Part shown: positions 1-64,000 of the stretch, one piece after another
How positions within the stretch are numbered: the stretch's first letter is position 1
Layout: every line of letters starts with the position of its first letter
Source of the DNA: Owenia fusiformis
Lineage: Eukaryota
DNA length: 64,000 nucleotides
NCBI GenBank assembly: GCA_903813345.2
Contig: CAIIXF020000001.1
Location: 14,260,001-14,324,000, forward strand
Reading direction: 5' to 3'
The notes under the pieces: model-generated
Seen by the model: only the letters and a program-made list of their open reading frames with translations
Databases searched by the model: none
What the model was told of the DNA's origin: nothing
Program-made: the position numbers and the translations under genes

Positions 1-139
1 ACTTTAAGGACCCTATATGCAGAAGGTACTTGTATGCAATATATGCATGCAGTGTGGAGTTGCTATATTTGGTACTTAGTTATATTCTTTACAGTCTCAA
101 TACACAAGTAATGTACAGTTACTAGTTTAGTTTAAAAAT

Positions 140-1780
140 ATTTTATTTCTGTGTCACACTGGTTAACTAAAATATTACAAGTAAAATACATGTGTTAAAA
201 AACCCAACAGCCGACATCGGCTTATGAGACACCACATAAATATACAAAGATAATCAATAGAAAAATATAGCATTGGTATGTCGAATAATATCACAGAGGA
301 TGTAAAGTAAGTTTGCAGAGTGTGAACAATTCATAGACAATATGACTAGAGTTAAATAACATACAATATAAACATGTGATTTCAAGATGCAATAAATGAG
401 AATACAGTAATTATGACTTTGGTTGATAACATTGCACATATTTAATTTCACAAACGTTTGAAGTTAAATAAACATTTTGAGAACATTTTAAATAAGGTAC
501 TTTAACTTTGGCTTCCTGATACAACATGTCTCTTAATTCTGTATAATGTGAACATTTAACACGAAAATATAATTCATCTTCAACTTCATTTGAGTCACAC
601 AATTTACACTTCCTTTCTAATAAAGGTGTGTTATTATACCTTTGTGTCTCAACATTAAGTTGAAGGGACCCAGTTCTAAAGCTAGCTAGAGTTTTTCTAT
701 GATGTCTTGGCATGTAAATGTTATTATAATGTTCAGTTACTACTCCGTACTTGAACTGTCTATATGTCCTCAGTTTATTACTATTGACTAGGTTATGTTG
801 ATCATTCCAAATATTTGTAAGAAATGGATCAGTTTGTTGAAAATAATCACTCATTTTTCTCATGAAGGGTTTACATGGGGTTTGTGTCCCTAAATGTTGT
901 TCAAGGCCTGCTAGTTGTATTATGTGCTGTGTTCTGGAATCCCAGCTTGAGTGTCTTTTTAGAGACCATTTGTAGATCTTATGGTTCAATCTGTTGGGGT
1001 TCATGTTTCTGAGTCTAATAAGGTGGCGTACACATTCAATTTTCTGTTTGTCCTTTGCTTGTGTCCAACCTAAATCCCCTCTTACTGCTTCATTGCTGGT
1101 CTTTGTCCCAACTCCCAGGAAAATCTTTCCAGCTCTATTTTGCACTTTGTTAATACAGCTATGTTTTGACAGCCTAACAATTGAGGATCCATAGTTAATA
1201 ATAGGCTGAACCATGGTGTCATACAATTTGTTATACACTGAGAGATCCATTCCACATAACTGTTTATACTCAGAGATTATAACTCCAAGGGCACACTTTG
1301 CTAATTTGGCTATTTCTTTTGCAGTTTTATTGTAATTGATATGTTTATCTAGCCATATACATATAGGTATTTATAGGTGCTAGCATATGATAATTTCATG
1401 TTGCCACAGTTGAATTGATGATTACTACGGGGTTTTGAAGGTGGGCGATAATGTACTATTTTGGACATTCTCTGGTTGATTTTCATTCTCCACTTCCTGC
1501 ACCGTGTATTTACAGTGTCAATCACTCTCTGAAGGTCTTCTGCAGAGCTGGCTATGAGGGCTATGTCGTCAGCATATAAAAGTATTGAGACATTAGTGTT
1601 GTCTGTATTGATCCCACAGTTCAGTTGTTTTACTTCTGCAGCTAGGGCATTCACATAGATCGCAAATATTGTCAGAGATAATAGACAGCCTTCCTTCGAA
1701 ACCTTGCTGATGGTAAACCAGGGTGTTAAATATCCATTGACACGAATGGCTCCAGATACATCCTGATATAATGATTTAAT
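140..1780 (-). mobile_element. Degenerate 5'-truncated non-LTR retrotransposon (LINE, RT C-terminal half plus 3' UTR)
   Basis: ORFs 1349-1654 (LLYADDIAL, YKYL) and 411-1250 (KLRTYRQFK...ERKCKLCDSNEVEDE) are consecutive parts of a LINE ORF2 broken by frameshifts; boundaries approximate. Confidence 0.85.
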
Positions 1781-2727
1781 TCATAGCCGTAGGGACCGGG
1801 GGTTCGATGGGTTCGGACGAACCCCCGGTCTTGATTTCCCCCAAAATATATTTGTGGAAAAATTCATTGCAATAACCAGAAAAATATATTCAATTTATAT
1901 GACCAGTAGATAAAAAATAATAAAGTTACACTTCTCTCCAAGTTTGGCAACATTAGGCACGGGGTGGTATTGTTTAATCTTGGGAAGACCCCGGAGCATC
2001 ATGACATTAAGCAAAAAAAAGAAATATCAATTATTTCGCACAATTTATTTTCCAACTTAAAAGGTGCTCCATCTCCGGTGAAATAAACCAACTGTCTACA
2101 TACTGATGAAAACACATTTCCGTCTCCGTCTTGCTTTATTTCAAACAAAAAATTCTTGCTAAGTCGCCGGGGCTGATAAGTCCCCAAGAGCAAATATTAG
2201 ATAATAGAAACATTTTCACCTTCCGTTTATGATCTAATCCGTGGTAATGAACTTGTTGACATTACCACGAAATATAACTGATCATATCAGTAAAAATGGT
2301 GACCTTACCCTGCAGAAATGGAGATAATGTTCCACAGCTATTTCTGAGGGTGATACAACAGCGCCCAGTCTCTAGGGAATTGATTTTACTTTCCAGAGAT
2401 AACAAATCTATACCTGGGCATAGTGTGGTTCTAAAGCCTTAGCGAAGTAACCTCCTTTGCTTACATTTGCCAAACCGTAAATAATTAGTTATTAAAGAGA
2501 CTCTATTGAGACTTCTCTGTGGCATTTTTTCTTTATTCCTTTTTGTTTTGAATTTTTAACACCATAACATTAACTAACTACTCAATATGCAACTTTTCAC
2601 CGCGTAGAATTTTAAAATATTAAGTTTGAAAATTCCATTTTTATAATGGAGCTCAATGGGAAAAACTACATAATTTGAACTATTTTCAAACGTAGCGGCG
2701 CGATTTTGATCAAATTGACAGATATAA

Positions 2728-4171
2728 CTAGAAGATTGCAAGCAATCTTACGGAGGCCCCGTAGGCTTTTTTTGAACATTTAAAGGTCAGCCAAAGGTCA
2801 AATCTTAAATACAAGGACATATATGAACTCCAGGCATCTTGTAGATGATTTTTAAAAAAAAGTTTGGTCAATTTGAAGCAATGTGAAATTTGACCTTGAA
2901 AAATTTCAACATTAGACCTTTTTCAGTTTTTGAGGTCCAATATCCCAAAACTGGTGCAGAATTTTAATAGATAATCAATTGTTATTATGTGTAAAACCTT
3001 TAGAGGAATATATATCCTGACTTTAATTCAAAAATATTGATTTGTAGTCACAAACTTTGAGAAACTTAGAAAACACAGTTTGTGATCTTGTTTGATGACC
3101 TTGACCTTTGACCTTACAGGTTTTACTTTTTTAGACCTCAGTATATCTTTTCTGATTGAAGAAACCTAAATTTGAATCCAGAAAATCAATTTGAAAAATT
3201 AACTTTTTTGACATTTGAAGGTCACTGAAGGTCAACTAAAGGTCATAGTTCAAAACTAAGGTCAGATTTGAGTTCCTGAGATCTTGTAGATGCTTTTTAA
3301 AAAAAAGTTTGGTCAATTTAGAGCAAGTTGAAATTTGACTTTGAAAAATTTTGAAATTTGACATTTTTTCAGTTTTTGAGTTCTAATATCTCAAAACTGG
3401 AGCAAAATTTTAATAAATAGTCAATTGCTAATATGTGTAGAACCTTTAGAGGAATATATATTCTGACTTTCAGTAAAAAAAATTGATTTGTAGTCTCCAA
3501 TTTTGAGAAACTTAGAAAACACATTTTGTGATTTCGTTTGATGACCTTGACCTTTGACCTTGCAAATTTTACTTTTTTAGACCTCAGAAGATCTTTTGTG
3601 AATAAATATACCTAAATTTGAATCCAGAAAATCGATTTGAAAAATCAACTTTTTTGACCTTTCTGGGGTCACTGGAGGTCAACCAAAGGTCAAAGGTCAA
3701 AAGTAAGGTCAGATTTGGAATCCTGAGAACTTGTAGATGAGTTTTAAAAAAAAATTTGGTCAATTTGAAGCAAGTTGAAAAAAGACCTTTTTTGACCTTT
3801 TTTTGACCTTCAATATCTCAAAATCTAGGCAAAATTTCTCTAGACGGCAAAAGGCTAAGACTAAAAGAATACTAATATCTATCTGTGTGCAAAAATTCAG
3901 CCAAAAATATTTAAGTGTAGTGTCAGGATTTGAGAAACTTGAAAAAAACTTAGATTTGACCTAGATTTTGACCTTTGACCTTGACCTAGATAAAAATTCC
4001 TTTCCCGCCAAGTTCAGCCCAGGTCCCTAGTAGGACTATGTAGTACCTAGTTGAAAGGTAGTTGGAAGTAGGAGAAAAAGAGGGAGGAAGAATAAATAAT
4101 AAAGAATAAAGAATAATAAAGAATAATAATATCTACAAAATTGATAGGAGGCCCCCCGATGGGGCCTCCTA
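2728..4171 (+). mobile_element. Helentron-associated (HINE/DINE-1/pearl-like) non-autonomous element with internal ~445-bp tandem units
   Basis: Starts AACTAG...GGAGGCCCC; internal tgacct/aggtca-rich units (ggtcaattt.gagcaa at ~2866, 3311, 3757); AATAA-type microsatellite ~4090-4130; terminal palindrome ATAGGAGGCCCCCCGATGGGGCCTCCTAAT. Confidence 0.65.
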
Positions 4172-4324
4172 ATAAATATTGGCAAGACAAAATGTTTGAT
4201 GGAAAATGAAGAAAATTCACCGTCCTGGTTACGCAAACTATAGAAAAATCTGAAATAATCATAAAAACCTGTAAAAATAGATTGAAGGGGGTGATATTCA
4301 TTTTTAATGTGCCTTTCACTACTA

Positions 4325-5241
4325 CAGGGTAACCATAATTTTGGTACTGATTTGATTTTTCAATGAAAATCATTTCTATAGTGTATAGTCAGTTTAAATA
4401 ATACAATTGGTATATTTCTTTACTGAACAGTGCAATCATTTATTTATTTATCAACAGTAATGCAAACTACATATTATACAGTTAGTAAAATATTAAAATA
4501 ATTATATTAAAATTAAAGCATTGCCAGTGTGTTGACAGCTGGCAAAAAATGAAGAATTTGAAGAAAAATAGCCACCCAAAGACACTTACACCTGCTAATT
4601 GCCACTTTGCAAAGAGTTTATTCAAGCAGGAAAACTATTTGGAAAAACGTAATTTCGGGTTGAACATGGTACCCACCACTCTGGTTACCTTAGCAACCAT
4701 CTCTCAAGAACCAATCAAAATTGAGGTCCCAAAGGACCTTATACACCCTCCATTGGGATCTCCCCATGAGAAAAAATAATTCATCTGATTTTTCAAAATG
4801 AGTATTCTGCTTTAATTATTACATTTATATGCACACTAGTATCTTGTTGACCTATATTCAGCACTGTATTGATGTATAGGCCACTTATTAGGGTCATAAT
4901 TCAATCATGAAGTGTAGAGGCATATGATTCCAAACCAGGAAGTATTTTTGTGTCTGTCAAAATCCATTTGCATCCTACGCATCCCTACATCTTATCCAAA
5001 TATGTTACTACATAATGAAATAAAATAGTATATTCTTTGGTTTTACAAAGTTGTATGATTTTTGATAAGTGTAAAAGTTGTTTTTGGAGCATTTTTCTAT
5101 AGCCATTTTGTAGGGAAAAAATGATGAAAAAATGATGAAAAAATGTACAATCTTTTAATTTTAAGTATGACCTGAATCGATTGCAAACTTCATATTTGCA
5201 AATTTGATGAGATAAACCATTAGTCATTTAGGGTTACCCAG
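4325..5241. mobile_element. Non-autonomous TIR element, Tc1/mariner-like
   Basis: ta|CAGGGTAACCATAA ... TTAGGGTTACCCAG|ta imperfect inverted ends flanked by TA; no coding capacity. Confidence 0.45.
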
Positions 5242-6108
5242 TAGTTTACAAGCTGACCTTTGCAAAATATATTTCACTTACTATCCTCATTCGCTATCAC
5301 GCTATCTAGTTTCTTTCCAAATTGGCCTGGATTGCCTGGTTTATTGGTTTTAGCGAACCGTCCATTTCGTCGAACCATCATTTTGCTAAGGTTGTTTGTG
5401 ATGAATATACAATATTCAGTTACATATAACTGTACAGCAACTTTATGCAAGGGAAGGTAATTGTGTGAGAGCACATAAAGTACATGAAGTATTGACCCAC
5501 TTGTCTCAGTGAATCTTATAAACAGTGCATAAAGTTTTTTCTATGCAATGATTGGCTCACAGTTACTTATAGTGTAAGTTATTTTATTTCTATACAGTGT
5601 AGAATAGAGGGTATAAACTTTTACAGTTTCAAGCAGGTTTTAGTGTTTTCTGACCAATGATATATTCAGACTTATTCATTTCACGATTATGTAATACTGA
5701 CCTACATATCTGTATAACATATCTTTAAGTACAGATTATTTTTTATTTCCATTTCAAAGAAAGAACAAATAGGTCTTTTCAGCACTAGGAGTTTTTTGTT
5801 GCAAGGCATTGAAATTTAAAAGAAATGCTTAATTTTAGCGCTTACGGAGCGCATGAGGTTGAGCACTCTTCTATTAAAAAATGAAATAAAAATCTTTTGA
5901 TTTTGGAATCTTTTCAAAGAATTCAATTAGTACTAATCTTAGTATTAAAGTGTGGGAATTACATGTTTCAGAATTTGACATATCTTTGAATGCCTTGAAC
6001 CCTAAAGAATGAATTAGGAATGAGGATTTCAAAACAAAATAGCTCGTTAAAAATATGTTCCTTAAAGATATGTTAGGATTTGCCCTTAACAAAAGTTAGC
6101 TCAATGTA

Positions 6109-8017
6109 TTTTTTTTTTTTTATTATTATTATTATTAAATTTATTTCAATAGAATACAAAAAATGTAAATACAGACATGTAAATTCTTAAATCGCCACAA
6201 TGGCATTATATAAGAATAGGGGGCAGGTGGAAGTAGAAGTGGCAGAGCAGGCAGGGTCTTGGACTAGGGCAAGTGTGACGGGACTTGAGGATACTAGAGA
6301 TGGATAAGAAGGAGGGAATTAGCTATTGTCTTTGATAAAATTAACAATGAGAAGTAGTATTTGGGAATTTGCATCTATGTTTAATTTGGGAATTCCTGTT
6401 TTCAAAATAGCTATGAAATCAGTTTGAGAGAGCTTATGACTGAAGATGTTTGGTTCGAGATCAGTGAGTTTGTCCATGAATTGCTGTCTTTGTATAGTAA
6501 GTAAGTCACATTGAAAGAGAAAATGTTTCAGAGTTTGTGGTTTTCCACAAGTGCAATTAGGGCTGTCAATAGACTGAAAGTTGTGAGCGTAGAACTGGGC
6601 TTTGAAGTATAGGTCAGCTCTCACTTTATTGAGAACTATTTCTTGAACCCTTGTTAGATTAAGCTGGCTTGTTGACAAAATCGAGGGCGTTTTTTGGAAA
6701 TGTACTCTTTGGTGTTTTTTAAAATTCGAAAGAGTATTCTTAGATTTAATAGCAGGTGGAAGATTGATCCAATTTGAAATTGCAGCTGGTATTGCTGAGG
6801 TGGAGAATCTATTTGAGCATCTAATGGGCATTTTAAATGCTTCATTATATCTCAATACTCTGTTTGCATGGTTTCTAAATTTGTCAAAAATATCAGTTAC
6901 ATAGGGAGGACTTGTACCATTTACAATTTTGAACATAAAGTTGTTAATCTGGATACTGCGTCTTGATTCAAGAGTTGGCCAATTGAGTAGGTTTAAAACC
7001 TTTTTTGAACTGCTCCCTTGGATACACCCAGAACAATAAAGTGCAGCTTTATAATAAAGACTGTCGAGTCGTTGTAATAGGAACTTTGAGGCTGTGCTGT
7101 ACATGATAGCACCATAGTCAAAATGGGGTAAAATAAAGGACTTAAATATGGTTTCTAGATGCTTACTACCTAACTTATATTTAAGTTTCTTTAAAGGGTT
7201 CAACATTTTTCGTATTTTTGATATGATTTCTCCAATATGCTTGTCATATGATAAGCTTGGGTCAAAAGTAAATCCCAGATGTTTGTGCTCGTGATCTCTG
7301 GTAATTTCAACATTGTTTAACTTTGAAACAGAAACATTATCGACTTTAGATCTGGATGAGTGGAATATCATTTCAGAACTCTTTTCAGGTTTAAACTCCA
7401 ATTTCCAGGTGTCAGACCATTTTTCAATTTTAATTAGGTTAGATCTGGCTATTGCATCTACTTCTTGTGGATGCTTAGGGTCAAAAGGATGATGTAGAGA
7501 AGTGTCATCCGCATAAATATAGCAATGCCCCTCCAGATTGTCTGGAAGGTCATTAATGTATAGGAGAAATAATATTGGCCCAAGTATTGAGCCCTGGGGG
7601 ACACCACAATTGATAAAGTCATTTTCAGAATAATTTGAAAGTTCCCCAGATATCTGTACAGCAATTTTTCTGTTAGTAAGGTAAGATTTGATAATTTTTT
7701 GAATTTGCCCTTGGAAGCCATATGCTGAAAGTTTATGAAGTAGTAGCTTATGTGGTACTCTGTCAAATGCAGCCGCTATATCTAGAAAAATTGTTTTGGA
7801 AGCTTTTCCTTGTTCAAATGTGCTCTGAAGAAAATGTTCAATCGATAAAAGTTGATGAATAGTACTATGACCTGGTAAGAATCCGGACTGATGTTTGAAA
7901 AGAAGATTATTGTCAATTAAATGCTTCCTGATTCGATCAGCTAAAACTTTTTCAAATACTTTAGAGATACAGCTTAAAAGAGTGATAGGTCTATAATTGT
8001 TGATGTTTGATTTGTCA
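6109..8017 (-). mobile_element. 5'-truncated CR1/L2-group LINE, near-identical to the copy at 51878-55033
   Basis: RT motifs ([16 protein letters not shown]), C-terminal CTCG...HFLFQC, (TAA)n/polyA tail at ~6109-6136; I counted only about six substitutions versus the 51878-53774 segment. Confidence 0.95.
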
Positions 8018-8030
8018 CATTTGATTTGTC

Positions 8031-9156
8031 ACAAGCTTCGACACATTGATTTGTCTTACAATAAAATGAACAAAATGCCCATTACTATGTTCAGTAAGTC
8101 GAATGCTCTAATAACAATTAACCTAAGTGGCAACAATCTTAAACAGTTGAACATTGACGTCGAAGAAGCAATAAACTTGGAAAAATTGGACATATCAAAT
8201 AATCAATTTTAAAACTTTGCCAACAAATGTTCAAAATATTATTGACCGTTCAAATAAAGTCTCAAATGTAACATTGCAAGTTGGCCTAAAAGGAAACCCA
8301 CTTGTATGTGGGTGTAATTCGTTCGATATCATAGCCTGGATGAAAGACCACAGCAAGAACATAATGCAATGGGACAAATTAGAATGTACATATTTTAATG
8401 ATTCCAAAGTTAAAATGCATGCCATCCATTTGGATGGATTGAAATTTTCATGCTGGAAATCTGTCATATTGGCAGGGGTGATACCCTCTGGAATCATGCT
8501 ATTGTTTGTATGTGTAGTGATTCTTACATACTGGAAAAGATACAAACTGCACTACTTGTACTTACAGCTACGAGCTGCATTGAAGCGACACGACAAAGAA
8601 AACGATGCATTTGATTTTGATGCATTCATCAGCTACAGTTCACTTGATAAAACATGGGGCCAGGAAACATTGTATGCAACTCTAGTAGGCAATCATCACT
8701 ACAAAATATGTATTGATGATCGAAACTTCCGACCAGGGGCTTTTATCTCCAGCATCATAGTTGATGCTATCAACAGAAGCAACAAAGTCATTCTCATCAT
8801 ATCACAGAACTTTCTCCGTAGCAAGTGGTACACTTATGAACTAAACATCGCAAGAGGAGAACTGGCAAATAGGGGGCGTGATTGCATAATCCTCATTCAA
8901 GGAGCCAATTAATGTCCTTCCAAAAGAATTAATCACCCCTACATTGCAATCACTTCTAGACACACGGGTGTACCTGGAGTGGAGTGATAATGCAGACAGA
9001 CAAGCTTTGTTTTGGAGGAAGCTATGTGATGCCCTAGGTGATCCTGGACCACAAAATGAGGAGCAGGGAGGCAGTGAATATACAATGCTTCAGAATGAAG
9101 AGGATGAACAACTGGTACAAGACTTTTTAAGAGAAAACAGACCACTATTGGAATGA
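8031..9156 (+). pseudogene. Toll-like receptor pseudogene (last LRRs, LRRCT, TM, TIR), tandem paralog of the intact TLR
   Basis: Colinear with 16311-17436; +1 frameshift/stop at ~8210 (ttttaaaact vs ttccaaact), 2-nt deletion at ~8897 (attcaagg vs attctgaagg), 5' half missing and joined to a LINE. Confidence 0.93.
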
Positions 9157-9239
9157 CATTTCAAAATGCAAGAAATGGTATAAATACATGAAAGTGATGA
9201 AACATGTATATTTTCGAACTACTGTACATGAAAATCAAA

Positions 9240-9796
9240 AACATGTACAGGTAATTGTGTTATGGAATACTCAGACTGCTAAATATTTATCAACTTATTC
9301 AAGAACATGTATTAGTAATTGTTATCGGAACAGAGAGACTGCTTCACATTAATTAACTTATTCAAGAACATGTATTGGTAATTGTTTATAAGGGCCATGC
9401 CATTCGACCGAAATTGGTCTGAACCGCGAACCTTTGCTTGAATACTGGTATTCGGAACTTTCATATCATGTTCCGAAGGGATTCGGAACAAACATCTGAA
9501 CCTTACCTACTATTGGCTTTGAATTGTTAATATCTCAGTCCAGTGTTTACCTGGTAATGTTTCCTTCATTTATCAACTTATTCAAGAACATGTATTGGTA
9601 ATTGTTTATGGAATACCCAGACTGCTAAATATTTATCAACTTTTTCAAGAACATGATTTGGTAATTGTATGAAATACAATGACTGCTACATAGTTATTAC
9701 CTTATTCAGGAACATGTATTGGTAATTGTTTATGGAATTAAGAGACTGCTTTACATATATCAACTTATTCAAGAAAATGTCTTGGTAACTGTTTAT
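9240..9796. repeat. ~63-bp minisatellite downstream of TLR pseudogene, first part
   Basis: Unit aagaacatgtattggtaattgtttatggaatacagagactgctacacatttatcaacttattc; interrupted by unrelated sequence ~9390-9565. Confidence 0.85.
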
Positions 9797-12195
9797 ATAT
9801 TTATTTATTTTTATTTATTTATTTGGAAAACGCTTTTTTGAGCAGCGGCACTCAATCGGTGCATCCAATACATCATATATAAAATATAAATGGGATAAAA
9901 CATATCATGCAAAAGGCCACTAAAAACATGCATGTGACTATTGTGTGCACTGTACATGTATTTTCTTTAAAAACAATTTGACATATTTGTCAAACTTCAC
10001 GTAATTATCATGTCCCCACAAGATTAAAGTTTCATCTCCCAGAGCCCAACATGTTTTTAGTTGTACACTTCCTGCTAGAAAGTCAGAGGAGAGTTGGTGG
10101 TTGCAATTTGACACAACATTATTGAAAAATACATTCCTATCACTACCAAAGTAGGGACAGACAAAAAGTCTATGCTGTATAGTATCTTTAACATTGAGGT
10201 TACAAAAGAGACATATACCATTGCCTTGACCCCATCTTTGAAGGTCGGAGCGAAGGCCAAAACATCCCGTTCTGGCCATGAATTTAAGTTTATGACCATA
10301 GAAATCAAAGTCTGAGTTCATATAATTTTCCTTAGAGAGATTACTTTTCAAACATTTGTAAAGATTTAGGGATGACTTCTCCCCTATTGAAGAGAAGAAG
10401 GCTACATGGCTTAAATCATTTGAGATCTGGATGTATGTTTTATACCAGTTATCATCCTGCCTTTGAAGGATGCCATCCAGACCATGTTTTATCAGGATCT
10501 CCTGAATATTGGCAAAATAGGGGAAAGCTTTGCCTTCCTGACCATTTATGTATTTGTTGTACAATGTGTTGAAGATAGCTTTGTGAACTGACCCTTCTTT
10601 AATAGAGTGCTTTAAATATAAAAAATAATCGATTTGACGTTTTTCAATGACATCTAGAATAGGTCTTAATCCTAAATCTCCTAACAATGCCTCTCTTGCA
10701 GGGCGGCATCTAAGCTGGAGAATGGCTCTTGCTACATTGTACTGCATTGATTTGAATTTTTTGCAAGTTGTCTTATTCAGAATCAAGGTGGAACATCCAT
10801 GTAATAAGGCTGGCAAAAACATTGTATCATGCATTTTAATTCCGAATTTGACTCGCATAACATTGCAATGCTTGGTTAAGGTTGAACTTATCATTCCTTG
10901 TACTCTTTTTGATTTAGAGCTTAACATATTATTTATGTGGAAAGAATCCTTCATGGACCTGTCAATATGTATACCCAAATATTTATAGTTCTGAACTTCG
11001 GAAATATGAGTCCCCCAAAATCCAAGTTTTTTGCTTATCTAGACGTTTTCCTACTATCATAACTTTTGATTTTTTTAAGCTAAATTTAAATCCCCATTTG
11101 ATTGAGAAATTATCTGCAATTTTTAACATTTTGTTTAAACCCTCTTCATTGTCAGCAAGTAGTACAATGTCATCAGCAAACATTAGAGCTGGGATTTTTT
11201 GCCCCTCGAAAGGAATGCCTGTTGATTCTTCTTGGAGCATTTCAACTAGTTCTGACATTACAAGGGAGAATAGGGTCGGGGAAAGACAGCAGCCTTGCTT
11301 TAGGCTATTAATGGAACTACTTTCTTCCCAATTAGTTGAAATTGATCCAAATATAACTTTATTTTGAACACCATTGTATAGTTGCCGTAGGAGTCTCCAC
11401 ACTTTACCCTGAATCCCTTTCTCCCATAATCGAATGAATAATAAGTCCCTATTTACAACATCGAATGCCTTGGATATGTCCAAAAATGCTAGAAATGTCT
11501 TCCCATTGTTACTTTTACGCATACTGCAGAGGCCCTTTAAAGCAAACAAATGGTTTTCCAATCTTAGCCCTGACCGAAATGCACCTTGCAGATCCCCAAG
11601 TAGATTGTTATCTTCACAGAACTTAATGATTCTTGTTTCAATTACAGAGGTAAACAGTTTATATACATTTGAATTGATAGTTATTCCTCTATAATTGTCC
11701 AAAACTTCCTTATCTCCATTTTTATGAATTGGGAACAGGAGACCCTCTTTCCATTCTGAGGGCATTTCCTCTCGTAATTTGACAAGATGAAAAAGATCAT
11801 GGAGTGAATTTACTAATAAAGGCCCCCCCTGTTTGAGAAATTCATTAGGACTTTGGTCAGTTCCGCAAGCTTTGCCATTGCTCAAGCCTTGAATAAGTAC
11901 CTGTATGTCACTAGGATTGAAACATACTTCGAACAGGGCATTATCGGAGAATTGTGATGATGAAGCTAGATCGTTAAGTTTTATAGAATAGTCGATTTTG
12001 GCAGAATTCATGTTAACATTGTTGACCCCTACATTTCTCCAGTATCCGGCAATTATATCAGAGACTTGTTTAGGATCAGTAATGATATTATTTGGGTCAT
12101 TGGGATCTTTTATTTGTATTGGGTGGTCTGCTTTGGTGTTGAACATTTTTAAGGTCTTCCAAAATGACTTAGAATTAGATTTCTTATATTTCTTA
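9797..12195 (-). mobile_element. 5'-truncated LINE (RT domain plus C-terminus) inserted in the minisatellite
   Basis: ORFs 10983-12320 (NYRGITI, FLDISKAFD, LKQGCCLSP, LMFADDIV) and 9938-10978 joined by one frameshift at ~10985; (TAAA)n tail ~9797-9825; the N-terminus of the listed ORF is minisatellite read-through. Confidence 0.92.
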
Positions 12196-12822
12196 TTATA
12201 AAACAGAGACTGCAACACATTTATCAACTTATTCAAGAATATGATTTGGTAATTGTATAGCATACAAAGATTGCTACATTTTATCAACTTACCCAAGAAC
12301 ATGTATTGGTAATTGTTCATGTAATACAGAGACTGCTACACATTTATCAACTTATTTACTTATATTCAGGAACATGTATTAGTAATTGTTTATGTAATAC
12401 AGAGACTGCTACACATTTATCGACTTATTCAAGAATATGATTTGGTAATTGTATAGCATACAAAGACTGCTACATTTTATCAACTTACCCAAGAACATGT
12501 ATTGGTAATTGTTTATGGAATACAGAGACTGCTACATATTTATCAACTTATTTACTTATTCAAGAACATGTATTAGTAATTGTTTATGTAATACAGAGAC
12601 TGCTACACATTTATCGACTTATTCAAGAATATGATTTGGTAATTGTATAGCATACAAAGACTGCTACATTTTATCAACTTACCCAAGAACATGTATTGGT
12701 AATTGTTTATGTAATACAGAGACTGCAACATATTTATTTACTTATTCAAGAACATGTATTGGTAATTGTTCATGGAATACAAAGACTGTTACATATTCAT
12801 CAACTTATTCAAGAACATGTAA
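12196..12822. repeat. ~63-bp minisatellite, continuation after the LINE
   Basis: About ten further units of the same monomer, with a higher-order alternation of variants. Confidence 0.9.
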
Positions 12823-13153
12823 TGTTTTTAAAATTTGTATTATGGGATACCCATAAGACCAATTGAAAATACCTGAAAACACAAAATTTGCAGATCATTG
12901 ATGCAGAAAATTTGAATCTCAAGCAAGATTTGAACACCTGACACTTATAGTTCCCATCAGTAATATATAAGTAATAATTTAAACAAGGAATTCAAAAACA
13001 TGTGAACATTCCTGATTGCATCACTTGATGTATGGAGCTGAAGCAAATGTATAAAATCATACAAATGTATTTTTTTCTGACTGACTCAACACCTTTCCAT
13101 TTCCTTATGGGTAGTACCATGATATACCAGTATGAGGTCATAATGACCTATAT

Positions 13154-13452
13154 CAGTGGCGTAGCGTAGGTATTTTGTGAGTGTACGCCGCGAGTAAGTG
13201 AAATATACATGCTTTGAGGGAGGTTCGGGGGAGGTCCCCCCAAGAACAAAAAGAAAGTGAAAAATAAAATAAGATAGCATTTGAAGCGTTCTGGGGCGTT
13301 TGAAATACGAAATTCCGACTATTATGGACGAATAGAATGTAAATTATTAGCCATTTTTGAAGTGTGGGGCAAATCAATATAAAAAATTAACTGTTTTCTA
13401 AATTTTGAGAGTACGCCATGGCGTTTTATGCGTATATGACGCTACGCCATTG
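13154..13452. mobile_element. MITE with CAGTGGCGTAGC TIRs and apparent 5-bp TSD
   Basis: tatat|CAGTGGCGTAGCGT...ACGCTACGCCATTG|tatat; absent from the paralogous site at ~19655. Confidence 0.85.
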
Positions 13453-14009
13453 TATATACTATGACAATATGCATACAGCAATAAATAAGTGATGAAGTAT
13501 TCCTTAATCATGGTCATTTATTGGCTAAAATTCTGAGTCAATTGGGATTATGACAAAAATCGTAAAATAACACACATAAAAATGGCCACTATTTTCAAAA
13601 TGGTCGCTCATTGGCCATATTGTCATAAGAAAATGGTTGCCAACTAAACAAAGTGTCATAAGACAGTGTGCCTTGCTCATGAGTATTCACATAACATACA
13701 GGTTTCATATCCCATACACTCCTGGAAACAATGAAACAATTAGCCAGGCTTGTGAGTGGTAAGTTGTGTAATATCCCCCAATCAATAGAAACATTCATAT
13801 CTACTGAAATTTTATGACTGACAGTACAAAGTTACAATTAGATTAATTTTATCTCCATTTCAATTGCCCTTCCTTCACATGACATGTGTTGGTTGGGGCT
13901 TGCATGTTTTCCTCCAGAGATATCCTCGTGGTTTTCCTGAAGGAAGTATTCAGAGAATGTTCATACAATGAAATAGAAAATAGCAACTCCACAGATTAGC
14001 AAATCCAAC

Positions 14010-14857
14010 CAAACAAAACATGTTTTGATAAATAGTGGCTTTCTTGAAAATTGCTTCTTCAACAGAGTTCCTTTGTCTCTACGTAACAGCACATAAAATT
14101 TGAACCAAAGCCTTTCACTGGTATTTTCATAAGATATGAACCAAATCTGCGACTGGTATTTGGGTTATCAAAGATTACATTTCTAATGACAAATAGTGGC
14201 CATTTCGATAAATATGTTAGTAGCCATCTGGAAAATTTCTTCTGGAGCAAAGCTCCTCCTTTATATCTAGGCATCAGCGTATAGAACTTGAAACAAATCC
14301 ATTCACTGATATTTGAGTATCAAGATTACGTTCTTTTACAAAAAAATAGTGTCCATTTTGAAATTCAGCTGCCATATTAAAAGTTCCTTCTCATACAGAA
14401 CTCCTGTGTACCTAGACATTGCATGTAAAATTTGAACCAAATCTGTCTACTGGTTATCAAAAATTACGTTTTTAATTAAAAATGGTGGCCATTTTGAAAT
14501 TCAGTGGCCATCTTTAAAATCTCTTCTTAAGCAAATCTCCTTTGTCCCTTGACATCAGCATATAAAATGTAAACCATATCCATCAACCAGTATTTGAGTT
14601 CTCAGAGGTTAAATTTTTAACTTATAATGGTAGCCATTTTAAATTGAGTCAAGCCATGTTTAAAGTTCCTTCACAAGCAGAGGTCCTACATCCAAAAGGC
14701 ATAAACATATACAATTTGAATCAAATCTGTTGACCAGTATTTGAGTTATCGCCCGGACACATGAATAAATGGAAGAACAGAAAAACAAATGGATGGACGA
14801 ACAAATTGATGGTTGGCTTCTCTGTATCCCTACGAACTTTGTTCGGTGGGATAATTA
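14010..14857 (+). mobile_element. Degenerate HINE-like element just upstream of the TLR
   Basis: ~150-bp internal repeats (aatttgaaccaaatctg...tggccattttgaa), GGAC/GGAT microsatellite-like tract, terminal hairpin tatccctacgaactttgttcggtgggata. Confidence 0.5.
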
Positions 14858-15117
14858 TAACCAAATGTCAAAGATTGTAATGAGGAAAAATTGAATGCAA
14901 TAAGGTTCCTTACATGCATTCAAACAGCCAAATAATTAGGAAACAATATTAACCAGATCCTTCCAAAAGTCATCATGTTATATTTGTATTAAGGAAACTG
15001 TCATTATTGAATAAAACTTGTCACTTATTCTTCATATAATAAGATTAAAATTTGATTAATATCAACATTACATTTGGTGGACTGATGCGTTGCAACTATT
15101 ACAGTCGGGAAATCACA

Positions 15118-17436
15118 ATGTTATTTGAACTATTTCTCATATGCTTTATTTCCACCCTACAATATGACGATGTTGCAGGGGTGCAGAAATATGAAAACTC
15201 AACTAGTCTTGGGTGTAACAAGTGCAAATGTAATGGAACATTTGTGGATTGTGCTAATGTTAAGCTGGACTATCTACCAGGAGACTTCCCATCAAACATA
15301 ACTGGTCTTAGTCTTGCCAAGTGTGGACTGACAGCATTGAATGATACAGAGCTTGGGACGCTTTACAAACACTTGAGGCACCTGGATATTCGAGACAATA
15401 AAATTGCTGAATTAAAGAATGCTACATTTGCTGGACTGAATGAGTTGGAATACCTAGATATGGGAGGAAACAAATACAGAGCTGATAAAATAGATCCATT
15501 TGTATTTAGCTCACTGCCTAATATCTTAGAAATCATAGTGAGAGGATATGGAAATTATGACCAAAACAAGGATCTAGAGCGGAACGTTTCGAAAGCTTGG
15601 TTCGACACGTTTAAAGGACTGGAAAATTCAACAATAGAAAGAATCACTTTTGACGCTATTACAGTGAATCCCATTATCCTTGAGAAAGACATCTTCATTC
15701 CATTAAGTAATACAAAACTTAAGTATCTTAGACTTTATAATATAAGATTAGTGGAAATTGATATGAATAGTCTCTTGTATCTTCCATTTCTTGAGGAAAT
15801 AGACATATCAATGAATAGTCTACAAATGGATCTTAGATATCTAGATACTTATAGAAATTTGTATAATTCTAAACTCAGGCATGTCATTTTCCATGATAAT
15901 GTCCAAAATTATAAACCACAGAAGCACTACGAACTTTTACCAGAATTTATTGCAAAATTCTTTACAATAAATTTCCCTAAAACTATAGAGGAGATCAACT
16001 TTTCCAAATCGACTATGACCCGTGGTGTCGGATGTTATATGTCATATGGATTCAAACTTGAAAGAGATAATGCAATAAAAAAATTTGATATATCCAATTT
16101 TAAATTAATGCAGAGACTCGGTCCTATGCTGGGACTAGTTCATTTAAAAGAATTTTATCTACAAGGTATAGGTTCTGAATTGTTTCCATCTACCGTCACC
16201 TGTGATAATGGAGCATTTGAATCTATTGAAATGCTGAACATGTCACACAACTTTATGAATTTGAGTGATAAAACCATAAACGATTCATTCAAGATGTTCA
16301 CAAACTGCACAAAGCTTCGACACATTGATTTGTCTTACAATAAAATGAACAAAATGCCCTTTACTATGTTCAGCAAGTCGAATGCACTAATAACCATTAA
16401 CCTTGGTGGCAATGATCTTAAACAGTTGAACATTGACATTGAAGAAGCAATAAACTTGGAGAAATTGGACATATCTAATAATCAATTCCAAACTTTGCCA
16501 ACAAATGTTCAAAATATTATTGACCATTCAAATAAAGTCTCAAATGTAACATTGCAAGTTGGCTTAAAAGGAAACCCACTTGTATGTGGGTGTCATTCAT
16601 TCGACATCATAGCCTGGATGAAAGACCACAGCAAGAACATAATGCAATGGGACACATTAGAATGCACATATTTTAATGATACCAAAGTTAAAATGCATGC
16701 CATCCATTTGCCTGGATTGAAATTTTCATGCTGGAAATCTGTCATATTGGCAGGGGTGATACCCTCTGGAATCATGCTGTTGTTTGTATGTGTAGTGATT
16801 CTTACATACAGGAAGAGATATAAACTGCACTATTTGTACCTACAGCTACGAGCTGCATTGAGGCGACATGGCAAAGAAAACGATGCCTTTGATTTTGATG
16901 CATTCATCAGCTACAGTTCACTTGATAGAACATGGGGCCAGGGAACATTGTATGCAACTCTAGTAGGCAATCATCACTACAGAATATGTATTGATGATCG
17001 AAACTTCCGACCAGGGGCTTTTATCTCCGACATCATAGTTGATGCTATCAACAGAAGCAACAAAGTCATTCTCCTCATATCACAGAACTTTCTCCGAAGC
17101 AAGTGGTGCACTTATGAACTAAACATTGCAAGAGGAGAACTGGCCAATAGGGGGCGTGATTGCATAATCCTTATTCTGAAGGAGCCAATTAATGTCCTTC
17201 CAAAAGAATTAATCACCCCTACATTGCAATCCCTGCTAGACACACGGGTGTACCTGGAGTGGAGTGATAATGCAGACAGACAAGCTTTGTTTTGGAGGAA
17301 GCTATGTGATGCCCTAGGTGATCCTGGACCACAAAATGAGGAGCAGGGAGGCAGTGAATATACAATGCTTCAGAATGAAGAGGATGAACAACTGGTACAA
17401 GACTTTTTAAGAGAAAACAGACCACTATTGGAATGA
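15118..17436 (+). CDS. Toll-like receptor, single cysteine-cluster type, intronless CDS (~772 aa)
   Basis: Signal-like MLFELFLICFISTL, LRRNT (CNKCKCNGTFVDC), LxxLxLxxN repeats, LRRCT (GNPLVCGC...C...C), TM (VILAGVIPSGIMLLFVCVVILTY), TIR (FDAFISYS, DDRNFRPG, FWRKL). The start Met could be 15085 or 15118. Confidence 0.96.
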   Translation: MLFELFLICFISTLQYDDVAGVQKYENSTSLGCNKCKCNGTFVDCANVKLDYLPGDFPSNITGLSLAKCGLTALNDTELGTLYKHLRHLDIRDNKIAELKNATFAGLNELEYLDMGGNKYRADKIDPFVFSSLPNILEIIVRGYGNYDQNKDLERNVSKAWFDTFKGLENSTIERITFDAITVNPIILEKDIFIPLSNTKLKYLRLYNIRLVEIDMNSLLYLPFLEEIDISMNSLQMDLRYLDTYRNLYNSKLRHVIFHDNVQNYKPQKHYELLPEFIAKFFTINFPKTIEEINFSKSTMTRGVGCYMSYGFKLERDNAIKKFDISNFKLMQRLGPMLGLVHLKEFYLQGIGSELFPSTVTCDNGAFESIEMLNMSHNFMNLSDKTINDSFKMFTNCTKLRHIDLSYNKMNKMPFTMFSKSNALITINLGGNDLKQLNIDIEEAINLEKLDISNNQFQTLPTNVQNIIDHSNKVSNVTLQVGLKGNPLVCGCHSFDIIAWMKDHSKNIMQWDTLECTYFNDTKVKMHAIHLPGLKFSCWKSVILAGVIPSGIMLLFVCVVILTYRKRYKLHYLYLQLRAALRRHGKENDAFDFDAFISYSSLDRTWGQGTLYATLVGNHHYRICIDDRNFRPGAFISDIIVDAINRSNKVILLISQNFLRSKWCTYELNIARGELANRGRDCIILILKEPINVLPKELITPTLQSLLDTRVYLEWSDNADRQALFWRKLCDALGDPGPQNEEQGGSEYTMLQNEEDEQLVQDFLRENRPLLE

Positions 17437-17519
17437 TATTTCAAAACACAGGAAATGGTTTAAATAAATATATGTAAGTGATGAAACATGTATATTTTTG
17501 AACTCCATGAAATTCAAAA

Positions 17520-17995
17520 TCATGTACAGGTAATTGTGTTATGGAATACCTAGACTGCTTTATACTTATCAACTTATTCAAGAATATGTAATCGTAACAG
17601 TAAATGGAATACCAAGACTATATATACATCAACTTATTCCAGAATATGTAATTGTTATTGTAAATTGAATACCCAAGAACATGTTTTGGTATTTGTTTAT
17701 GGAATATAGGGACTGCTACACATTTATCAACTTATTCAAGAAAATGTATTACTAATTGTTAATGGAATACAGAGACTGCTAAACATTTATCAACTTATTC
17801 AAGAACATGTATTGCTAATTGTTTATGGAATATAGAGACTGCTCTGATTTATCAACTTATTCAAGAACATGTATTGCTAATTGTTTATGGAATATAGAGA
17901 CTGCTCTGATTTATCAACTTATTCAAGAACATGTATTTGCAATTGTTAAATGAAATACATACTGCTACACTATTTATCAACTTATCCAAAAACAT
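17520..17995. repeat. ~63-bp minisatellite downstream of the intact TLR
   Basis: Same monomer as 9240-12822; spacing 62-63 bp (e.g. 17762, 17825, 17887). Confidence 0.9.
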
Positions 17996-18334
17996 GCTTG
18001 CCTGGTAGCCAGTTTTTACCAAGGGAGAGTTTTTTGAAGAATGTTTTGGCTAAAAAATCATGCAAAAGTGCTCAGAATGGTGAAAAAATATCTAGCCAGG
18101 AGTACCCTAACCTTGCTCAAGTCTCTTTTACTCATCTTGATTTCTACTAAGATTGATTGATTTCTCAATCGGACACCCGGAGGTGAGATGATTTCAACAA
18201 GAAATGTTGAAAAGATCACTGAAATGATCAAACATGATAGCTATACGATCTAGGCTGAGAGATTCCGATCAATCACTGAATCATATCGAGGACTATATGG
18301 ACTAGGTCTTCATGAATTTTCATCGCAAATTTAA

Positions 18335-18899
18335 GGAATAAATAATGATAGGCCATTCAATATGGTGAAATTCAGCACGAGTTGGACAGAATGTTGTACA
18401 AAGCACGAACCGAAGGTGAGTGCATTTGTACTAACATTCTGTCCAACGAGTGCTGAATTTCACCATATTGAATGGCCTATCATTATTTATTCCGATTCAA
18501 ACATAAAAATTAGTAAAAGCCGTGTCTGTGGAACGGGCATGAAGGAAGAATACGCATATGCTGTCAAGATTCTGAAGTCGGCCGGAAAAAATTTAGAATT
18601 TGTTTGGGCTGTTCTATTTTACTCCCCGTTAAATAAGACTAGTTCACCGGCTGCAAACTTGAAGTCAGCCATAGTTAAATAGTTACAGTAGTTACGGAGG
18701 GAGTAAAAAAGAACAGCTATCCCCGGACAGAGCCCCAGATGTGCAGCTGAGATGTGACGTCACTCAAAACAATGCAAATTGCAGATTGAATAGAGCATGG
18801 TCGTGCATCTATGGAGAATTAGAGAACATTCTATATTGGCTATGCTGCATTCTGATTGGTTCGAGAATTTCGAATAGAGCACGGTCATGTTTGAATCAG
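18335..18899. mobile_element. Hairpin-type interspersed element, copy 1
   Basis: ~75-bp stem 18335-18493 around CACGAACCGAAGGTGAGTG, then gattcaaacat ... tctgattggt ... atgtttgaatc inverted repeat. Confidence 0.7.
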
Positions 18900-20291
18900 T
18901 TTTAAATCAACATAAAATCGCATGATTTAATTTATATTAATGCCTGCTTACATTCCACTGTACATTTAATGACAGAATATATTGTAACTGAAGAATTGCT
19001 CTATCAGATCATTGAAAATTTCAAGTCATAGACAAGTAGTTTGCTTTGTTCATGCAGGTAAACCTGATAACGTTTTAATTGGTCAATCAGCCTGAAGTCA
19101 GACGTCGTGTCCACATGATCTTGCCTATCAATACGGTTTCGCAATACCCCTGACAGCACAGGAATTATGGAAATCTCGAAACTGCTGAATAACTTATCAT
19201 AGTATCAGCGATGATGCATTGGATAGTACAAGGCGGTAATATATCAAGATCAGATAAGTAAAAAAAAAATACTGACTTGGGCAAGGCTAGGACGACCCAG
19301 ACTGCTACATATTTTTATCTACTTATATTCAATTTCATATAATGTTTATAGAATTTGTTTCATGGGATACCCATTAGACCAATTGAAAATATCTGAAAAC
19401 ACAAAATTTCTCAAGCAAGATTTGAACACCTGACACTTGTAGTTCCCATCAGTAATATATATAGGTAATAATTTAAACAAGGAATGGTTAACATGACTCA
19501 AAAAATGTGAACATTCCTGATTGTATGCATCTATAGCAAAGTTTACACCAAATTTAAGTGTTTCCGAGTGAGTGATTTGAGCTATCACTTTTTTCTAGCT
19601 CAACAACTTTGAATTCCTTGTGGGTACTAACATGACGTATGAGGTCATAATCACCTACAAACTATGACAATATGCATACAGCAATAAATAAATGATGCTG
19701 TATTCCTTAATCATGGTCATTTATTGGCTAAAATTCTGAGTCAATTTGGATTAGTCAGTACACATGCCAAACTAGACAACATCAATGCCGAAAGCAAATC
19801 CTATCAAACAGCCATCGCTGGCACTTTTACAAAATCCTTCTACTACTTTTTCAGTAATAGCAAAAATCGTAAAATAACACATATAAAAATGGCCACCATT
19901 TTCAAAATGGTCGCTCATTTATAGCGAAATTGTAATAAGAAAGTGTAGTAATATGCTTCTAAGTTGGTACATATAAAATTTCAACAAAATCACAAACACA
20001 TACTTATAAATGGCAGCTATTTTTTAAATATGCCATCATTAAGAGTGTTCACATATCAAATATGAAAAATATAAACAAAATCACTCTTTTACTTTTTGAG
20101 TTAAAGTAAAAAACAAAAATTAATGCTGGACTAGGGATGGGATGGGAATGGCATGCCAAAGGGGAAACTAGAACATGCTTGAATATCAGTGTGAGGTCGG
20201 GTATGGCCATGTAAGCACCTCCTGCTGTATACTCCCTGCCCATATGCAAGCATAAGTGCCATTTAGATACTATAAAGAAGGCATAACTCAC

Positions 20292-23200
20292 CACATAGAA
20301 AAGCACTTGTGTACTCCAAACTGTTCTCCTCGCCCCATTTCCACTGGCTCTCACTGACTTGACTGATGATGAAGAATATAACAGTCATGGCAGCACAGAT
20401 CAGTGTGGACAACATCAGGAACTTGAATCTGTAGATCAGGCCCTAAGAACCACAACCAGATTTACAGATAGCAATTGCATTTAGTTTAATTCAATAGTAC
20501 ATTGTAAATAGGAAATTACTATCTTTAAGTGCACTCACATAGATATATTTCACCTCACTATCTTACATGTCAACTCACCATGTTATACTTCAACTCACCA
20601 TATAACACTTCAATTAACCATGTGATATCTAACTCAACATATAATACTTCAATTCACCATTTAAAATTTCAACTCATCATATAATACTTCAACTCACCAT
20701 GTAATACTTCCTCCTGATCGCACTCATCTGTGGCAAAGAATTTTTCTTGGCACCAATGTTTCTGAAGACCTTGAAGATCATATAGCAGAGGAAGATGAAG
20801 TACGTACAGGCGGCAATACCAGCCAGAACCACAAAACCAAGCTAGCGAAATGTTAAGGCTATTTACATCTTCAACAAATATATTGGACTGTACATAATTA
20901 CCCTTTACATTCGTTTGACTTCACTTCTTAAAAGAGAGCTTCGTCTTCACTCTTTCAAACTAAAATAAACGTATGAACTCACCGCGCCAATCAGTGTTTG
21001 TCGGCCAAATTTGACCGATGTTCTATATATGGGCATTCCTTCTGACGTCATCGTTGAGCCCGGAACTGACCAATGACATGCACATATTTAATTAGAATGC
21101 ATTTGGCGTATGTTTCTTCAAGCTCGCTGGTTGGTGGATGAAAGGTCAGCACGTAGGTCAGAAGTGATTTCCTACCCAAACTGTCACCGGTACCGGTCCT
21201 GGGGGTGGGGCTGCTAAACTATAATATGGTCTCTACTAGGCAGAGTGTAGTTTAACTAGACTCTGCACGCAGGGTAGTACATAATAGGGCCTATGCAGGT
21301 GGTGCAGAACAGAAAACATTTTTGGGTAGTATATACACTATGTACAGCTGTACTCTACAGCAGAAATCAATCTTAATTATTTTTATGTCATATTCTAATT
21401 CATGGATTTTTTCAGAGCATCAATCTCAGTATGAAATGTGAAGGCGCATTATTTACCAAGACTCCGCTTAACTCAGTCTCTGTAAGTTAATTGAGCTTCT
21501 TTATCAATCAAGTAAAGCTAATGTGATTCTTTGTGGTAATATGTTATGATTAAAGGATACAGCCAGCTTGGATCCCGCGTCAGTGCTCCAGATACTGTAG
21601 AATGGATTCGTCAGCTGGACACCCCTATAACATTAGTAAGCCCATTCAATCATGTAAACAAAATGGCCAAAAATTTGATGAAAAAAGAAGGAAAGAGAGC
21701 AAACGATCCCCTGTTGTATCAAGACCCTATTTTCATGCAGATATGAGCTTCTATTTGATCAGTGTATGACTATTAACTAATAGTGGACCACTTTTTGAGA
21801 TACCAAAGGTGTTCCATTTACAGAGATTTTTCCGTATTCATGGTATATTTAGATGATTGAAAACTTTATTGTGAGATTAGCGAGTTGAAGCCCATGATAT
21901 AAGCGCTGTTAAGCGCATAAGTGTTAATGAAACAAAACCTTTAAATTCAATAATCAAAAATGTCTAAAACATTTTAGTCATGAGAAAATAGTATTGAATG
22001 ATTAATCATTATTTTCAACTTGCATGTAATATTTTAAGTGGCTTGACACAGTAATACAGCTGAATGGAATCAATACAATATAAGCTTTTTAAGATATCTA
22101 GATACCTACCTTTCACACATTTCAAAGACAAACAGGCAAATGCAGCCAAAGAGAACAGCACTAAGATGTTTCCAGTATTGTACAAGTCGACTCCTCTCTA
22201 CCTGGTCCTGTAAGAAAAACACATATGCAATCGCTTATAATGATTCAATCTCAGGACCTATGGTTTTGGATTGGATTGCTTTATAAGACCCAAGAGCCCA
22301 AACATACTTCTGGATTTTGAAATAAAATTGGAGCAACACTATATGTTTTAATCAATGGTCAAAACCGATATCTCATACATATTTAATTTTCCCCTTTTCA
22401 TGTGATTATGACTCATAGAACAGCATCTTTCATTCCCCTTAGTTTGCTTAAATAAACAGAATCATTAGCTATAGTAAGCAATTGGCTGACTCACCATCAT
22501 ATGTTCGCCACTGAATATAATCCAGAAGCACATGAGGAAGGAGTAGAAGACACCCTGTCTAATGTCACTCAAAAGCAACATGAAGGGGAAGTCAAACCAC
22601 AGGGTGAACCACTCAATAGGCACTGAAATAAGAGCAAATGAGATTAGTTCTTTCATATAAGCATTGGCAATGCATTGCTACAATTTTACAGCAATATGTT
22701 GAAATGAAAGCAAATAAAAGCAAATGAGATTAGTTCTTTCATATAAACTTTAGCAATGCATTGCTACAATTTCACAGCAATATGTTGAAGTGAAAGCAAA
22801 TAAGAGCAAATGAGATTAGTTCTTTCATATAAACTTTGGCAATGCATTGCTACAATTTCACAGCAATATGTTGAAATGAAAGCAAATAAAAGCAAATGAG
22901 ATTAGTTCTTTCATATAAACTTTGGCAATGCATTGCTACAATTTTACAGCAATATCTTGAAATGTGGGTAGCATCAAAGGAAATCTAGAGGGAGTCCTTC
23001 ACTGTATCTTCAGCAAGTGTCACAGTTTTGATAGTATTTTGCCCCTAAACATGTATGCTCCAACTGAGTGGAACAGTTGTTGTATCTTATTGATGAAGGG
23101 GACTGCTTTTATGCAAAGCTTTTATGTTAGTTTATTGTTGTATACGTGTAGCATTATACTATACAAGGTAGAGGTGTCAAGTATTAACCGGTTAACCGGT

Positions 23201-26200
23201 TAACCGCCGATAATGCCTTGACCGGTCTGCGTTTTTATGGGTGGTTAGTTGACCGTGTATAATTCTGTTATTTCCCGCGCTTATATTGCATACTAATCTG
23301 TTTGGTTTTAAAGTGTCAGTTTCACGTAAGCTACTCATACATGTCATAAGTCCGGTAACTCCTTAAAAACATCCAATCAGCAACTTTAATCCCTTCCACA
23401 TTGCTTTCCCGCGCTTACTTTGCATGTTAATCTGTTTGTTTTTCAAGCGTCAGTTTCATGTGAGCTACTCATACATGTGATAGGTCCGATAACTCCTTAC
23501 AAACATCCAATCAGCAACTTTAACCCCTTACTTTGCATGTTAATCTGTTTGTTTTTCAAGTGTCAGCCATGTACTTGTGTAATCAACTCATAGGCCAGAT
23601 AATTCCTTTAATTTTACAAATTGCAAAACAATTTCATAAGTAAATTATATGCACTTTTTAATTCGTCAGTTTTGTTATTGTTGTCTATCAACGTCGCCAA
23701 AATGTCAAAAGTCAAAGCCTCGCTTTGGTAGTGAGAAAATTAAAATTAAAATAAACACTAATCAGCTGCAATTCTCGTTGTTTCGGTGCGTTCGTGGAGA
23801 TTCCAAGGGTAAACCAATGTGGTAAGTAATTTAGAGGTACCGGTTGTCAGGTAGTGTATGAATAGAGTAAAGCTTGACGAACGTAAAAAATAAACGCCGA
23901 TATATCATTTTTCCAATTTTTTTCAACTTTCAAGATCGAAGATGAAGATTTCATTTGGAATTATCAGTTCAAATTTCCCGCCGGTTAACCGACTTTAACC
24001 GGTAAAAACACCCGGTTAACCGGTTAATGCTCAAGCAGTTAATTGACACCACTGATACAAGGTGCTTGTCCTTCTGTTTGTACCAGGGCCAATTCAGTAT
24101 ACAAAAACGATCCTTGCTAAATATTAATGTATGCCTGGTCCTAAATTGTAACAGTACAATCAATTTTAAGGCAGCAAGAAATACTGGGATGTGCTGTGAT
24201 AAAACCAAATATAATGTTCACTGATGTTGGTAAAATACATTTATATTAAAGGGAATTGAAGAATTAAGAAATAGGCACTTACAATTCAACTGAGTGAGAG
24301 CAATTCCAAGGCAAAGCAATGCTCTGAAAAAAATCACAAAATCATAAACTACAATAATTTTAATATTTTGAGATGTTTTATTACAAAATATTCTCCATAA
24401 AGTGTTCATCTATTATCATTTTGAAAACATAATGTAATATATTGCAATTACACTTTTATTACAAAATTCTACAATGATCTGTTTTTAAGGGCCAGAATGT
24501 TTCAAACATCAAGAGGGATTATGAGCTATATTCATAATGATTGGATGTGTTAAATATTCTCACTTTTCAAGGAGATTTGGTTTGCGTTCCAACATCATTA
24601 TGCGTCTCCAGAACCAACAAAGGACCATTAACACAGTGGGGAACATCAATGTCTTCATGGAGAACCAAACTTTTGTGAAGCCTCCATTCTGGTTGATGAA
24701 CTAAAAAAGAACCAATACATTAATGTATTTCAAATGTATTTCATATCAACACTATAGGACAAGATTGAATACAAGGCATTAACATGACAAAATGTCACCA
24801 CCTAAAACAATTTGGTCAATTTAAAGCAAGTTGGAAAATACCTTTTGACCTTAAGAAGAACTTCTGAGAACATGTAGATGATTTTGAAAAAAAAATTAGT
24901 CAATTTGAAGCAAGTTGAAAAAAGACCTTTTTGACCTTGAGAAGGTCATTGAAGGTCAAAGGTCAAATCTAGAGTCAGATTTGAACTTCTGAGAACTTGT
25001 AAAGTCAAATTTGAACTTCTGAAAAGATGTAGATGATTTTGAAAAAAAAATTTGGTCAATTTGAAGCAAGTTGAAAACAGACCTTTTTTTACCTTGAGAA
25101 GGTCATTAAAGGTCAAATGTCAAATCTAAAGTCAGATTTGAATTTCTGAGAACATGTAGATGATTTTGAAAAAAAATTAGTCAATTTGAAGCAAGTTGAA
25201 AAAAGACCTTTTTGACCTTTTTTGACCTTGAGAAGGTCATTGAAGGTCAAATGTCAAATCAAATGTCAAATCTAAAGTCATATTTGAATTTCTGAGAACA
25301 TGTAGATGATTTTGAAAAAAAAATTTAGTCAATTTGAAGCAAGATGAAAAAATACCTTTTTGACCTTTTTTAACATTGAGAAGGTCATTGAAGGTCAAAT
25401 GTCAAATCTAAAGTCAGATTTGAATTTCTGAGAACATGTAGATGATTTTGAAAAAAAAATTTAGCCAATTTGAAGCAAGTTGAAAAAAGACCTTTTTGAC
25501 CTTTTTTGACTTTGAGAAGGTCATTGAAGGTCAAATGTCAAATCTTAAGTCAAATCTAAAGTCAGATTTGAATTTCTGAGAACACGTAGATGATTTTGAG
25601 ATGATTTTTTAGTCAATTTGAAGCAAGTTGAAAACAGACCTTTTTGACCTTTTTTGACCTTAAGAAGGTCATTGAAGGTCAAATGTCAAATCTAAAGTCA
25701 GATTTGAAGGTCAAATGTCAAATCTAAAGTCAAATCTAAAGTCAGATTTGAATTTCTGAGAACATGTAGATGATTTTGATAAAAAATTTAGTCAATATGA
25801 AGCAAGTTGAAAAAAGAGCTTTTTGATCTTGAGAAGGTCATTGAAGGTCAAATGTCAAATCTTAAGTCAGATTTTAACTTCTGAGAACATGTAGATGATT
25901 TAAAAAAAATTGAAGTCAGTCTAAACAGTATTTGTTAAGTTATAGGAAGTTGTAAGAAATTGTTACAGACGCCGGACGCCGGATGCCAACCTCCAACCGC
26001 CGTCGCAAAAAACGGAGACCATAACAATATGTCACCACTTTTGGTGGTGACATAATTAATATACTGGTATATCAAAACACCGGAACAGCTTGACAACTGT
26101 GATGTCAGATTCCATTGTCCAAAATGGCCTTTTCGATTAGATTTTCTTCCACTGCATGTTTAATAGAGCTAAATATGTTTTCACATCAGGAAAAATACAT

Positions 26201-29200
26201 TAGAGGCCCCATATGAACTTTAAACCACTTTGGCTTATATTATAGTCCTACCTAATGTTATTAAAATATACTATATGAAACATTTTAATATAATTTCAAA
26301 AAGCTGATTTTGAAGGACTTTTTGTTTCATTTTTCATGGAATGTCTTGAAAAAACAACCATGTACTCAAAAATATTTTGTTAGACATCTTGAAAAGAGTA
26401 ATGTTAACTTGACACAATTTTTGTCAGAGCTCTGAGCAGAACTGTCTTGGAATGCTTAGTATAGTGTTAATAAAAATAAGTAACAACTTCGGTGGTGACA
26501 TAATAGGGTTACTAATAGATAGAAGTAATTACCACTGTCCATATATCAACAACTTTTCCAATGCCAGTATTTTTTCCTTCGACATGCTCTTCAGTAATTT
26601 CATCATAGTCAAACGTAGGAAGACGCAGGTTCAAAAGGTAGAAGGAGTAATGGCAACTTCCCAACTCAAACAGTGGTAGGACACTGCAATTGTATTGCTG
26701 GCCGTGTGTTTTCTGGAACAAACATCAGTCAAAAATAAGTGAATTTTTCAATGGACCAATTAATAATTTCAGTATGTGTAAGAAAATAATATATATCATG
26801 GCCTACACTTCTTGACTCGAAAAATAATTAGTTAACTAAAAAAAGCCAAAAGTCTCCAAAAACCTGCTAAAAATATGTTGGATTATTAAAACATTGCAAT
26901 GGGTGTCAGGACTGAGGACTCATATAGATGGCAGTAAACTAATTTGCTAAAGTGGGTTGTTCTTCATCAAGTCCCATTGGTTTGTGTATAAATGTATAAA
27001 TCTTAAAACTTCGAATACATTACTACATAATAAATAAAATTAGTTTCACATTTTCTCATCATGGTTTTTACTATCAATGTTTTAAGTTTCAATATCATGA
27101 TGTTTTGGATATTTTCTTTGAAACTTAGAAGATTTTTGAAGCAATTTTATTACATATTATTGTATACAGTTAAACCCACTGTATTTTTGCCGTCCATTGA
27201 CAGTCTTTAAGACCATTGTACTGGTGATCAGGCTTTTCCCGACATAACACACACTGGTCAACGACAATATTTTGCATGCAATGGACAGAAGTTATAGGAA
27301 AATTAATGTATTGTACAATTGGGCTTACTAATGATTGTTCTATTGAACAGTCCAGAGTCCTGATCTCCTCAGCAGCTGCTATTAGAGTCCATGGCTCAGT
27401 ATCCTTGTTCCTTCCTCCTAGTTTCAACTCCAGGCTCACCATAGCATTTTCCTCTGTAAAATCATATTCAAAATAACAATTCACATATTATTATTAATGA
27501 CTAATAGCAGCCAGGGGGGGATTAACCCCAGAGTTCAAAGATGACCTATGCTTATAATGTAAACCTGTATTGAGATGACCTACGCCTCTGATTGCTCAAA
27601 ATTGACAAACAAAAATGGCAGCTTCAAAATTTCCAAAATACGCTTTGAATAATATTGATGTTCATCATTCTGATGTGTTAACCAATTAGCTTCTTATTAC
27701 TAATCAAGATAAAGAAAGGTGTACGGAATATGAATATCGAAGAGTAGTTATTTGAAACTAGCCAGTGAAATTTTGAAACAAACGAAGATGGAAAGCAAGA
27801 GATGGGATGATGTCTGTTAGCCCTGGGGCTTTCCCTCCTCTTAATAGTAGCTAGCTCGCTGGCGGATTGATTGAGAAAAGGCTAAATTGGTAGGGTATCA
27901 TGGGTACCAGTTGTGGGGGTGGAGCTGCTAAACTGTTATATGGTCTAACTAAGGCTGAGGTTAGTTTTTAACTAGACTGCACACAGAGTAAACCAACATA
28001 AAAAATTCCATAATGAGTAACTTACTGATCTCATTTCCCTCCTGGTACTCTATATTGATATCAAGCACTGATGTTATATGTTGGAACCAACTTGACATCT
28101 GTAGATTGTGACCATCTCGTGGTAGAGGTATCATGAAAGCAAACACCACTTGGTTATTATGGACATCAGGGCCTGAAAGATATTCAAAAGGCTAGTATAC
28201 AATATATTATTTGGGTATAATTGCTCGATAGGGTGATGTTTTGTGGTTATTGAGAAAAAATCTGGTGCGAAGAAAGGACTTACAATATTGCTAAATCTAA
28301 CCACATTGGTGGTGCTCACCAGAGTGTGAATAAACTCATTCAATCTAAATTTTTTATTTATTATTCAAGCATAAAACAAGCCCTAGACTTAGGACTTATC
28401 AAATTGCATATGACTCATTAATAACTTGCATGATTTCCATAAAGTAGTTTCCATAAATGTACATCCCATAGAAATGGGTCAAAAAACACTGACTGACTAC
28501 ATGTTTTGGGTGGCCAAAAAACAACTGTCTAAAAGTTTAAATATTTCTTTCTTTAGTTAATACATATGCACCCAACCTTATTTTCCAGTCAAATACAGAA
28601 ACTTGTGTCTATTTTGGAATTCTCCCGACTCAAACAATTTTTGGAAACTTTTTAAGAATGAGTTCTCCATGACAGTGGTAATTATGAGGTCTATGTGACC
28701 AACTCTCTGAATTAAATAATATATGAGTACAATGATCATCACAAAAATATGTGATTGTCAATAGAACCAAATATAGCTGGTAAATGAAAAACGTGACAAT
28801 CTCACCTAGCTCATCTAAGGTATTAGCAGATTCACATTTGCCCGGACCCCTGGGGGTATACCAAGTTTTCTTGTACCAGGCAGCTGATTTGGTGCGACTT
28901 TTTTCTTTACAGATAGTTCCCAGCACATTGCTGACATTAGATGGTGTTGGTGCTGAAAAATATAAGTTACTTTTGTATTCTAATTTATATGTTTTGTGGT
29001 AGAAAGAATCAAGGTGTTCCTCTGTGTAATTATATAATGCATTTCTATGACAAATATTGGGGACATGGAATTAAATATGTTTGTTTATATCTGTGATGTT
29101 AACCTTTCTTGACCTCAGTCATGTTGATCTGGGCCTCAATTTTCATATGTTTAAATAAATAGGGATATGTATTGATTGTCATCACATTTCCCCATATGTG

Positions 29201-32125
29201 AATCTGATGTACAATATATCCATCTACAGAAAGGTCAGAATAGATCTCAATTATATATTGGAAGCAATAGACTTAACTAGAGTTCGTAGCATGATAAGAA
29301 CTTAGAATGTTCTAAGTTTGTGCTAACCAATTGGCATGATTCCATGTTGATTTTAATGACTATTATTTGATGTGGTGTTGAATAGCTTGTAACTAAGATA
29401 TTAGCTGGAAGTCATCCTGACATACATCTTGTGCAAATATGCATCCTGCATCCCCTGGTTTTAATTCATACAGGTTCTCTTTTATTAACACTACCTGATG
29501 CAATCATCTTGAAGGTACATACATGCTGCACCATTCAAAAGTTTACTGGCAAGGGTGGGGAATTAAAACAAAAAATATTTTGTCCTGTCAAATTCCTTTT
29601 TCAGAGGCCAAATTAATAAGTCAATTTGGAAAACCTGGAAATTAATAAGTTTTGTTAAATATTCCCACCCCTGGGTCCTGCCCTTGAATTTGCTTACTAA
29701 AACATCTAATATCCATGTTAGTCGGCGAATGTTGAAAGATACATGTGCACATTGTGGCGTACTTTGTATCAATATTTTAATTAGGGATTACAAATAGTCA
29801 CAAGATTCCAAACGGAAAGCCAACGAAATGTGTTTGAGGTGACATTGAACTTCACAGATCTTTAGAGGAAATTTGAGAATTTAGCAATTTTGAAATTTTC
29901 AACTTTTCCTGAGAGGTTGTTTTTATTTCACGGTGTGTGTGCCCTGTTAAAACAAAGGCTATTATCTTTAACTCTAAATCAGATGAAACTTTTAAATTCA
30001 ATAACGAAGTGATTGAATGTGTTGAAGATTACAAATATCTAGGGTGTATTTTTAACAGGAATAGTAATTTTGATAAGCAAATAAGCTATCTTAAAGAAAA
30101 ATCCAGAAAAGCTCTATTTAAAATAAAGCAACAACACCATAAGTTTAATGACATTCCTATATCTGTTGCATTACATTTATTTGATTCACTTATCCAACCA
30201 ATTCTAATGTATGGTTCAGAAATATGGACAAGTAAAAAACATATTAAGACAATTGAAACTATCCATCTTTCCTTTTTGAAAAACATTCTTGGTGTGAAAA
30301 CATCAACTGCAACACTAGCAGTTTATGGAGAGCTGGGTCGTTTCCCTTTGAGTCTATGTTTTGATATTCAACTTATTAAATATTGGATAAGGCTTATAAA
30401 ATTGTGTCCAGACAACGTCCTTTATAAATCATATCATTATGATTATGAAATGCACAGTCTGGGTTTTAAAAATACATGGTCAAGTAAAGTTTATAACATT
30501 TTAAAAGATTGCAATCTTCTTTTTAACTGGAATGAACAAATTGTTGAAGATGATTTCACATTTATAAATGTTTTAACTAAGACAATGCACCAAAATTATA
30601 AGGACAAATGGAAGTGTGATTTACAATTATATCCAGTTCTGAGAACATATGTTAAATTTAAGACAACTTTTGAATTGGAGCAATATTTAAGCCTTCAAAA
30701 CAAAAATCATAGGCAATCCTTTACCCGATTAAGGTTAAGTTCTCATAAACTTCAAATAGAACTGGGTAGACATGTGAAACCACGGCCAAAACCTGAACAT
30801 GAAAGAACGTGTAACGTTTGTGGAGAAATAGACAATGAAATTCATTTCATGATAAATTGCCAAATACATCAAGAAAATAGAAAACTATTGTTTGAGAACA
30901 TCAACAGCAAAATTAAATTTGATAAATACCATCCTGAAAATGCATTCATAATGTTAATGTCCTCAAAAGATAAATATGTCCAAAAGCAAGTTGGCATTTT
31001 TATAAATAAAGCATTCAAGGTCATTGAACTTGTCTGAAGAACATTCTGGATGCATCACACTGCTTTAAGTATTATGTATAGTTAAATACATGTTAATAAC
31101 ATGTTTTTGTATATATTGTATTTGTATAATAATAGTGTAGTGTAGTGTAATGTAGTGTAGTGTAGTAAGTTTTTATTTTATTTTTGTACTGACTAATATG
31201 TCATACTATGACATTCTAAGAGTCAATAAAAGATATATATATATATCATTATAAAAACACATTAAATCTGTGCAAGTCCTTAAATAGCAATTGTTGAACA
31301 AATGAGGGAAATGTTGTACAGGAATACTTACTGTTCCTGTCAACTGCTCGGATTGTTGGTGACAAAAATTATTTTTACAGGAACATTTTTCTACATTGAG
31401 AGATTCCATCAATTCTCAAGATGGCGTTTGGATTTAAAAGGGGATTCCCCATTTGACTGGCCCGGAAGTACCAATAAATGGAGGAATTTGACGGTTGAAA
31501 TAAGTTTAATATTACACGCAAATATTGCAATCAAAAACAAAAATTCCTTCGTTCTGCCAATAAACCCAGACAATTGTGGATTCAACTACACGAAAAGAAT
31601 GCTAAAATACCAAGGAATCTATTGAAGTAGGTAGAGAAGTTTTAATCATACAAGTGCAAAAGATAGCGCACAGTCAAGGACTATAGTCCTGGAACGGGAT
31701 AAACCCTGTCCAGGGGCATAGCTACATATACGCAGAATACGCAGCTGCGTACTATTGAGAGTCAAGACCACCATAGAATATCACATAGAAACTCTCAAAA
31801 TGCGCCAAATAACTTCCAAAAATCCCAAATTTTTGGGGGAACATACCCCTTGACACCTTAGTTTTGCTCAGCCTACGGCCTCGCGTACTATCACTTCTAA
31901 TTCTGGCTACGCCCCTGCTGTCTCTTATGTTGACTTTACCCCAAACGTTGATGTTACACCAATTTGCCCTATTTGTTCAACAAAAGTAGAGAATATAGTA
32001 GTAATAAATATCAACTCACCAACAAGACCACCCACAAGGAAAAATGTCAAAAGAAGCAAACCAAGAAGCACTCCGAGTCCTATCAATTTCCTGTTGCTGA
32101 GGTTCTCTAAAATTACTCCTCCCAT
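20292..32125 (-). CDS. WLS: Wntless (Wnt secretion cargo receptor), coding exons 1-12; 3' end not found in window
   Basis: Exons with GT-AG boundaries and consistent phases: 32125-32020, 28952-28806, 28172-28026, 27453-27329, 26712-26533, 24700-24564, 24323-24283, 22622-22495, 22207-22110, 21624-21561, 20841-20698, 20442-20292. Diagnostic peptides [87 protein letters not shown]. Confidence 0.97.
20570..20710. repeat. ~20-bp minisatellite built from the WLS exon 11 donor
   Basis: About seven units of (minus strand) GAAGTATTACATG/GTGAGTT. Confidence 0.85.
20842..21560 (-). other. U12-type (minor spliceosome) GT-AG intron of WLS
   Basis: 5' site GTATCCTTTA (21560-21551); branch site CCTTAAC (20858-20852) followed by only atttcgctag, no long pyrimidine tract. 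Confidence 0.92.
22626..22965. repeat. 86-bp tandem repeat x4 abutting the WLS exon 8 acceptor
   Basis: aaataa.agcaaatgagattagttc at 22626, 22712, 22798, 22884. Confidence 0.92.
23169..24054. mobile_element. Non-autonomous hAT element
   Basis: 8-bp TSD atacaagg (23161-23168, 24055-24062); TIRs TAGAGGTGTCAA / TTGACACCACTG; subterminal GGTTAACC repeats. Confidence 0.9.
24771..26056 (+). mobile_element. HINE-like element carrying a satellite array (125-180-bp variable monomers)
   Basis: Left end acaaggcattaacatg..aaatgtcaccacct; about 8 monomers 24810-25910; gacgccg microsatellite; terminal palindrome atgtcaccacttttggtggtgacat. Short relatives at ~40380-40470 (-), 45212-45365 and 57528-57670. 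Confidence 0.75.
29937..31245 (+). mobile_element. 5'-truncated LINE (ORF2 C-terminus and 3' UTR) in WLS intron 1
   Basis: KTKAIIF...YKYLG...LMYGSEIW...[15 protein letters not shown]...[17 protein letters not shown]; 3' UTR with (GTAGT)n, AATAAA and (TA)n tail. Confidence 0.9.
31711..31917. mobile_element. MITE with CAGGGGC.TAGC TIRs and 5-bp TSD
   Basis: ctgtc|CAGGGGCATAGC...GCTACGCCCCTG|ctgtc. Confidence 0.85.
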
Positions 32126-32618
32126 GATTCAGCCGATAAAAAGTTTGTGAAAAATAATTCCTATCTTCTCAAAAAGCCGGGTTTTTGAGCACAAGCCATA
32201 AATTCATAAAATATCTTCCGAAAATTTTCAACAAAGTTTTTAATTTTTCACATGGAGGCTCATTAGAGTACAGCGACATCTATGAGTAATTTATTCATGA
32301 AAGGGGTGAAAGCATTCATAAGAAATAATGTTTCATGTTTTTTAACGATAAAGTTAGGTTCTCGATCAATTTGAATAAATAAACCAGTTATTTTATTGTA
32401 TTTATAAGAACATAGATTTGAAAATTATCTTGTCTGAATAATTTATTTTATAATCTATTTATGTTGAACACAAAATAAATAGACTCGTCTAGACTAATCT
32501 TACAATGGCGGCAGATTTGAAAATCTTGAAATTTGACAGAAGAGAATGATTGATTGTCATTTTTCCATTTTCAGCAAGAGTAAGATTCGTATATTATTGG
32601 TCGTCTAGTAAATTTCAG
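32126..32618. promoter_or_regulatory. Putative bidirectional promoter region between WLS and SYCE2, including a probable non-coding SYCE2 exon 1
   Basis: WLS ATG at 32125 (-); YY1-like AATGGCGGC at ~32504 and strong donor CAG|GTGAGT at 32618/32619 (+). Confidence 0.55.
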
Positions 32619-33526
32619 GTGAGTTATTTCTAGCATATTCTCGTGTATAATGAATGACTGAAGAGAATGGAGACAGGTTCAGTACTCGGTCAAGATCACA
32701 CCACTCCACTGTGACTGTGACCGACACTCACTGCTCATGATTTACTGAACGCAGCTGGCTCAAAAGCCTTCTGTCAGCTCGGTAGAGTAACTCATGATTG
32801 TGATTCAGAGACCTAGTCTTTAAGGCTTAGGCCAAGGATGAACTGAACAAAGTTGATACCGTGCTGAGAGTCACTGTTGGTGTGATTTCCTTCTAAAACA
32901 ATGGACTTAGATATCTACTAAGAGTGGTAAAATTAGAGTATGCAAAATGATTGTGCTGATGGTGATCAAAGTTCTAAGATCATATCAAAGTTTAATAGTG
33001 CTATGGAGAACACTGAATCTAATTTACCTTCTTCCAAAGTAATTTTTAGGCATAGTAATATGTATGCACCTAGTTTGTGATTTCTTGCTAAAATAGGGAG
33101 CTAGTTTGTGTTCATTTCTTTTTTATCTCATGATCTCATGTGAAATATTTTTTTTTGTACTGGAACTGGGTAAAGAACTGGGTAAAGATATACCTATGAA
33201 ACGAAACTCAAGTATTTTCCATTTATTTGAAAAGTTCGAGATCGATTAATGTGTTAGTCTTCGAAAAGTCCAATGTTGCTAGGCACGTAGTTTGTGATCG
33301 AAATAAACTTTGTACCTAAGTTGGCATGCAGCTTGAGTACCTTACGGTGAAGCTGCCATCTTTAGATAAAGATTTTAGTATAATAAAATAAAAATTTTTT
33401 GATGTTTTTAAATACATATTTTTTAAGAGCAGCCAATTCTCGTTACCAAAGATGTACCAGCATAATTCAGTAATTGTGTATTTATTTTGAATTTTAGTTT
33501 GTTCACTGAAAGTTTATCCTCTAAAG

Positions 33527-36500
33527 ATGGATTCTGAATATGAGTCTGCTCAACACATAGCAGCGTCATCCCCGATGGACCACTTTCATCAGAATGATCC
33601 AGATGGTCGCAAACATTCAAAGTAAGCTTTCAACGTAAACTATTCCCAATATTTGATTATTATGATAATACTCCTGTTGCTGACGGGGTCCCACTGAAAA
33701 TGTAAAAGTTATGGAATTTGACTCTTTCAACCATTAGCATATACCCTAGGCTCCAAGAATATATGAGGTGCTTGTCTCAAAAGTGGTCAGCGAATTTTTA
33801 ATTAGCTATTATAGTGGCGCCCTCTTTCCATTTTCTGACATAGGGGTGGCTTGACAAAATATTTTTTTAAAGTTGTTTCCTCTATGCCATTGGAACGATG
33901 AATGTATATTATTGAATAGAAATGTTTGAAGTATCCTCTGAATTTTTTGGGCATTTGTGTGAATAACGGTTCTAAATAATTAACCCTTTGAATACTAAAA
34001 ATTGGTTAAAAAGCGGGGCTATACTACATATCTTTACATCGTATGGGTAAAACAAAAGATTTTGATTCTCTTTTTTAATTTTATTATAAACTTGGTTTAA
34101 TAAAGGATAAAATGGCATGGTATTTGTTTTTTTCGAAAATCATTGATTTTTTCAGAAAAAATATCCAAAATTTGCCATATTTTTTTAATATTTCACTATA
34201 TTTCAAAAGCTCATGACAGGAAAGTTTTTTAAAATAATTTACAAATAGATAATGTTAATCCAACATACACAGTTATATAATGTGCTAATCTACGTAAATG
34301 TTTATGCTCTTCTCAATTGGATATATATTGATTTAGAGGTATTAACCCTTTAAACACTAATATTACTCGAATTATTTTCATGTATTATTCTATTCAAAAA
34401 TAGTATTATATTATAAATATCCAATGTTCATTTATCTTCATTTACAAATTTGCAAATGACACATACATACATTTTATATGTTTCTAGACTACTGATTATG
34501 TATTTCTATACTAGTATTTTAACCCTTAGGGCACCAATACTGATGAAAATGTTTTCATGTGTTATTGTGACAATTGTATTCAGTTGTAAACATCCAATGT
34601 ACATTAAGCTTCATTTATATTGTTTCATATATACATTTTATAATTTCTAGACTACGGATTATGTGCTTATGTACTATTTTAACCCCTTGAACACTAATTC
34701 TGATAAAATATTTTCTTGCATTATTCTAGCTATTCAAACAATTGAATTAAAAAAATCCAATGTTCATTTATCTTCATTTACAATGTTGCACATATAGATT
34801 TTATCATTTCTAGACCACTGATTATTTGTTTCTTTAATAATTTAACCCCTGGAGCACTAATGTGGATGAAATTGTTTGCATGTGTTATTTTATTGAAACA
34901 ATTGTATTCAGTTGTAAACATCCAATGTTCATTAAGCTTCGTTTACATTGTTGCATATATACATTTTATAATTTCTAGACTGCGGATCCTATGCTTTTGT
35001 ACTATTTTAGCCCTTTGAACACTAATGCAGATGAAAATGGTTTCATGTGTTATTATATTCAAACAATCATATTCAGTTGTAAACATCCAATGTCAATTTA
35101 TCTACATTTACAATGTTGCAAATATACATTTTATAATTTCTAGACTATATTGGGTGTGAACCAAATTAAGTATGACAGTTGAACGCACAGGGTGGGGTTC
35201 AATACGAGGATGTTAAAATTTGAGCAAACTGATGTTTCCATAGTTTCAGTAAGATCTAGTCTAGTTTCTAGATATTTTTATATATAATTGTCTGTAACAA
35301 CATCTTAGACAACTTTACAGTGAATTGCTTAGTCAAACCAACACAAACTCCAAATGTAGTATATGGTGAAATGTGCGTGTACATCTACCTGAGATATTGT
35401 ACAAGGCAAATTCAAGTTGTTTGTTTTGTACCTTACCATAACCGGGCATTTGTGAAGGTTGAACTATAAAATTCACAGTCAAGCTCACTGTCTAGGATGC
35501 TGTGACAGACATTTACATGTAAAAATATTTAGAAACTAGATCAGATCTTTCTGAAACTATGAAAACATCCGTTTGCTCAAATTCCATCACCCTTGTGTTT
35601 TACCATACCCTGCCCCTTTAATTGTCATGCTGAATATTGTGCACACCCTGTTGACTATGGATATTATGTTTTTGTACTATTTTAACCCTTTGAACACTAA
35701 AACAGATGAAAATGTTTTTATGTATTATTCAATTCAAATAATTGTCTTCAGTTGTAAAAATCCAATGTCCATTTTACAATGTTGTACATCTACATTTCAT
35801 AATTTGTAGACTACTGATTACATGTATGTGCTTCATTGCTTCTGTAATATTCAATGTCAAATACATTCTTTTTATTTTTAAACATGATGAAATAACCTTT
35901 TCAGCCCTCTGAAAATGTGACAGAAATATAGCTAAAAGTAGAAGCTTAGGCAAGGTCACTGAACAGAATCTTTTGATTTTTTCAGAAAATATGCCCAATA
36001 TTGTTCTTAATGATGCAATCTTTGAAAAAACTGAATTGAAAAGCAATCTATTTTCCTTTTATAACATTCTCAGCAGATTTCACAGCTTTTATTAAATTTC
36101 GTATATCCCTTGCTTCTTCATCTCTTTTACAATTTGAATTATGTGTAGATTTTGGCATATCCTGAGTCAATCTAACACCCCCTTGTGTCACTCGCACCGT
36201 GCAGTTTTTACTGTCGATAAAGAGTTCCTCCCCATTTTCTGTAATAAATTGAGGATTGACGCCTATATCTATTTTGTTAAATTCGAAATGTCCCGATTTT
36301 TCATTCAACCCCTGTTATACGCCTACCACCAGTGATTTGTCTACATGTTTTACGATATTGAACAAATATTTCACTCTATTGAGGTGAATACCTGTACATC
36401 TTTCACAAGTGATATTCCACGAAGCCCGGAGGGCAAGTGGAATATCACCTTGTAAAAGTGCTACAGGTATTCACCGAAAATAGAGTGAAATATTTGTTTT

Positions 36501-39500
36501 ATTATATCACTGTCTAGCTAAACATCCCTAATATTATTAAGTCATAGCTAGGTCATAAGTTAACATTGAAATACATATATTTTTACTCGGTTTGTATGCC
36601 ATTTTGACTTACACAAATTATTGACACTGAACGAAAACAAATTCTTCGAAAATTCCCGGGAGCGTGGGATATCGCTAGATATCTCACGGTTGTCTTATCT
36701 GATTAGCATTGCCATTGAATATCGCCAGATATCCCACGACATGTGACCCGGTTTTGACCAATCATACTGTCGCTAGCTAGATCGTGATATAATAATGTGA
36801 TTTATTACATCTTCGAAAGTGTGAATATTTGGATTCTGACAATGCCTGACACAAGTAAAATGCCCTTGTTCCATATGGTAAAGACGTGTGATCACACTGA
36901 AATAAGACAAATCGCTAAATAACTTTAAGCTTATATAATGTTCCTAAATGGTCCTCAAAAATACAGGAAATGTTGTTATTTAGTATACTTTACATTGATA
37001 ACAACACAATTATATGAGCTACGATTGCTACGTCGTTTCTATCTACTCTTAGGTATTTGTTACGTTATCACTATCACTTTGTTACGTCGAAGTATAATAA
37101 TTTGACAGAATGACTGATTTGTTAAAACAAATCTTCCAAATATACTATCTGACCGTTCTACTATCTTACCTTAAATTCTACTTTAAAGTTGCTCATAGGA
37201 AGGAAATATGCTGAAAATGCTGAATGCTGAAAATCTTACAATATGCAAAGTTACTCACCGATCAACGTGTATGCTTAATCTGTAGCCAGTTTATTAAATC
37301 ATCGGTATACTGATTAAAGTCACATTACTTGTGCTTGAAAAAATACACCAAAGGAATTATATAAAGGATTTAATAAAACCTCATAGAGATACATGTGCCA
37401 TGAGTTTTGTGCTACTGGGCATGATGTTTGAGATACGTTAAACGCCAATGAGAAAGATCTGATCTAGTTTCTAGATATTTTTTACATGTAAAATGTCTGT
37501 CACAACATCCTAGACAATGAGCTTAACTGTGAATTCTATAGTTCAACCTTCACAAATGCCCAGTTATGGTAAGGTACAAAACAAACGACTTGAATTTGCA
37601 TTGTACAACATATCAGGTAAATATACTCGCACATTTCACAGTATACTACATTTGGAGTTGGTTTAACTATGAAATTCACAATTATATATAAAAATATCTA
37701 GAAATTAGATCTTACTGAAACTATGAAAACCTCAGTTTGCTCAAATTTTAACAGCCTCGTGTTCAACCCTTCCCTGTTCGTTCAACTGTCATACTTAATT
37801 TGGTTCACACCCAATATAGTCTAGAAATTATAAAATGTATATGTGCAACATTGTAAATGAAGATAAATGGACATCAGATGTTTACAACTGAATATAATTG
37901 TTTGAATAGTGTAACACATGAAGACATTTTCATATGCACTAGTGTTCAAAGGGTTAAAATAGTACAAAAGCATAGGATCCGTAGTCTAAAATCATAAAAT
38001 GTATATATTAAGCAACAATGTAAACGAAGCTTAATGGACATTGGATGTTTACAACTGAATACACTTGTTTCAATAAAATAACACATGAAAACAATTTCAT
38101 CCATATTAGTGCTCAAAGGGTTAACATATTAAAAAAACAAATAATCAGTGTCTAGAAATAATAAAATCTATATGTGCAACATTATAAATGAAGATAAATG
38201 AACATTGGATTTTTACAACTGAATACAATTGTTTGAATAGCTAGAATAATGCAAGAAAATATTTTACCAGAATTAGTGTTCAAGGGGTTAAAATAGTACA
38301 GAAGCACATAATCCGTAGTCTAGAAATTATAAAATGTATATATGAAACAATATAAATGAAGCTTAATGGACATTGGATGTTTACAACTGAATACAATTGT
38401 CACAATAACACATGGAAACATTTTCATCAGTATTGGTGCCCTAAGGGTTAAAATAGTATAGAAGTATATAATCAGTAGTCTAGAAACATATAAAATGTAT
38501 GTATGTGTCATATGCAACTTTGTAAATGAAGATAAATGAACATTGGATATTTACAATAATTCTATCATTTGAATAGAATAATGCATGAAAACATTTCGAG
38601 TAATATTAGTGTTTAAAGGGTTAATACCTCTAAATCAATATATATCCAATTGAGAAGAGCATAAACATTTACGTAGATTAGCACATTATATAACTGTGTA
38701 TGTTGGATTAACATTATCTATTTGTAAATTATTTAAAAAAACTTTCCTGTCATGAGCTTTTGAAATATAGTGAAATATTAAAAAAATATGGCAAATTTTG
38801 GATATTTTTTCTGAAAAAATCAATGATTTTCGAAAAAACAAATACCATGCCATTTTATCCTTTATTAAACCAAGTTTATAATAAAATTAAAAAAGAGAAT
38901 CAAAATCTTTTATTTTACCCATATGATGTAAAGATATGTAGTATAGCCCCACTTTTTAACCAATTTTTAGGATTCAAAGGGTTAATTATTCAGAACCGTT
39001 ATTCACACAAATGCCCAAAAAAATCAGAGGATACTTCAGACATTTCTATTCAATAATATACATTCATCGTTCCAATGGCATAGAGGAAACAACTTTAAAA
39101 AATATTTTGTCAAGCCACCCCAATGTCAGAAAATGGAAAGAGGGCGCCACTATAATAGCTAATTAAAAATTCGCTGACCACTTTTGAGACAAGCACCTCA
39201 TATATTCTTGGAGCTTAGGGTATATGCTAATTGTTGAAAGAGTCAAATTCCATAACTTTTACATTTTCAGTGGGACCCCGTCAGCAACAGGAGTATAATA
39301 AAGGTAAAGGCCTTCTTGTATTGTTAAGTCAATATCAGCTTGGCAGGTTGTAAGTGGGCAGTGGTGTCTCATTTTTTGTCTGTCCATCTCTGGACAAAAG
39401 CTCATCTCAGTGATTGATTTAAAATTTTCAGAGATGTTTTCAGAAATTCAAGAATTGCCTAGATTTTAGTCATGCTGGGTAAATTTCAATGTTGATTTTT

Positions 39501-40797
39501 AGGTATGATATTATTCACCATATTTAATGTCTTTTCAGCCTTCAACAGGTGCCAGCCTATGCAATGAATGAACATGGAGATCACCATGGTCACAGTAATA
39601 CTCCAGATGCCTACGAACAACACCAAAGTAGAGACCAACAATATTCATCAGCAGACCCAAACAACAACTTACCCCAAGATCAAGCCATGGCTAACAAACC
39701 AACATTAATATACAGCCATGAAATGCTGAGTCAGCAGGCCCAAAAGCTCATTGATGACATCAATGAGAAGAGAAAGCAAGACACTGTACTTATGGAAGAC
39801 TATAGGAAATCATTGGAATTAAATGTAAGTTTGGAATTTATAGAAAATAATAATATATATGAATACACAATATAAAGTCCTCAACTGTAAGGTAAGATAG
39901 TCACAGGTGACTCTAGAAATATAAATTATTTACTGGGTATTCCATAATAACATGTTTTACCTGGAAAATAAACAGGGAATAGAAATTATATTTAAAAAAT
40001 CCAGTATCAGATTCCATATCAACCATAATCCCGGCAGTATAAGATCCCATATTGGATCCAGTATCAGCCAAAATCCAGTATCAGAACTATTTCCAAGATT
40101 ATGGAATAAATAGGTTATTGATGGTCAATATGATATTTTCCTTGGGCAATATCATATTTTCCCTTGGAATAAAATTTATATTTCAAACTTGAAAATGAAT
40201 AAGTTTCAGATAAAAGATTATGGAATAAATAGGTTATTGATGGTCAATATGATATTTTCCTTGGGCAATATCATATTTTCCCTTGGAATAAAATTTATAT
40301 TTCATCCCTCCCATTAAGTAACCTCTCCATATTTCATTGTGTTTCAGATAACATTTTTTTACTTCTTGATTGTTTTTTGTGGATGGTGTTTGGTGGTTGG
40401 TGTTTGGCATTGGCATTTGTCATCTGTAACAAATGGCAGGTAGTGACATTTTGCATGTTAATGCCTTGTTGGAGTTTTGCAATGATGTGTATTTTGTGAT
40501 TTTATTCAGTAATAAAATAACAAACAAAAAAATCCCCAAAGCTTTTTATTTTGTTCATTATATTATTTGTATAATTGACCAACACAACTCTGCTAAATTC
40601 TTTTCCAGGTCCAAAAGCAATGTGCGGCTGTAGAGGAACACATGTTTGGTCTCTATGAAACAACAGGCAAAACCATCCAAACAAAACTCCAGGAACTTTA
40701 TTCTACATTTGATCGTATTGCTAAGCTGGAGGATGAACTGAATCAATTTAAAAGTGCCCTTGGGATGCTATATCAGGATGTCAATTCTTCTGAGTGA
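33527..40797 (+). CDS. SYCE2: Synaptonemal complex central element protein 2-like (~189 aa)
   Basis: Coding exons 33527-33621, 39539-39824, 40609-40797 join in frame via GT-AG sites; LSQQAQKLIDDINEKRKQDTVLMEDYRKSL...VEEHMFGLY...IQTKLQEL...IAKLEDELNQF matches the SYCE2 core as I recall it (AQELIENINKSRQKD...IQEKLQEF...ISHLETELKQ). Confidence 0.88.
35149..35652. mobile_element. MITE nested in the left arm of the foldback element
   Basis: Imperfect inverted ends ttgggtgtgaacc / gtgcacaccctg with long internal self-complementarity; interrupts a 163-bp subrepeat at tagacta. Confidence 0.7.
36361..36795. mobile_element. Hairpin-type interspersed element, copy 2
   Basis: Stem 36361-36499 around CCACGAAGCCCGGAGGGCAAGTGG, then ttattatatcac ... 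gaccaatca ... gtgatataataa. Confidence 0.7.
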
Positions 40798-41740
40798 CAG
40801 TAAATGGGCAAATTAATTCTGGTAAAATTATTTCGAGAAACATATAGTGCTATTTGTCTCTCTGAATTACTAATCTCCATGGAGCAAACTATAAAATTCT
40901 CATTTTGGTAATCTTTCCAATCTGGGTGCAAACTGATCCTCAACTGGGTGCAAAAATGATCCACAATGGGGTGCAAATTGATCCTCAAACTGGGTGCAAA
41001 CTGAATAATCAATTCCACTTATATATAGTTATGCTGATGAGACTGCCACAGTAAGTTTAAACAAGGGGAGAGTATGGCAATTTCAAATAAAATAACCACA
41101 GAGATCACAGGCTCCTGATAACCAACTGATTATTCAGCTAATCTCATTCTAAATGCTTTAATTTATTGATTATCTTGGTGGAAGTATTATTACCAGAATC
41201 AAAGTTTTGAAGAATTCAATATTTTATGACATTTCACATTTTACTCATGTTTAAAAAATATAATGTTAGCTAATAATGTACACAAATCACAAAGCAAATT
41301 TTAAGTTCATATACTCCTCTTCACAGTTTAAGTATCACTAGAGATGAGAGCTTGAAACAGGATAAAGTCTATGTCCATAATTCATGAAGAGATCTCATGA
41401 CTCTCCTTTGGAAAGATGAAATATTCAAATACCTTTGATGAGTCAAGATGGAATGTCTTTGTAACTAATTATTATCATTCGAAAGAGCCTATTACTCTTA
41501 ACTGCTGATATAGTCATGTACCATGAAACATGATAGTTGTGATTCACTGCCAATAAATGGGTATAGTATATTTTGCTTGATATTGAGGAATTTATGGTGT
41601 AGTATCTTTTGACTTGCAAGTTCACATTATTTGATTACAAATAAAACACTAGAATAAATTTTGGGATGAAACGAGACAGGTCACAGATGATTACAGGTAA
41701 GGTAGTGTTACACTGTTCACCCTCCACACAAAGATAGTAT

Positions 41741-41900
41741 AGTAAAACCTGTTTAAGTGGAACACCTTTGCTACCTCTAAAAAGTGTTCCACTTGTGAAG
41801 TGTTCCATTCATAAAGATTTATTTAACATTTAGTCAATTGGTCTTGAGACTCTGAAAAGTGTTCCATTTCTAGAGGTGTTCCACTTCGCAGGTTTCACTG
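41741..41900. mobile_element. pogo/Tigger-like MITE
   Basis: agtaaaacctg...aagtggaacacc / ggtgttccactt..caggtttcactg inverted ends. Confidence 0.55.
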
Positions 41901-44900
41901 CACTTTGTTCGGTGTACTTAATTTGGCAGCCGTTTTAATTTGGTAGATCCGCCAATTGTTAAAGTGCTAAATCAAGTAGCCGCCGAATTCCCCGGTAATT
42001 TTAGTAATATGTAAATAAGAACCATTAGTACAATGTAATACTGCAAGTCTGCCAAATTAAGTAGCAGACAAATGTTCAAAACAGCAAACCCGCCTAAATA
42101 AGTAGCGCTGAATTAAGTAGAAGTACAGTATAACATTGCCTATGGACGTTTCATCAGTGTCACTTATATCATTGTAAGAGCTACACCATAGCTTTCAATT
42201 AGGCATTCATATCACGGCAGAGTGTCTGAATATCAGAATACAGATACATGTATGCAGCCTTGCTTCAGGACCTTAGACCCTGCCCCTCCCCCTTATCTAC
42301 TTTGTTAATAAGGGGGAGGGGCAGGGTCTTGAAGCAAGACTAACAGATACAGTATGTTATAGAATTTAAAGTGGGAATTATAGGATACAAACTCTTTGTA
42401 TACAGTAGGGAATATAGATATATTTTTGTCAATCGATGAAGTCAACTTAACACCCTTTTACGAAACAATCTGTACTGCTCTATGTATTAATGAATGATAA
42501 ACATGATTGTAAGTTAAAATAGAGCTTAAAAAATTGCAGATAAACAGATAAACTATGTTCTATTTTAACCAAATTGTAATGTAAAAAAGTTAATGTTACA
42601 CTCTACAAAAGAATAAATGTTTCATAAAGAATGAAATTACACTTCGTCTCATTTTATAGATTTATTTATGACTTTTGCACGCATTAGTTTCCATTAGAGG
42701 AATAAGAGAACACATTAACCTTGTGATGCATCAACATTGATAAATCAAACTCCTGATTCAAGAAAAACATTACGGATATAATCTCAAGGGGACATATCAA
42801 AACAACAGTATTTGAAGAGGATGCCTATTCTGTTATTATAAAATGAATTTTTCAACAATGTCTCATGGTAATTTAGAGGTTGGCAAATAAAAATGAAAGA
42901 AATTTATTAGGGAATTTGAAAATATCCATTAATCTCTATCGGTTTGATAGTTTAAAACTATGTATAGTGTGTTCTATTGAATTAAAAAAAATGTCCACTT
43001 AAAATTTTGGAAAATATGACCCAATAATTATTGGTACTAATCATAAATCACAATTAGTATTCTTGCATCCATATTTTGTTTTTAAACAAAATCAGAATTT
43101 GAGAATATTGCACTTGATAATTTGACACAGTCCCTAAAACATGTTGAACTAGAAGAGGAAACATACATTTCCCCTCATACCAGGTAACTCTTTGGTTTGT
43201 GGTGTTATTGTGTTCACATCTATGCTTCACTTTCTCGTACATATGTGTGTATTATGAACACATTTGAGCTCAAAAGTTCACCACAGTGGTTTTTATTCAG
43301 AAGTCAATGGAGTATGTTCTGAAAAAATGTGTCCATTAGGTATACACCAGAATAATGTTTACTTATAAGGTTTAACTGTATTTCATTTTGACATTGAAGT
43401 ACGTACACTGAAATACAGTGTAACAATCCATACTCCAAGATATTCTTAGAGATGGTTATTTAGAATTGATGAGATCATTACACTTAACCTCAATCATAGT
43501 CTTGCATCAAGAACCTTGACCCCCTCCCCCTATCTAATTTGACAACATTGTTGTAAAGTAGACAAGGGGGGGTCCAGGGTCTTGATGCAAGACTACCTCC
43601 ATCGTCTTGGAAAGATTTGTTTTTCTGCAATGGTGATGACTTAGACTGGAAGAACATTAAAATTCTTATATTTGTAAATAATATTTCTACTACCCATGCA
43701 CCAGGGGGACACAAACATGTAACCCACTAATTTTGGAATAATGATTTCTGAATATGATAATGGATGAATGTTCTTGATTTTATTTCTGTAGATAGTGTTC
43801 ACAATATTTGGGAAGCAGTGGTGTCCTCATACAGGATCTACAACTTTGATATTTAAAGCTGAGGTATCTTGCTTTAGGCTTGCTATCGTATCAAGTTGTT
43901 CAAACATATAAGTTTTGAAGCTTGGTTCATCTTTAGCAAATCATTTCTGGTTTGCATCCTGACACTTGAAGTGAGATGTAGTGAATACTGGTGAATGATT
44001 TTAATTGAGTGAAACTATATTCGAATTGTTTAAAATTGTTCAAGTTTAACAACGGTGTTTCACTTGCTGGTTTCCAATATTGGTATTTCTGATGATATAT
44101 GATGTAAATCGGTTTAATAATCTCATTAAATATTACGTCATCTTATTATTGATAGCAAAATAAGCATTTAATACAGTGTAAACATGACCATAGCTACCAT
44201 ATTATTAATTTGGTATCTCAAAAATATCATATCACATATTGCAGTGAACCCTCTGTATTACAAACAGCAATTTGTGATGCCCCCTCTACCAGAATGAACT
44301 GTTTCATCTCCCCGGATATGTTTCAATCACAAGATACCTCACATTCTTTCATGTTCCAGACTCACACTGTAAACAAACTTATTGACTTGTAAATTCTCAT
44401 CTGTTATCTGCAGGGCCTTTAGGTCTCTATAGATCTATATATTACTACATGCTAGAGTACATCAGTATTGGTTGGATTTAAACAGAAACACAAGCGGAAA
44501 TTATTCTGATTTAATCAGATCAAACAAGGTGATCATATTTTCACAGAGCAGAGTAAACTGGATCAATGCCATTTGGTGTTGCAGACAGTCAATGTGAGAA
44601 AAATCCATACACTTGTAAACAATTAAATATCCATATACAAGAAGTGTACTGTTAAATTCTTTATTTTTGAGAGGTATATCCAACGAGAACCTAATTTCCT
44701 TGTTATTCAGCAAATCTACTGATGAAGATGGGTAATGGGGATAACATATAACCAAATATGTTGAAAAGGTCGAGGGTCAATCTAAAGATAGCAGAAGATT
44801 ATAATGAAATGTCACATTCTCTATGTTTTATATTTCAATACAAGTAGATGGTACTATAGATGGTACTCTGTTTAAGGGAGAATATTCTTATATCTTATAT

Positions 44901-46238
44901 ATTCTTCTTCGTTTAAGGGGAAATATCTCTTCAAGAGAGAGGATCTTTCTCTTTTCTAGAGAGAATACTCGGTCCTCTGCTCAAGAAAGAATTTTGCTCT
45001 GTTCATGAGAGAATGCCCTTCTGTTCAAAAGAGAATGATAATCTGTTCAACAGAGGATGCATCTCTGTTCAAAAAAGGATGTTTCTCTGAATGATCCTCT
45101 GTTCAAGAAAGGATGAATCCCTATTTAAGATTTAATAGAGAAAGATCCTTTGATCAATAGAGACTATTCCTCTGTTCAAAAGAGGTTGCTTCTCTGTTCA
45201 AGAAAGATTGCTAACGAGGCATTAACATGCAAAATGTCACTACCTGCCATTTGTTACAGAAGCAGAATACCAACTGCCAAACTCCAAACGCTGATTATTG
45301 AAGATCATTCACAAAATAAGTTGGAGAGAATAACAATATGTCACCACTTTCGGTGGTGAAATAAAAATGCTCCACCATTAAGAGAATACACATGTACATA
45401 CATTTTCAACAATAATTCTTATCGAAGATTTTATTACAAAATGTTATTTACATAGTGTACATTTACATTCTCTAATCTTCCAAATAAATATATAATACAA
45501 TACATCAACTGTACAGTGTACATACACACAAAAATGTGCACAATGTGTAGTATCCTATACCATCAAACTCCTCAAAGGTATATTAATTGCGTATCACACT
45601 TGTAAAAGTAGTATCATAAACAATATGTATATATTTCATAGTAGGGGCCTACAGATTAATTGACAATTTAGTGGGAATCATATTTTTTGAAAACCAGTAA
45701 CTTTTTCACTATTATTGCAAAAATGTATGTCTAAATAACAGTAAGGCATTTACAAGATGAAATACCAAAGATGCTGATTACTGAATGCTATTTACTAAGT
45801 AATTCACAAAAAGGTGACTAGCAATGTATCATTATTTGACATAAAACACCCTTAAATACTTAAAAATGTAAGAAAAGTGGTATGATAATAAGGTTTTCTG
45901 ATGCCCAAGTATACACCACTAAACAGTAAACAGACAGTTAATTTGTATGGCCTGACTGACAATAAAGTTTTCTCTTTGCGCAAATTGCTCATTGAGGAAG
46001 CTCACAAGAAACATTACTTGATAGTTAAAACATGCGTAAGAATGTTTTGCAAAAATCCTAATAGGATGAGGTGACTCCTATTTAATAGTTAACGAGTAAT
46101 TTCATAATGAGTAACTTTGCAGCACCCCTTATTATGTTTACTATATTTTTGTGCTGTAATTTTTGCTTGTGAAATTCATTCAGACTGTTATTTGCAAATT
46201 CATGTTGTTACTTAAAATCTTCAATACTATAAGTTATT

Positions 46239-46520
46239 GAATGATTTGAAGTGCAATACCTGCTCGAGAAATTCCATATTGGAATGAGACGAAGTCGAGT
46301 GCCAATACAGAATATTGAGAGCAGAATATATCCTGTATTGCACTTCAAATCATTCTATATCATTTTTGTTGTGTGATCCTCTGTATTGCTATTGAGAATG
46401 TCCCATCCGTTCCAATATGTGACGGAGATGATCAATGGGGACAATCTCAGTAGCAATACAGATTGGTACAGCACAAGAACTGACCAATCAGAAGGCTTCA
46501 TTTTACAGATCATACGATAA
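46239..46520. mobile_element. Hairpin-type interspersed element, copy 3
   Basis: Stem gaatgatttgaagtgcaatac / gtattgcacttcaaatcattc around GAGACGAAGTCGAGTG; second stem; gaccaatca box; closing gatcatacgataa. Confidence 0.6.
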
Positions 46521-46749
46521 ATTAACATGCATATTTCAAATGACAGATTTTAGCAAGATGTTTTCTTACAACTACACGAAGTTCAAAATACAAGTGCTTT
46601 TTATTAATTCTCACAAAATAATATGAAAAAATGATCATCTTTAATTTGGTTCATACAGAACAAATGACCAACAAATTCATTCAAAGAATCCTCACAATTA
46701 TACATTTATTTTGTATAAATTCAAGAAACAATAATTACATATAGGTGTA

Positions 46750-46955
46750 CAGTAAAACCTTATGAAATCCCAGCTTTGAAATTAAATCCAATAGCCAAAA
46801 TTGTAATGTCTATCTTTAGTCTCTGATAGCTTTAGGTCTATTTGTGTCTAAGAGAGAATTAGGAGGGTAAATGCAAGTCAGGGACTTGACCTGAAACAAA
46901 ATTGTTTGGGAATTTTTTCATGAGAAGAAAATGTTTAGCTCAACAGGTTTTACTG
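46750..46955. mobile_element. pogo/Tigger-like MITE
   Basis: ta|CAGTAAAACCT ... AGGTTTTACTG|ta. Confidence 0.6.
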
Positions 46956-48734
46956 TACTGAAGTACCCTGGGTGTTGTACTACAATTTATATTTCAATAA
47001 CAACTCGAAGCAGAAATAAAATGTGCCCATTTAACAATTAAATGTATGATACCACTTGGTACTTACGTCGATAAACAAATGCTGTACAATATAATAACAA
47101 TATTTTACATAACTTTTTGTGCGTTTATTTTTAATAATGCGTTAATTGGCACACTCATGCATCATTTGGCCAAATCTATGTATCCACATATACACAAAAC
47201 TGTTCCTTAACTGGCAAATGTAATAATAAAATTCCTACACATAGCAATACATGTAGATTAAAACATGTCATATTACAGTTGAGCACAAATGGAGCCCCAT
47301 CTTGCCCAAATGGAGCATGGAGCCCCCTCCCCCATCCACTTGGGCTGTGCTACTATATCACTCACCAAGTGTTTCTCTTCAGATTTCTGGCTGAATATTT
47401 GACAATATTACAGAAATTTAGCAACAGAATATGGTTTCAGTGTAATAATATTTTAAAAAAACATTCAAACCCTGTGCTGTAGGTGGATTGAAAATCTCAT
47501 CATCTTTAGGGAATGCCTCAATATTCTGATGTTTGCCAAAATTGTAGTTAATAAGTACAGTAGCTTAGATTCATCCCCTCCCTCCCCCAAATGTTAATAT
47601 TTGTTTATTATTGCAAAATGTCATAGACTTTTATCCCATCTTCCCATTGTTGGTTCCCATGCTCAATCACTATGTTCTACTTGTCTTTCTATAATCTTTG
47701 GACATGTCCGAAGCTTGATGAAGCAAGATACCTAATTCCTTGAAATGAATTGATTAGATTTACGGCTAACATCAATATATTGAGGTTGTCCCTAACCAAG
47801 GTAGTTACGGTTATACAATTTCATCCAAATGGCCTAAAAGCAAAGAAAAAATGAAAGTATATTATAGAGGCCTAGAAAATAAAGTTTAAAAATTTAAACA
47901 ATGTGTTTTTCTTGGTTTCTTATAGAACACATCTTTTTTGTGTTTATAAATGTTTTAGATGGTTCTCATGACTTTATTGAAATGATAAACCTGATAATAT
48001 AAAATAGTATTTCTCAATTTTCAACGATCTATGGTGAAAACGATACTTGAGAAATAAGGTTTTGAGGTAGAATTAAAATGAGACAATACACCAATACTTC
48101 TACCATCTGCCTAGCAAAATTTTTACAAACTGTGTACATTCTTCTGAAATAAACACACTTTGTCATGAAGTTGCCATAAGAACAAAAGGAACTCAAAGGC
48201 TAATATGATTCCCATTGGTCTCTCGCAATAGTTTGTGTAGTTACCATGCTGATGGGTCTGTCAACAAAGGGCCTTTTTTCATTCTGGATCCCATCCCAAT
48301 AATCAAGCTGACACAGAACAGAATAGAATGGAATCAGAACACATTTTGGAATTTGCTCTCAGAATTTGAAATGTTTTCATTGTATTGAAATATTGTGTAT
48401 TAAAAAGATACTTTATATCTTACTTCTAATGTATTCAAAGTTAATGACCCTCTAAGGATCATGAATGGTGATATATTAAATCCAATTAATAGAACCAGTA
48501 CTTCTGAGAGAATACAATTACAATACAAAACAATAAGTTTCATTCCAAAGGGATTGTTTTTGTCCAAAGGAATTGTTTTTGAGACATACAGAGGGGCTTG
48601 GAATATCCCCACTATAAATTTTGTTTTTTGGGATAATAAGCTCGAAAATGAAAATCAGGGACAGGTTTAATAGAGCTCTGTGTTTCTAACAAGAACTTAA
48701 TATTCTGGAGGCAGTTGTGTTATTTACTTCACAA

Positions 48735-49095
48735 AGGCTCTAACTTCTCTTATATTCCTGTCTATAGCTACCCATAACACATAGGCTCTAAGTTCCCTTG
48801 TACCAGCCTTTAGCAACCCACAGAGGGTCAAAATCCCTTATCCCTGTTAATAGCAACCTATAACACCCAGGCTCTAAGTTCCTGTCTATGAAAACCCATA
48901 ACACATAGTCTCTAACTTCCCTCATTCCTGTCTATGAAAACCCATAACACATAGTCTCTAAATTCTCTCATTCCTGTCTATGGAAACCCATAACACATTG
49001 TCTCTAACTTCCCTCATTCCTGTCTATGAAAACCCATAACACATAGTCTCTAAATTCTCTCATTCCTGCCTATGGAAACCCATACCACAAATAGG
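48735..49095. repeat. ~45-bp minisatellite just downstream of the PDE9 stop codon
   Basis: Unit cccataacacatagtctctaacttccctcattcctgtctatgaaaa, about 8 copies. Confidence 0.85.
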
Positions 49096-49254
49096 CACAT
49101 AAAATATACCAAATGAGACATAGCCTAGACTCGAAATTGATAATATCACAGGTTCAGTCCACAGTAAATGGCGAATAAGATCATTCCACAATGCCAATGT
49201 GAACCAAAAATAGCGATTTGTACACGAGACAGATTCTTTTGGTTAAATTCTGTG

Positions 49255-52200
49255 CTAGGATTTGATTGGCTTAGAGCTGATTCCATTTTTAATTCCACTT
49301 GACGATTCTTTTCGTTCCATCTTTTGTCCATCAATGGCATCTGCCATTTTTGTATAATAGTCCAAAGCCCAATTCACAGGTCGTATAAGGTGTTCCTGAA
49401 ACACATAGAAAGTATATATTTATTCATAAGGCATGTTTAATTTTAAATCACCAAACATGTACGAACTGACACAATGTCTCCCTTCAATATCCTCAGAAAG
49501 GATATTATATCTCCATGTGCAATTTCTCAACAATATAATAATACATGAAATGCATGATAATAAATAAATGCATCAAAAGCTTAATGGACAGAGGGTTAAA
49601 TATATTTTGCAATTTTCATTGCTATTGAATTATATCCCCATTCACTTTGGCATATCATAACTCAATTTAAATTATATTATGTCCTACAATGTACTTAAGA
49701 GTTTAACTAGATTCAGAAAAACATGGTATCATAAAGTTTGAGAAAAATACCTCTATAGCTGGAAACATCTCCGCCAAGGCAGCAAACAGAGGCAAAAGTA
49801 CAAATCTGATGAACCCTATTTGAGAGGAAGGTTTTGTTACTTTGTCTCTATCCATGAATGGTGCTACTGGCAGTCCTTCAAGCTTCTCCACGTCACTCTA
49901 GAAACATTAGAGTAAGATTATACTTTAGAAACATGACAGATGAATTATACAGGGTGTCAAATAAATATGTTCTCCCCCTTAGCTTTAACATTCACATAAC
50001 TTTTTGTATGCATGACATCTGAATAGTTATTGAGCCAATTGAAACTAGGCTTCATGGACCAACTCCAAAAGAAATTTCAGATGACTAGCCCAACTTGAGG
50101 CACATTTATGCATAAAAGTTCATACTTTTGAAATTAAGAGGGGAGAACATATTTACTTGATACCCTGTACTCTAGAAACATTACAGCTACAATGGTTGTA
50201 CAAAACACTTCAGCCACATTATACTTTAGAAATGTTACAGCTAAATCTTACTTTAAATATGTTACAGCTAGATTATATGAAATGAAATTTGAACATTTTT
50301 GGCTGCCATTGTGTGGATGCCTCGAACACTTTCAGACAATCTGAATACGATATTCTTAACGCTGTCACTCAAATTCTTAAAGGTTTTTACAAATAATTTT
50401 GATAAAAATTGGTATCAATGTTTTTGTATTCAGGCCTTGCCTTGTTGAGTCAACAATCTTCAAAATGTTGATTAATATAATAACCACAGTAAGAAATAGA
50501 TCTTATTTAGGAATGTCATGCAAGAAAAATTGTGAATGGGAGGATGACAGAGGGACAAACAACAACACAGAACCTTAATTTAATAGAAAATAAGATTTAT
50601 CTTTATTTACAGGTCGGGAAAAAGAAAATTGTAAAAGATCTAAGGATTTTGTACATTTACTTAATTACTGTTCATAATTACCAAGGAGGATTGGAAGCCG
50701 TTATTGAAATTCGATACTCCATTGCCCAGAGTAGACCAATTTGGTTACAATATTACTCATATTATGAAGACTAGAACTGCTGAGGAAGCTTGAATACTTC
50801 CAAAATATTCATAATGACCACCTTTCAGTGAAATACTCCAAAGAGAACCTTATAGAATTTTTTTTACTAAATTGTTCCACTGCAGGCAATGGAGTATAGA
50901 GTTTGAATAATGGCTGCCAATCCTCCTTGATAATCACATAATAATATTGTACTACCATATATAATTGTGGTCTATTTTCATGATTTCAATATTGAGAATT
51001 CAAAACATAATCTCTTTTTTGTATTATTATCATCCAATTCCATTTCTTGTCTTGATATATCAAATACAATGGTATAACCTTGTAAAAACAATAGTAATAT
51101 GTTCATGAGACACCAACGACTGTGGTATCCTACATTACGGACCTGCATGAAGAATTCCTGTAGAAGGCAATCGAGCCACGGTTCTGCAACCTCCATAGGA
51201 CGGGCCTCATTTGATATATCAGCAACTTTCACTAGTATTTGTAGAAGCTAAATAAACAACAGAGTGACAACACATCTAGAATATTGAGTCACTACGACGA
51301 CACAGTGTACCAATATAACTATACTATAGATGTGCAAGGGAACACACTGAAACTCCCTCTGTGACTCTCACATTATTGAAAAGGGTTTCATTCTTTCGCT
51401 ATGGCTGAAGTGTGCATTTTCATTTGTATCCAGAATGTATCCAGAATGTAAGATCTTTAAATACACCTCTGTAAGTAAAACACCTACATTACATGTAATA
51501 CTTTTAAGAGTCCCATGACCCATTGGCTCAATGTTAAATGAACCCGAAGTCCAACATCTTTTTTATGTCTCAGTCAGAGTCACATAAGGTAGTTTACAAG
51601 CCACATATTGGGAAAGGTAACACGCATAAAGTGCAATGAGGGAAGCAATATCTTGCAAACCATGCAGAGGTAGAAAGCCGTCATATCTATATATTTCTAC
51701 AACGGTGGGAGACAAGCAATGGAGGGAGCACTTGGAGCAATCAGAAAGTGTCAACTTTGATCCATCCATGGCCATCTCCACCCACACTGTTTCCCATTCC
51801 CTTTAATCCAATCATTGGGGTAGGCTGGTACATGCATAAGGCTAGGATAATCAAATTATATGTTCAGATTTTTAATTTTTTTTTTTTATTATTAAATTTA
51901 TTTCAATAGAATACAAAAAATGTAAATACAGACATGTAAATTCTTAAATCGCCACAATGGCATTATATAAGAATAGGGGGCAGGTGGAAGTAGAAGTGGC
52001 AGAGCAGGCAGGGTCTTGGACTAGGGCAAGTGTGACGGGACTTGAGGATACTAGAGATGGATAAGAAGGAGGGAATTAGCTATTGTCTTTGATAAAATTA
52101 ACAATGAGAAGTAGTATTTGGGAATTTGCATCTATGTTTAATTTGGGAATTCCTGTTTTCAAAATAGCTATGAAATCAGTTTGAGAGAGATTATGACTGA

Positions 52201-55200
52201 AGATGTTTGGTTCGAGATCAGTGAGTTTGTCCATGAATTGCTGTCTTTGTATAGTAAGTAAGTCACATTGAAAGAGAAAATGTTTCAGAGTTTGTGGTTT
52301 TCCACAAGTGCAATTAGGGCTGTCAATAGACTGAAAGTTGTGAGCGTAGAACTGGGCTTTGAAGTATAGGTCAGCTCTCACTTTATTGAGAACTATTTCT
52401 TGAACCCTTGTTAGATTAAGCTGGCTTGTTGACAAAATCGGGGGCGTTTTTTGGAAATGTACTCTTTGGTGTTTTTTAAAATTCGAAAGAGTATTCTTAG
52501 ATTTAATAGCAGGTGGAAGATTGATCCAATTTGAAATTGCAGCTGGTATTGCTGAGGTGGAGAATCTATTTGAGCATCTAATGGGCATTTTAAATGCTTC
52601 ATTATATCTCAATACTCTGTTTGCATGGTTTCTAAATTTGTCAAAAATATCAGTTACATAGGGAGGACTTGTACCATTTACAATTTTGAACATAAAGTTG
52701 TTAATCTGGATACTGCGTCTTGATTCAAGAGTTGGCCAATTGAGTAGGTTTAAAACCTTTTTTGAACTGCTCCCTTGGATACACCCAGAACAATAAAGTG
52801 CAGCTTTATAATAAAGACTGTCGAGTCGTTGTAATAGGAACTTTGAGGCTGTGCTGTACATGATAGCACCATAGTCAAAATGGGGTAAAATAAAGGACTT
52901 AAATATGGTTTCTAGATGCTTACTACCTAACTTATATTTAAGTTTCTTTAAAGGGTTTAACATTTTTCGTATTTTTGATATGATTTCTCCAATATGCTTG
53001 TCATATGATAAGCTTGGGTCAAAAGTAAATCCCAGATGTTTGTGCTCGTGATCTCTGGTAATTTCAACATTGTTTAACTTTGAAACAGAAACATTATCGA
53101 CTTTAGATCTGGATGAGTGGAATATCATTTCAGAACTCTTTTCAGGTTTAAACTCCAATTTCCAGGTGTCAGACCATTTTTCAATTTTAATTAGGTTAGA
53201 TCTGGCTATTGCATCTACTTCTTGTGGATGCTTAGGGTCAAAAGGATGATGTAGAGAAGTGTCATCCGCATAAATATAGCAATGCCCCTCCAGATTGTCT
53301 GGAAGGTCATTAATGTATAGGAGAAATAATATTGGCCCAAGTATTGAGCCCTGGGGGACACCACAATTGATAAAGTCATTTTCAGAATAATTTGAAAGTT
53401 CCCCAGATATCTGTACAGCAATTTTTCTATTAGTAAGGCAAGATTTGATAATTTTTTGAATTTGCCCTTGGAAGCCATATGCTGAAAGTTTATGAAGTAG
53501 TAGCTTATGTGGTACTCTGTCAAATGCAGCCGCTATATCTAGAAAAATTGTTTTGGAAGCTTTTCCTTGTTCAAATGTGCTCTGAAGAAAATGTTCAATC
53601 GATAAAAGTTGATGAATAGTACTATGACCTGGTAAGAATCCGGACTGATGTTTGAAAAGAAGATTATTGTCAATTAAATGCTTCCTGATTCGATCAGCTA
53701 AAACTTTTTCAAATACTTTAGAGATACAGCTTAAAAGAGTGATAGGTCTATAATTATTGATGTTTGATTTGTCATTCTTCTTAAAAATTGGGCAAACATT
53801 TCCAATTTTCCAGATATCCGGGTAGGTACACTTTGATAAAAGTTTGTTGAATAAGTTGGCTAAAGGTTTTGAAATGGTATGGGCTGTCAAATTCAACATT
53901 TTGTTGGTGATGTTATCTGGGCCACATGCCTTTGAGGTGTCTAAGGACAAAATTATTTTCATTACCTCGAATTGATCGGTCTGGGCAGAAATGAGTAGAG
54001 AATTAGTCCTAATTGGGAATTGGGGCAATTGATCAAAAGTTGCATCAGTATGATTTTTTGAGGCAAAGAAACTCATAAATCGGTTAGCTATATCAAGGTT
54101 GTTAGATAAGTCGTGTCCAGAGACATCATCATAGATACTAGAAATATCATTTTTATGTAAATTGTTACCAAGGAATGATTTAATTAACCTCCAATAGTTT
54201 TTATCAGATTTATTGAGTTGGTCAATTGATGAGATAGTTTTGAGTTCATGTGCCTCTTTGGCTTGTTCAATTAGTTGGGAAACTTTAGAAGCTTGTTGAT
54301 TATAATTGAATTTGTTAACTTGATTAGGAGCTTTTGAAAATTTCTTATATAAAACTTTCTTTTTTGATATTTCACGTTTAAGATTATCATTGAACCATGG
54401 CTGGTCATTTGACCTTACAGTGATGATTTTATTTGGAATTTTGGATTTGTATATGTCCGAGAGTTTTTCAATAAAGTTAGAGGTAGCTAAGTCCAAGTCT
54501 ATGTTTCTATCGATAATATCTGTCCATTCGGTATTTCTAATTGCATCATTCAAAGTTTCAAGATTAGCTTCATGGTATTTCCAAATGGTTTTTTTAATAG
54601 GCTTGGACTTAGTCACACCAACTTTAATTTGAGCTACAATTGTGCTGTGGTCGGTTTTTTCAATGGGATCAGTGACATCCCAGTTGTCAAAAATATCTGG
54701 AGAATCAGTCAAAATATGATCAATGCAGGATTTGGAGTGATCAGTTATTCTAGTTGGTTCACTAACAAGTTGTACAAAGTCTTGGTTATCTATGGTTTCT
54801 AAGAGTTTAGTTCCTGCTAAGTTTATGTCATCATTATCATACCAGATTGAATGTTTTGCATTCAGGTCACCCATCAGTATGACATGGTCAAAGGCCGGCT
54901 GAGATGTTACTATTTGATCAAGTTGAGTTTCCAATAATGAAAAATAATTTCTTGTTTCTGTTGCATTCTGACTGGGTGACCTGTAGCAAGTGCCAAATAA
55001 AATTCGTTTATGGTTCACAATAACAGTTACTAACAGATTTTTAATTGCCTTGTCCTTGAAATTAATTATGCAAAATGACACATACATGGATATGTCAAAA
55101 TGTAAAGTGGAGAAGAAATATATGGTAGAATCACAATAAATGCTGAATTGAGCTTATTTTTGATGCTGTATTGAAGTTTTTGACTGAGAAGATATGCTGA

Positions 55201-57342
55201 ACATTTAATTTTTTTCCCTTGGCCTCGCATGCAACAATTCATGCAGGCAAATATCTAAACAAAGTAAGACTCCTGGATGAACATAATGGATATTTCACAT
55301 TTTCTTTTGTTTTATTGTATCGGCAATTTTCATTGAAAATCACTGTGAATACAGCCCAAGGAAAAATTACATTAATTTTGCAAAAATCATAGAATTTCAT
55401 TATGCTCTAATCACAAAGTGTACTTACTATACAATATACACAAGCTTACAATACAATATCTATACAACAACTGCATGCTTTAAACTGAAGTCTAATCATG
55501 CATTTTGAAAGCCAACCTGGTTAAAAAATTCTTGAAGTAAGCAATCAATCCACGGTTCAGCAACCTCCATGGGTCGAGCCTCGTTTGAAATATCTGACAC
55601 TTTCATCAAAATCATCATAACCTATTGTAGAAAAGCTATAGGATTAGACCTAACAGAAGCAACGTACTGGGCTATACTGGGGTGTGGAGGCATTATACTT
55701 AGGCTTGTCCTCAGCTAAGGTATCTGCTTCAAGCATTTTGGTATAAAGAACTGGTACATTTGTATACTGTAGGTATATCAAGCAGGATCTTACTAAATAT
55801 TAGAAGCGGCCATTATGTTACCATGACAACTAGGAATACAAAAATGTCTCCCATTTTTTTGTGTAGCAGGAGACCGCTTCAATCCTGCAATGTGTGAATG
55901 TAAAATGCAGGATGGGGATCATTATTATCCACGAGTCAGGGCTCCTATTCTAAACGAAGCAATTGCATTCAAGTATATAAATATTAATGATTCGCTAGTC
56001 TTGCATCTTGCCTCTATTGTGTTTATGTTGTCACAATCTCTCAAAGTCTGGCCAAGAGCAAGATAGAGTAGGAATCAGAGACTTGACGCGAGACTAGGGA
56101 ACCACATGCAGATACAATGCAGAAAATGTTCATACAAAACTTTGTAGCTATTAAAGAGGCAACAAAAGAAACAAAAGAGTTGATGGAAACTCGTTGAAAA
56201 ACTGTCACAGTTTTACCGAACTGAGTTTTTGACCTCATTTTAAGAAAGTACCTTGATTTTTAAAGTTATCTTAGAGAAAATCTCCAAAAGTCAACATCTT
56301 CTGCAGAAAATTCTGCATCTTGAACTATCAGGTACTTTCTTGTTTGATCAAATACTGAACATTCTTAGATAGCATCATTGGAAAAAATTATTTCCAACTT
56401 ATTACAATCACAGTATACATTGCTGCCACTTTAAGGTAGGCTAAGTAGAGTCATCTGACAAAATAACTTTCAAATGCAAATTCATTCCACAGTGACTACC
56501 TTAATGCTTTGAACTTTCGAAGCATGTTGATATCATATCAGATATTATTCAAAGATGACTCTTGTTATTTATAAAATAAAAAAATATAATAAACTAATGG
56601 CAGTTTTCTGTCATGGATTGTTCTCAAATGAGAAAAAATACTGATTTCTTGTTATGACTTTCCAAATTTCAACTGGGTACAGATTGACACTCAATCGGGT
56701 GCTGCACCCGGCTGATTCAATGTTATGAATGCAATGGATACCAACAAGATTTTATCTTTAAGATCTACGTACCAATGATTTGTGCTCTTTGTTGGTAAAA
56801 TCTTTGTTGGGTATAATGGCTTTGAAAGAATTGAGTATGTCTGAATGTTTGGCCATGTCTGTTGCTAAAACACATCTGAAATGAACATTTCAAATAAGTT
56901 GTTATTATAAATTTCTAAATGATTCAAAGATTTGATAAAAAGAGTAAATATGGTATGTTGTTTTAAAATGTTGATTACAACACCAAAAAAATCCTCTCTA
57001 ATTGTGGTAACAGAGGTTTTGATGCAGGACGTTCTCTCGAATATGTTGGATGGTTCAGGAATTTATTTTCTCTATACAAAGACTTAGTATTGTTATTATA
57101 AAGAGACTTTATGAACACCCTGTATATCTAACAAATATTAAGAGTTATAAAATCAAAAATGGTCGGGTTCTTCATACTCACTTGATCATTCCCTCTCGGA
57201 CCTTCTTGAATGTCTCTAGTGGAAGATTTCTGAATATATTTGCATGATTTTTCTCAAGAATCTCGAAGGCTTTGGAGCAATGGTGGTTTTCCAGTGGTGA
57301 AATATCATTGTATCTCATCGCTAATTCTGTTCTTGCGTTGAT
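49255..57342 (-). CDS. PDE9A: cGMP-specific phosphodiesterase 9-like, 3' part of catalytic domain (5' exons not found in window)
   Basis: Exons 57342-57182 ([21 protein letters not shown]), 56875-56773 ([10 protein letters not shown]), 55621-55517 or 51247-51143 ([17 protein letters not shown]), 49897-49751 ([32 protein letters not shown]), 49395-49255 (stop TAG); phases consistent. Confidence 0.93.
49950..50167. mobile_element. Tc1/mariner-like MITE
   Basis: ta|CAGGGTGTCAAATAAATATGTTCTCCC ... GGGAGAACATATTTACTTGATACCCTG|ta. Confidence 0.85.
51143..51247 (-). CDS. PDE9A: PDE9 duplicated exon, variant B ([35 protein letters not shown])
   Basis: 105 nt, phase 0-0, tttag acceptor and GTCCGT donor. 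Confidence 0.9.
51878..55033 (-). mobile_element. Young CR1/L2-group LINE, ORF2 (partial APE endonuclease + RT) uninterrupted, 5'-truncated
   Basis: CYRSP, MGDLNA, SCIDHI, TDH endonuclease motifs and full RT; 13-bp TSD cagatttttaatt at 51865-51877 and 55034-55046; the first ~18 aa of the listed ORF come from flank. Confidence 0.96.
55517..55621 (-). CDS. PDE9A: PDE9 duplicated exon, variant A ([35 protein letters not shown])
   Basis: 105 nt, phase 0-0, aatag acceptor and GTTGGC donor. Confidence 0.9.
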
Positions 57343-58183
57343 CTGAAGGAGAGAAGATTACAATAATTCTTTTTTTACAGTAATTCTTAATTGAAAAATA
57401 TGTATCATGTCAGACTTGAAATATGTAAATTTTATATAGAGATGTCCACCTTCCATCCAAAGAACCTCAAACCTTTCTAAAATAAACAGTGGAACCATTA
57501 ATGATAAGAATTCAGAATTAGTATTAAAACCAGGGCATAAACATGCAAAATGTCACCACCTGTCATTTGTTACAGATGCCACATGTCGAACACCACCATG
57601 CACTGGACACCAACAGTGGACCGCCGCCACAAGTTGGAGACTATATCAAAATGTTAATGGTGACATTAAAACCATTGCCAGGGTAGGAGGTCTGAATGTT
57701 GTTGGTCCAAATCACAAGAAGCATTACAGTCATGATTCCTCTGCAATGGGGTTATAGCAAAAAAAGATGGAAACCTTGTGCACTGTTCTTCTATTATACA
57801 GATTACACAAACAACAATTATTCTCCTTTACCTAGAACTATGCTATAATCAACCTGGAAAAGTCTCACGCTGTGTCTACAGACTCATATTTCAATATAAC
57901 AGGCATCAATATTTAAAGCAGATTTGACATAAGCTCATGTCATTATTGACAATATTGTGCAACTGTAATAAGTCAATCAAGGCCAATACATTCTAATGAA
58001 GTTCAACATCAGTTTTATGTGTATGGTATGTTATAGTCATCTAAATTCTATCATATCAATGTTTTTGGTGTCAATACAAAAATGTTATGCCCAGGAATGT
58101 CTGTATTTCATGAGGGCCAGCCTGCTGTCATGGGAATCTACTACAAAGACAAATCACAGTATGTATCAACACAACTCCAATTG

Positions 58184-58543
58184 CACTGGTGATCCACTCG
58201 ATTACGCTGCTTACCGAAACGGTTCGTTTTGGTAACAAAATGTCGGAACGTCGAAGGTACGATTTTTCACAACGGTTTTTCGAAAAACAGTTAAGATCTG
58301 TCCTTTTAACCCAAATCTTTTATGTAACTTAAGTGAGGAATTAAATCGATGATTCTGTTGTCTTCTGAGCTATTTTTTCGCAAACATGAACTTTTTCTAA
58401 AACATATGATACTGATACACGTTTGTGTGAAAAAACGTCATGGGGATTCTGCCTACAACGCGTGAAATAAGGAAAACAGAAAAATCGTACCTCCGACGTT
58501 CCGACCGTTTTGGTAACCAGCGTAATCGAGTGGATCACCAGTG
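58184..58543. mobile_element. Non-autonomous TIR element with CAC...GTG ends and 5-bp TSD (Transib-like)
   Basis: aattg|CACTGGTGATCCACTCGATTACGCTG ... CAGCGTAATCGAGTGGATCACCAGTG|aattg; 26-bp perfect TIR with further imperfect extension. Confidence 0.85.
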
Positions 58544-59460
58544 AATTGTCTCTCTCAGGAGATTCCTTCTTATGATCAGCATCATCCAGCATTTAAAACT
58601 TACATTTACCCATTGCAATCAGCAAACAATCTTTGGTTTGGCTTGGTAAAAGAATTGGGAAACTAGTTGCCAAAGGGACAGTGGGGCTGAATGGGGCACT
58701 GAGGTTGAGTGGGCAAAGCAGCTGAGTGACCAATGGGGTTGACTAAGCAATGGGGCTGAGTTGCCAATGGGGTTGACTAGGCAATGGGGCTGATTGCCAA
58801 ACTAGAAAATTGTGAATATCCTATTAATGAACCTTATAAAACACTGACCTGATAAATGAAAAATACCAAGAGGTAAATATATTGAAATAATATGCACTCA
58901 ACTACATTTGCACATTAAGTATAATCCATACGCAAAAATATATGACCTCAGCCAACAAAGCAAAAATGACTCAAATGAACAAAATCATACAAAAGTAAAC
59001 TAACACTCAATGATCCTGAGGTCAATGAACCTCTTGGATTAATCAATAATGTAAAAGATCTAGATCTTACAACAATACGTGCAAGAATTGCAAATCCTGA
59101 AAAGCTAATGCAGGCAGACAATAATTGTCAGTAATTGTGAATGTCAACAGCCTTCCATTGAATTGTAACCAGATATTTGACACAGTTGTAGAAAACAACT
59201 TCAGGACACCTAGCTCCCCACAGTGGATATAACCTTCAAGAATTCTTAATCTATACACGAGGTTCATGTTTAAAAATAATAAGTCATTGACAGTGAGTGT
59301 CTGCGAAGAATGTAAAACAATGATCATGTTTCAATTAAATGCACACAAGATCAAACGAGTGAATATAGAAAGTAATAACATGATGGAGAGGACACCTAGA
59401 TTTCCTCTATGACTCCATAACTCTCAGAATGACTTCTAATTAAGGTCCTGCTGAAGATGT

Positions 59461-59850
59461 GCACGTGATAAAATATGAGAAATATCTTAAAGGTACTATC
59501 TCTACTGAGGATGTGCTTGAGATAAATGCATGGCTTGAGAAACATCTTAATGGTACCATCTCTGGTGAAGATTTGCATATGATAAATGCATGGCTTGAGA
59601 AACATCTTAAAAGTACCATCTCTGGCGAAGATGTGCATATGATAAATGCATGGCTTGAGAAACATCTTAAAAGTACCATCTCTGGCGAAGATGTGCATAT
59701 GATAAATGCATGGCTTGAGAAACATCTTAAAAGTACCATCTCTGGCGAAGATGTGCATATGATAAATGCATGGCTTGAGAAACATCTTAAAAGTACCATC
59801 TCTGGCGAAGATGTGCATGTGATAAATGCATGGCTTGAGAAACATCTTAA
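59461..59850. repeat. 60-bp minisatellite, ~6.5 copies
   Basis: gataaatgcatggcttgagaaacatcttaaaagtaccatctctggcgaagatgtgcatat repeats in register with the 60-nt lines. Confidence 0.97.
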
Positions 59851-60169
59851 TCACTTTGAAACAATTAAAAATTAAACTTTTGATAAATTGGCATACTGAA
59901 CTAATATGTTAGGGTTCCCAATGAGACACAATTGCAAATAATTTGTTGAAAATATTGGTGAACACGTACCCATTTCTCAGAAAAGTGACATCATATACAA
60001 AAGGGTAATTCTTCGTGTAAAAAACATTCCTGTATCTTGAATATTAACATGCAATATTTGAATCATGATAAAAACTTGTTGCTTGTATAATGTTCACATT
60101 GTGCTTTTACTTTTCAATACCAAGAAATTGGATGATACAGTTATACCAAATATTCCTGTTTTGAACTAA

Positions 60170-62027
60170 GGCCGTAAGAATTAGATTCTTTGTTTTGCGT
60201 CCCCTTGCTTGCATGATTTTGAGTAAATCAGAAAAAACAAACACATCCAAATAGCAACCACAAGGGTCTGAAAGTGACATTGCATTTCGTTCAATCAGAA
60301 TCAGACGAAATGGCGGATAAATTGATGTGCGTCAAAATTGACAGTGTTATTGATTACTTGGGTAAACATTGTGTATTTTTTTTATTGTTTTCCCTTGATA
60401 ATACCTATATTTAAAGATGTCATTTTAAAAGCAAAAAAGGCTCCAAAACGTAATAAAATATGTAGTTTGGATGTTCATTTATGTCTGTGGATTATATTTT
60501 ATACCACAAACACTTATAAATACCTGAAATTTGCAATAAAAGTGCCCAAAAATTGTTGTTTCGAAATTCCCCATTTTTCCTGTATCGCGCTAGTCACGTG
60601 ACCCTTACGCGTAGCAGGCAATGCCTAGTATTACAGATATTACAGCTCAGTACATATTTCAACATGTTCAATATGGCAAACATCAGCGATTCTGACTCCC
60701 GGGTTCTGGGAAATGGCTATATATAAATCGGCGAGAGGATGTTATTTAAGGAGGACAATTTAAGGAGGGGAAATATGTCCAAGTATGCCAGTAAAAGAGC
60801 AGATATGGACTTTAGACAAGTACTATGACGGAGAATCAACTAAAAAAATGTGCGTTCTGGAATGAAGACCCGTTGCCATTGACTGAGAATCCCAGCGATC
60901 CTATAATCCTACTCAGTTTGAATTTAGACGCGGAAAACAGGTTATGAAAACGGGCTCTCTGCAAAGTTATCAAATTTAGAAAATATGGATCTTGTTTTTG
61001 AGTGGCTTAACAAGCATTCGGATACAAGACTTGGCGCTATCTCTTGTCAAATACACGCAGACTTGCAGTAAATTGGCCATTGCAAATTGCAAAATCAGAT
61101 CGTCAAATAAATCGCTTCGTTTTTAAACGTATGCTTCATATCTTCATCCAAAACTTTAGGATTCGATAGAGATAAGTTAAAACTTGTACAGGAAGAAATG
61201 GGAGATCCTACCTTAATTTAGAATCGCTGATTTCTCTGGACAAATTCCGAGAAGAAATTGTTCAACATCGCGATCAGCTCAGACTAAACTTACATGTCGT
61301 GCATGTCACTCTGAACTCACGTGATAAAATACGGCATTTTGATTGGTTACTACTCGTGTTGTCATGACGCGAAAAACAATAGTAAACACTGAATATGTTA
61401 GTGAACTGTCATATATGGAGCAATTGTCTTTCTGATTGGTTAACTTTACACGCCTCCTAAATGAATATAGTAGTCGTAGTAAATGATTCATTGATAACTC
61501 TGAATGTGGGCGTGACCAGCTTTATTTTGACACCAAATTCAAGATGTTTCAAATAAAAATGGCCTCGCAAGACGAGGTTGAAATATCGGCAGTTTGATAC
61601 TGATATGGTCTACGATAGATCAAAATTGACTGCCCCGCGTCATATGTCACGTGAGCCTATATTTGTTGAAAAATGAAAGAGATAGTGACACTTTTTAATC
61701 TTAAGTTAATACCAATATTACAAACACATATCTATTTTTTTCATTAAATATTTATTTCTTCATTATACATACATTTGTTTTACACTGCATTGATTTATTT
61801 TTGCAAAACCTTTGCTATTAGATCTTTAAATATATTGTATAAAATGTATAGATCTGTGTTTGTATCACTGCAAATTGGTATGTCATCCCTTTTAATGCCC
61901 ATAAAATGTATACATTTCTCAGCAAACAAGTTTGTGTTTTTTCTTGAGTTTGTGTTTGTTTTCCTTGTAACCTTGCATGATTTGGATTTTGCCAGGACGC
62001 AAAACAGAGAATCTAATTCTTATGGCC
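60170..62027. mobile_element. Non-autonomous TIR element with TAA TSD (PIF/Harbinger- or Zator-like)
   Basis: taa|GGCCGTAAGAATTAGATTCTTTGTTTTGCGTCC ... GGACGCAAAACAGAGAATCTAATTCTTATGGCC|taa; no transposase recognised inside. Confidence 0.85.
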
Positions 62028-62844
62028 TAACCATCATTACCCAAGATAAATTGCTAAGCTTTATCAATCATCATCATACTGAAACCCAAGAAAGTCATTG
62101 ACCCAAATATAATTGATATAATTTAAGGTAGATTTATTAATATCAAAAAACAAAGACATTATGTTACTGAAGGGCATTCAATGTTTGCTATTATTACACA
62201 CAAACTGACCTTCAAACCATCTTATTAAAGCTATCTATCTGAGTAAGCCTATCATCAAAGGGAGGAAAACTAGTAAAGCCAATCAGCTATATAAATCAAA
62301 GGGCCATCTCTTTATTGTATCTTGCATTTTGGATCAAAATATCAATCATTTTTTATAATTCTGCAGAAATCAGATGAAACTTTGATCAACTGTGAATCTT
62401 TAGTACATGAGAGACCAGGCCCTGGAAATATTTGTCTAGGAAAGTATGACAAGGCCTGTGAACTCAATTAACACCCTTTTACTTTTTTATGGCTAGATAT
62501 GCCCGTCTATTTGATACTGTCTAAATTACAAGTTAATTCTTATTCAAAGCAGACCTCTGTAAAACAAAAGAACTATTATAGCAATGACAATAACAATAGC
62601 ACTGAACTGAGGAAGAGAATTACATTAACCGATTATTTAGGTTTAAATTAATGTTTATGAACCTTACCATTTGCAATGCGGATCTGAGATCTTAGTCGAG
62701 ATACTTATCAAGTGTATAATTAGAAAGTGGATCAAACTGATTGCCTTTTGTAAAGAAATGTCAAAGACAGCTACAGTTATGTCAATAAATTGCAGATCTA
62801 GTTCCTACTTTTCAAAGTGCAGTTAACCCTATTTGAAGGTGGTA

Positions 62845-64000
62845 CAATATCACATTTAATCTATTATTAACCTGATATGTAATATCCCCAAATGCCAATA
62901 CCAAATATCACATTTTAACCCATTAGAAACCTAATATGCATTGTTGTATCCCCAAATATCAATACTAAATATCACTACTAAATATATACCAAATATCACG
63001 TTTTAATCCATTATAAACCTAATATGCATTGTTATATCCCCATATATCAATACAAATATCACATTTTTAATCTATTACTAACCGGATATACATTTTAATA
63101 TTCCCAAATATCAATACTAAATATCACATTTAACCCATTAGAAACCTAATGTGCATTGTAATATCCCCAAATATCAATACCAAATATCACATTTTAATCC
63201 ATTACTAACCTAGTATGCATTGTTATATCCCCAAATATCAATAACAAATACCACATTTTAATCCATTAGAACCCTAATATACATTGTTGTTTCCCCAAAT
63301 ATCAATACCTAATATCATATTTTAATCCATTATTAACCTAATATGCATTGTAATATCCCCAAATATCAATACTAAATATCACATATTAATCCATTAATAA
63401 CCTGGTATGCATTGTTATATCCCCAAATATCAATACTAAATATCACATATCAATCCATTACTAACCTGATATGCATTGTTATATCCCCAAATATCAATAC
63501 TAAATATCACATATTAATCCATTACTAACCTGGTATGCATTGTTATATCCCCAAATATCAATACTAAATATCACATATTAATCTATTACTAACCTAATAT
63601 GCATTGTTGTATCCCCAAATATCAATAACAAATACCACATTTTAATCCATTACTAACCTAATATGCATTGTAATATCCCCAAATATCAATACTAAATATC
63701 ACATATTAATCCATTACTAACCTGGAATGCATTGTTATATCCCCAAATATCAATACTAAATATCACATATTAATCCATTACTAACCTGGTATGCATTGTT
63801 ATATCCCCAAATATCAATACTAAATATCACATATTAATCCATTACTAACCTGGTATGCATTGTTATATCCCCAAATATCAATACTAAATACCACATTTTA
63901 ATCCATTACTAACCTGATATGCATTGTTATATCCCCAAATATCAATACCAAATATAACATTTTAATCCATTACTAACCTGATATGCATTGTTGTATCCAG
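62845..64000. repeat. 64-bp minisatellite, ~18 copies, runs off the window
   Basis: Unit atatccccaaatatcaatactaaatatcacatattaatccattactaacctggtatgcattgtt. Confidence 0.95.

Follow-up and report, generated by a model that had tools for sequence, protein, structure and literature searches.

The Wntless (WLS) gene of the annelid Owenia fusiformis probably contains an intron of more than 20.3 kb that encloses an antisense Toll-like receptor (TLR) gene, tandemly duplicated inside this intron, with the remaining WLS exon(s) lying beyond position 1 of the analyzed window (the whole stretch of genomic DNA under study, 64,000 nucleotides long, to which all positions refer). The TLR gene at 15118-17436 overlaps no WLS exon, and the host exon upstream of it is exon 12 (20442-20292).

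The exon structure of WLS was reconstructed by a splice-site search and compared with the annotated O. fusiformis WLS protein P0001. The minus strand between 32125 and 20292 holds 12 WLS exons whose translation is identical to P0001 residues 1-489:

32125-32020, 28952-28806, 28172-28026 and 27453-27329, minus strand: WLS exons 1-4, translation as in P0001
26712-26533, 24700-24564, 24323-24283 and 22622-22495, minus strand: WLS exons 5-8, translation as in P0001
22207-22110, 21624-21561, 20841-20698 and 20442-20292, minus strand: WLS exons 9-12, translation as in P0001
20286-20291, minus strand: donor GTGAGT after WLS exon 12, phase 1, read from the sequence; the RNA joints leave exactly there

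All introns between these exons are of the GT..AG type, with lengths of 3067, 633, 572, 616, 1832, 240, 1660, 287, 485, 719, and 255 nt for introns 1-11, respectively; introns 2-11 (240-1832 nt) are thus all shorter than 2 kb, as the first-pass annotation of this DNA had stated. One of the 12 exons is 41 nt long. P0001 has the Wntless domain order, with a GOLD domain (WLS_GOLD, PF21883, 3e-55, residues 58-239) followed by the WLS transmembrane domain (WLS-like_TM, PF06664, 5.5e-74, residues 240-510), and it matches the human WLS chains 7drt_B and 7kc4_B with an E value of about 4e-169 (3.9e-169) over residues 1-514, including YAPSHK. It was the sole O. fusiformis WLS protein found (100% identity, a cluster of n=1, on 1 contig of 62.2 Mb).

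Exon 12 ends with ...TSAFLC and the first base of a Gly codon. The first-pass annotation had placed this TSAFLC-G end at a GTGAGT donor at 20291, and direct reading, the splice-site search, and the RNA joints all agree with it. In P0001 and two other WLS proteins, the exon-12 portion is followed by GVYGMWN.YV...YAPSHK, the continuation that had been expected (G.YGMWN.YV...YAPSHK). On neither strand of the 64-kb window did a tblastn search with the whole P0001 sequence recover a complete exon for residues 491-548; the same was true of a search with residues 480-548 alone (word size 2, E up to 100). Since the last 58 residues of P0001 are missing from the window, the remaining WLS coding exon(s), for the last transmembrane helix and the tail, would lie beyond position 1; since P0001 does have this C-terminal sequence, the intron after exon 12 would exceed 20.3 kb. 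With the downstream exon unseen, the nesting thus rests on the annotated protein and on the absence of this exon from the window. The interval 17436-20291, singled out beforehand as a place where a terminal WLS exon might be sought, contains none, and transcripts ending by read-through after exon 12 left no sign in the RNA reads, in which the donor is spliced. The original proposal of an intron of more than 20 kb with TLR genes on the opposite strand is therefore upheld by the absence of the C-terminus from the window and by the strands of the two genes (TLRs plus, WLS minus).

A search for TLR copies in the intron (1-20291) revealed, on its plus strand, one intact intronless TLR gene and one 5'-truncated, frameshifted copy; LINE fragments are also present in the intron:

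15118-17436, plus strand: intact intronless Toll-like receptor, 772 aa from the Met at 15118 (open frame 15049-17436)
17463-17468, plus strand: AATAAA, a possible poly(A) signal 27 nt past the TLR stop, found by pattern search
17541-17996, plus strand: 63-bp satellite downstream of the intact TLR
8027-9153, plus strand: TLR pseudogene, with its 3' flank extending to 9385 (tblastn, three frames; TIR domain found)
12783-13640, plus strand: end of duplication unit A, with matches in 19299-19950
6112-8017, minus strand: 5'-truncated LINE copy with a reverse transcriptase (RT) domain, abutting the truncated TLR, 99.4% identical to 51869-53774
9938-12335, minus strand: LINE-type reverse-transcriptase fragment inserted in the unit A satellite
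411-1780, minus strand: further RT fragment in the same WLS intron

The frame of the intact TLR has a further upstream Met at 15085. Its product comprises an N-terminal hydrophobic leader, leucine-rich repeats (LRRs), an LRRCT-type CxC motif, one hydrophobic transmembrane stretch, and a TIR domain. The extracellular LRRs were recognized by the Pfam models LRR_8 (1.4e-16), LRR_4 (1.3e-14), and LRR_1 (1.9e-07), and the cytoplasmic TIR domain by TIR (6.4e-16) and TIR_2 (9.4e-16) at query residues 594-728. Between the LRRs and the TIR domain lies a single putative transmembrane segment, read from the translation as ...VILAGVIPSGIMLLFVCVVILTY...; it aligns with its equivalent in the annotated O. 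fusiformis paralogue P0121, which matches the TLR end to end with 49% identity (residues 33-771 versus 43-782). The closest annotated TLR paralogues are 48-49% identical and are encoded on other chromosomes; no match of at least 50% identity was found among the public proteins searched. The open frame and the pN/pS of 0.20 between the two copies argue for a functional TLR; as neither a protein match of at least 50% nor TLR-sense reads were found, it is from these two features that its activity is deduced.

The pseudogene spans only residues 420-795 of the intact copy, with its 5' end abutting the LINE fragment, and has an insertion of 1 nt at 8211, a deletion of 2 nt near 8898, and one stop in the aligned frame. 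The segment 8033-9385 is 92.6% identical at the DNA level to 16312-17661 over 1359 nt, and the coding sequences of the two copies gave a pN/pS of 0.20 with a pS of 0.114 (367 codons). The similarity continues downstream: the same 63-bp satellite lies behind the pseudogene (9235-9796) and, past the LINE insertion, continues at 12187-12824, 12783-13021 resembles 19299-19526 (75%), and 13458-13640 resembles 19661-19950. TLR, satellite, and flank therefore have the same order in both units, which are arranged head-to-tail. The LINE sequence at 51869-53774 belongs to a full-length LINE whose ORF (52076-55153) encodes endonuclease and RT domains. Based on the pN/pS of 0.20 and the 99.4%-identical LINE at the truncation point, pseudogenization would have been recent. 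Because the 5' half of unit A and the expected adjacent exon copy are absent from the window, a two-unit model is incomplete, and further TLR units or deletions beyond it are possible.

Invertebrates have tandem expansions of intronless single-exon TLR genes, with pseudogenes among the members. The locus resembles such expansions in its intronless tandem copies and its pseudogene; in contrast to them, only 1.5 copies are visible here and the closest paralogues, at 48-49%, are on other chromosomes. Of the expanding and decaying intronless TLR array suggested for this intron, the window holds the intact TLR and one decaying duplicate.

The first-pass annotation had reported that the next WLS exon could not be found between 20291 and 1. 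This holds for the complete exon by tblastn, but a short remnant had been missed:

13721-13691, minus strand: relic of the start of the next WLS exon, 31 nt (tblastn, 9/15 identities, E 0.11)

The acceptor AG of the relic (13723-13722) is intact behind a pyrimidine tract. The relic is in phase with exon 12 and reads GVYGI*NLYV, where Ile and a stop replace the Met and Trp of P0001, and it is directly followed by GTGAAT (13690-13685, minus strand). By itself the match at 13722 (E 0.11, two stops) could pass for a chance similarity, but RNA joints land on it. Even with as many as 7 substitutions allowed, the window showed no second copy of the 31-mer, and the 50 nt beyond the relic do not encode the continuation of P0001. 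This lack of coding continuation favors either a micro-exon boundary or a breakpoint at that position and the sharp end of the relic before a GT suggests that the true exon following exon 12 may be a micro-exon of 31 nt. If so, the TLR-bearing intron would be penultimate, and its earlier description as the last intron of WLS would need amending. Two DNA-like contigs cover the relic, from X3 (13562-14026) and X6 (13574-13936), with 2 and 1 differing letters, respectively. Because P0001 reads Met-Trp at the position of Ile-stop in the relic, these 31 nt must also occur in intact form at another place. The relic differs from the true exon at a minimum of 2 of 31 nt, which matches the divergence of the TLR copies (about 5% in the CDS, pS 0.114).

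Using about 6% and 12% of the reads of RNA libraries X21 and X23, respectively, we found WLS expressed in both. The exon 11-12 joint was seen in 54 reads (X21) and 43 reads (X23), and a joint from 20292 to 13721 in 64 (X21) and 26 (X23), all in WLS orientation and with canonical GT..AG ends. The latter joint occurs in two forms differing by a synonymous SNP at 20293. Its shorter side never exceeds 30-32 nt, and no read runs past 13691 into the window; given this maximum, the match ends at 13691. The most likely source of the junction reads from exon 12 that were placed on the relic is the true exon outside the window, and we infer that over its first 31 nt this exon has at least two differences from the relic. 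In contrast to WLS, reads over the TLR body were few and nearly all WLS-sense (depth 0-0.65, versus 0-0.03 TLR-sense), and TLR-sense RNA is essentially absent from X21 and X23. Frequent joints from 13585 to 20044, from 14495 to 20044, and from 20066 to 14477 were rejected as WLS/TLR splicing, since their ends are non-canonical and their sides measure only 19-24 nt. The same applies to the loose ends at 13562 and 20066, and we attribute all of these to reads from an expressed repeat elsewhere. By our estimate, such repeat-derived reads can explain most of the depth of 11-13 in 19521-20187, which was therefore not counted as read-through. X3 and X6, labelled 'RNA?', were used as DNA, as they covered all 30 bins and contained no contig with the exon 11-12 joint; their loose ends presumably reflect transposase adapters, which they resemble.

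The same joints could mean that the relic serves in vivo as a cassette ('poison') exon of 31 nt, with the acceptor at 13722 and GTGAAT at 13690 as its donor. Its in-frame stop after ...FLCGVYGI would make the transcript an NMD target or yield a WLS protein without the last helix, and the nesting of the TLR would persist, the enclosing intron then being 6570 nt long and directly visible in the reads. The joints do run exactly from 20292 to 13721 with GT..AG ends, and the match stops at 13691 directly before a GT; however, an intact copy of the 31 nt elsewhere would put its reads on the relic with only 2 mismatches, and 13691 is as far as any read extends into the window. An exon of 41 nt already occurs in WLS, and the relic acceptor, with its good pyrimidine tract, is reached by the polymerase before any later exon. 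Yet the joint is about as frequent as that between exons 11 and 12 (90 versus 97 reads, both runs summed), and an origin of its reads from the relic would imply truncation of nearly all WLS mRNA, a result difficult to accept for an essential gene with one annotated copy. We thus regard the use of the relic as an exon as unlikely. Far less credible still is that the exon at 13721 is the true one, with A-to-I RNA editing turning Ile and the stop into Met and Trp. Both differences from P0001, at 13707 and 13704 on the minus strand, are indeed an A where a G is needed, the direction of such editing, but neutral decay at the observed divergence would be expected to yield two G-to-A transitions in 31 nt. 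Moreover, genome-annotated proteins are generally translated from DNA, in which case P0001 could not reflect editing. The invertebrate mitochondrial code, which would also give Met and Trp in the relic, was judged a coincidence in a nuclear gene.

The TLR genes might also be neighbors of WLS and not nested in it, if this WLS copy were 3'-truncated or misassembled and the C-terminus of P0001 came from elsewhere. The downstream exon is unobserved, none of the contigs listed spans the whole stretch, and LINEs, satellite, and duplications, typical sites of assembly errors, are abundant. Nevertheless, the window is free of N, DNA-like contigs from two further libraries reach each of the 30 bins in 845-20844, and the contigs listed for the TLR and the relic carry few differences. 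The exon-12 donor is spliced without read-through, the single annotated WLS of the species has exons 1-12 that match the window exactly, and the relic with its acceptor shows WLS intron-exon sequence inside the duplicated TLR unit, all of which makes a merely adjacent position very improbable.

Under the preferred reading, in which WLS splices across an enclosed TLR, the duplicated segment would have begun immediately beyond nucleotide 31 of the next WLS exon and spanned the TLR, the 63-bp satellite, and the flank, up to about 340 nt short of exon 12. Unit B (about 13641-19950) would then open with the 31-nt relic and contain the intact TLR, while in unit A (8027-13640), whose detectable homology stops about 50 nt short of the relic, the TLR would have been constrained for most of its history before it was cut at a young LINE insertion and frameshifted. 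The relic, as a scar of the exon, indicates that the TLR already lay inside the WLS intron when it was duplicated (pS about 0.11); the nesting would thus be older than the duplication, which would have pushed the true WLS exon farther away. The two genes are most likely independent, with the TLR being a putative pathogen sensor under its own promoter, silent in the sampled material; the transcriptional interference raised as a possibility by the first-pass annotation is hypothetical. A rather doubtful extension of this scenario is that, by copying the acceptor of the next exon together with its first 31 nt, the duplication created a decoy poison exon, 6.6 kb downstream of exon 12, that throttles or truncates WLS.

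The WLS/TLR arrangement would be an ordinary nested gene pair, as nested genes are common. In D. melanogaster, close to 10% of the genes belong to nested structures (PMC3814207), and nesting is reported to arise typically via short young duplicates inserting in long introns (PMC5174743). The locus resembles the nested genes of Drosophila and mammals (PMC3814207, PMC5174743, PMC8467205) in that a short young duplicate-derived guest sits in a long host intron. It differs from them in its host (Wntless), guest (TLR), and phylum (annelid), in a downstream host exon that is only deduced here, and in a guest that is tandem-duplicated inside the intron and carries a piece of a host exon. As in the vertebrate LRRTM genes within alpha-catenin genes (PMC3933685), an LRR transmembrane gene would lie inside an unrelated gene. 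LRRTMs, however, function in synaptic adhesion and lack a TIR domain. L1 elements in introns, like nested genes, have been linked to intron retention, exonization, and cryptic polyadenylation (PMC3192792). The WLS intron is similar to those cases in having LINE fragments in both orientations, an enclosed gene, and an exonizable spare acceptor, but splicing of WLS exon 12 uses the normal donor and no premature termination was seen. A literature search combining intronic nested gene, Toll-like receptor, and tandem duplication retrieved nothing, and the passages of PMC10192322 found for TLRs of O. fusiformis do not include this locus.

The intact TLR is unannotated, and nested, silent, intronless genes of this kind may escape counts of the species' immune repertoire. 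The relic exon provides a clean scar that would date the nesting of the TLR relative to its duplication. It is also a spare splice acceptor placed before the real one in an essential gene, and can attract both spliced reads and gene predictors. If the doubtful decoy scenario were true, the relic would represent a direct cost or a regulatory link from immune-gene turnover to a developmental gene.

The annotated O. fusiformis Wntless (WLS) protein P0001 (548 aa; 62.2-Mb contig; the single member of its cluster, from one contig) contains the Pfam domains WLS_GOLD and WLS-like_TM and aligns over residues 1-514 with the solved human WLS (E 3.9e-169). Against the window, tblastn placed it in 12 collinear minus-strand pieces from 32125 to 20292, and a scripted search for GT/GC..AG sites that rebuild P0001 returned 12 exons, all bordered by GT..AG, whose translation equals residues 1-489 plus one base. 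At 20442-20293, the exon's 50 residues match P0001 at 100% identity. The intron lengths are, in order, 3067, 633, 572, 616, 1832, 240, 1660, 287, 485, 719, and 255 nt, so that introns 2-11 are indeed all shorter than 2 kb (240-1832 nt), as proposed in the first-pass annotation. Its reading of the end of exon 12 (...TSAFLC plus G, followed by a GTGAGT donor at 20291-20286) was confirmed in the sequence, and its failure to find the C-terminal exon between 20291 and 1 was borne out by tblastn. Past exon 12, P0001 runs on with [22 protein letters not shown]... up to residue 548. Searches of the window with the whole protein and, at word size 2 and E up to 100, with residues 480-548 alone did not recover this remainder. 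The intron that begins at the exon-12 donor therefore exceeds 20,291 nt. It contains the following features on or beside two Toll-like receptor (TLR) copies:

8027-9153, plus strand: broken TLR copy, covering residues 420-795 only, split over three frames
9235-9796, resuming at 12187-12824: 63-bp satellite after the broken TLR, interrupted by a LINE insertion at 9938-12335
15049-17436, plus strand: open frame of the intact TLR, with Met codons at 15085 and 15118
17541-17996: 63-bp satellite after the intact TLR
12783-13021 versus 19299-19526: shared flank beyond the satellite
13458-13640 versus 19661-19950: shared flank beyond the satellite

The intact TLR has LRR and TIR domains (Pfam) and an AATAAA motif 27 nt past its stop codon; it aligns end to end, at 49% identity, with P0121, an annotated O. 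fusiformis paralogue. A collection of 5.8 billion proteins, searched for lengths of 424-1350 aa, held none more than 49% identical to it, and its two best matches were O. fusiformis proteins, both on other contigs. Although other TLRs of this species are present in that collection, the gene (15118-17436) seems, judging from these protein comparisons, to be absent from public annotation.

The frame of the broken copy is disrupted twice, by one inserted nucleotide (+1) at 8211 and by the loss of two (-2) near 8898, and a young minus-strand LINE fragment (6112-8017) adjoins its 5' end. The two copies can be aligned over 367 codons, with 26 synonymous and 20 nonsynonymous differences (pS 0.114, pN 0.023); the ratio of 0.20 indicates that the broken copy was under constraint for the greater part of its history and became a pseudogene recently. 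The final ~200 nt of coding sequence (17245-17444 versus 8965-9164) are 99-100% identical, compared with ~95% elsewhere, which may reflect gene conversion. With the satellite common to their 3' sides and the shared flanks beyond it, the copies form a head-to-tail duplication with a unit of ~6.3 kb. The proposed antisense TLR array amounts, within the window, to one gene and one pseudogene (1.5 copies).

Only one match to the missing end of WLS was found, a weak tblastn hit at 13722-13678 (9/15 identities, E 0.11, two stops). It contains a 31-nt relic of the start of the next WLS exon (13721-13691, minus strand), preceded by a pyrimidine tract and AG at 13723-13722 and directly followed by GT. 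In phase with exon 12 it reads GVYGI*NLYV, against [16 protein letters not shown] in P0001; the sequence past it does not code for [12 protein letters not shown], and no second copy of the 31-mer occurs in the window at up to seven substitutions. Since Met and Trp each have a single codon, two differences from the true exon are forced, both G-to-A, and two in 31 nt fits the divergence of the TLR copies. The relic lies 50 nt beyond the point where the homology of unit A (8027-13640, with the broken TLR) to the end of unit B (~13641-19950, with the intact TLR) stops, the expected start of a new duplication unit. The segment that was duplicated would have extended from immediately beyond the 31 nt, across the TLR, to a point ~340 nt before exon 12 is reached, implying that the TLR already lay inside the WLS intron when it was duplicated.

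Four of 24 listed sequencing runs were compared with 845-20844. X3 and X6 behave as DNA (all 30 bins covered, no spliced WLS contig), and their contigs span the relic with few differing letters (two over 13562-14026 and one over 13574-13936, respectively); the relic is therefore real, and the X6 library carries one or both of its two defects. For X21 and X23, which consist of raw stranded RNA reads, ~6% and ~12% of the reads were used. WLS exon reads were confined to the first-mate-on-plus class (last bin 38.1 versus 0 and 36.2 versus 0.41), and the exon 11-12 joint was covered by 54 and 43 reads.

Another joint connects 20292 with 13721 and is canonical on the minus strand; it was found in 35+29 reads of X21 and 1+25 reads of X23, in two forms differing by a synonymous SNP at 20293. 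On its shorter side it spans no more than 30-32 nt, which puts the end of the match exactly at 13691. Taken at face value, these reads would mean that the relic itself is spliced into WLS transcripts. This is unlikely, since every such transcript would bear a stop, and the joint is as common as its neighbor (90 versus 97 reads, both runs summed); the reads most likely come from the true exon, which must begin with nearly the same 31 nt, and were misplaced onto the relic. Under either reading the exon-12 donor is spliced, and there is no sign in these RNA reads that transcripts end by read-through just after exon 12. As to the true exon itself, the sharp end of homology before GT suggests a 31-nt micro-exon, and WLS already has a 41-nt exon; alternatively, the breakpoint may have fallen within a longer exon, with filler DNA. 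If the micro-exon is real, the TLR-bearing intron is the penultimate one of WLS.

Depth over the TLR body was 0-0.65 in the WLS orientation and 0-0.03 in the TLR orientation, and at most 0.16 over the pseudogene. These sparse reads look like WLS pre-mRNA, and no TLR mRNA was detected in the ~6% and ~12% of reads used from X21 and X23. Several hundred reads whose match is limited to 19-24 nt at 20044-20066 can, by estimate, explain the depth of bin 19521-20187. The 23-24-nt pieces 13562-13585 and 20044-20066 are connected with each other, or with 14477-14495, by hundreds of RNA reads that then run into unlike sequence; these reads probably derive from a repeat copy that is expressed at another place in the genome. 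Very high contig word-depth and RNA depth were also seen at 18187-18853 (inverted repeat 18335-18493) and 2783-5513 (446-bp tandem repeat at 2783-3780), which are high-copy elements within the WLS intron.

Elsewhere in the window, a full-length minus-strand LINE at 52076-55153 encodes 1025 aa with endonuclease and RT domains; the fragment at 6112-8017 is 99.4% identical to part of it, so this family was recently active. A 374-aa plus-strand open frame in WLS intron 1 (29913-31037), with no Pfam match, resembles in sequence the C-terminal part of LINE-type ORFs found at other places in the window. Upstream of the WLS 5' end lie a large inverted repeat (33665-35514 and 37491-39299; 13 pieces of 80-99% complementarity, with the innermost arms ~2 kb apart) and two plus-strand open frames resembling exons of another gene (39528-39875 and 40597-40797). 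A tandem repeat at 59396-59908 has several open frames and shows a repeated peptide of ~20 residues.

Nested genes in long introns are described as frequent, usually originating as short, young duplicates (PMC3814207, PMC5174743, PMC8467205). Also described are LRRTM genes, which encode LRR transmembrane proteins, nested within alpha-catenin genes (PMC3933685), and interference from intronic LINEs and nested genes (PMC3192792). Our search, over partial texts, found no paper on this locus. The core of the first-pass interpretation, TLR copies nested antisense in Wntless, was supported; the interpretation was overstated in that the window holds 1.5 copies, the downstream WLS exon is placed beyond the window by deduction, and the suggested transcriptional interference is hypothetical. 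The nesting itself is a known type of arrangement, and the new details at this locus are the relic exon and an apparently unannotated TLR.

Follow-up and report, generated by a model that had tools for sequence, protein, structure and literature searches.

We identified a pair of old tandem duplicate exons in the PDE9 gene of the annelid Owenia fusiformis. The two exons appear to be used in a mutually exclusive manner, giving two full-length enzymes that differ at 7 of 35 residues, and we put the probability of this reading at about 0.85. One 105-base exon, encoding the equivalent of the zinc-binding human Asp402 and the pocket helix that follows it, would have been duplicated in tandem long ago, and each mRNA would take either copy A or copy B. 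Cell type or stage may govern which copy is taken. Among cGMP phosphodiesterases PDE9 has the highest affinity, and it is a drug target.

The duplicated exon in Owenia PDE9

The window, that is, the whole stretch of 64,000 nucleotides analysed, contains the 3' half of the gene on the minus strand (Table 1), and the Owenia proteins P0014 and P0004 align exon by exon to 57345-49258. P0014 was 100% identical to exon A. The best solved relative was human PDE9A (E = 5.8e-130); the best solved match without the PDE9 name, chains called only "Phosphodiesterase", reached about 1e-50, and PDE2 and PDE4 chains then appeared with E = 1e-47 or weaker. The human enzyme (PDB 4qge and others) belongs to the same family and its catalytic domain aligns with that of Owenia end to end. 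Furthermore, P0014 contained the PDEase_I domain (Pfam PF00233) as a single stretch covering positions 1-235 of 238, with 290.1 bits versus a gathering cut-off of 24.8. Judged by these similarities, the gene is PDE9.

Table 1. Features of the 3' half of Owenia PDE9, in window coordinates.
Feature	Position	Strand	Properties and basis
Constitutive PDE9 exon (…REGMIK)	57182..57346	-	PDEase_I about 54-107; 5' end approximate (run X1 record reaches 57346); 3' end 57182 from the joint 56875/57182 in three raw RNA runs and a run X1 contig
Constitutive exon directly upstream of the slot (TDMAKH...KEHKSL)	56773..56875	-	PDEase_I 108-147; phase 0 end; 5' splice site GTACGT; joints to 57182, 55621 and 51247 (RNA)
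Alternative exon A, 35 codons, zinc-ligand Asp (DISNE) and next helix	55517..55621	-	PDEase_I 150-183, 36.9 bits; 5' splice site GTTGGC
GT-AG intron between A and B, 4269 bases, mostly retrotransposon	51248..55516	-	
Non-LTR retrotransposon ORF, 1025 codons, endonuclease and reverse transcriptase	52076..55153	- (PDE9 strand)	RVT_1 1e-36; Exo_endo_phos_2 1.1e-14
Alternative exon B, 35 codons, slot and phase as A	51143..51247	-	PDEase_I 150-183, 36.9 bits; 5' splice site GTCCGT
Constitutive exon directly downstream of the slot (…PAIE)	49751..49897	-	PDEase_I 185-236; joint 49750/49394 (cut +1) in three raw runs and run X1
Last coding exon (EHLIRPVNW…KPIKS) and 3' UTR to at least 48200	48200..49395	-	Stop 49257-49255

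RNA depth was present in every bin from 49427 to 48200, with the first mate on the plus strand, across the last coding exon and 3' UTR. In the intron between A and B, the retrotransposon is followed by a tail with AATAAA and an A-run at about 51900-51873, and its ORF was covered by RNA reads from both strands.

The first-pass annotation had proposed A and B as two interchangeable exons, and its description of them was borne out in detail. Both have 105 bases, are in phase 0-0 and carry AG before and GT after the exon. The phase is also evident from the neighbouring exons: the upstream one ends with ...AAA TCA TTG before GT, and the downstream one starts with AGT GAC GTG after AG. No constitutive exon lies between A and B, and a search for a third copy in the window at E <= 10 found none. 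The two exons share 28 of 35 residues as had been counted, and the 28 shared codons divide into 14 identical and 14 synonymously different ones. At the nucleotide level, 76 of 105 bases are identical, and the exons find each other by blastn (E = 3.7e-17, 82 bases, 80.5%) and tblastn (about 1e-16). The Nei-Gojobori pS was 0.858, which is saturated, and pN was 0.129 (pN/pS 0.15). The 300-base flanks of A and B showed no significant similarity (best E = 0.13 upstream and 0.45 downstream), in agreement with the annotated lack of relationship between the flanking introns. The proposal of an old duplication with both copies under purifying selection likewise fits the saturated synonymous sites, the conserved protein, and the retention of both copies in annelids, molluscs and nemerteans.

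It had also been argued that inclusion of both exons would duplicate core helices. Indeed, each exon alone covers the same PDEase_I positions with the same score, so only one of them fits the slot, and in the A+B model the domain falls into two separate stretches.

RNA joints and probable exclusive use of A and B

The RNA evidence comes from four runs, three of which (X17-X19) are on record as RNA. The fourth, run X1, consists of assembled contigs; its record is silent on whether it is RNA, and its RNA nature is indicated by spliced contigs and by a depth 10-30 fold higher in exons than in introns. All four joints predicted for alternative use of the slot were seen. The joint from the upstream exon to A (56773 to 55621) was found in two reads of X17, one read of X19 and a run X1 contig with a depth of 300.9; the same contig, together with one X19 read, contains the joint from A to the downstream exon (55517 to 49897). 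The joint from the upstream exon to B (56773 to 51247) was found in a run X1 contig only (depth 326.6), and that from B to the downstream exon (51143 to 49897) was found in this contig and in two X19 reads. Raw reads thus back three of the four slot joints, with at most two reads per junction per run; none of the four was found in X18.

In run X1, both the contig with A and the contig with B pass unbranched from the upstream into the downstream exon. Their summed depth was 627.5, compared with 677.8 and 693.6 for the flanking constitutive contigs. These abundance figures are from this one run, in which A and B were roughly equally abundant; contigs drop rare variants, and a minor form with both exons or neither could be missed. 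The joint from A to B (55517 to 51247), which the first-pass annotation had singled out for checking, was not listed in any of the four runs, nor was the joint skipping both exons (56773 to 49897), at a coverage of at most two raw reads per junction.

These results bear on a leaky cassette pair, in which A-only, B-only, A+B and skip-both mRNAs would all occur at appreciable levels and the term "mutually exclusive" would be an overstatement. Since 105 is divisible by three, every combination stays in frame and none would be removed by decay. Deposited models with both exons in a row exist for Owenia (P0004 and P0007) and nine other species, among them RefSeq X1-X3 of Mya and Mercenaria, X1/X2 of Dreissena and Tubulanus, and Haliotis X6; a Patella model (X4, 493 aa) has no slot exon at all. 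The searches for an exclusivity mechanism described below also came up empty. If the tandem models had read support, exclusivity would be leaky. However, gene-prediction programs often string neighbouring homologous exons together when no reads back the joint, and the protein so predicted repeats Pfam positions 150-183 in a split domain. The two unbranched contigs, which together nearly account for the constitutive depth, and the lack of a listed A-to-B or skip joint in the four runs also speak against leaky use, and we regard it as unlikely.

As for the way in which exclusive use of A and B might be enforced, several known means do not apply. All four exon combinations are in frame, and therefore nonsense-mediated decay cannot enforce exclusivity. 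Incompatibility of U2 and U12 splice sites was rejected because all introns are U2-type GT-AG introns, with the 5' splice sites given in Table 1 and AG at every 3' end. Steric hindrance was rejected because the 4269 bases between A and B leave about 1 kb even when the retrotransposon is subtracted. The gene would accordingly offer a clean case for studying the enforcement of exclusivity where decay, steric hindrance and U12 introns cannot act. We tentatively favour competition in exon definition, at somewhat less than even odds: the 5' splice sites of A and B are weak, with a pyrimidine at +3, and the choice would fall to trans-acting factors. Our second guess, and a doubtful one, is a conserved pairing of intronic RNA. 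Docking/selector systems of the type found in Dscam and 14-3-3 xi solve the same problem of choosing one exon of a tandem cluster, but the PDE9 introns of this one species showed no pairing above shuffled controls. The best intron-intron duplexes (60-base windows, six intron pairs, one species) had -34 to -45 kcal/mol, within or near the values of 10 shuffles each, and a search for dock/selector triples, also in one species, gave 11 overlapping helices versus a mean of 9.1 (maximum 18) in 20 shuffles.

Distribution and age of the exon pair

A doubled slot was found in the protein models of Paralvinella, Mya, Mercenaria, Dreissena, Ruditapes (partial), Aplysia, Physella, Bulinus, Littorina, Haliotis, Pomacea, Patella, Tubulanus and Lineus. 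In total, two or three exon copies are present in 2 annelids, 11 molluscs (with Ruditapes partial) and 2 nemerteans. Three copies stand in tandem in Paralvinella, and Lineus has three alternatives, represented by isoforms X1, X2 and X3; Helobdella carries the third type. Across three phyla, the segment with the zinc ligand and part of the pocket wall has been kept in two forms, and in some lineages in three.

In several of these species, A-only and B-only isoform models of equal length are annotated, namely Mya X5/X4, Mercenaria X5/X4, Pomacea X2/X1, Patella X2/X1 and Haliotis XP_046328911/XP_046328910. B-only proteins were also obtained from short Logan contigs (P0138, P0239 and P0399), and in several molluscs the B-only form occurs in most annotated isoforms. 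In Owenia, P0014 is A-only. The deuterostome and cnidarian PDE9 models examined have one type each and no exon cluster. Among the representatives found with P0004, 0 of 149 had tandem copies at a spacing of 35 residues, a count in which one protein per 50% cluster hides isoforms. The protein P0012 of Scortum barcoo (82 bits) contains two copies, but these are separated by a repeated upstream block; this looks like a duplicated stretch of the model, and we did not count it as an exon pair.

In a tree of the 35 exon columns, the exons were grouped by type rather than by species. The 14 A-labelled and 14 B-labelled exons needed one change each, with 6 of the 28 labels (in Patella, Pomacea and Lineus) having been set by likeness and not by position, and 0 of 500 shuffles were as low. 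The key branch had an SH-aLRT of 87, which is below 95. Mean identity between A and B within a species was 24.8 of 35 residues, compared with 27.8 for A-A and 26.7 for B-B pairs across phyla, so that B-type exons evolve somewhat faster than A-type exons. This grouping by type, weakly supported as it is, suggests that mutually exclusive exons at this slot are probably an old feature of Spiralia, and the tandem duplication probably predates the divergence of annelids, molluscs and nemerteans.

Active-site residues and comparison with other systems

The slot corresponds to residues 393-427 of human PDE9A, including Asp402, Ile403, Val417, Leu420, Leu421 and Tyr424. According to PMC7828511, the metal ligands of PDE9 are human His256, His292, Asp293 and Asp402. 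Both A and B encode the Asp402 equivalent, the HD of CHDLDHPGYNN lines up with the human sequence, and the His256 equivalent lies outside the window. The Asn405 equivalent is also retained in both exons. At the direct pocket positions (human Ile403, Leu420, Leu421 and 424), Owenia A and B are identical; position 424 is Phe in both, versus Tyr in human PDE9A. The seven differences are at human positions 393, 394, 395, 398, 401, 417 and 426, of which 401 adjoins the Asp and 417 is an inhibitor contact (PMC6089849). The first-pass annotation had spoken of two catalytic-pocket isoforms. As the direct pocket residues are the same, the contrast between the isoforms lies mainly in the second shell of the pocket, and we infer that subtle differences in catalysis, in the handling of metal or in ligand affinity would arise from 401, beside the metal ligand, and 417, on the pocket wall. 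Such natural variants could be used to ask which second-shell residues tune cGMP affinity, metal use and inhibitor binding.

One exon could instead be a decoy whose inclusion lowers PDE9 activity, a form of regulated unproductive splicing at the protein level. The somewhat faster evolution of B-type exons would fit such a role. Yet both exons keep the equivalents of Asp402, Ile403, Asn405, Leu420 and Leu421 and score equally against PDEase_I, the copies differ with a pN/pS of only 0.15, both types are kept in three phyla, and B-only is the commonest annotated form in several molluscs; a decoy is thus very improbable. Constitutive use of both exons, as in P0004 and P0007, would yield an enzyme with a repeated segment and is the least credible reading, since A joins the downstream exon and the upstream exon joins B directly, no A-to-B joint was listed, core profile positions would be repeated, and P0014 is A-only. 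The AlphaFold2 model of the A+B protein had pLDDT below 50 at 405-480, and the A-only control built with the same 41 sequences was also below 50 at 429-469, so that the comparison is uninformative on the folding of the doubled protein. It is probable that no protein is produced to match the deposited models that chain both exons, among them the 553-aa Owenia model.

Mutually exclusive use of A and B in PDE9 would resemble that of known tandem-duplicate clusters such as PKM exons 9/10, tropomyosin and the exon pairs of voltage-gated channels. In these, adjacent homologous exons of equal length and phase serve one structural slot, one is taken per mRNA, and both are under long purifying selection. 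As with PKM, the enzyme isoforms differ in one internal segment. Unlike in the known clusters, the PDE9 segment supplies a catalytic metal ligand and forms part of the pocket in which a cyclic-nucleotide phosphodiesterase binds its substrate; the PDE9 pair also differs in being spread over Spiralia in two or three copies and in keeping the frame in every combination. To our knowledge, the described human PDE9A variants concern N-terminal exons and not the catalytic domain, and a literature search found no paper on an alternative exon in the catalytic domain of PDE9. The earlier remark that such exons were not known from vertebrate PDE9A is itself beside the point, as the organism is an annelid.

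It is conceivable, though we consider it rather improbable, that exon duplication gave the ancestor of Spiralia a PDE9 active site that could be switched, that this site has been kept for more than half a billion years and has grown to three states in Lineus and some annelids (Paralvinella and, with the third type, Helobdella), and that two discrete, functionally distinct pocket states are realised by alternative exons in Spiralia and by separate genes in vertebrates. We did not adopt a split of A and B in the bilaterian ancestor, with A-like fish, shark and amphioxus proteins and a B-like human PDE9A; the deuterostome and cnidarian models have one type each, and B-like residues recur widely. 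The substitutions that mark the B type comprise Ala401, Val407, Glu418, Glu422 and, at 426, a hydrophobic residue. Val407, Glu422 and Met426 recur in vertebrate PDE9A proper, and several B-type substitutions are also found in PDE9-like proteins of unicellular relatives. A region search with a bivalve B exon gave 4 matches among 5 candidates, a number too small for placing vertebrate PDE9A relative to the B type. The A type was found in a second vertebrate PDE9 (fishes, sharks and lungfish) and in the PDE9 of amphioxus and hemichordates.

The exon pair and its place in PDE9

With exon A as the query, the Owenia fusiformis protein P0014 (542 aa), a deposited A-only protein, was 100% identical across the exon. 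P0014 and P0004 (553 aa), a deposited model chaining A and B, were mapped exon by exon onto window positions 57345-49258, their residues before about 300 lying beyond the window. P0014 has a PDEase_I domain (290 bits), and the closest solved relative of the Owenia protein was human PDE9A (E = 5.8e-130; best match not named PDE9, about 1e-50). From these matches, the window covers the 3′ half of this annelid's PDE9 gene.

The first-pass annotation had described A and B as interchangeable 105-nt exons in dissimilar introns, and its figures were all correct when translation, splice sites and codon counts were rechecked. Each exon encodes 35 residues, with AG directly before and GT directly after it. 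The two are identical at 28 of 35 residues and 76 of 105 bases; 14 of the 28 shared codons are identical and the other 14 differ synonymously. The Nei-Gojobori proportions were pS = 0.858, which is beyond the range of distance correction, and pN = 0.129. Over 300 bases on each side, the flanks showed no significant similarity (best E, 0.13 and 0.45). No third copy was found within the 64-kb window, which also contains three tandem repeats.

Both exons matched the same PDEase_I positions (150-183) with the same score (36.9 bits), between those of the upstream exon (108-147) and the downstream exon (185-236). The A-only protein gave a single unbroken match (1-235 of 238), and the match of an A+B model was split into two stretches. 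Only one copy is thus expected to fit the slot between the two constitutive exons. In the AlphaFold2 model of the A-only control, the Asp lies near the end of helix 407-424, followed by a short loop and by helix 430-447, which fills the remainder of the exon. The A+B protein was unconfident over 405-480 and the control likewise over 429-469, so that these models are uninformative on the doubled protein.

By alignment, the slot corresponds to human PDE9A residues 393-427, and the Asp in DISNE to Asp402. An excerpt of PMC7828511 gives His256, His292, Asp293, and Asp402 as zinc ligands; PMC6089849 assigns Leu420, Leu421, and Tyr424 to the pocket and counts Ile403 and Val417 as contacts of inhibitors. 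Between the two Owenia exons, the residues at human positions 393, 394, 395, 398, 401, 417, and 426 are different; those at 402, 403, 405, 420, 421, and 424 are the same, with Phe at 424 in both.

Coordinates of the features in the window, with RNA support for the splice junctions (reads in raw runs X17, X18, and X19; contig depth in run X1)
Feature	Position	Strand	X17	X18	X19	X1 depth	Remarks
Exon A	55621-55517	minus
Exon B	51247-51143	minus
Junction, upstream exon to A	56773-55621	minus	2	0	1	300.9
Junction, A to downstream exon	55517-49897	minus	0	0	1	300.9	contig shared with upstream exon to A
Junction, upstream exon to B	56773-51247	minus	0	0	0	326.6
Junction, B to downstream exon	51143-49897	minus	0	0	2	326.6	contig shared with upstream exon to B
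Non-LTR retrotransposon	51873-55153	minus					in A-B intron, same orientation as PDE9
Short dispersed repeat	49945-49981						intron downstream of exon B
Joint with 13 extra letters	48530/57099			3		188
Tandem repeat	48879-49089						46 bases x 4.6; inside PDE9 3′ UTR
Tandem repeat	59476-59850						60 bases x 6.2; intron upstream; 170-codon open frame without a real Pfam match
Tandem repeat	62986-63998						64 bases x 15.8; near end of window

RNA evidence for exon choice

From 19 runs of one organism, three raw RNA-seq runs (X17-X19, sampled at 6-12%, with a maximum of 2 reads per junction) and run X1, as contigs, were aligned to window positions 48200-57400. X1 behaves as RNA, though its record is silent on the type, because its depth was about 10-25 in introns and several hundred in exons. 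Exon reads had the first mate on the plus strand, which matches a minus-strand gene in usual stranded libraries.

All four junctions joining A or B to both neighbours were observed, in X1 contigs and, for three of them, also in raw reads; X18 contributed none. The X1 contigs of the neighbouring constitutive exons had depths of 677.8 and 693.6, near the 627.5 of A and B together (300.9 + 326.6). The A-to-B junction (55517-51247) and the junction skipping both exons (56773-49897) were absent among the junctions listed for the four runs, in which raw coverage was at most 2 reads per junction and contigs can lose rare forms. The earlier observation of two interchangeable exons for one slot is thus confirmed, and the interpretation as mutually exclusive exons encoding the PDE9 active-site segment, to which we assign a probability of about 0.85, is supported.

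Two deposited Owenia models, P0004 and P0007 (454 aa), chain A and B. They are probably prediction artefacts, since no read or contig in the four runs carried the A-B junction; the tandem RefSeq isoforms of Mya, Mercenaria, Dreissena, Tubulanus, and Haliotis may be artefacts likewise.

Two further signals were seen in the RNA alignments. Within the intron that follows exon B, a segment of about 35 bases drew hundreds of reads with flanks unmatched in the window (depth 14-24, compared with about 0 nearby; many loose ends); this is a short dispersed repeat transcribed elsewhere. For the joint between 48530 and 57099, a chimeric contig or a repeat common to both places is the likeliest origin, rather than splicing.

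Possible enforcement of exclusivity

Decay of wrong forms was ruled out, because the reading frame survives in every combination (A, B, A+B, or no alternative exon). Within the Owenia sequence, neither the folding of intron-segment duplexes nor a search for docking site pairing near both exons gave anything beyond shuffled controls. The A-B intron is 4269 bases long, and all introns of the cluster are GT-AG with U2-type 5′ sites (GTACGT at the upstream exon, GTTGGC after A, and GTCCGT after B). At A and B alike, the 5′ site carries a pyrimidine at +3 and seems weaker than the sites around it; on this basis we tentatively favour factor-dependent exon definition, which would pick A or B.

The retrotransposon between the two exons has an open frame of 1025 codons with endonuclease and reverse transcriptase, and a tail of AATAAA and an A-run; RNA reads fell on both strands of this region. 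In principle, a sense polyadenylation signal at this place could end transcripts prematurely once exon A has been passed; no sign of this was seen.

Occurrence and age of the duplication

In the exon-A search, all nine proteins above 100 bits (about twice a single-copy match) carried two or three tandem copies: Owenia (two models), Paralvinella palmiformis (three copies), Aplysia, Physella, Bulinus, Mya, Dreissena, and the nemertean Tubulanus. Cluster look-ups also gave, in several spiralians, isoform models that match in length and are distinguished by the slot only. Further B-only proteins (P0138, P0239, and P0399) came from short Logan contigs. The second copy is kept in annelids, molluscs, and nemerteans.

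Slot content of protein models in other spiralians (X1-X7, RefSeq isoforms)
Species	A-only	B-only	Both	Other
Mya arenaria	X5 (520 aa)	X4 (520 aa)	X1-X3, X7
Mercenaria	X5	X4	X1-X3
Dreissena		X3, KAH3822016	X1, X2
Haliotis	XP_046328911 (525 aa)	XP_046328910 (525 aa)	X6 (560 aa)
Pomacea	X2 (527 aa)	X1 (527 aa)
Patella vulgata	X2 (528 aa)	X1, X3 (528 aa)		X4 (493 aa), without slot
Lineus longissimus				X1, X2, X3 (523 aa each), three differing slot versions

A single slot type was found in protein models, from which the genomes could differ, of Lingula (3/3 isoforms), Branchiostoma (6/6 cluster members), and Acanthaster, Asterias, and Ptychodera (2/2 each), and in lone models of Glandiceps, Patiria, Exaiptasia, sharks, ray-finned fishes, and a lungfish.

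A tree was built from 46 slot units over 35 columns, with 14 units labelled A and 14 labelled B, by position in tandem models in 11 species and by likeness in Patella, Pomacea, and Lineus; no label was given to Paralvinella unit 2 or to Lineus X3. A and B units fell on opposite sides of a single branch (SH-aLRT 87), and none of 500 label shuffles was as low as the observed grouping. Mean identity was 24.8/35 for A-B within species, and 27.8 for A-A and 26.7 for B-B across phyla. According to the abstract of PMC8111721, all other annelids have as their sister group the lineage that includes Owenia. The tree split, this position, and the saturated synonymous sites point to one duplication predating the annelid/mollusc/nemertean split, but so short an alignment gives this dating weak support.

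A third version of the exon occurs in some spiralians: P0003 (Paralvinella), P0293 (Helobdella), and P0230 (Lineus X3). Paralvinella unit 2 and P0293 have the ending ...ECLF.EYFHQ in common, and Lineus X3 is a third form distinct from that type. Thus, the cluster underwent at least one further expansion.

Full-text searches found no description of alternative catalytic-domain exons of PDE9, and the phrase "mutually exclusive exons" had no match for annelids or molluscs among the papers listed. Alternative splicing of this kind is well known, and so is the enzyme; as RefSeq already contains A-only and B-only isoforms, the exon pair counts as a further instance that had not been described. Its setting in an active site, its age, and its openness to direct testing make it a neat case, though in principle it holds no surprise.

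The PDE9 slot of sharks, ray-finned fishes, and a lungfish (P0160, P0198, P0172, P0151, P0025, and many teleost matches) hardly differs from the slot of amphioxus and hemichordates, whereas the human PDE9A slot (…KCCDISNEVRP…EEYFMQ) is unlike this version. The likeness hints at a second PDE9 gene in vertebrates, missing from tetrapods.
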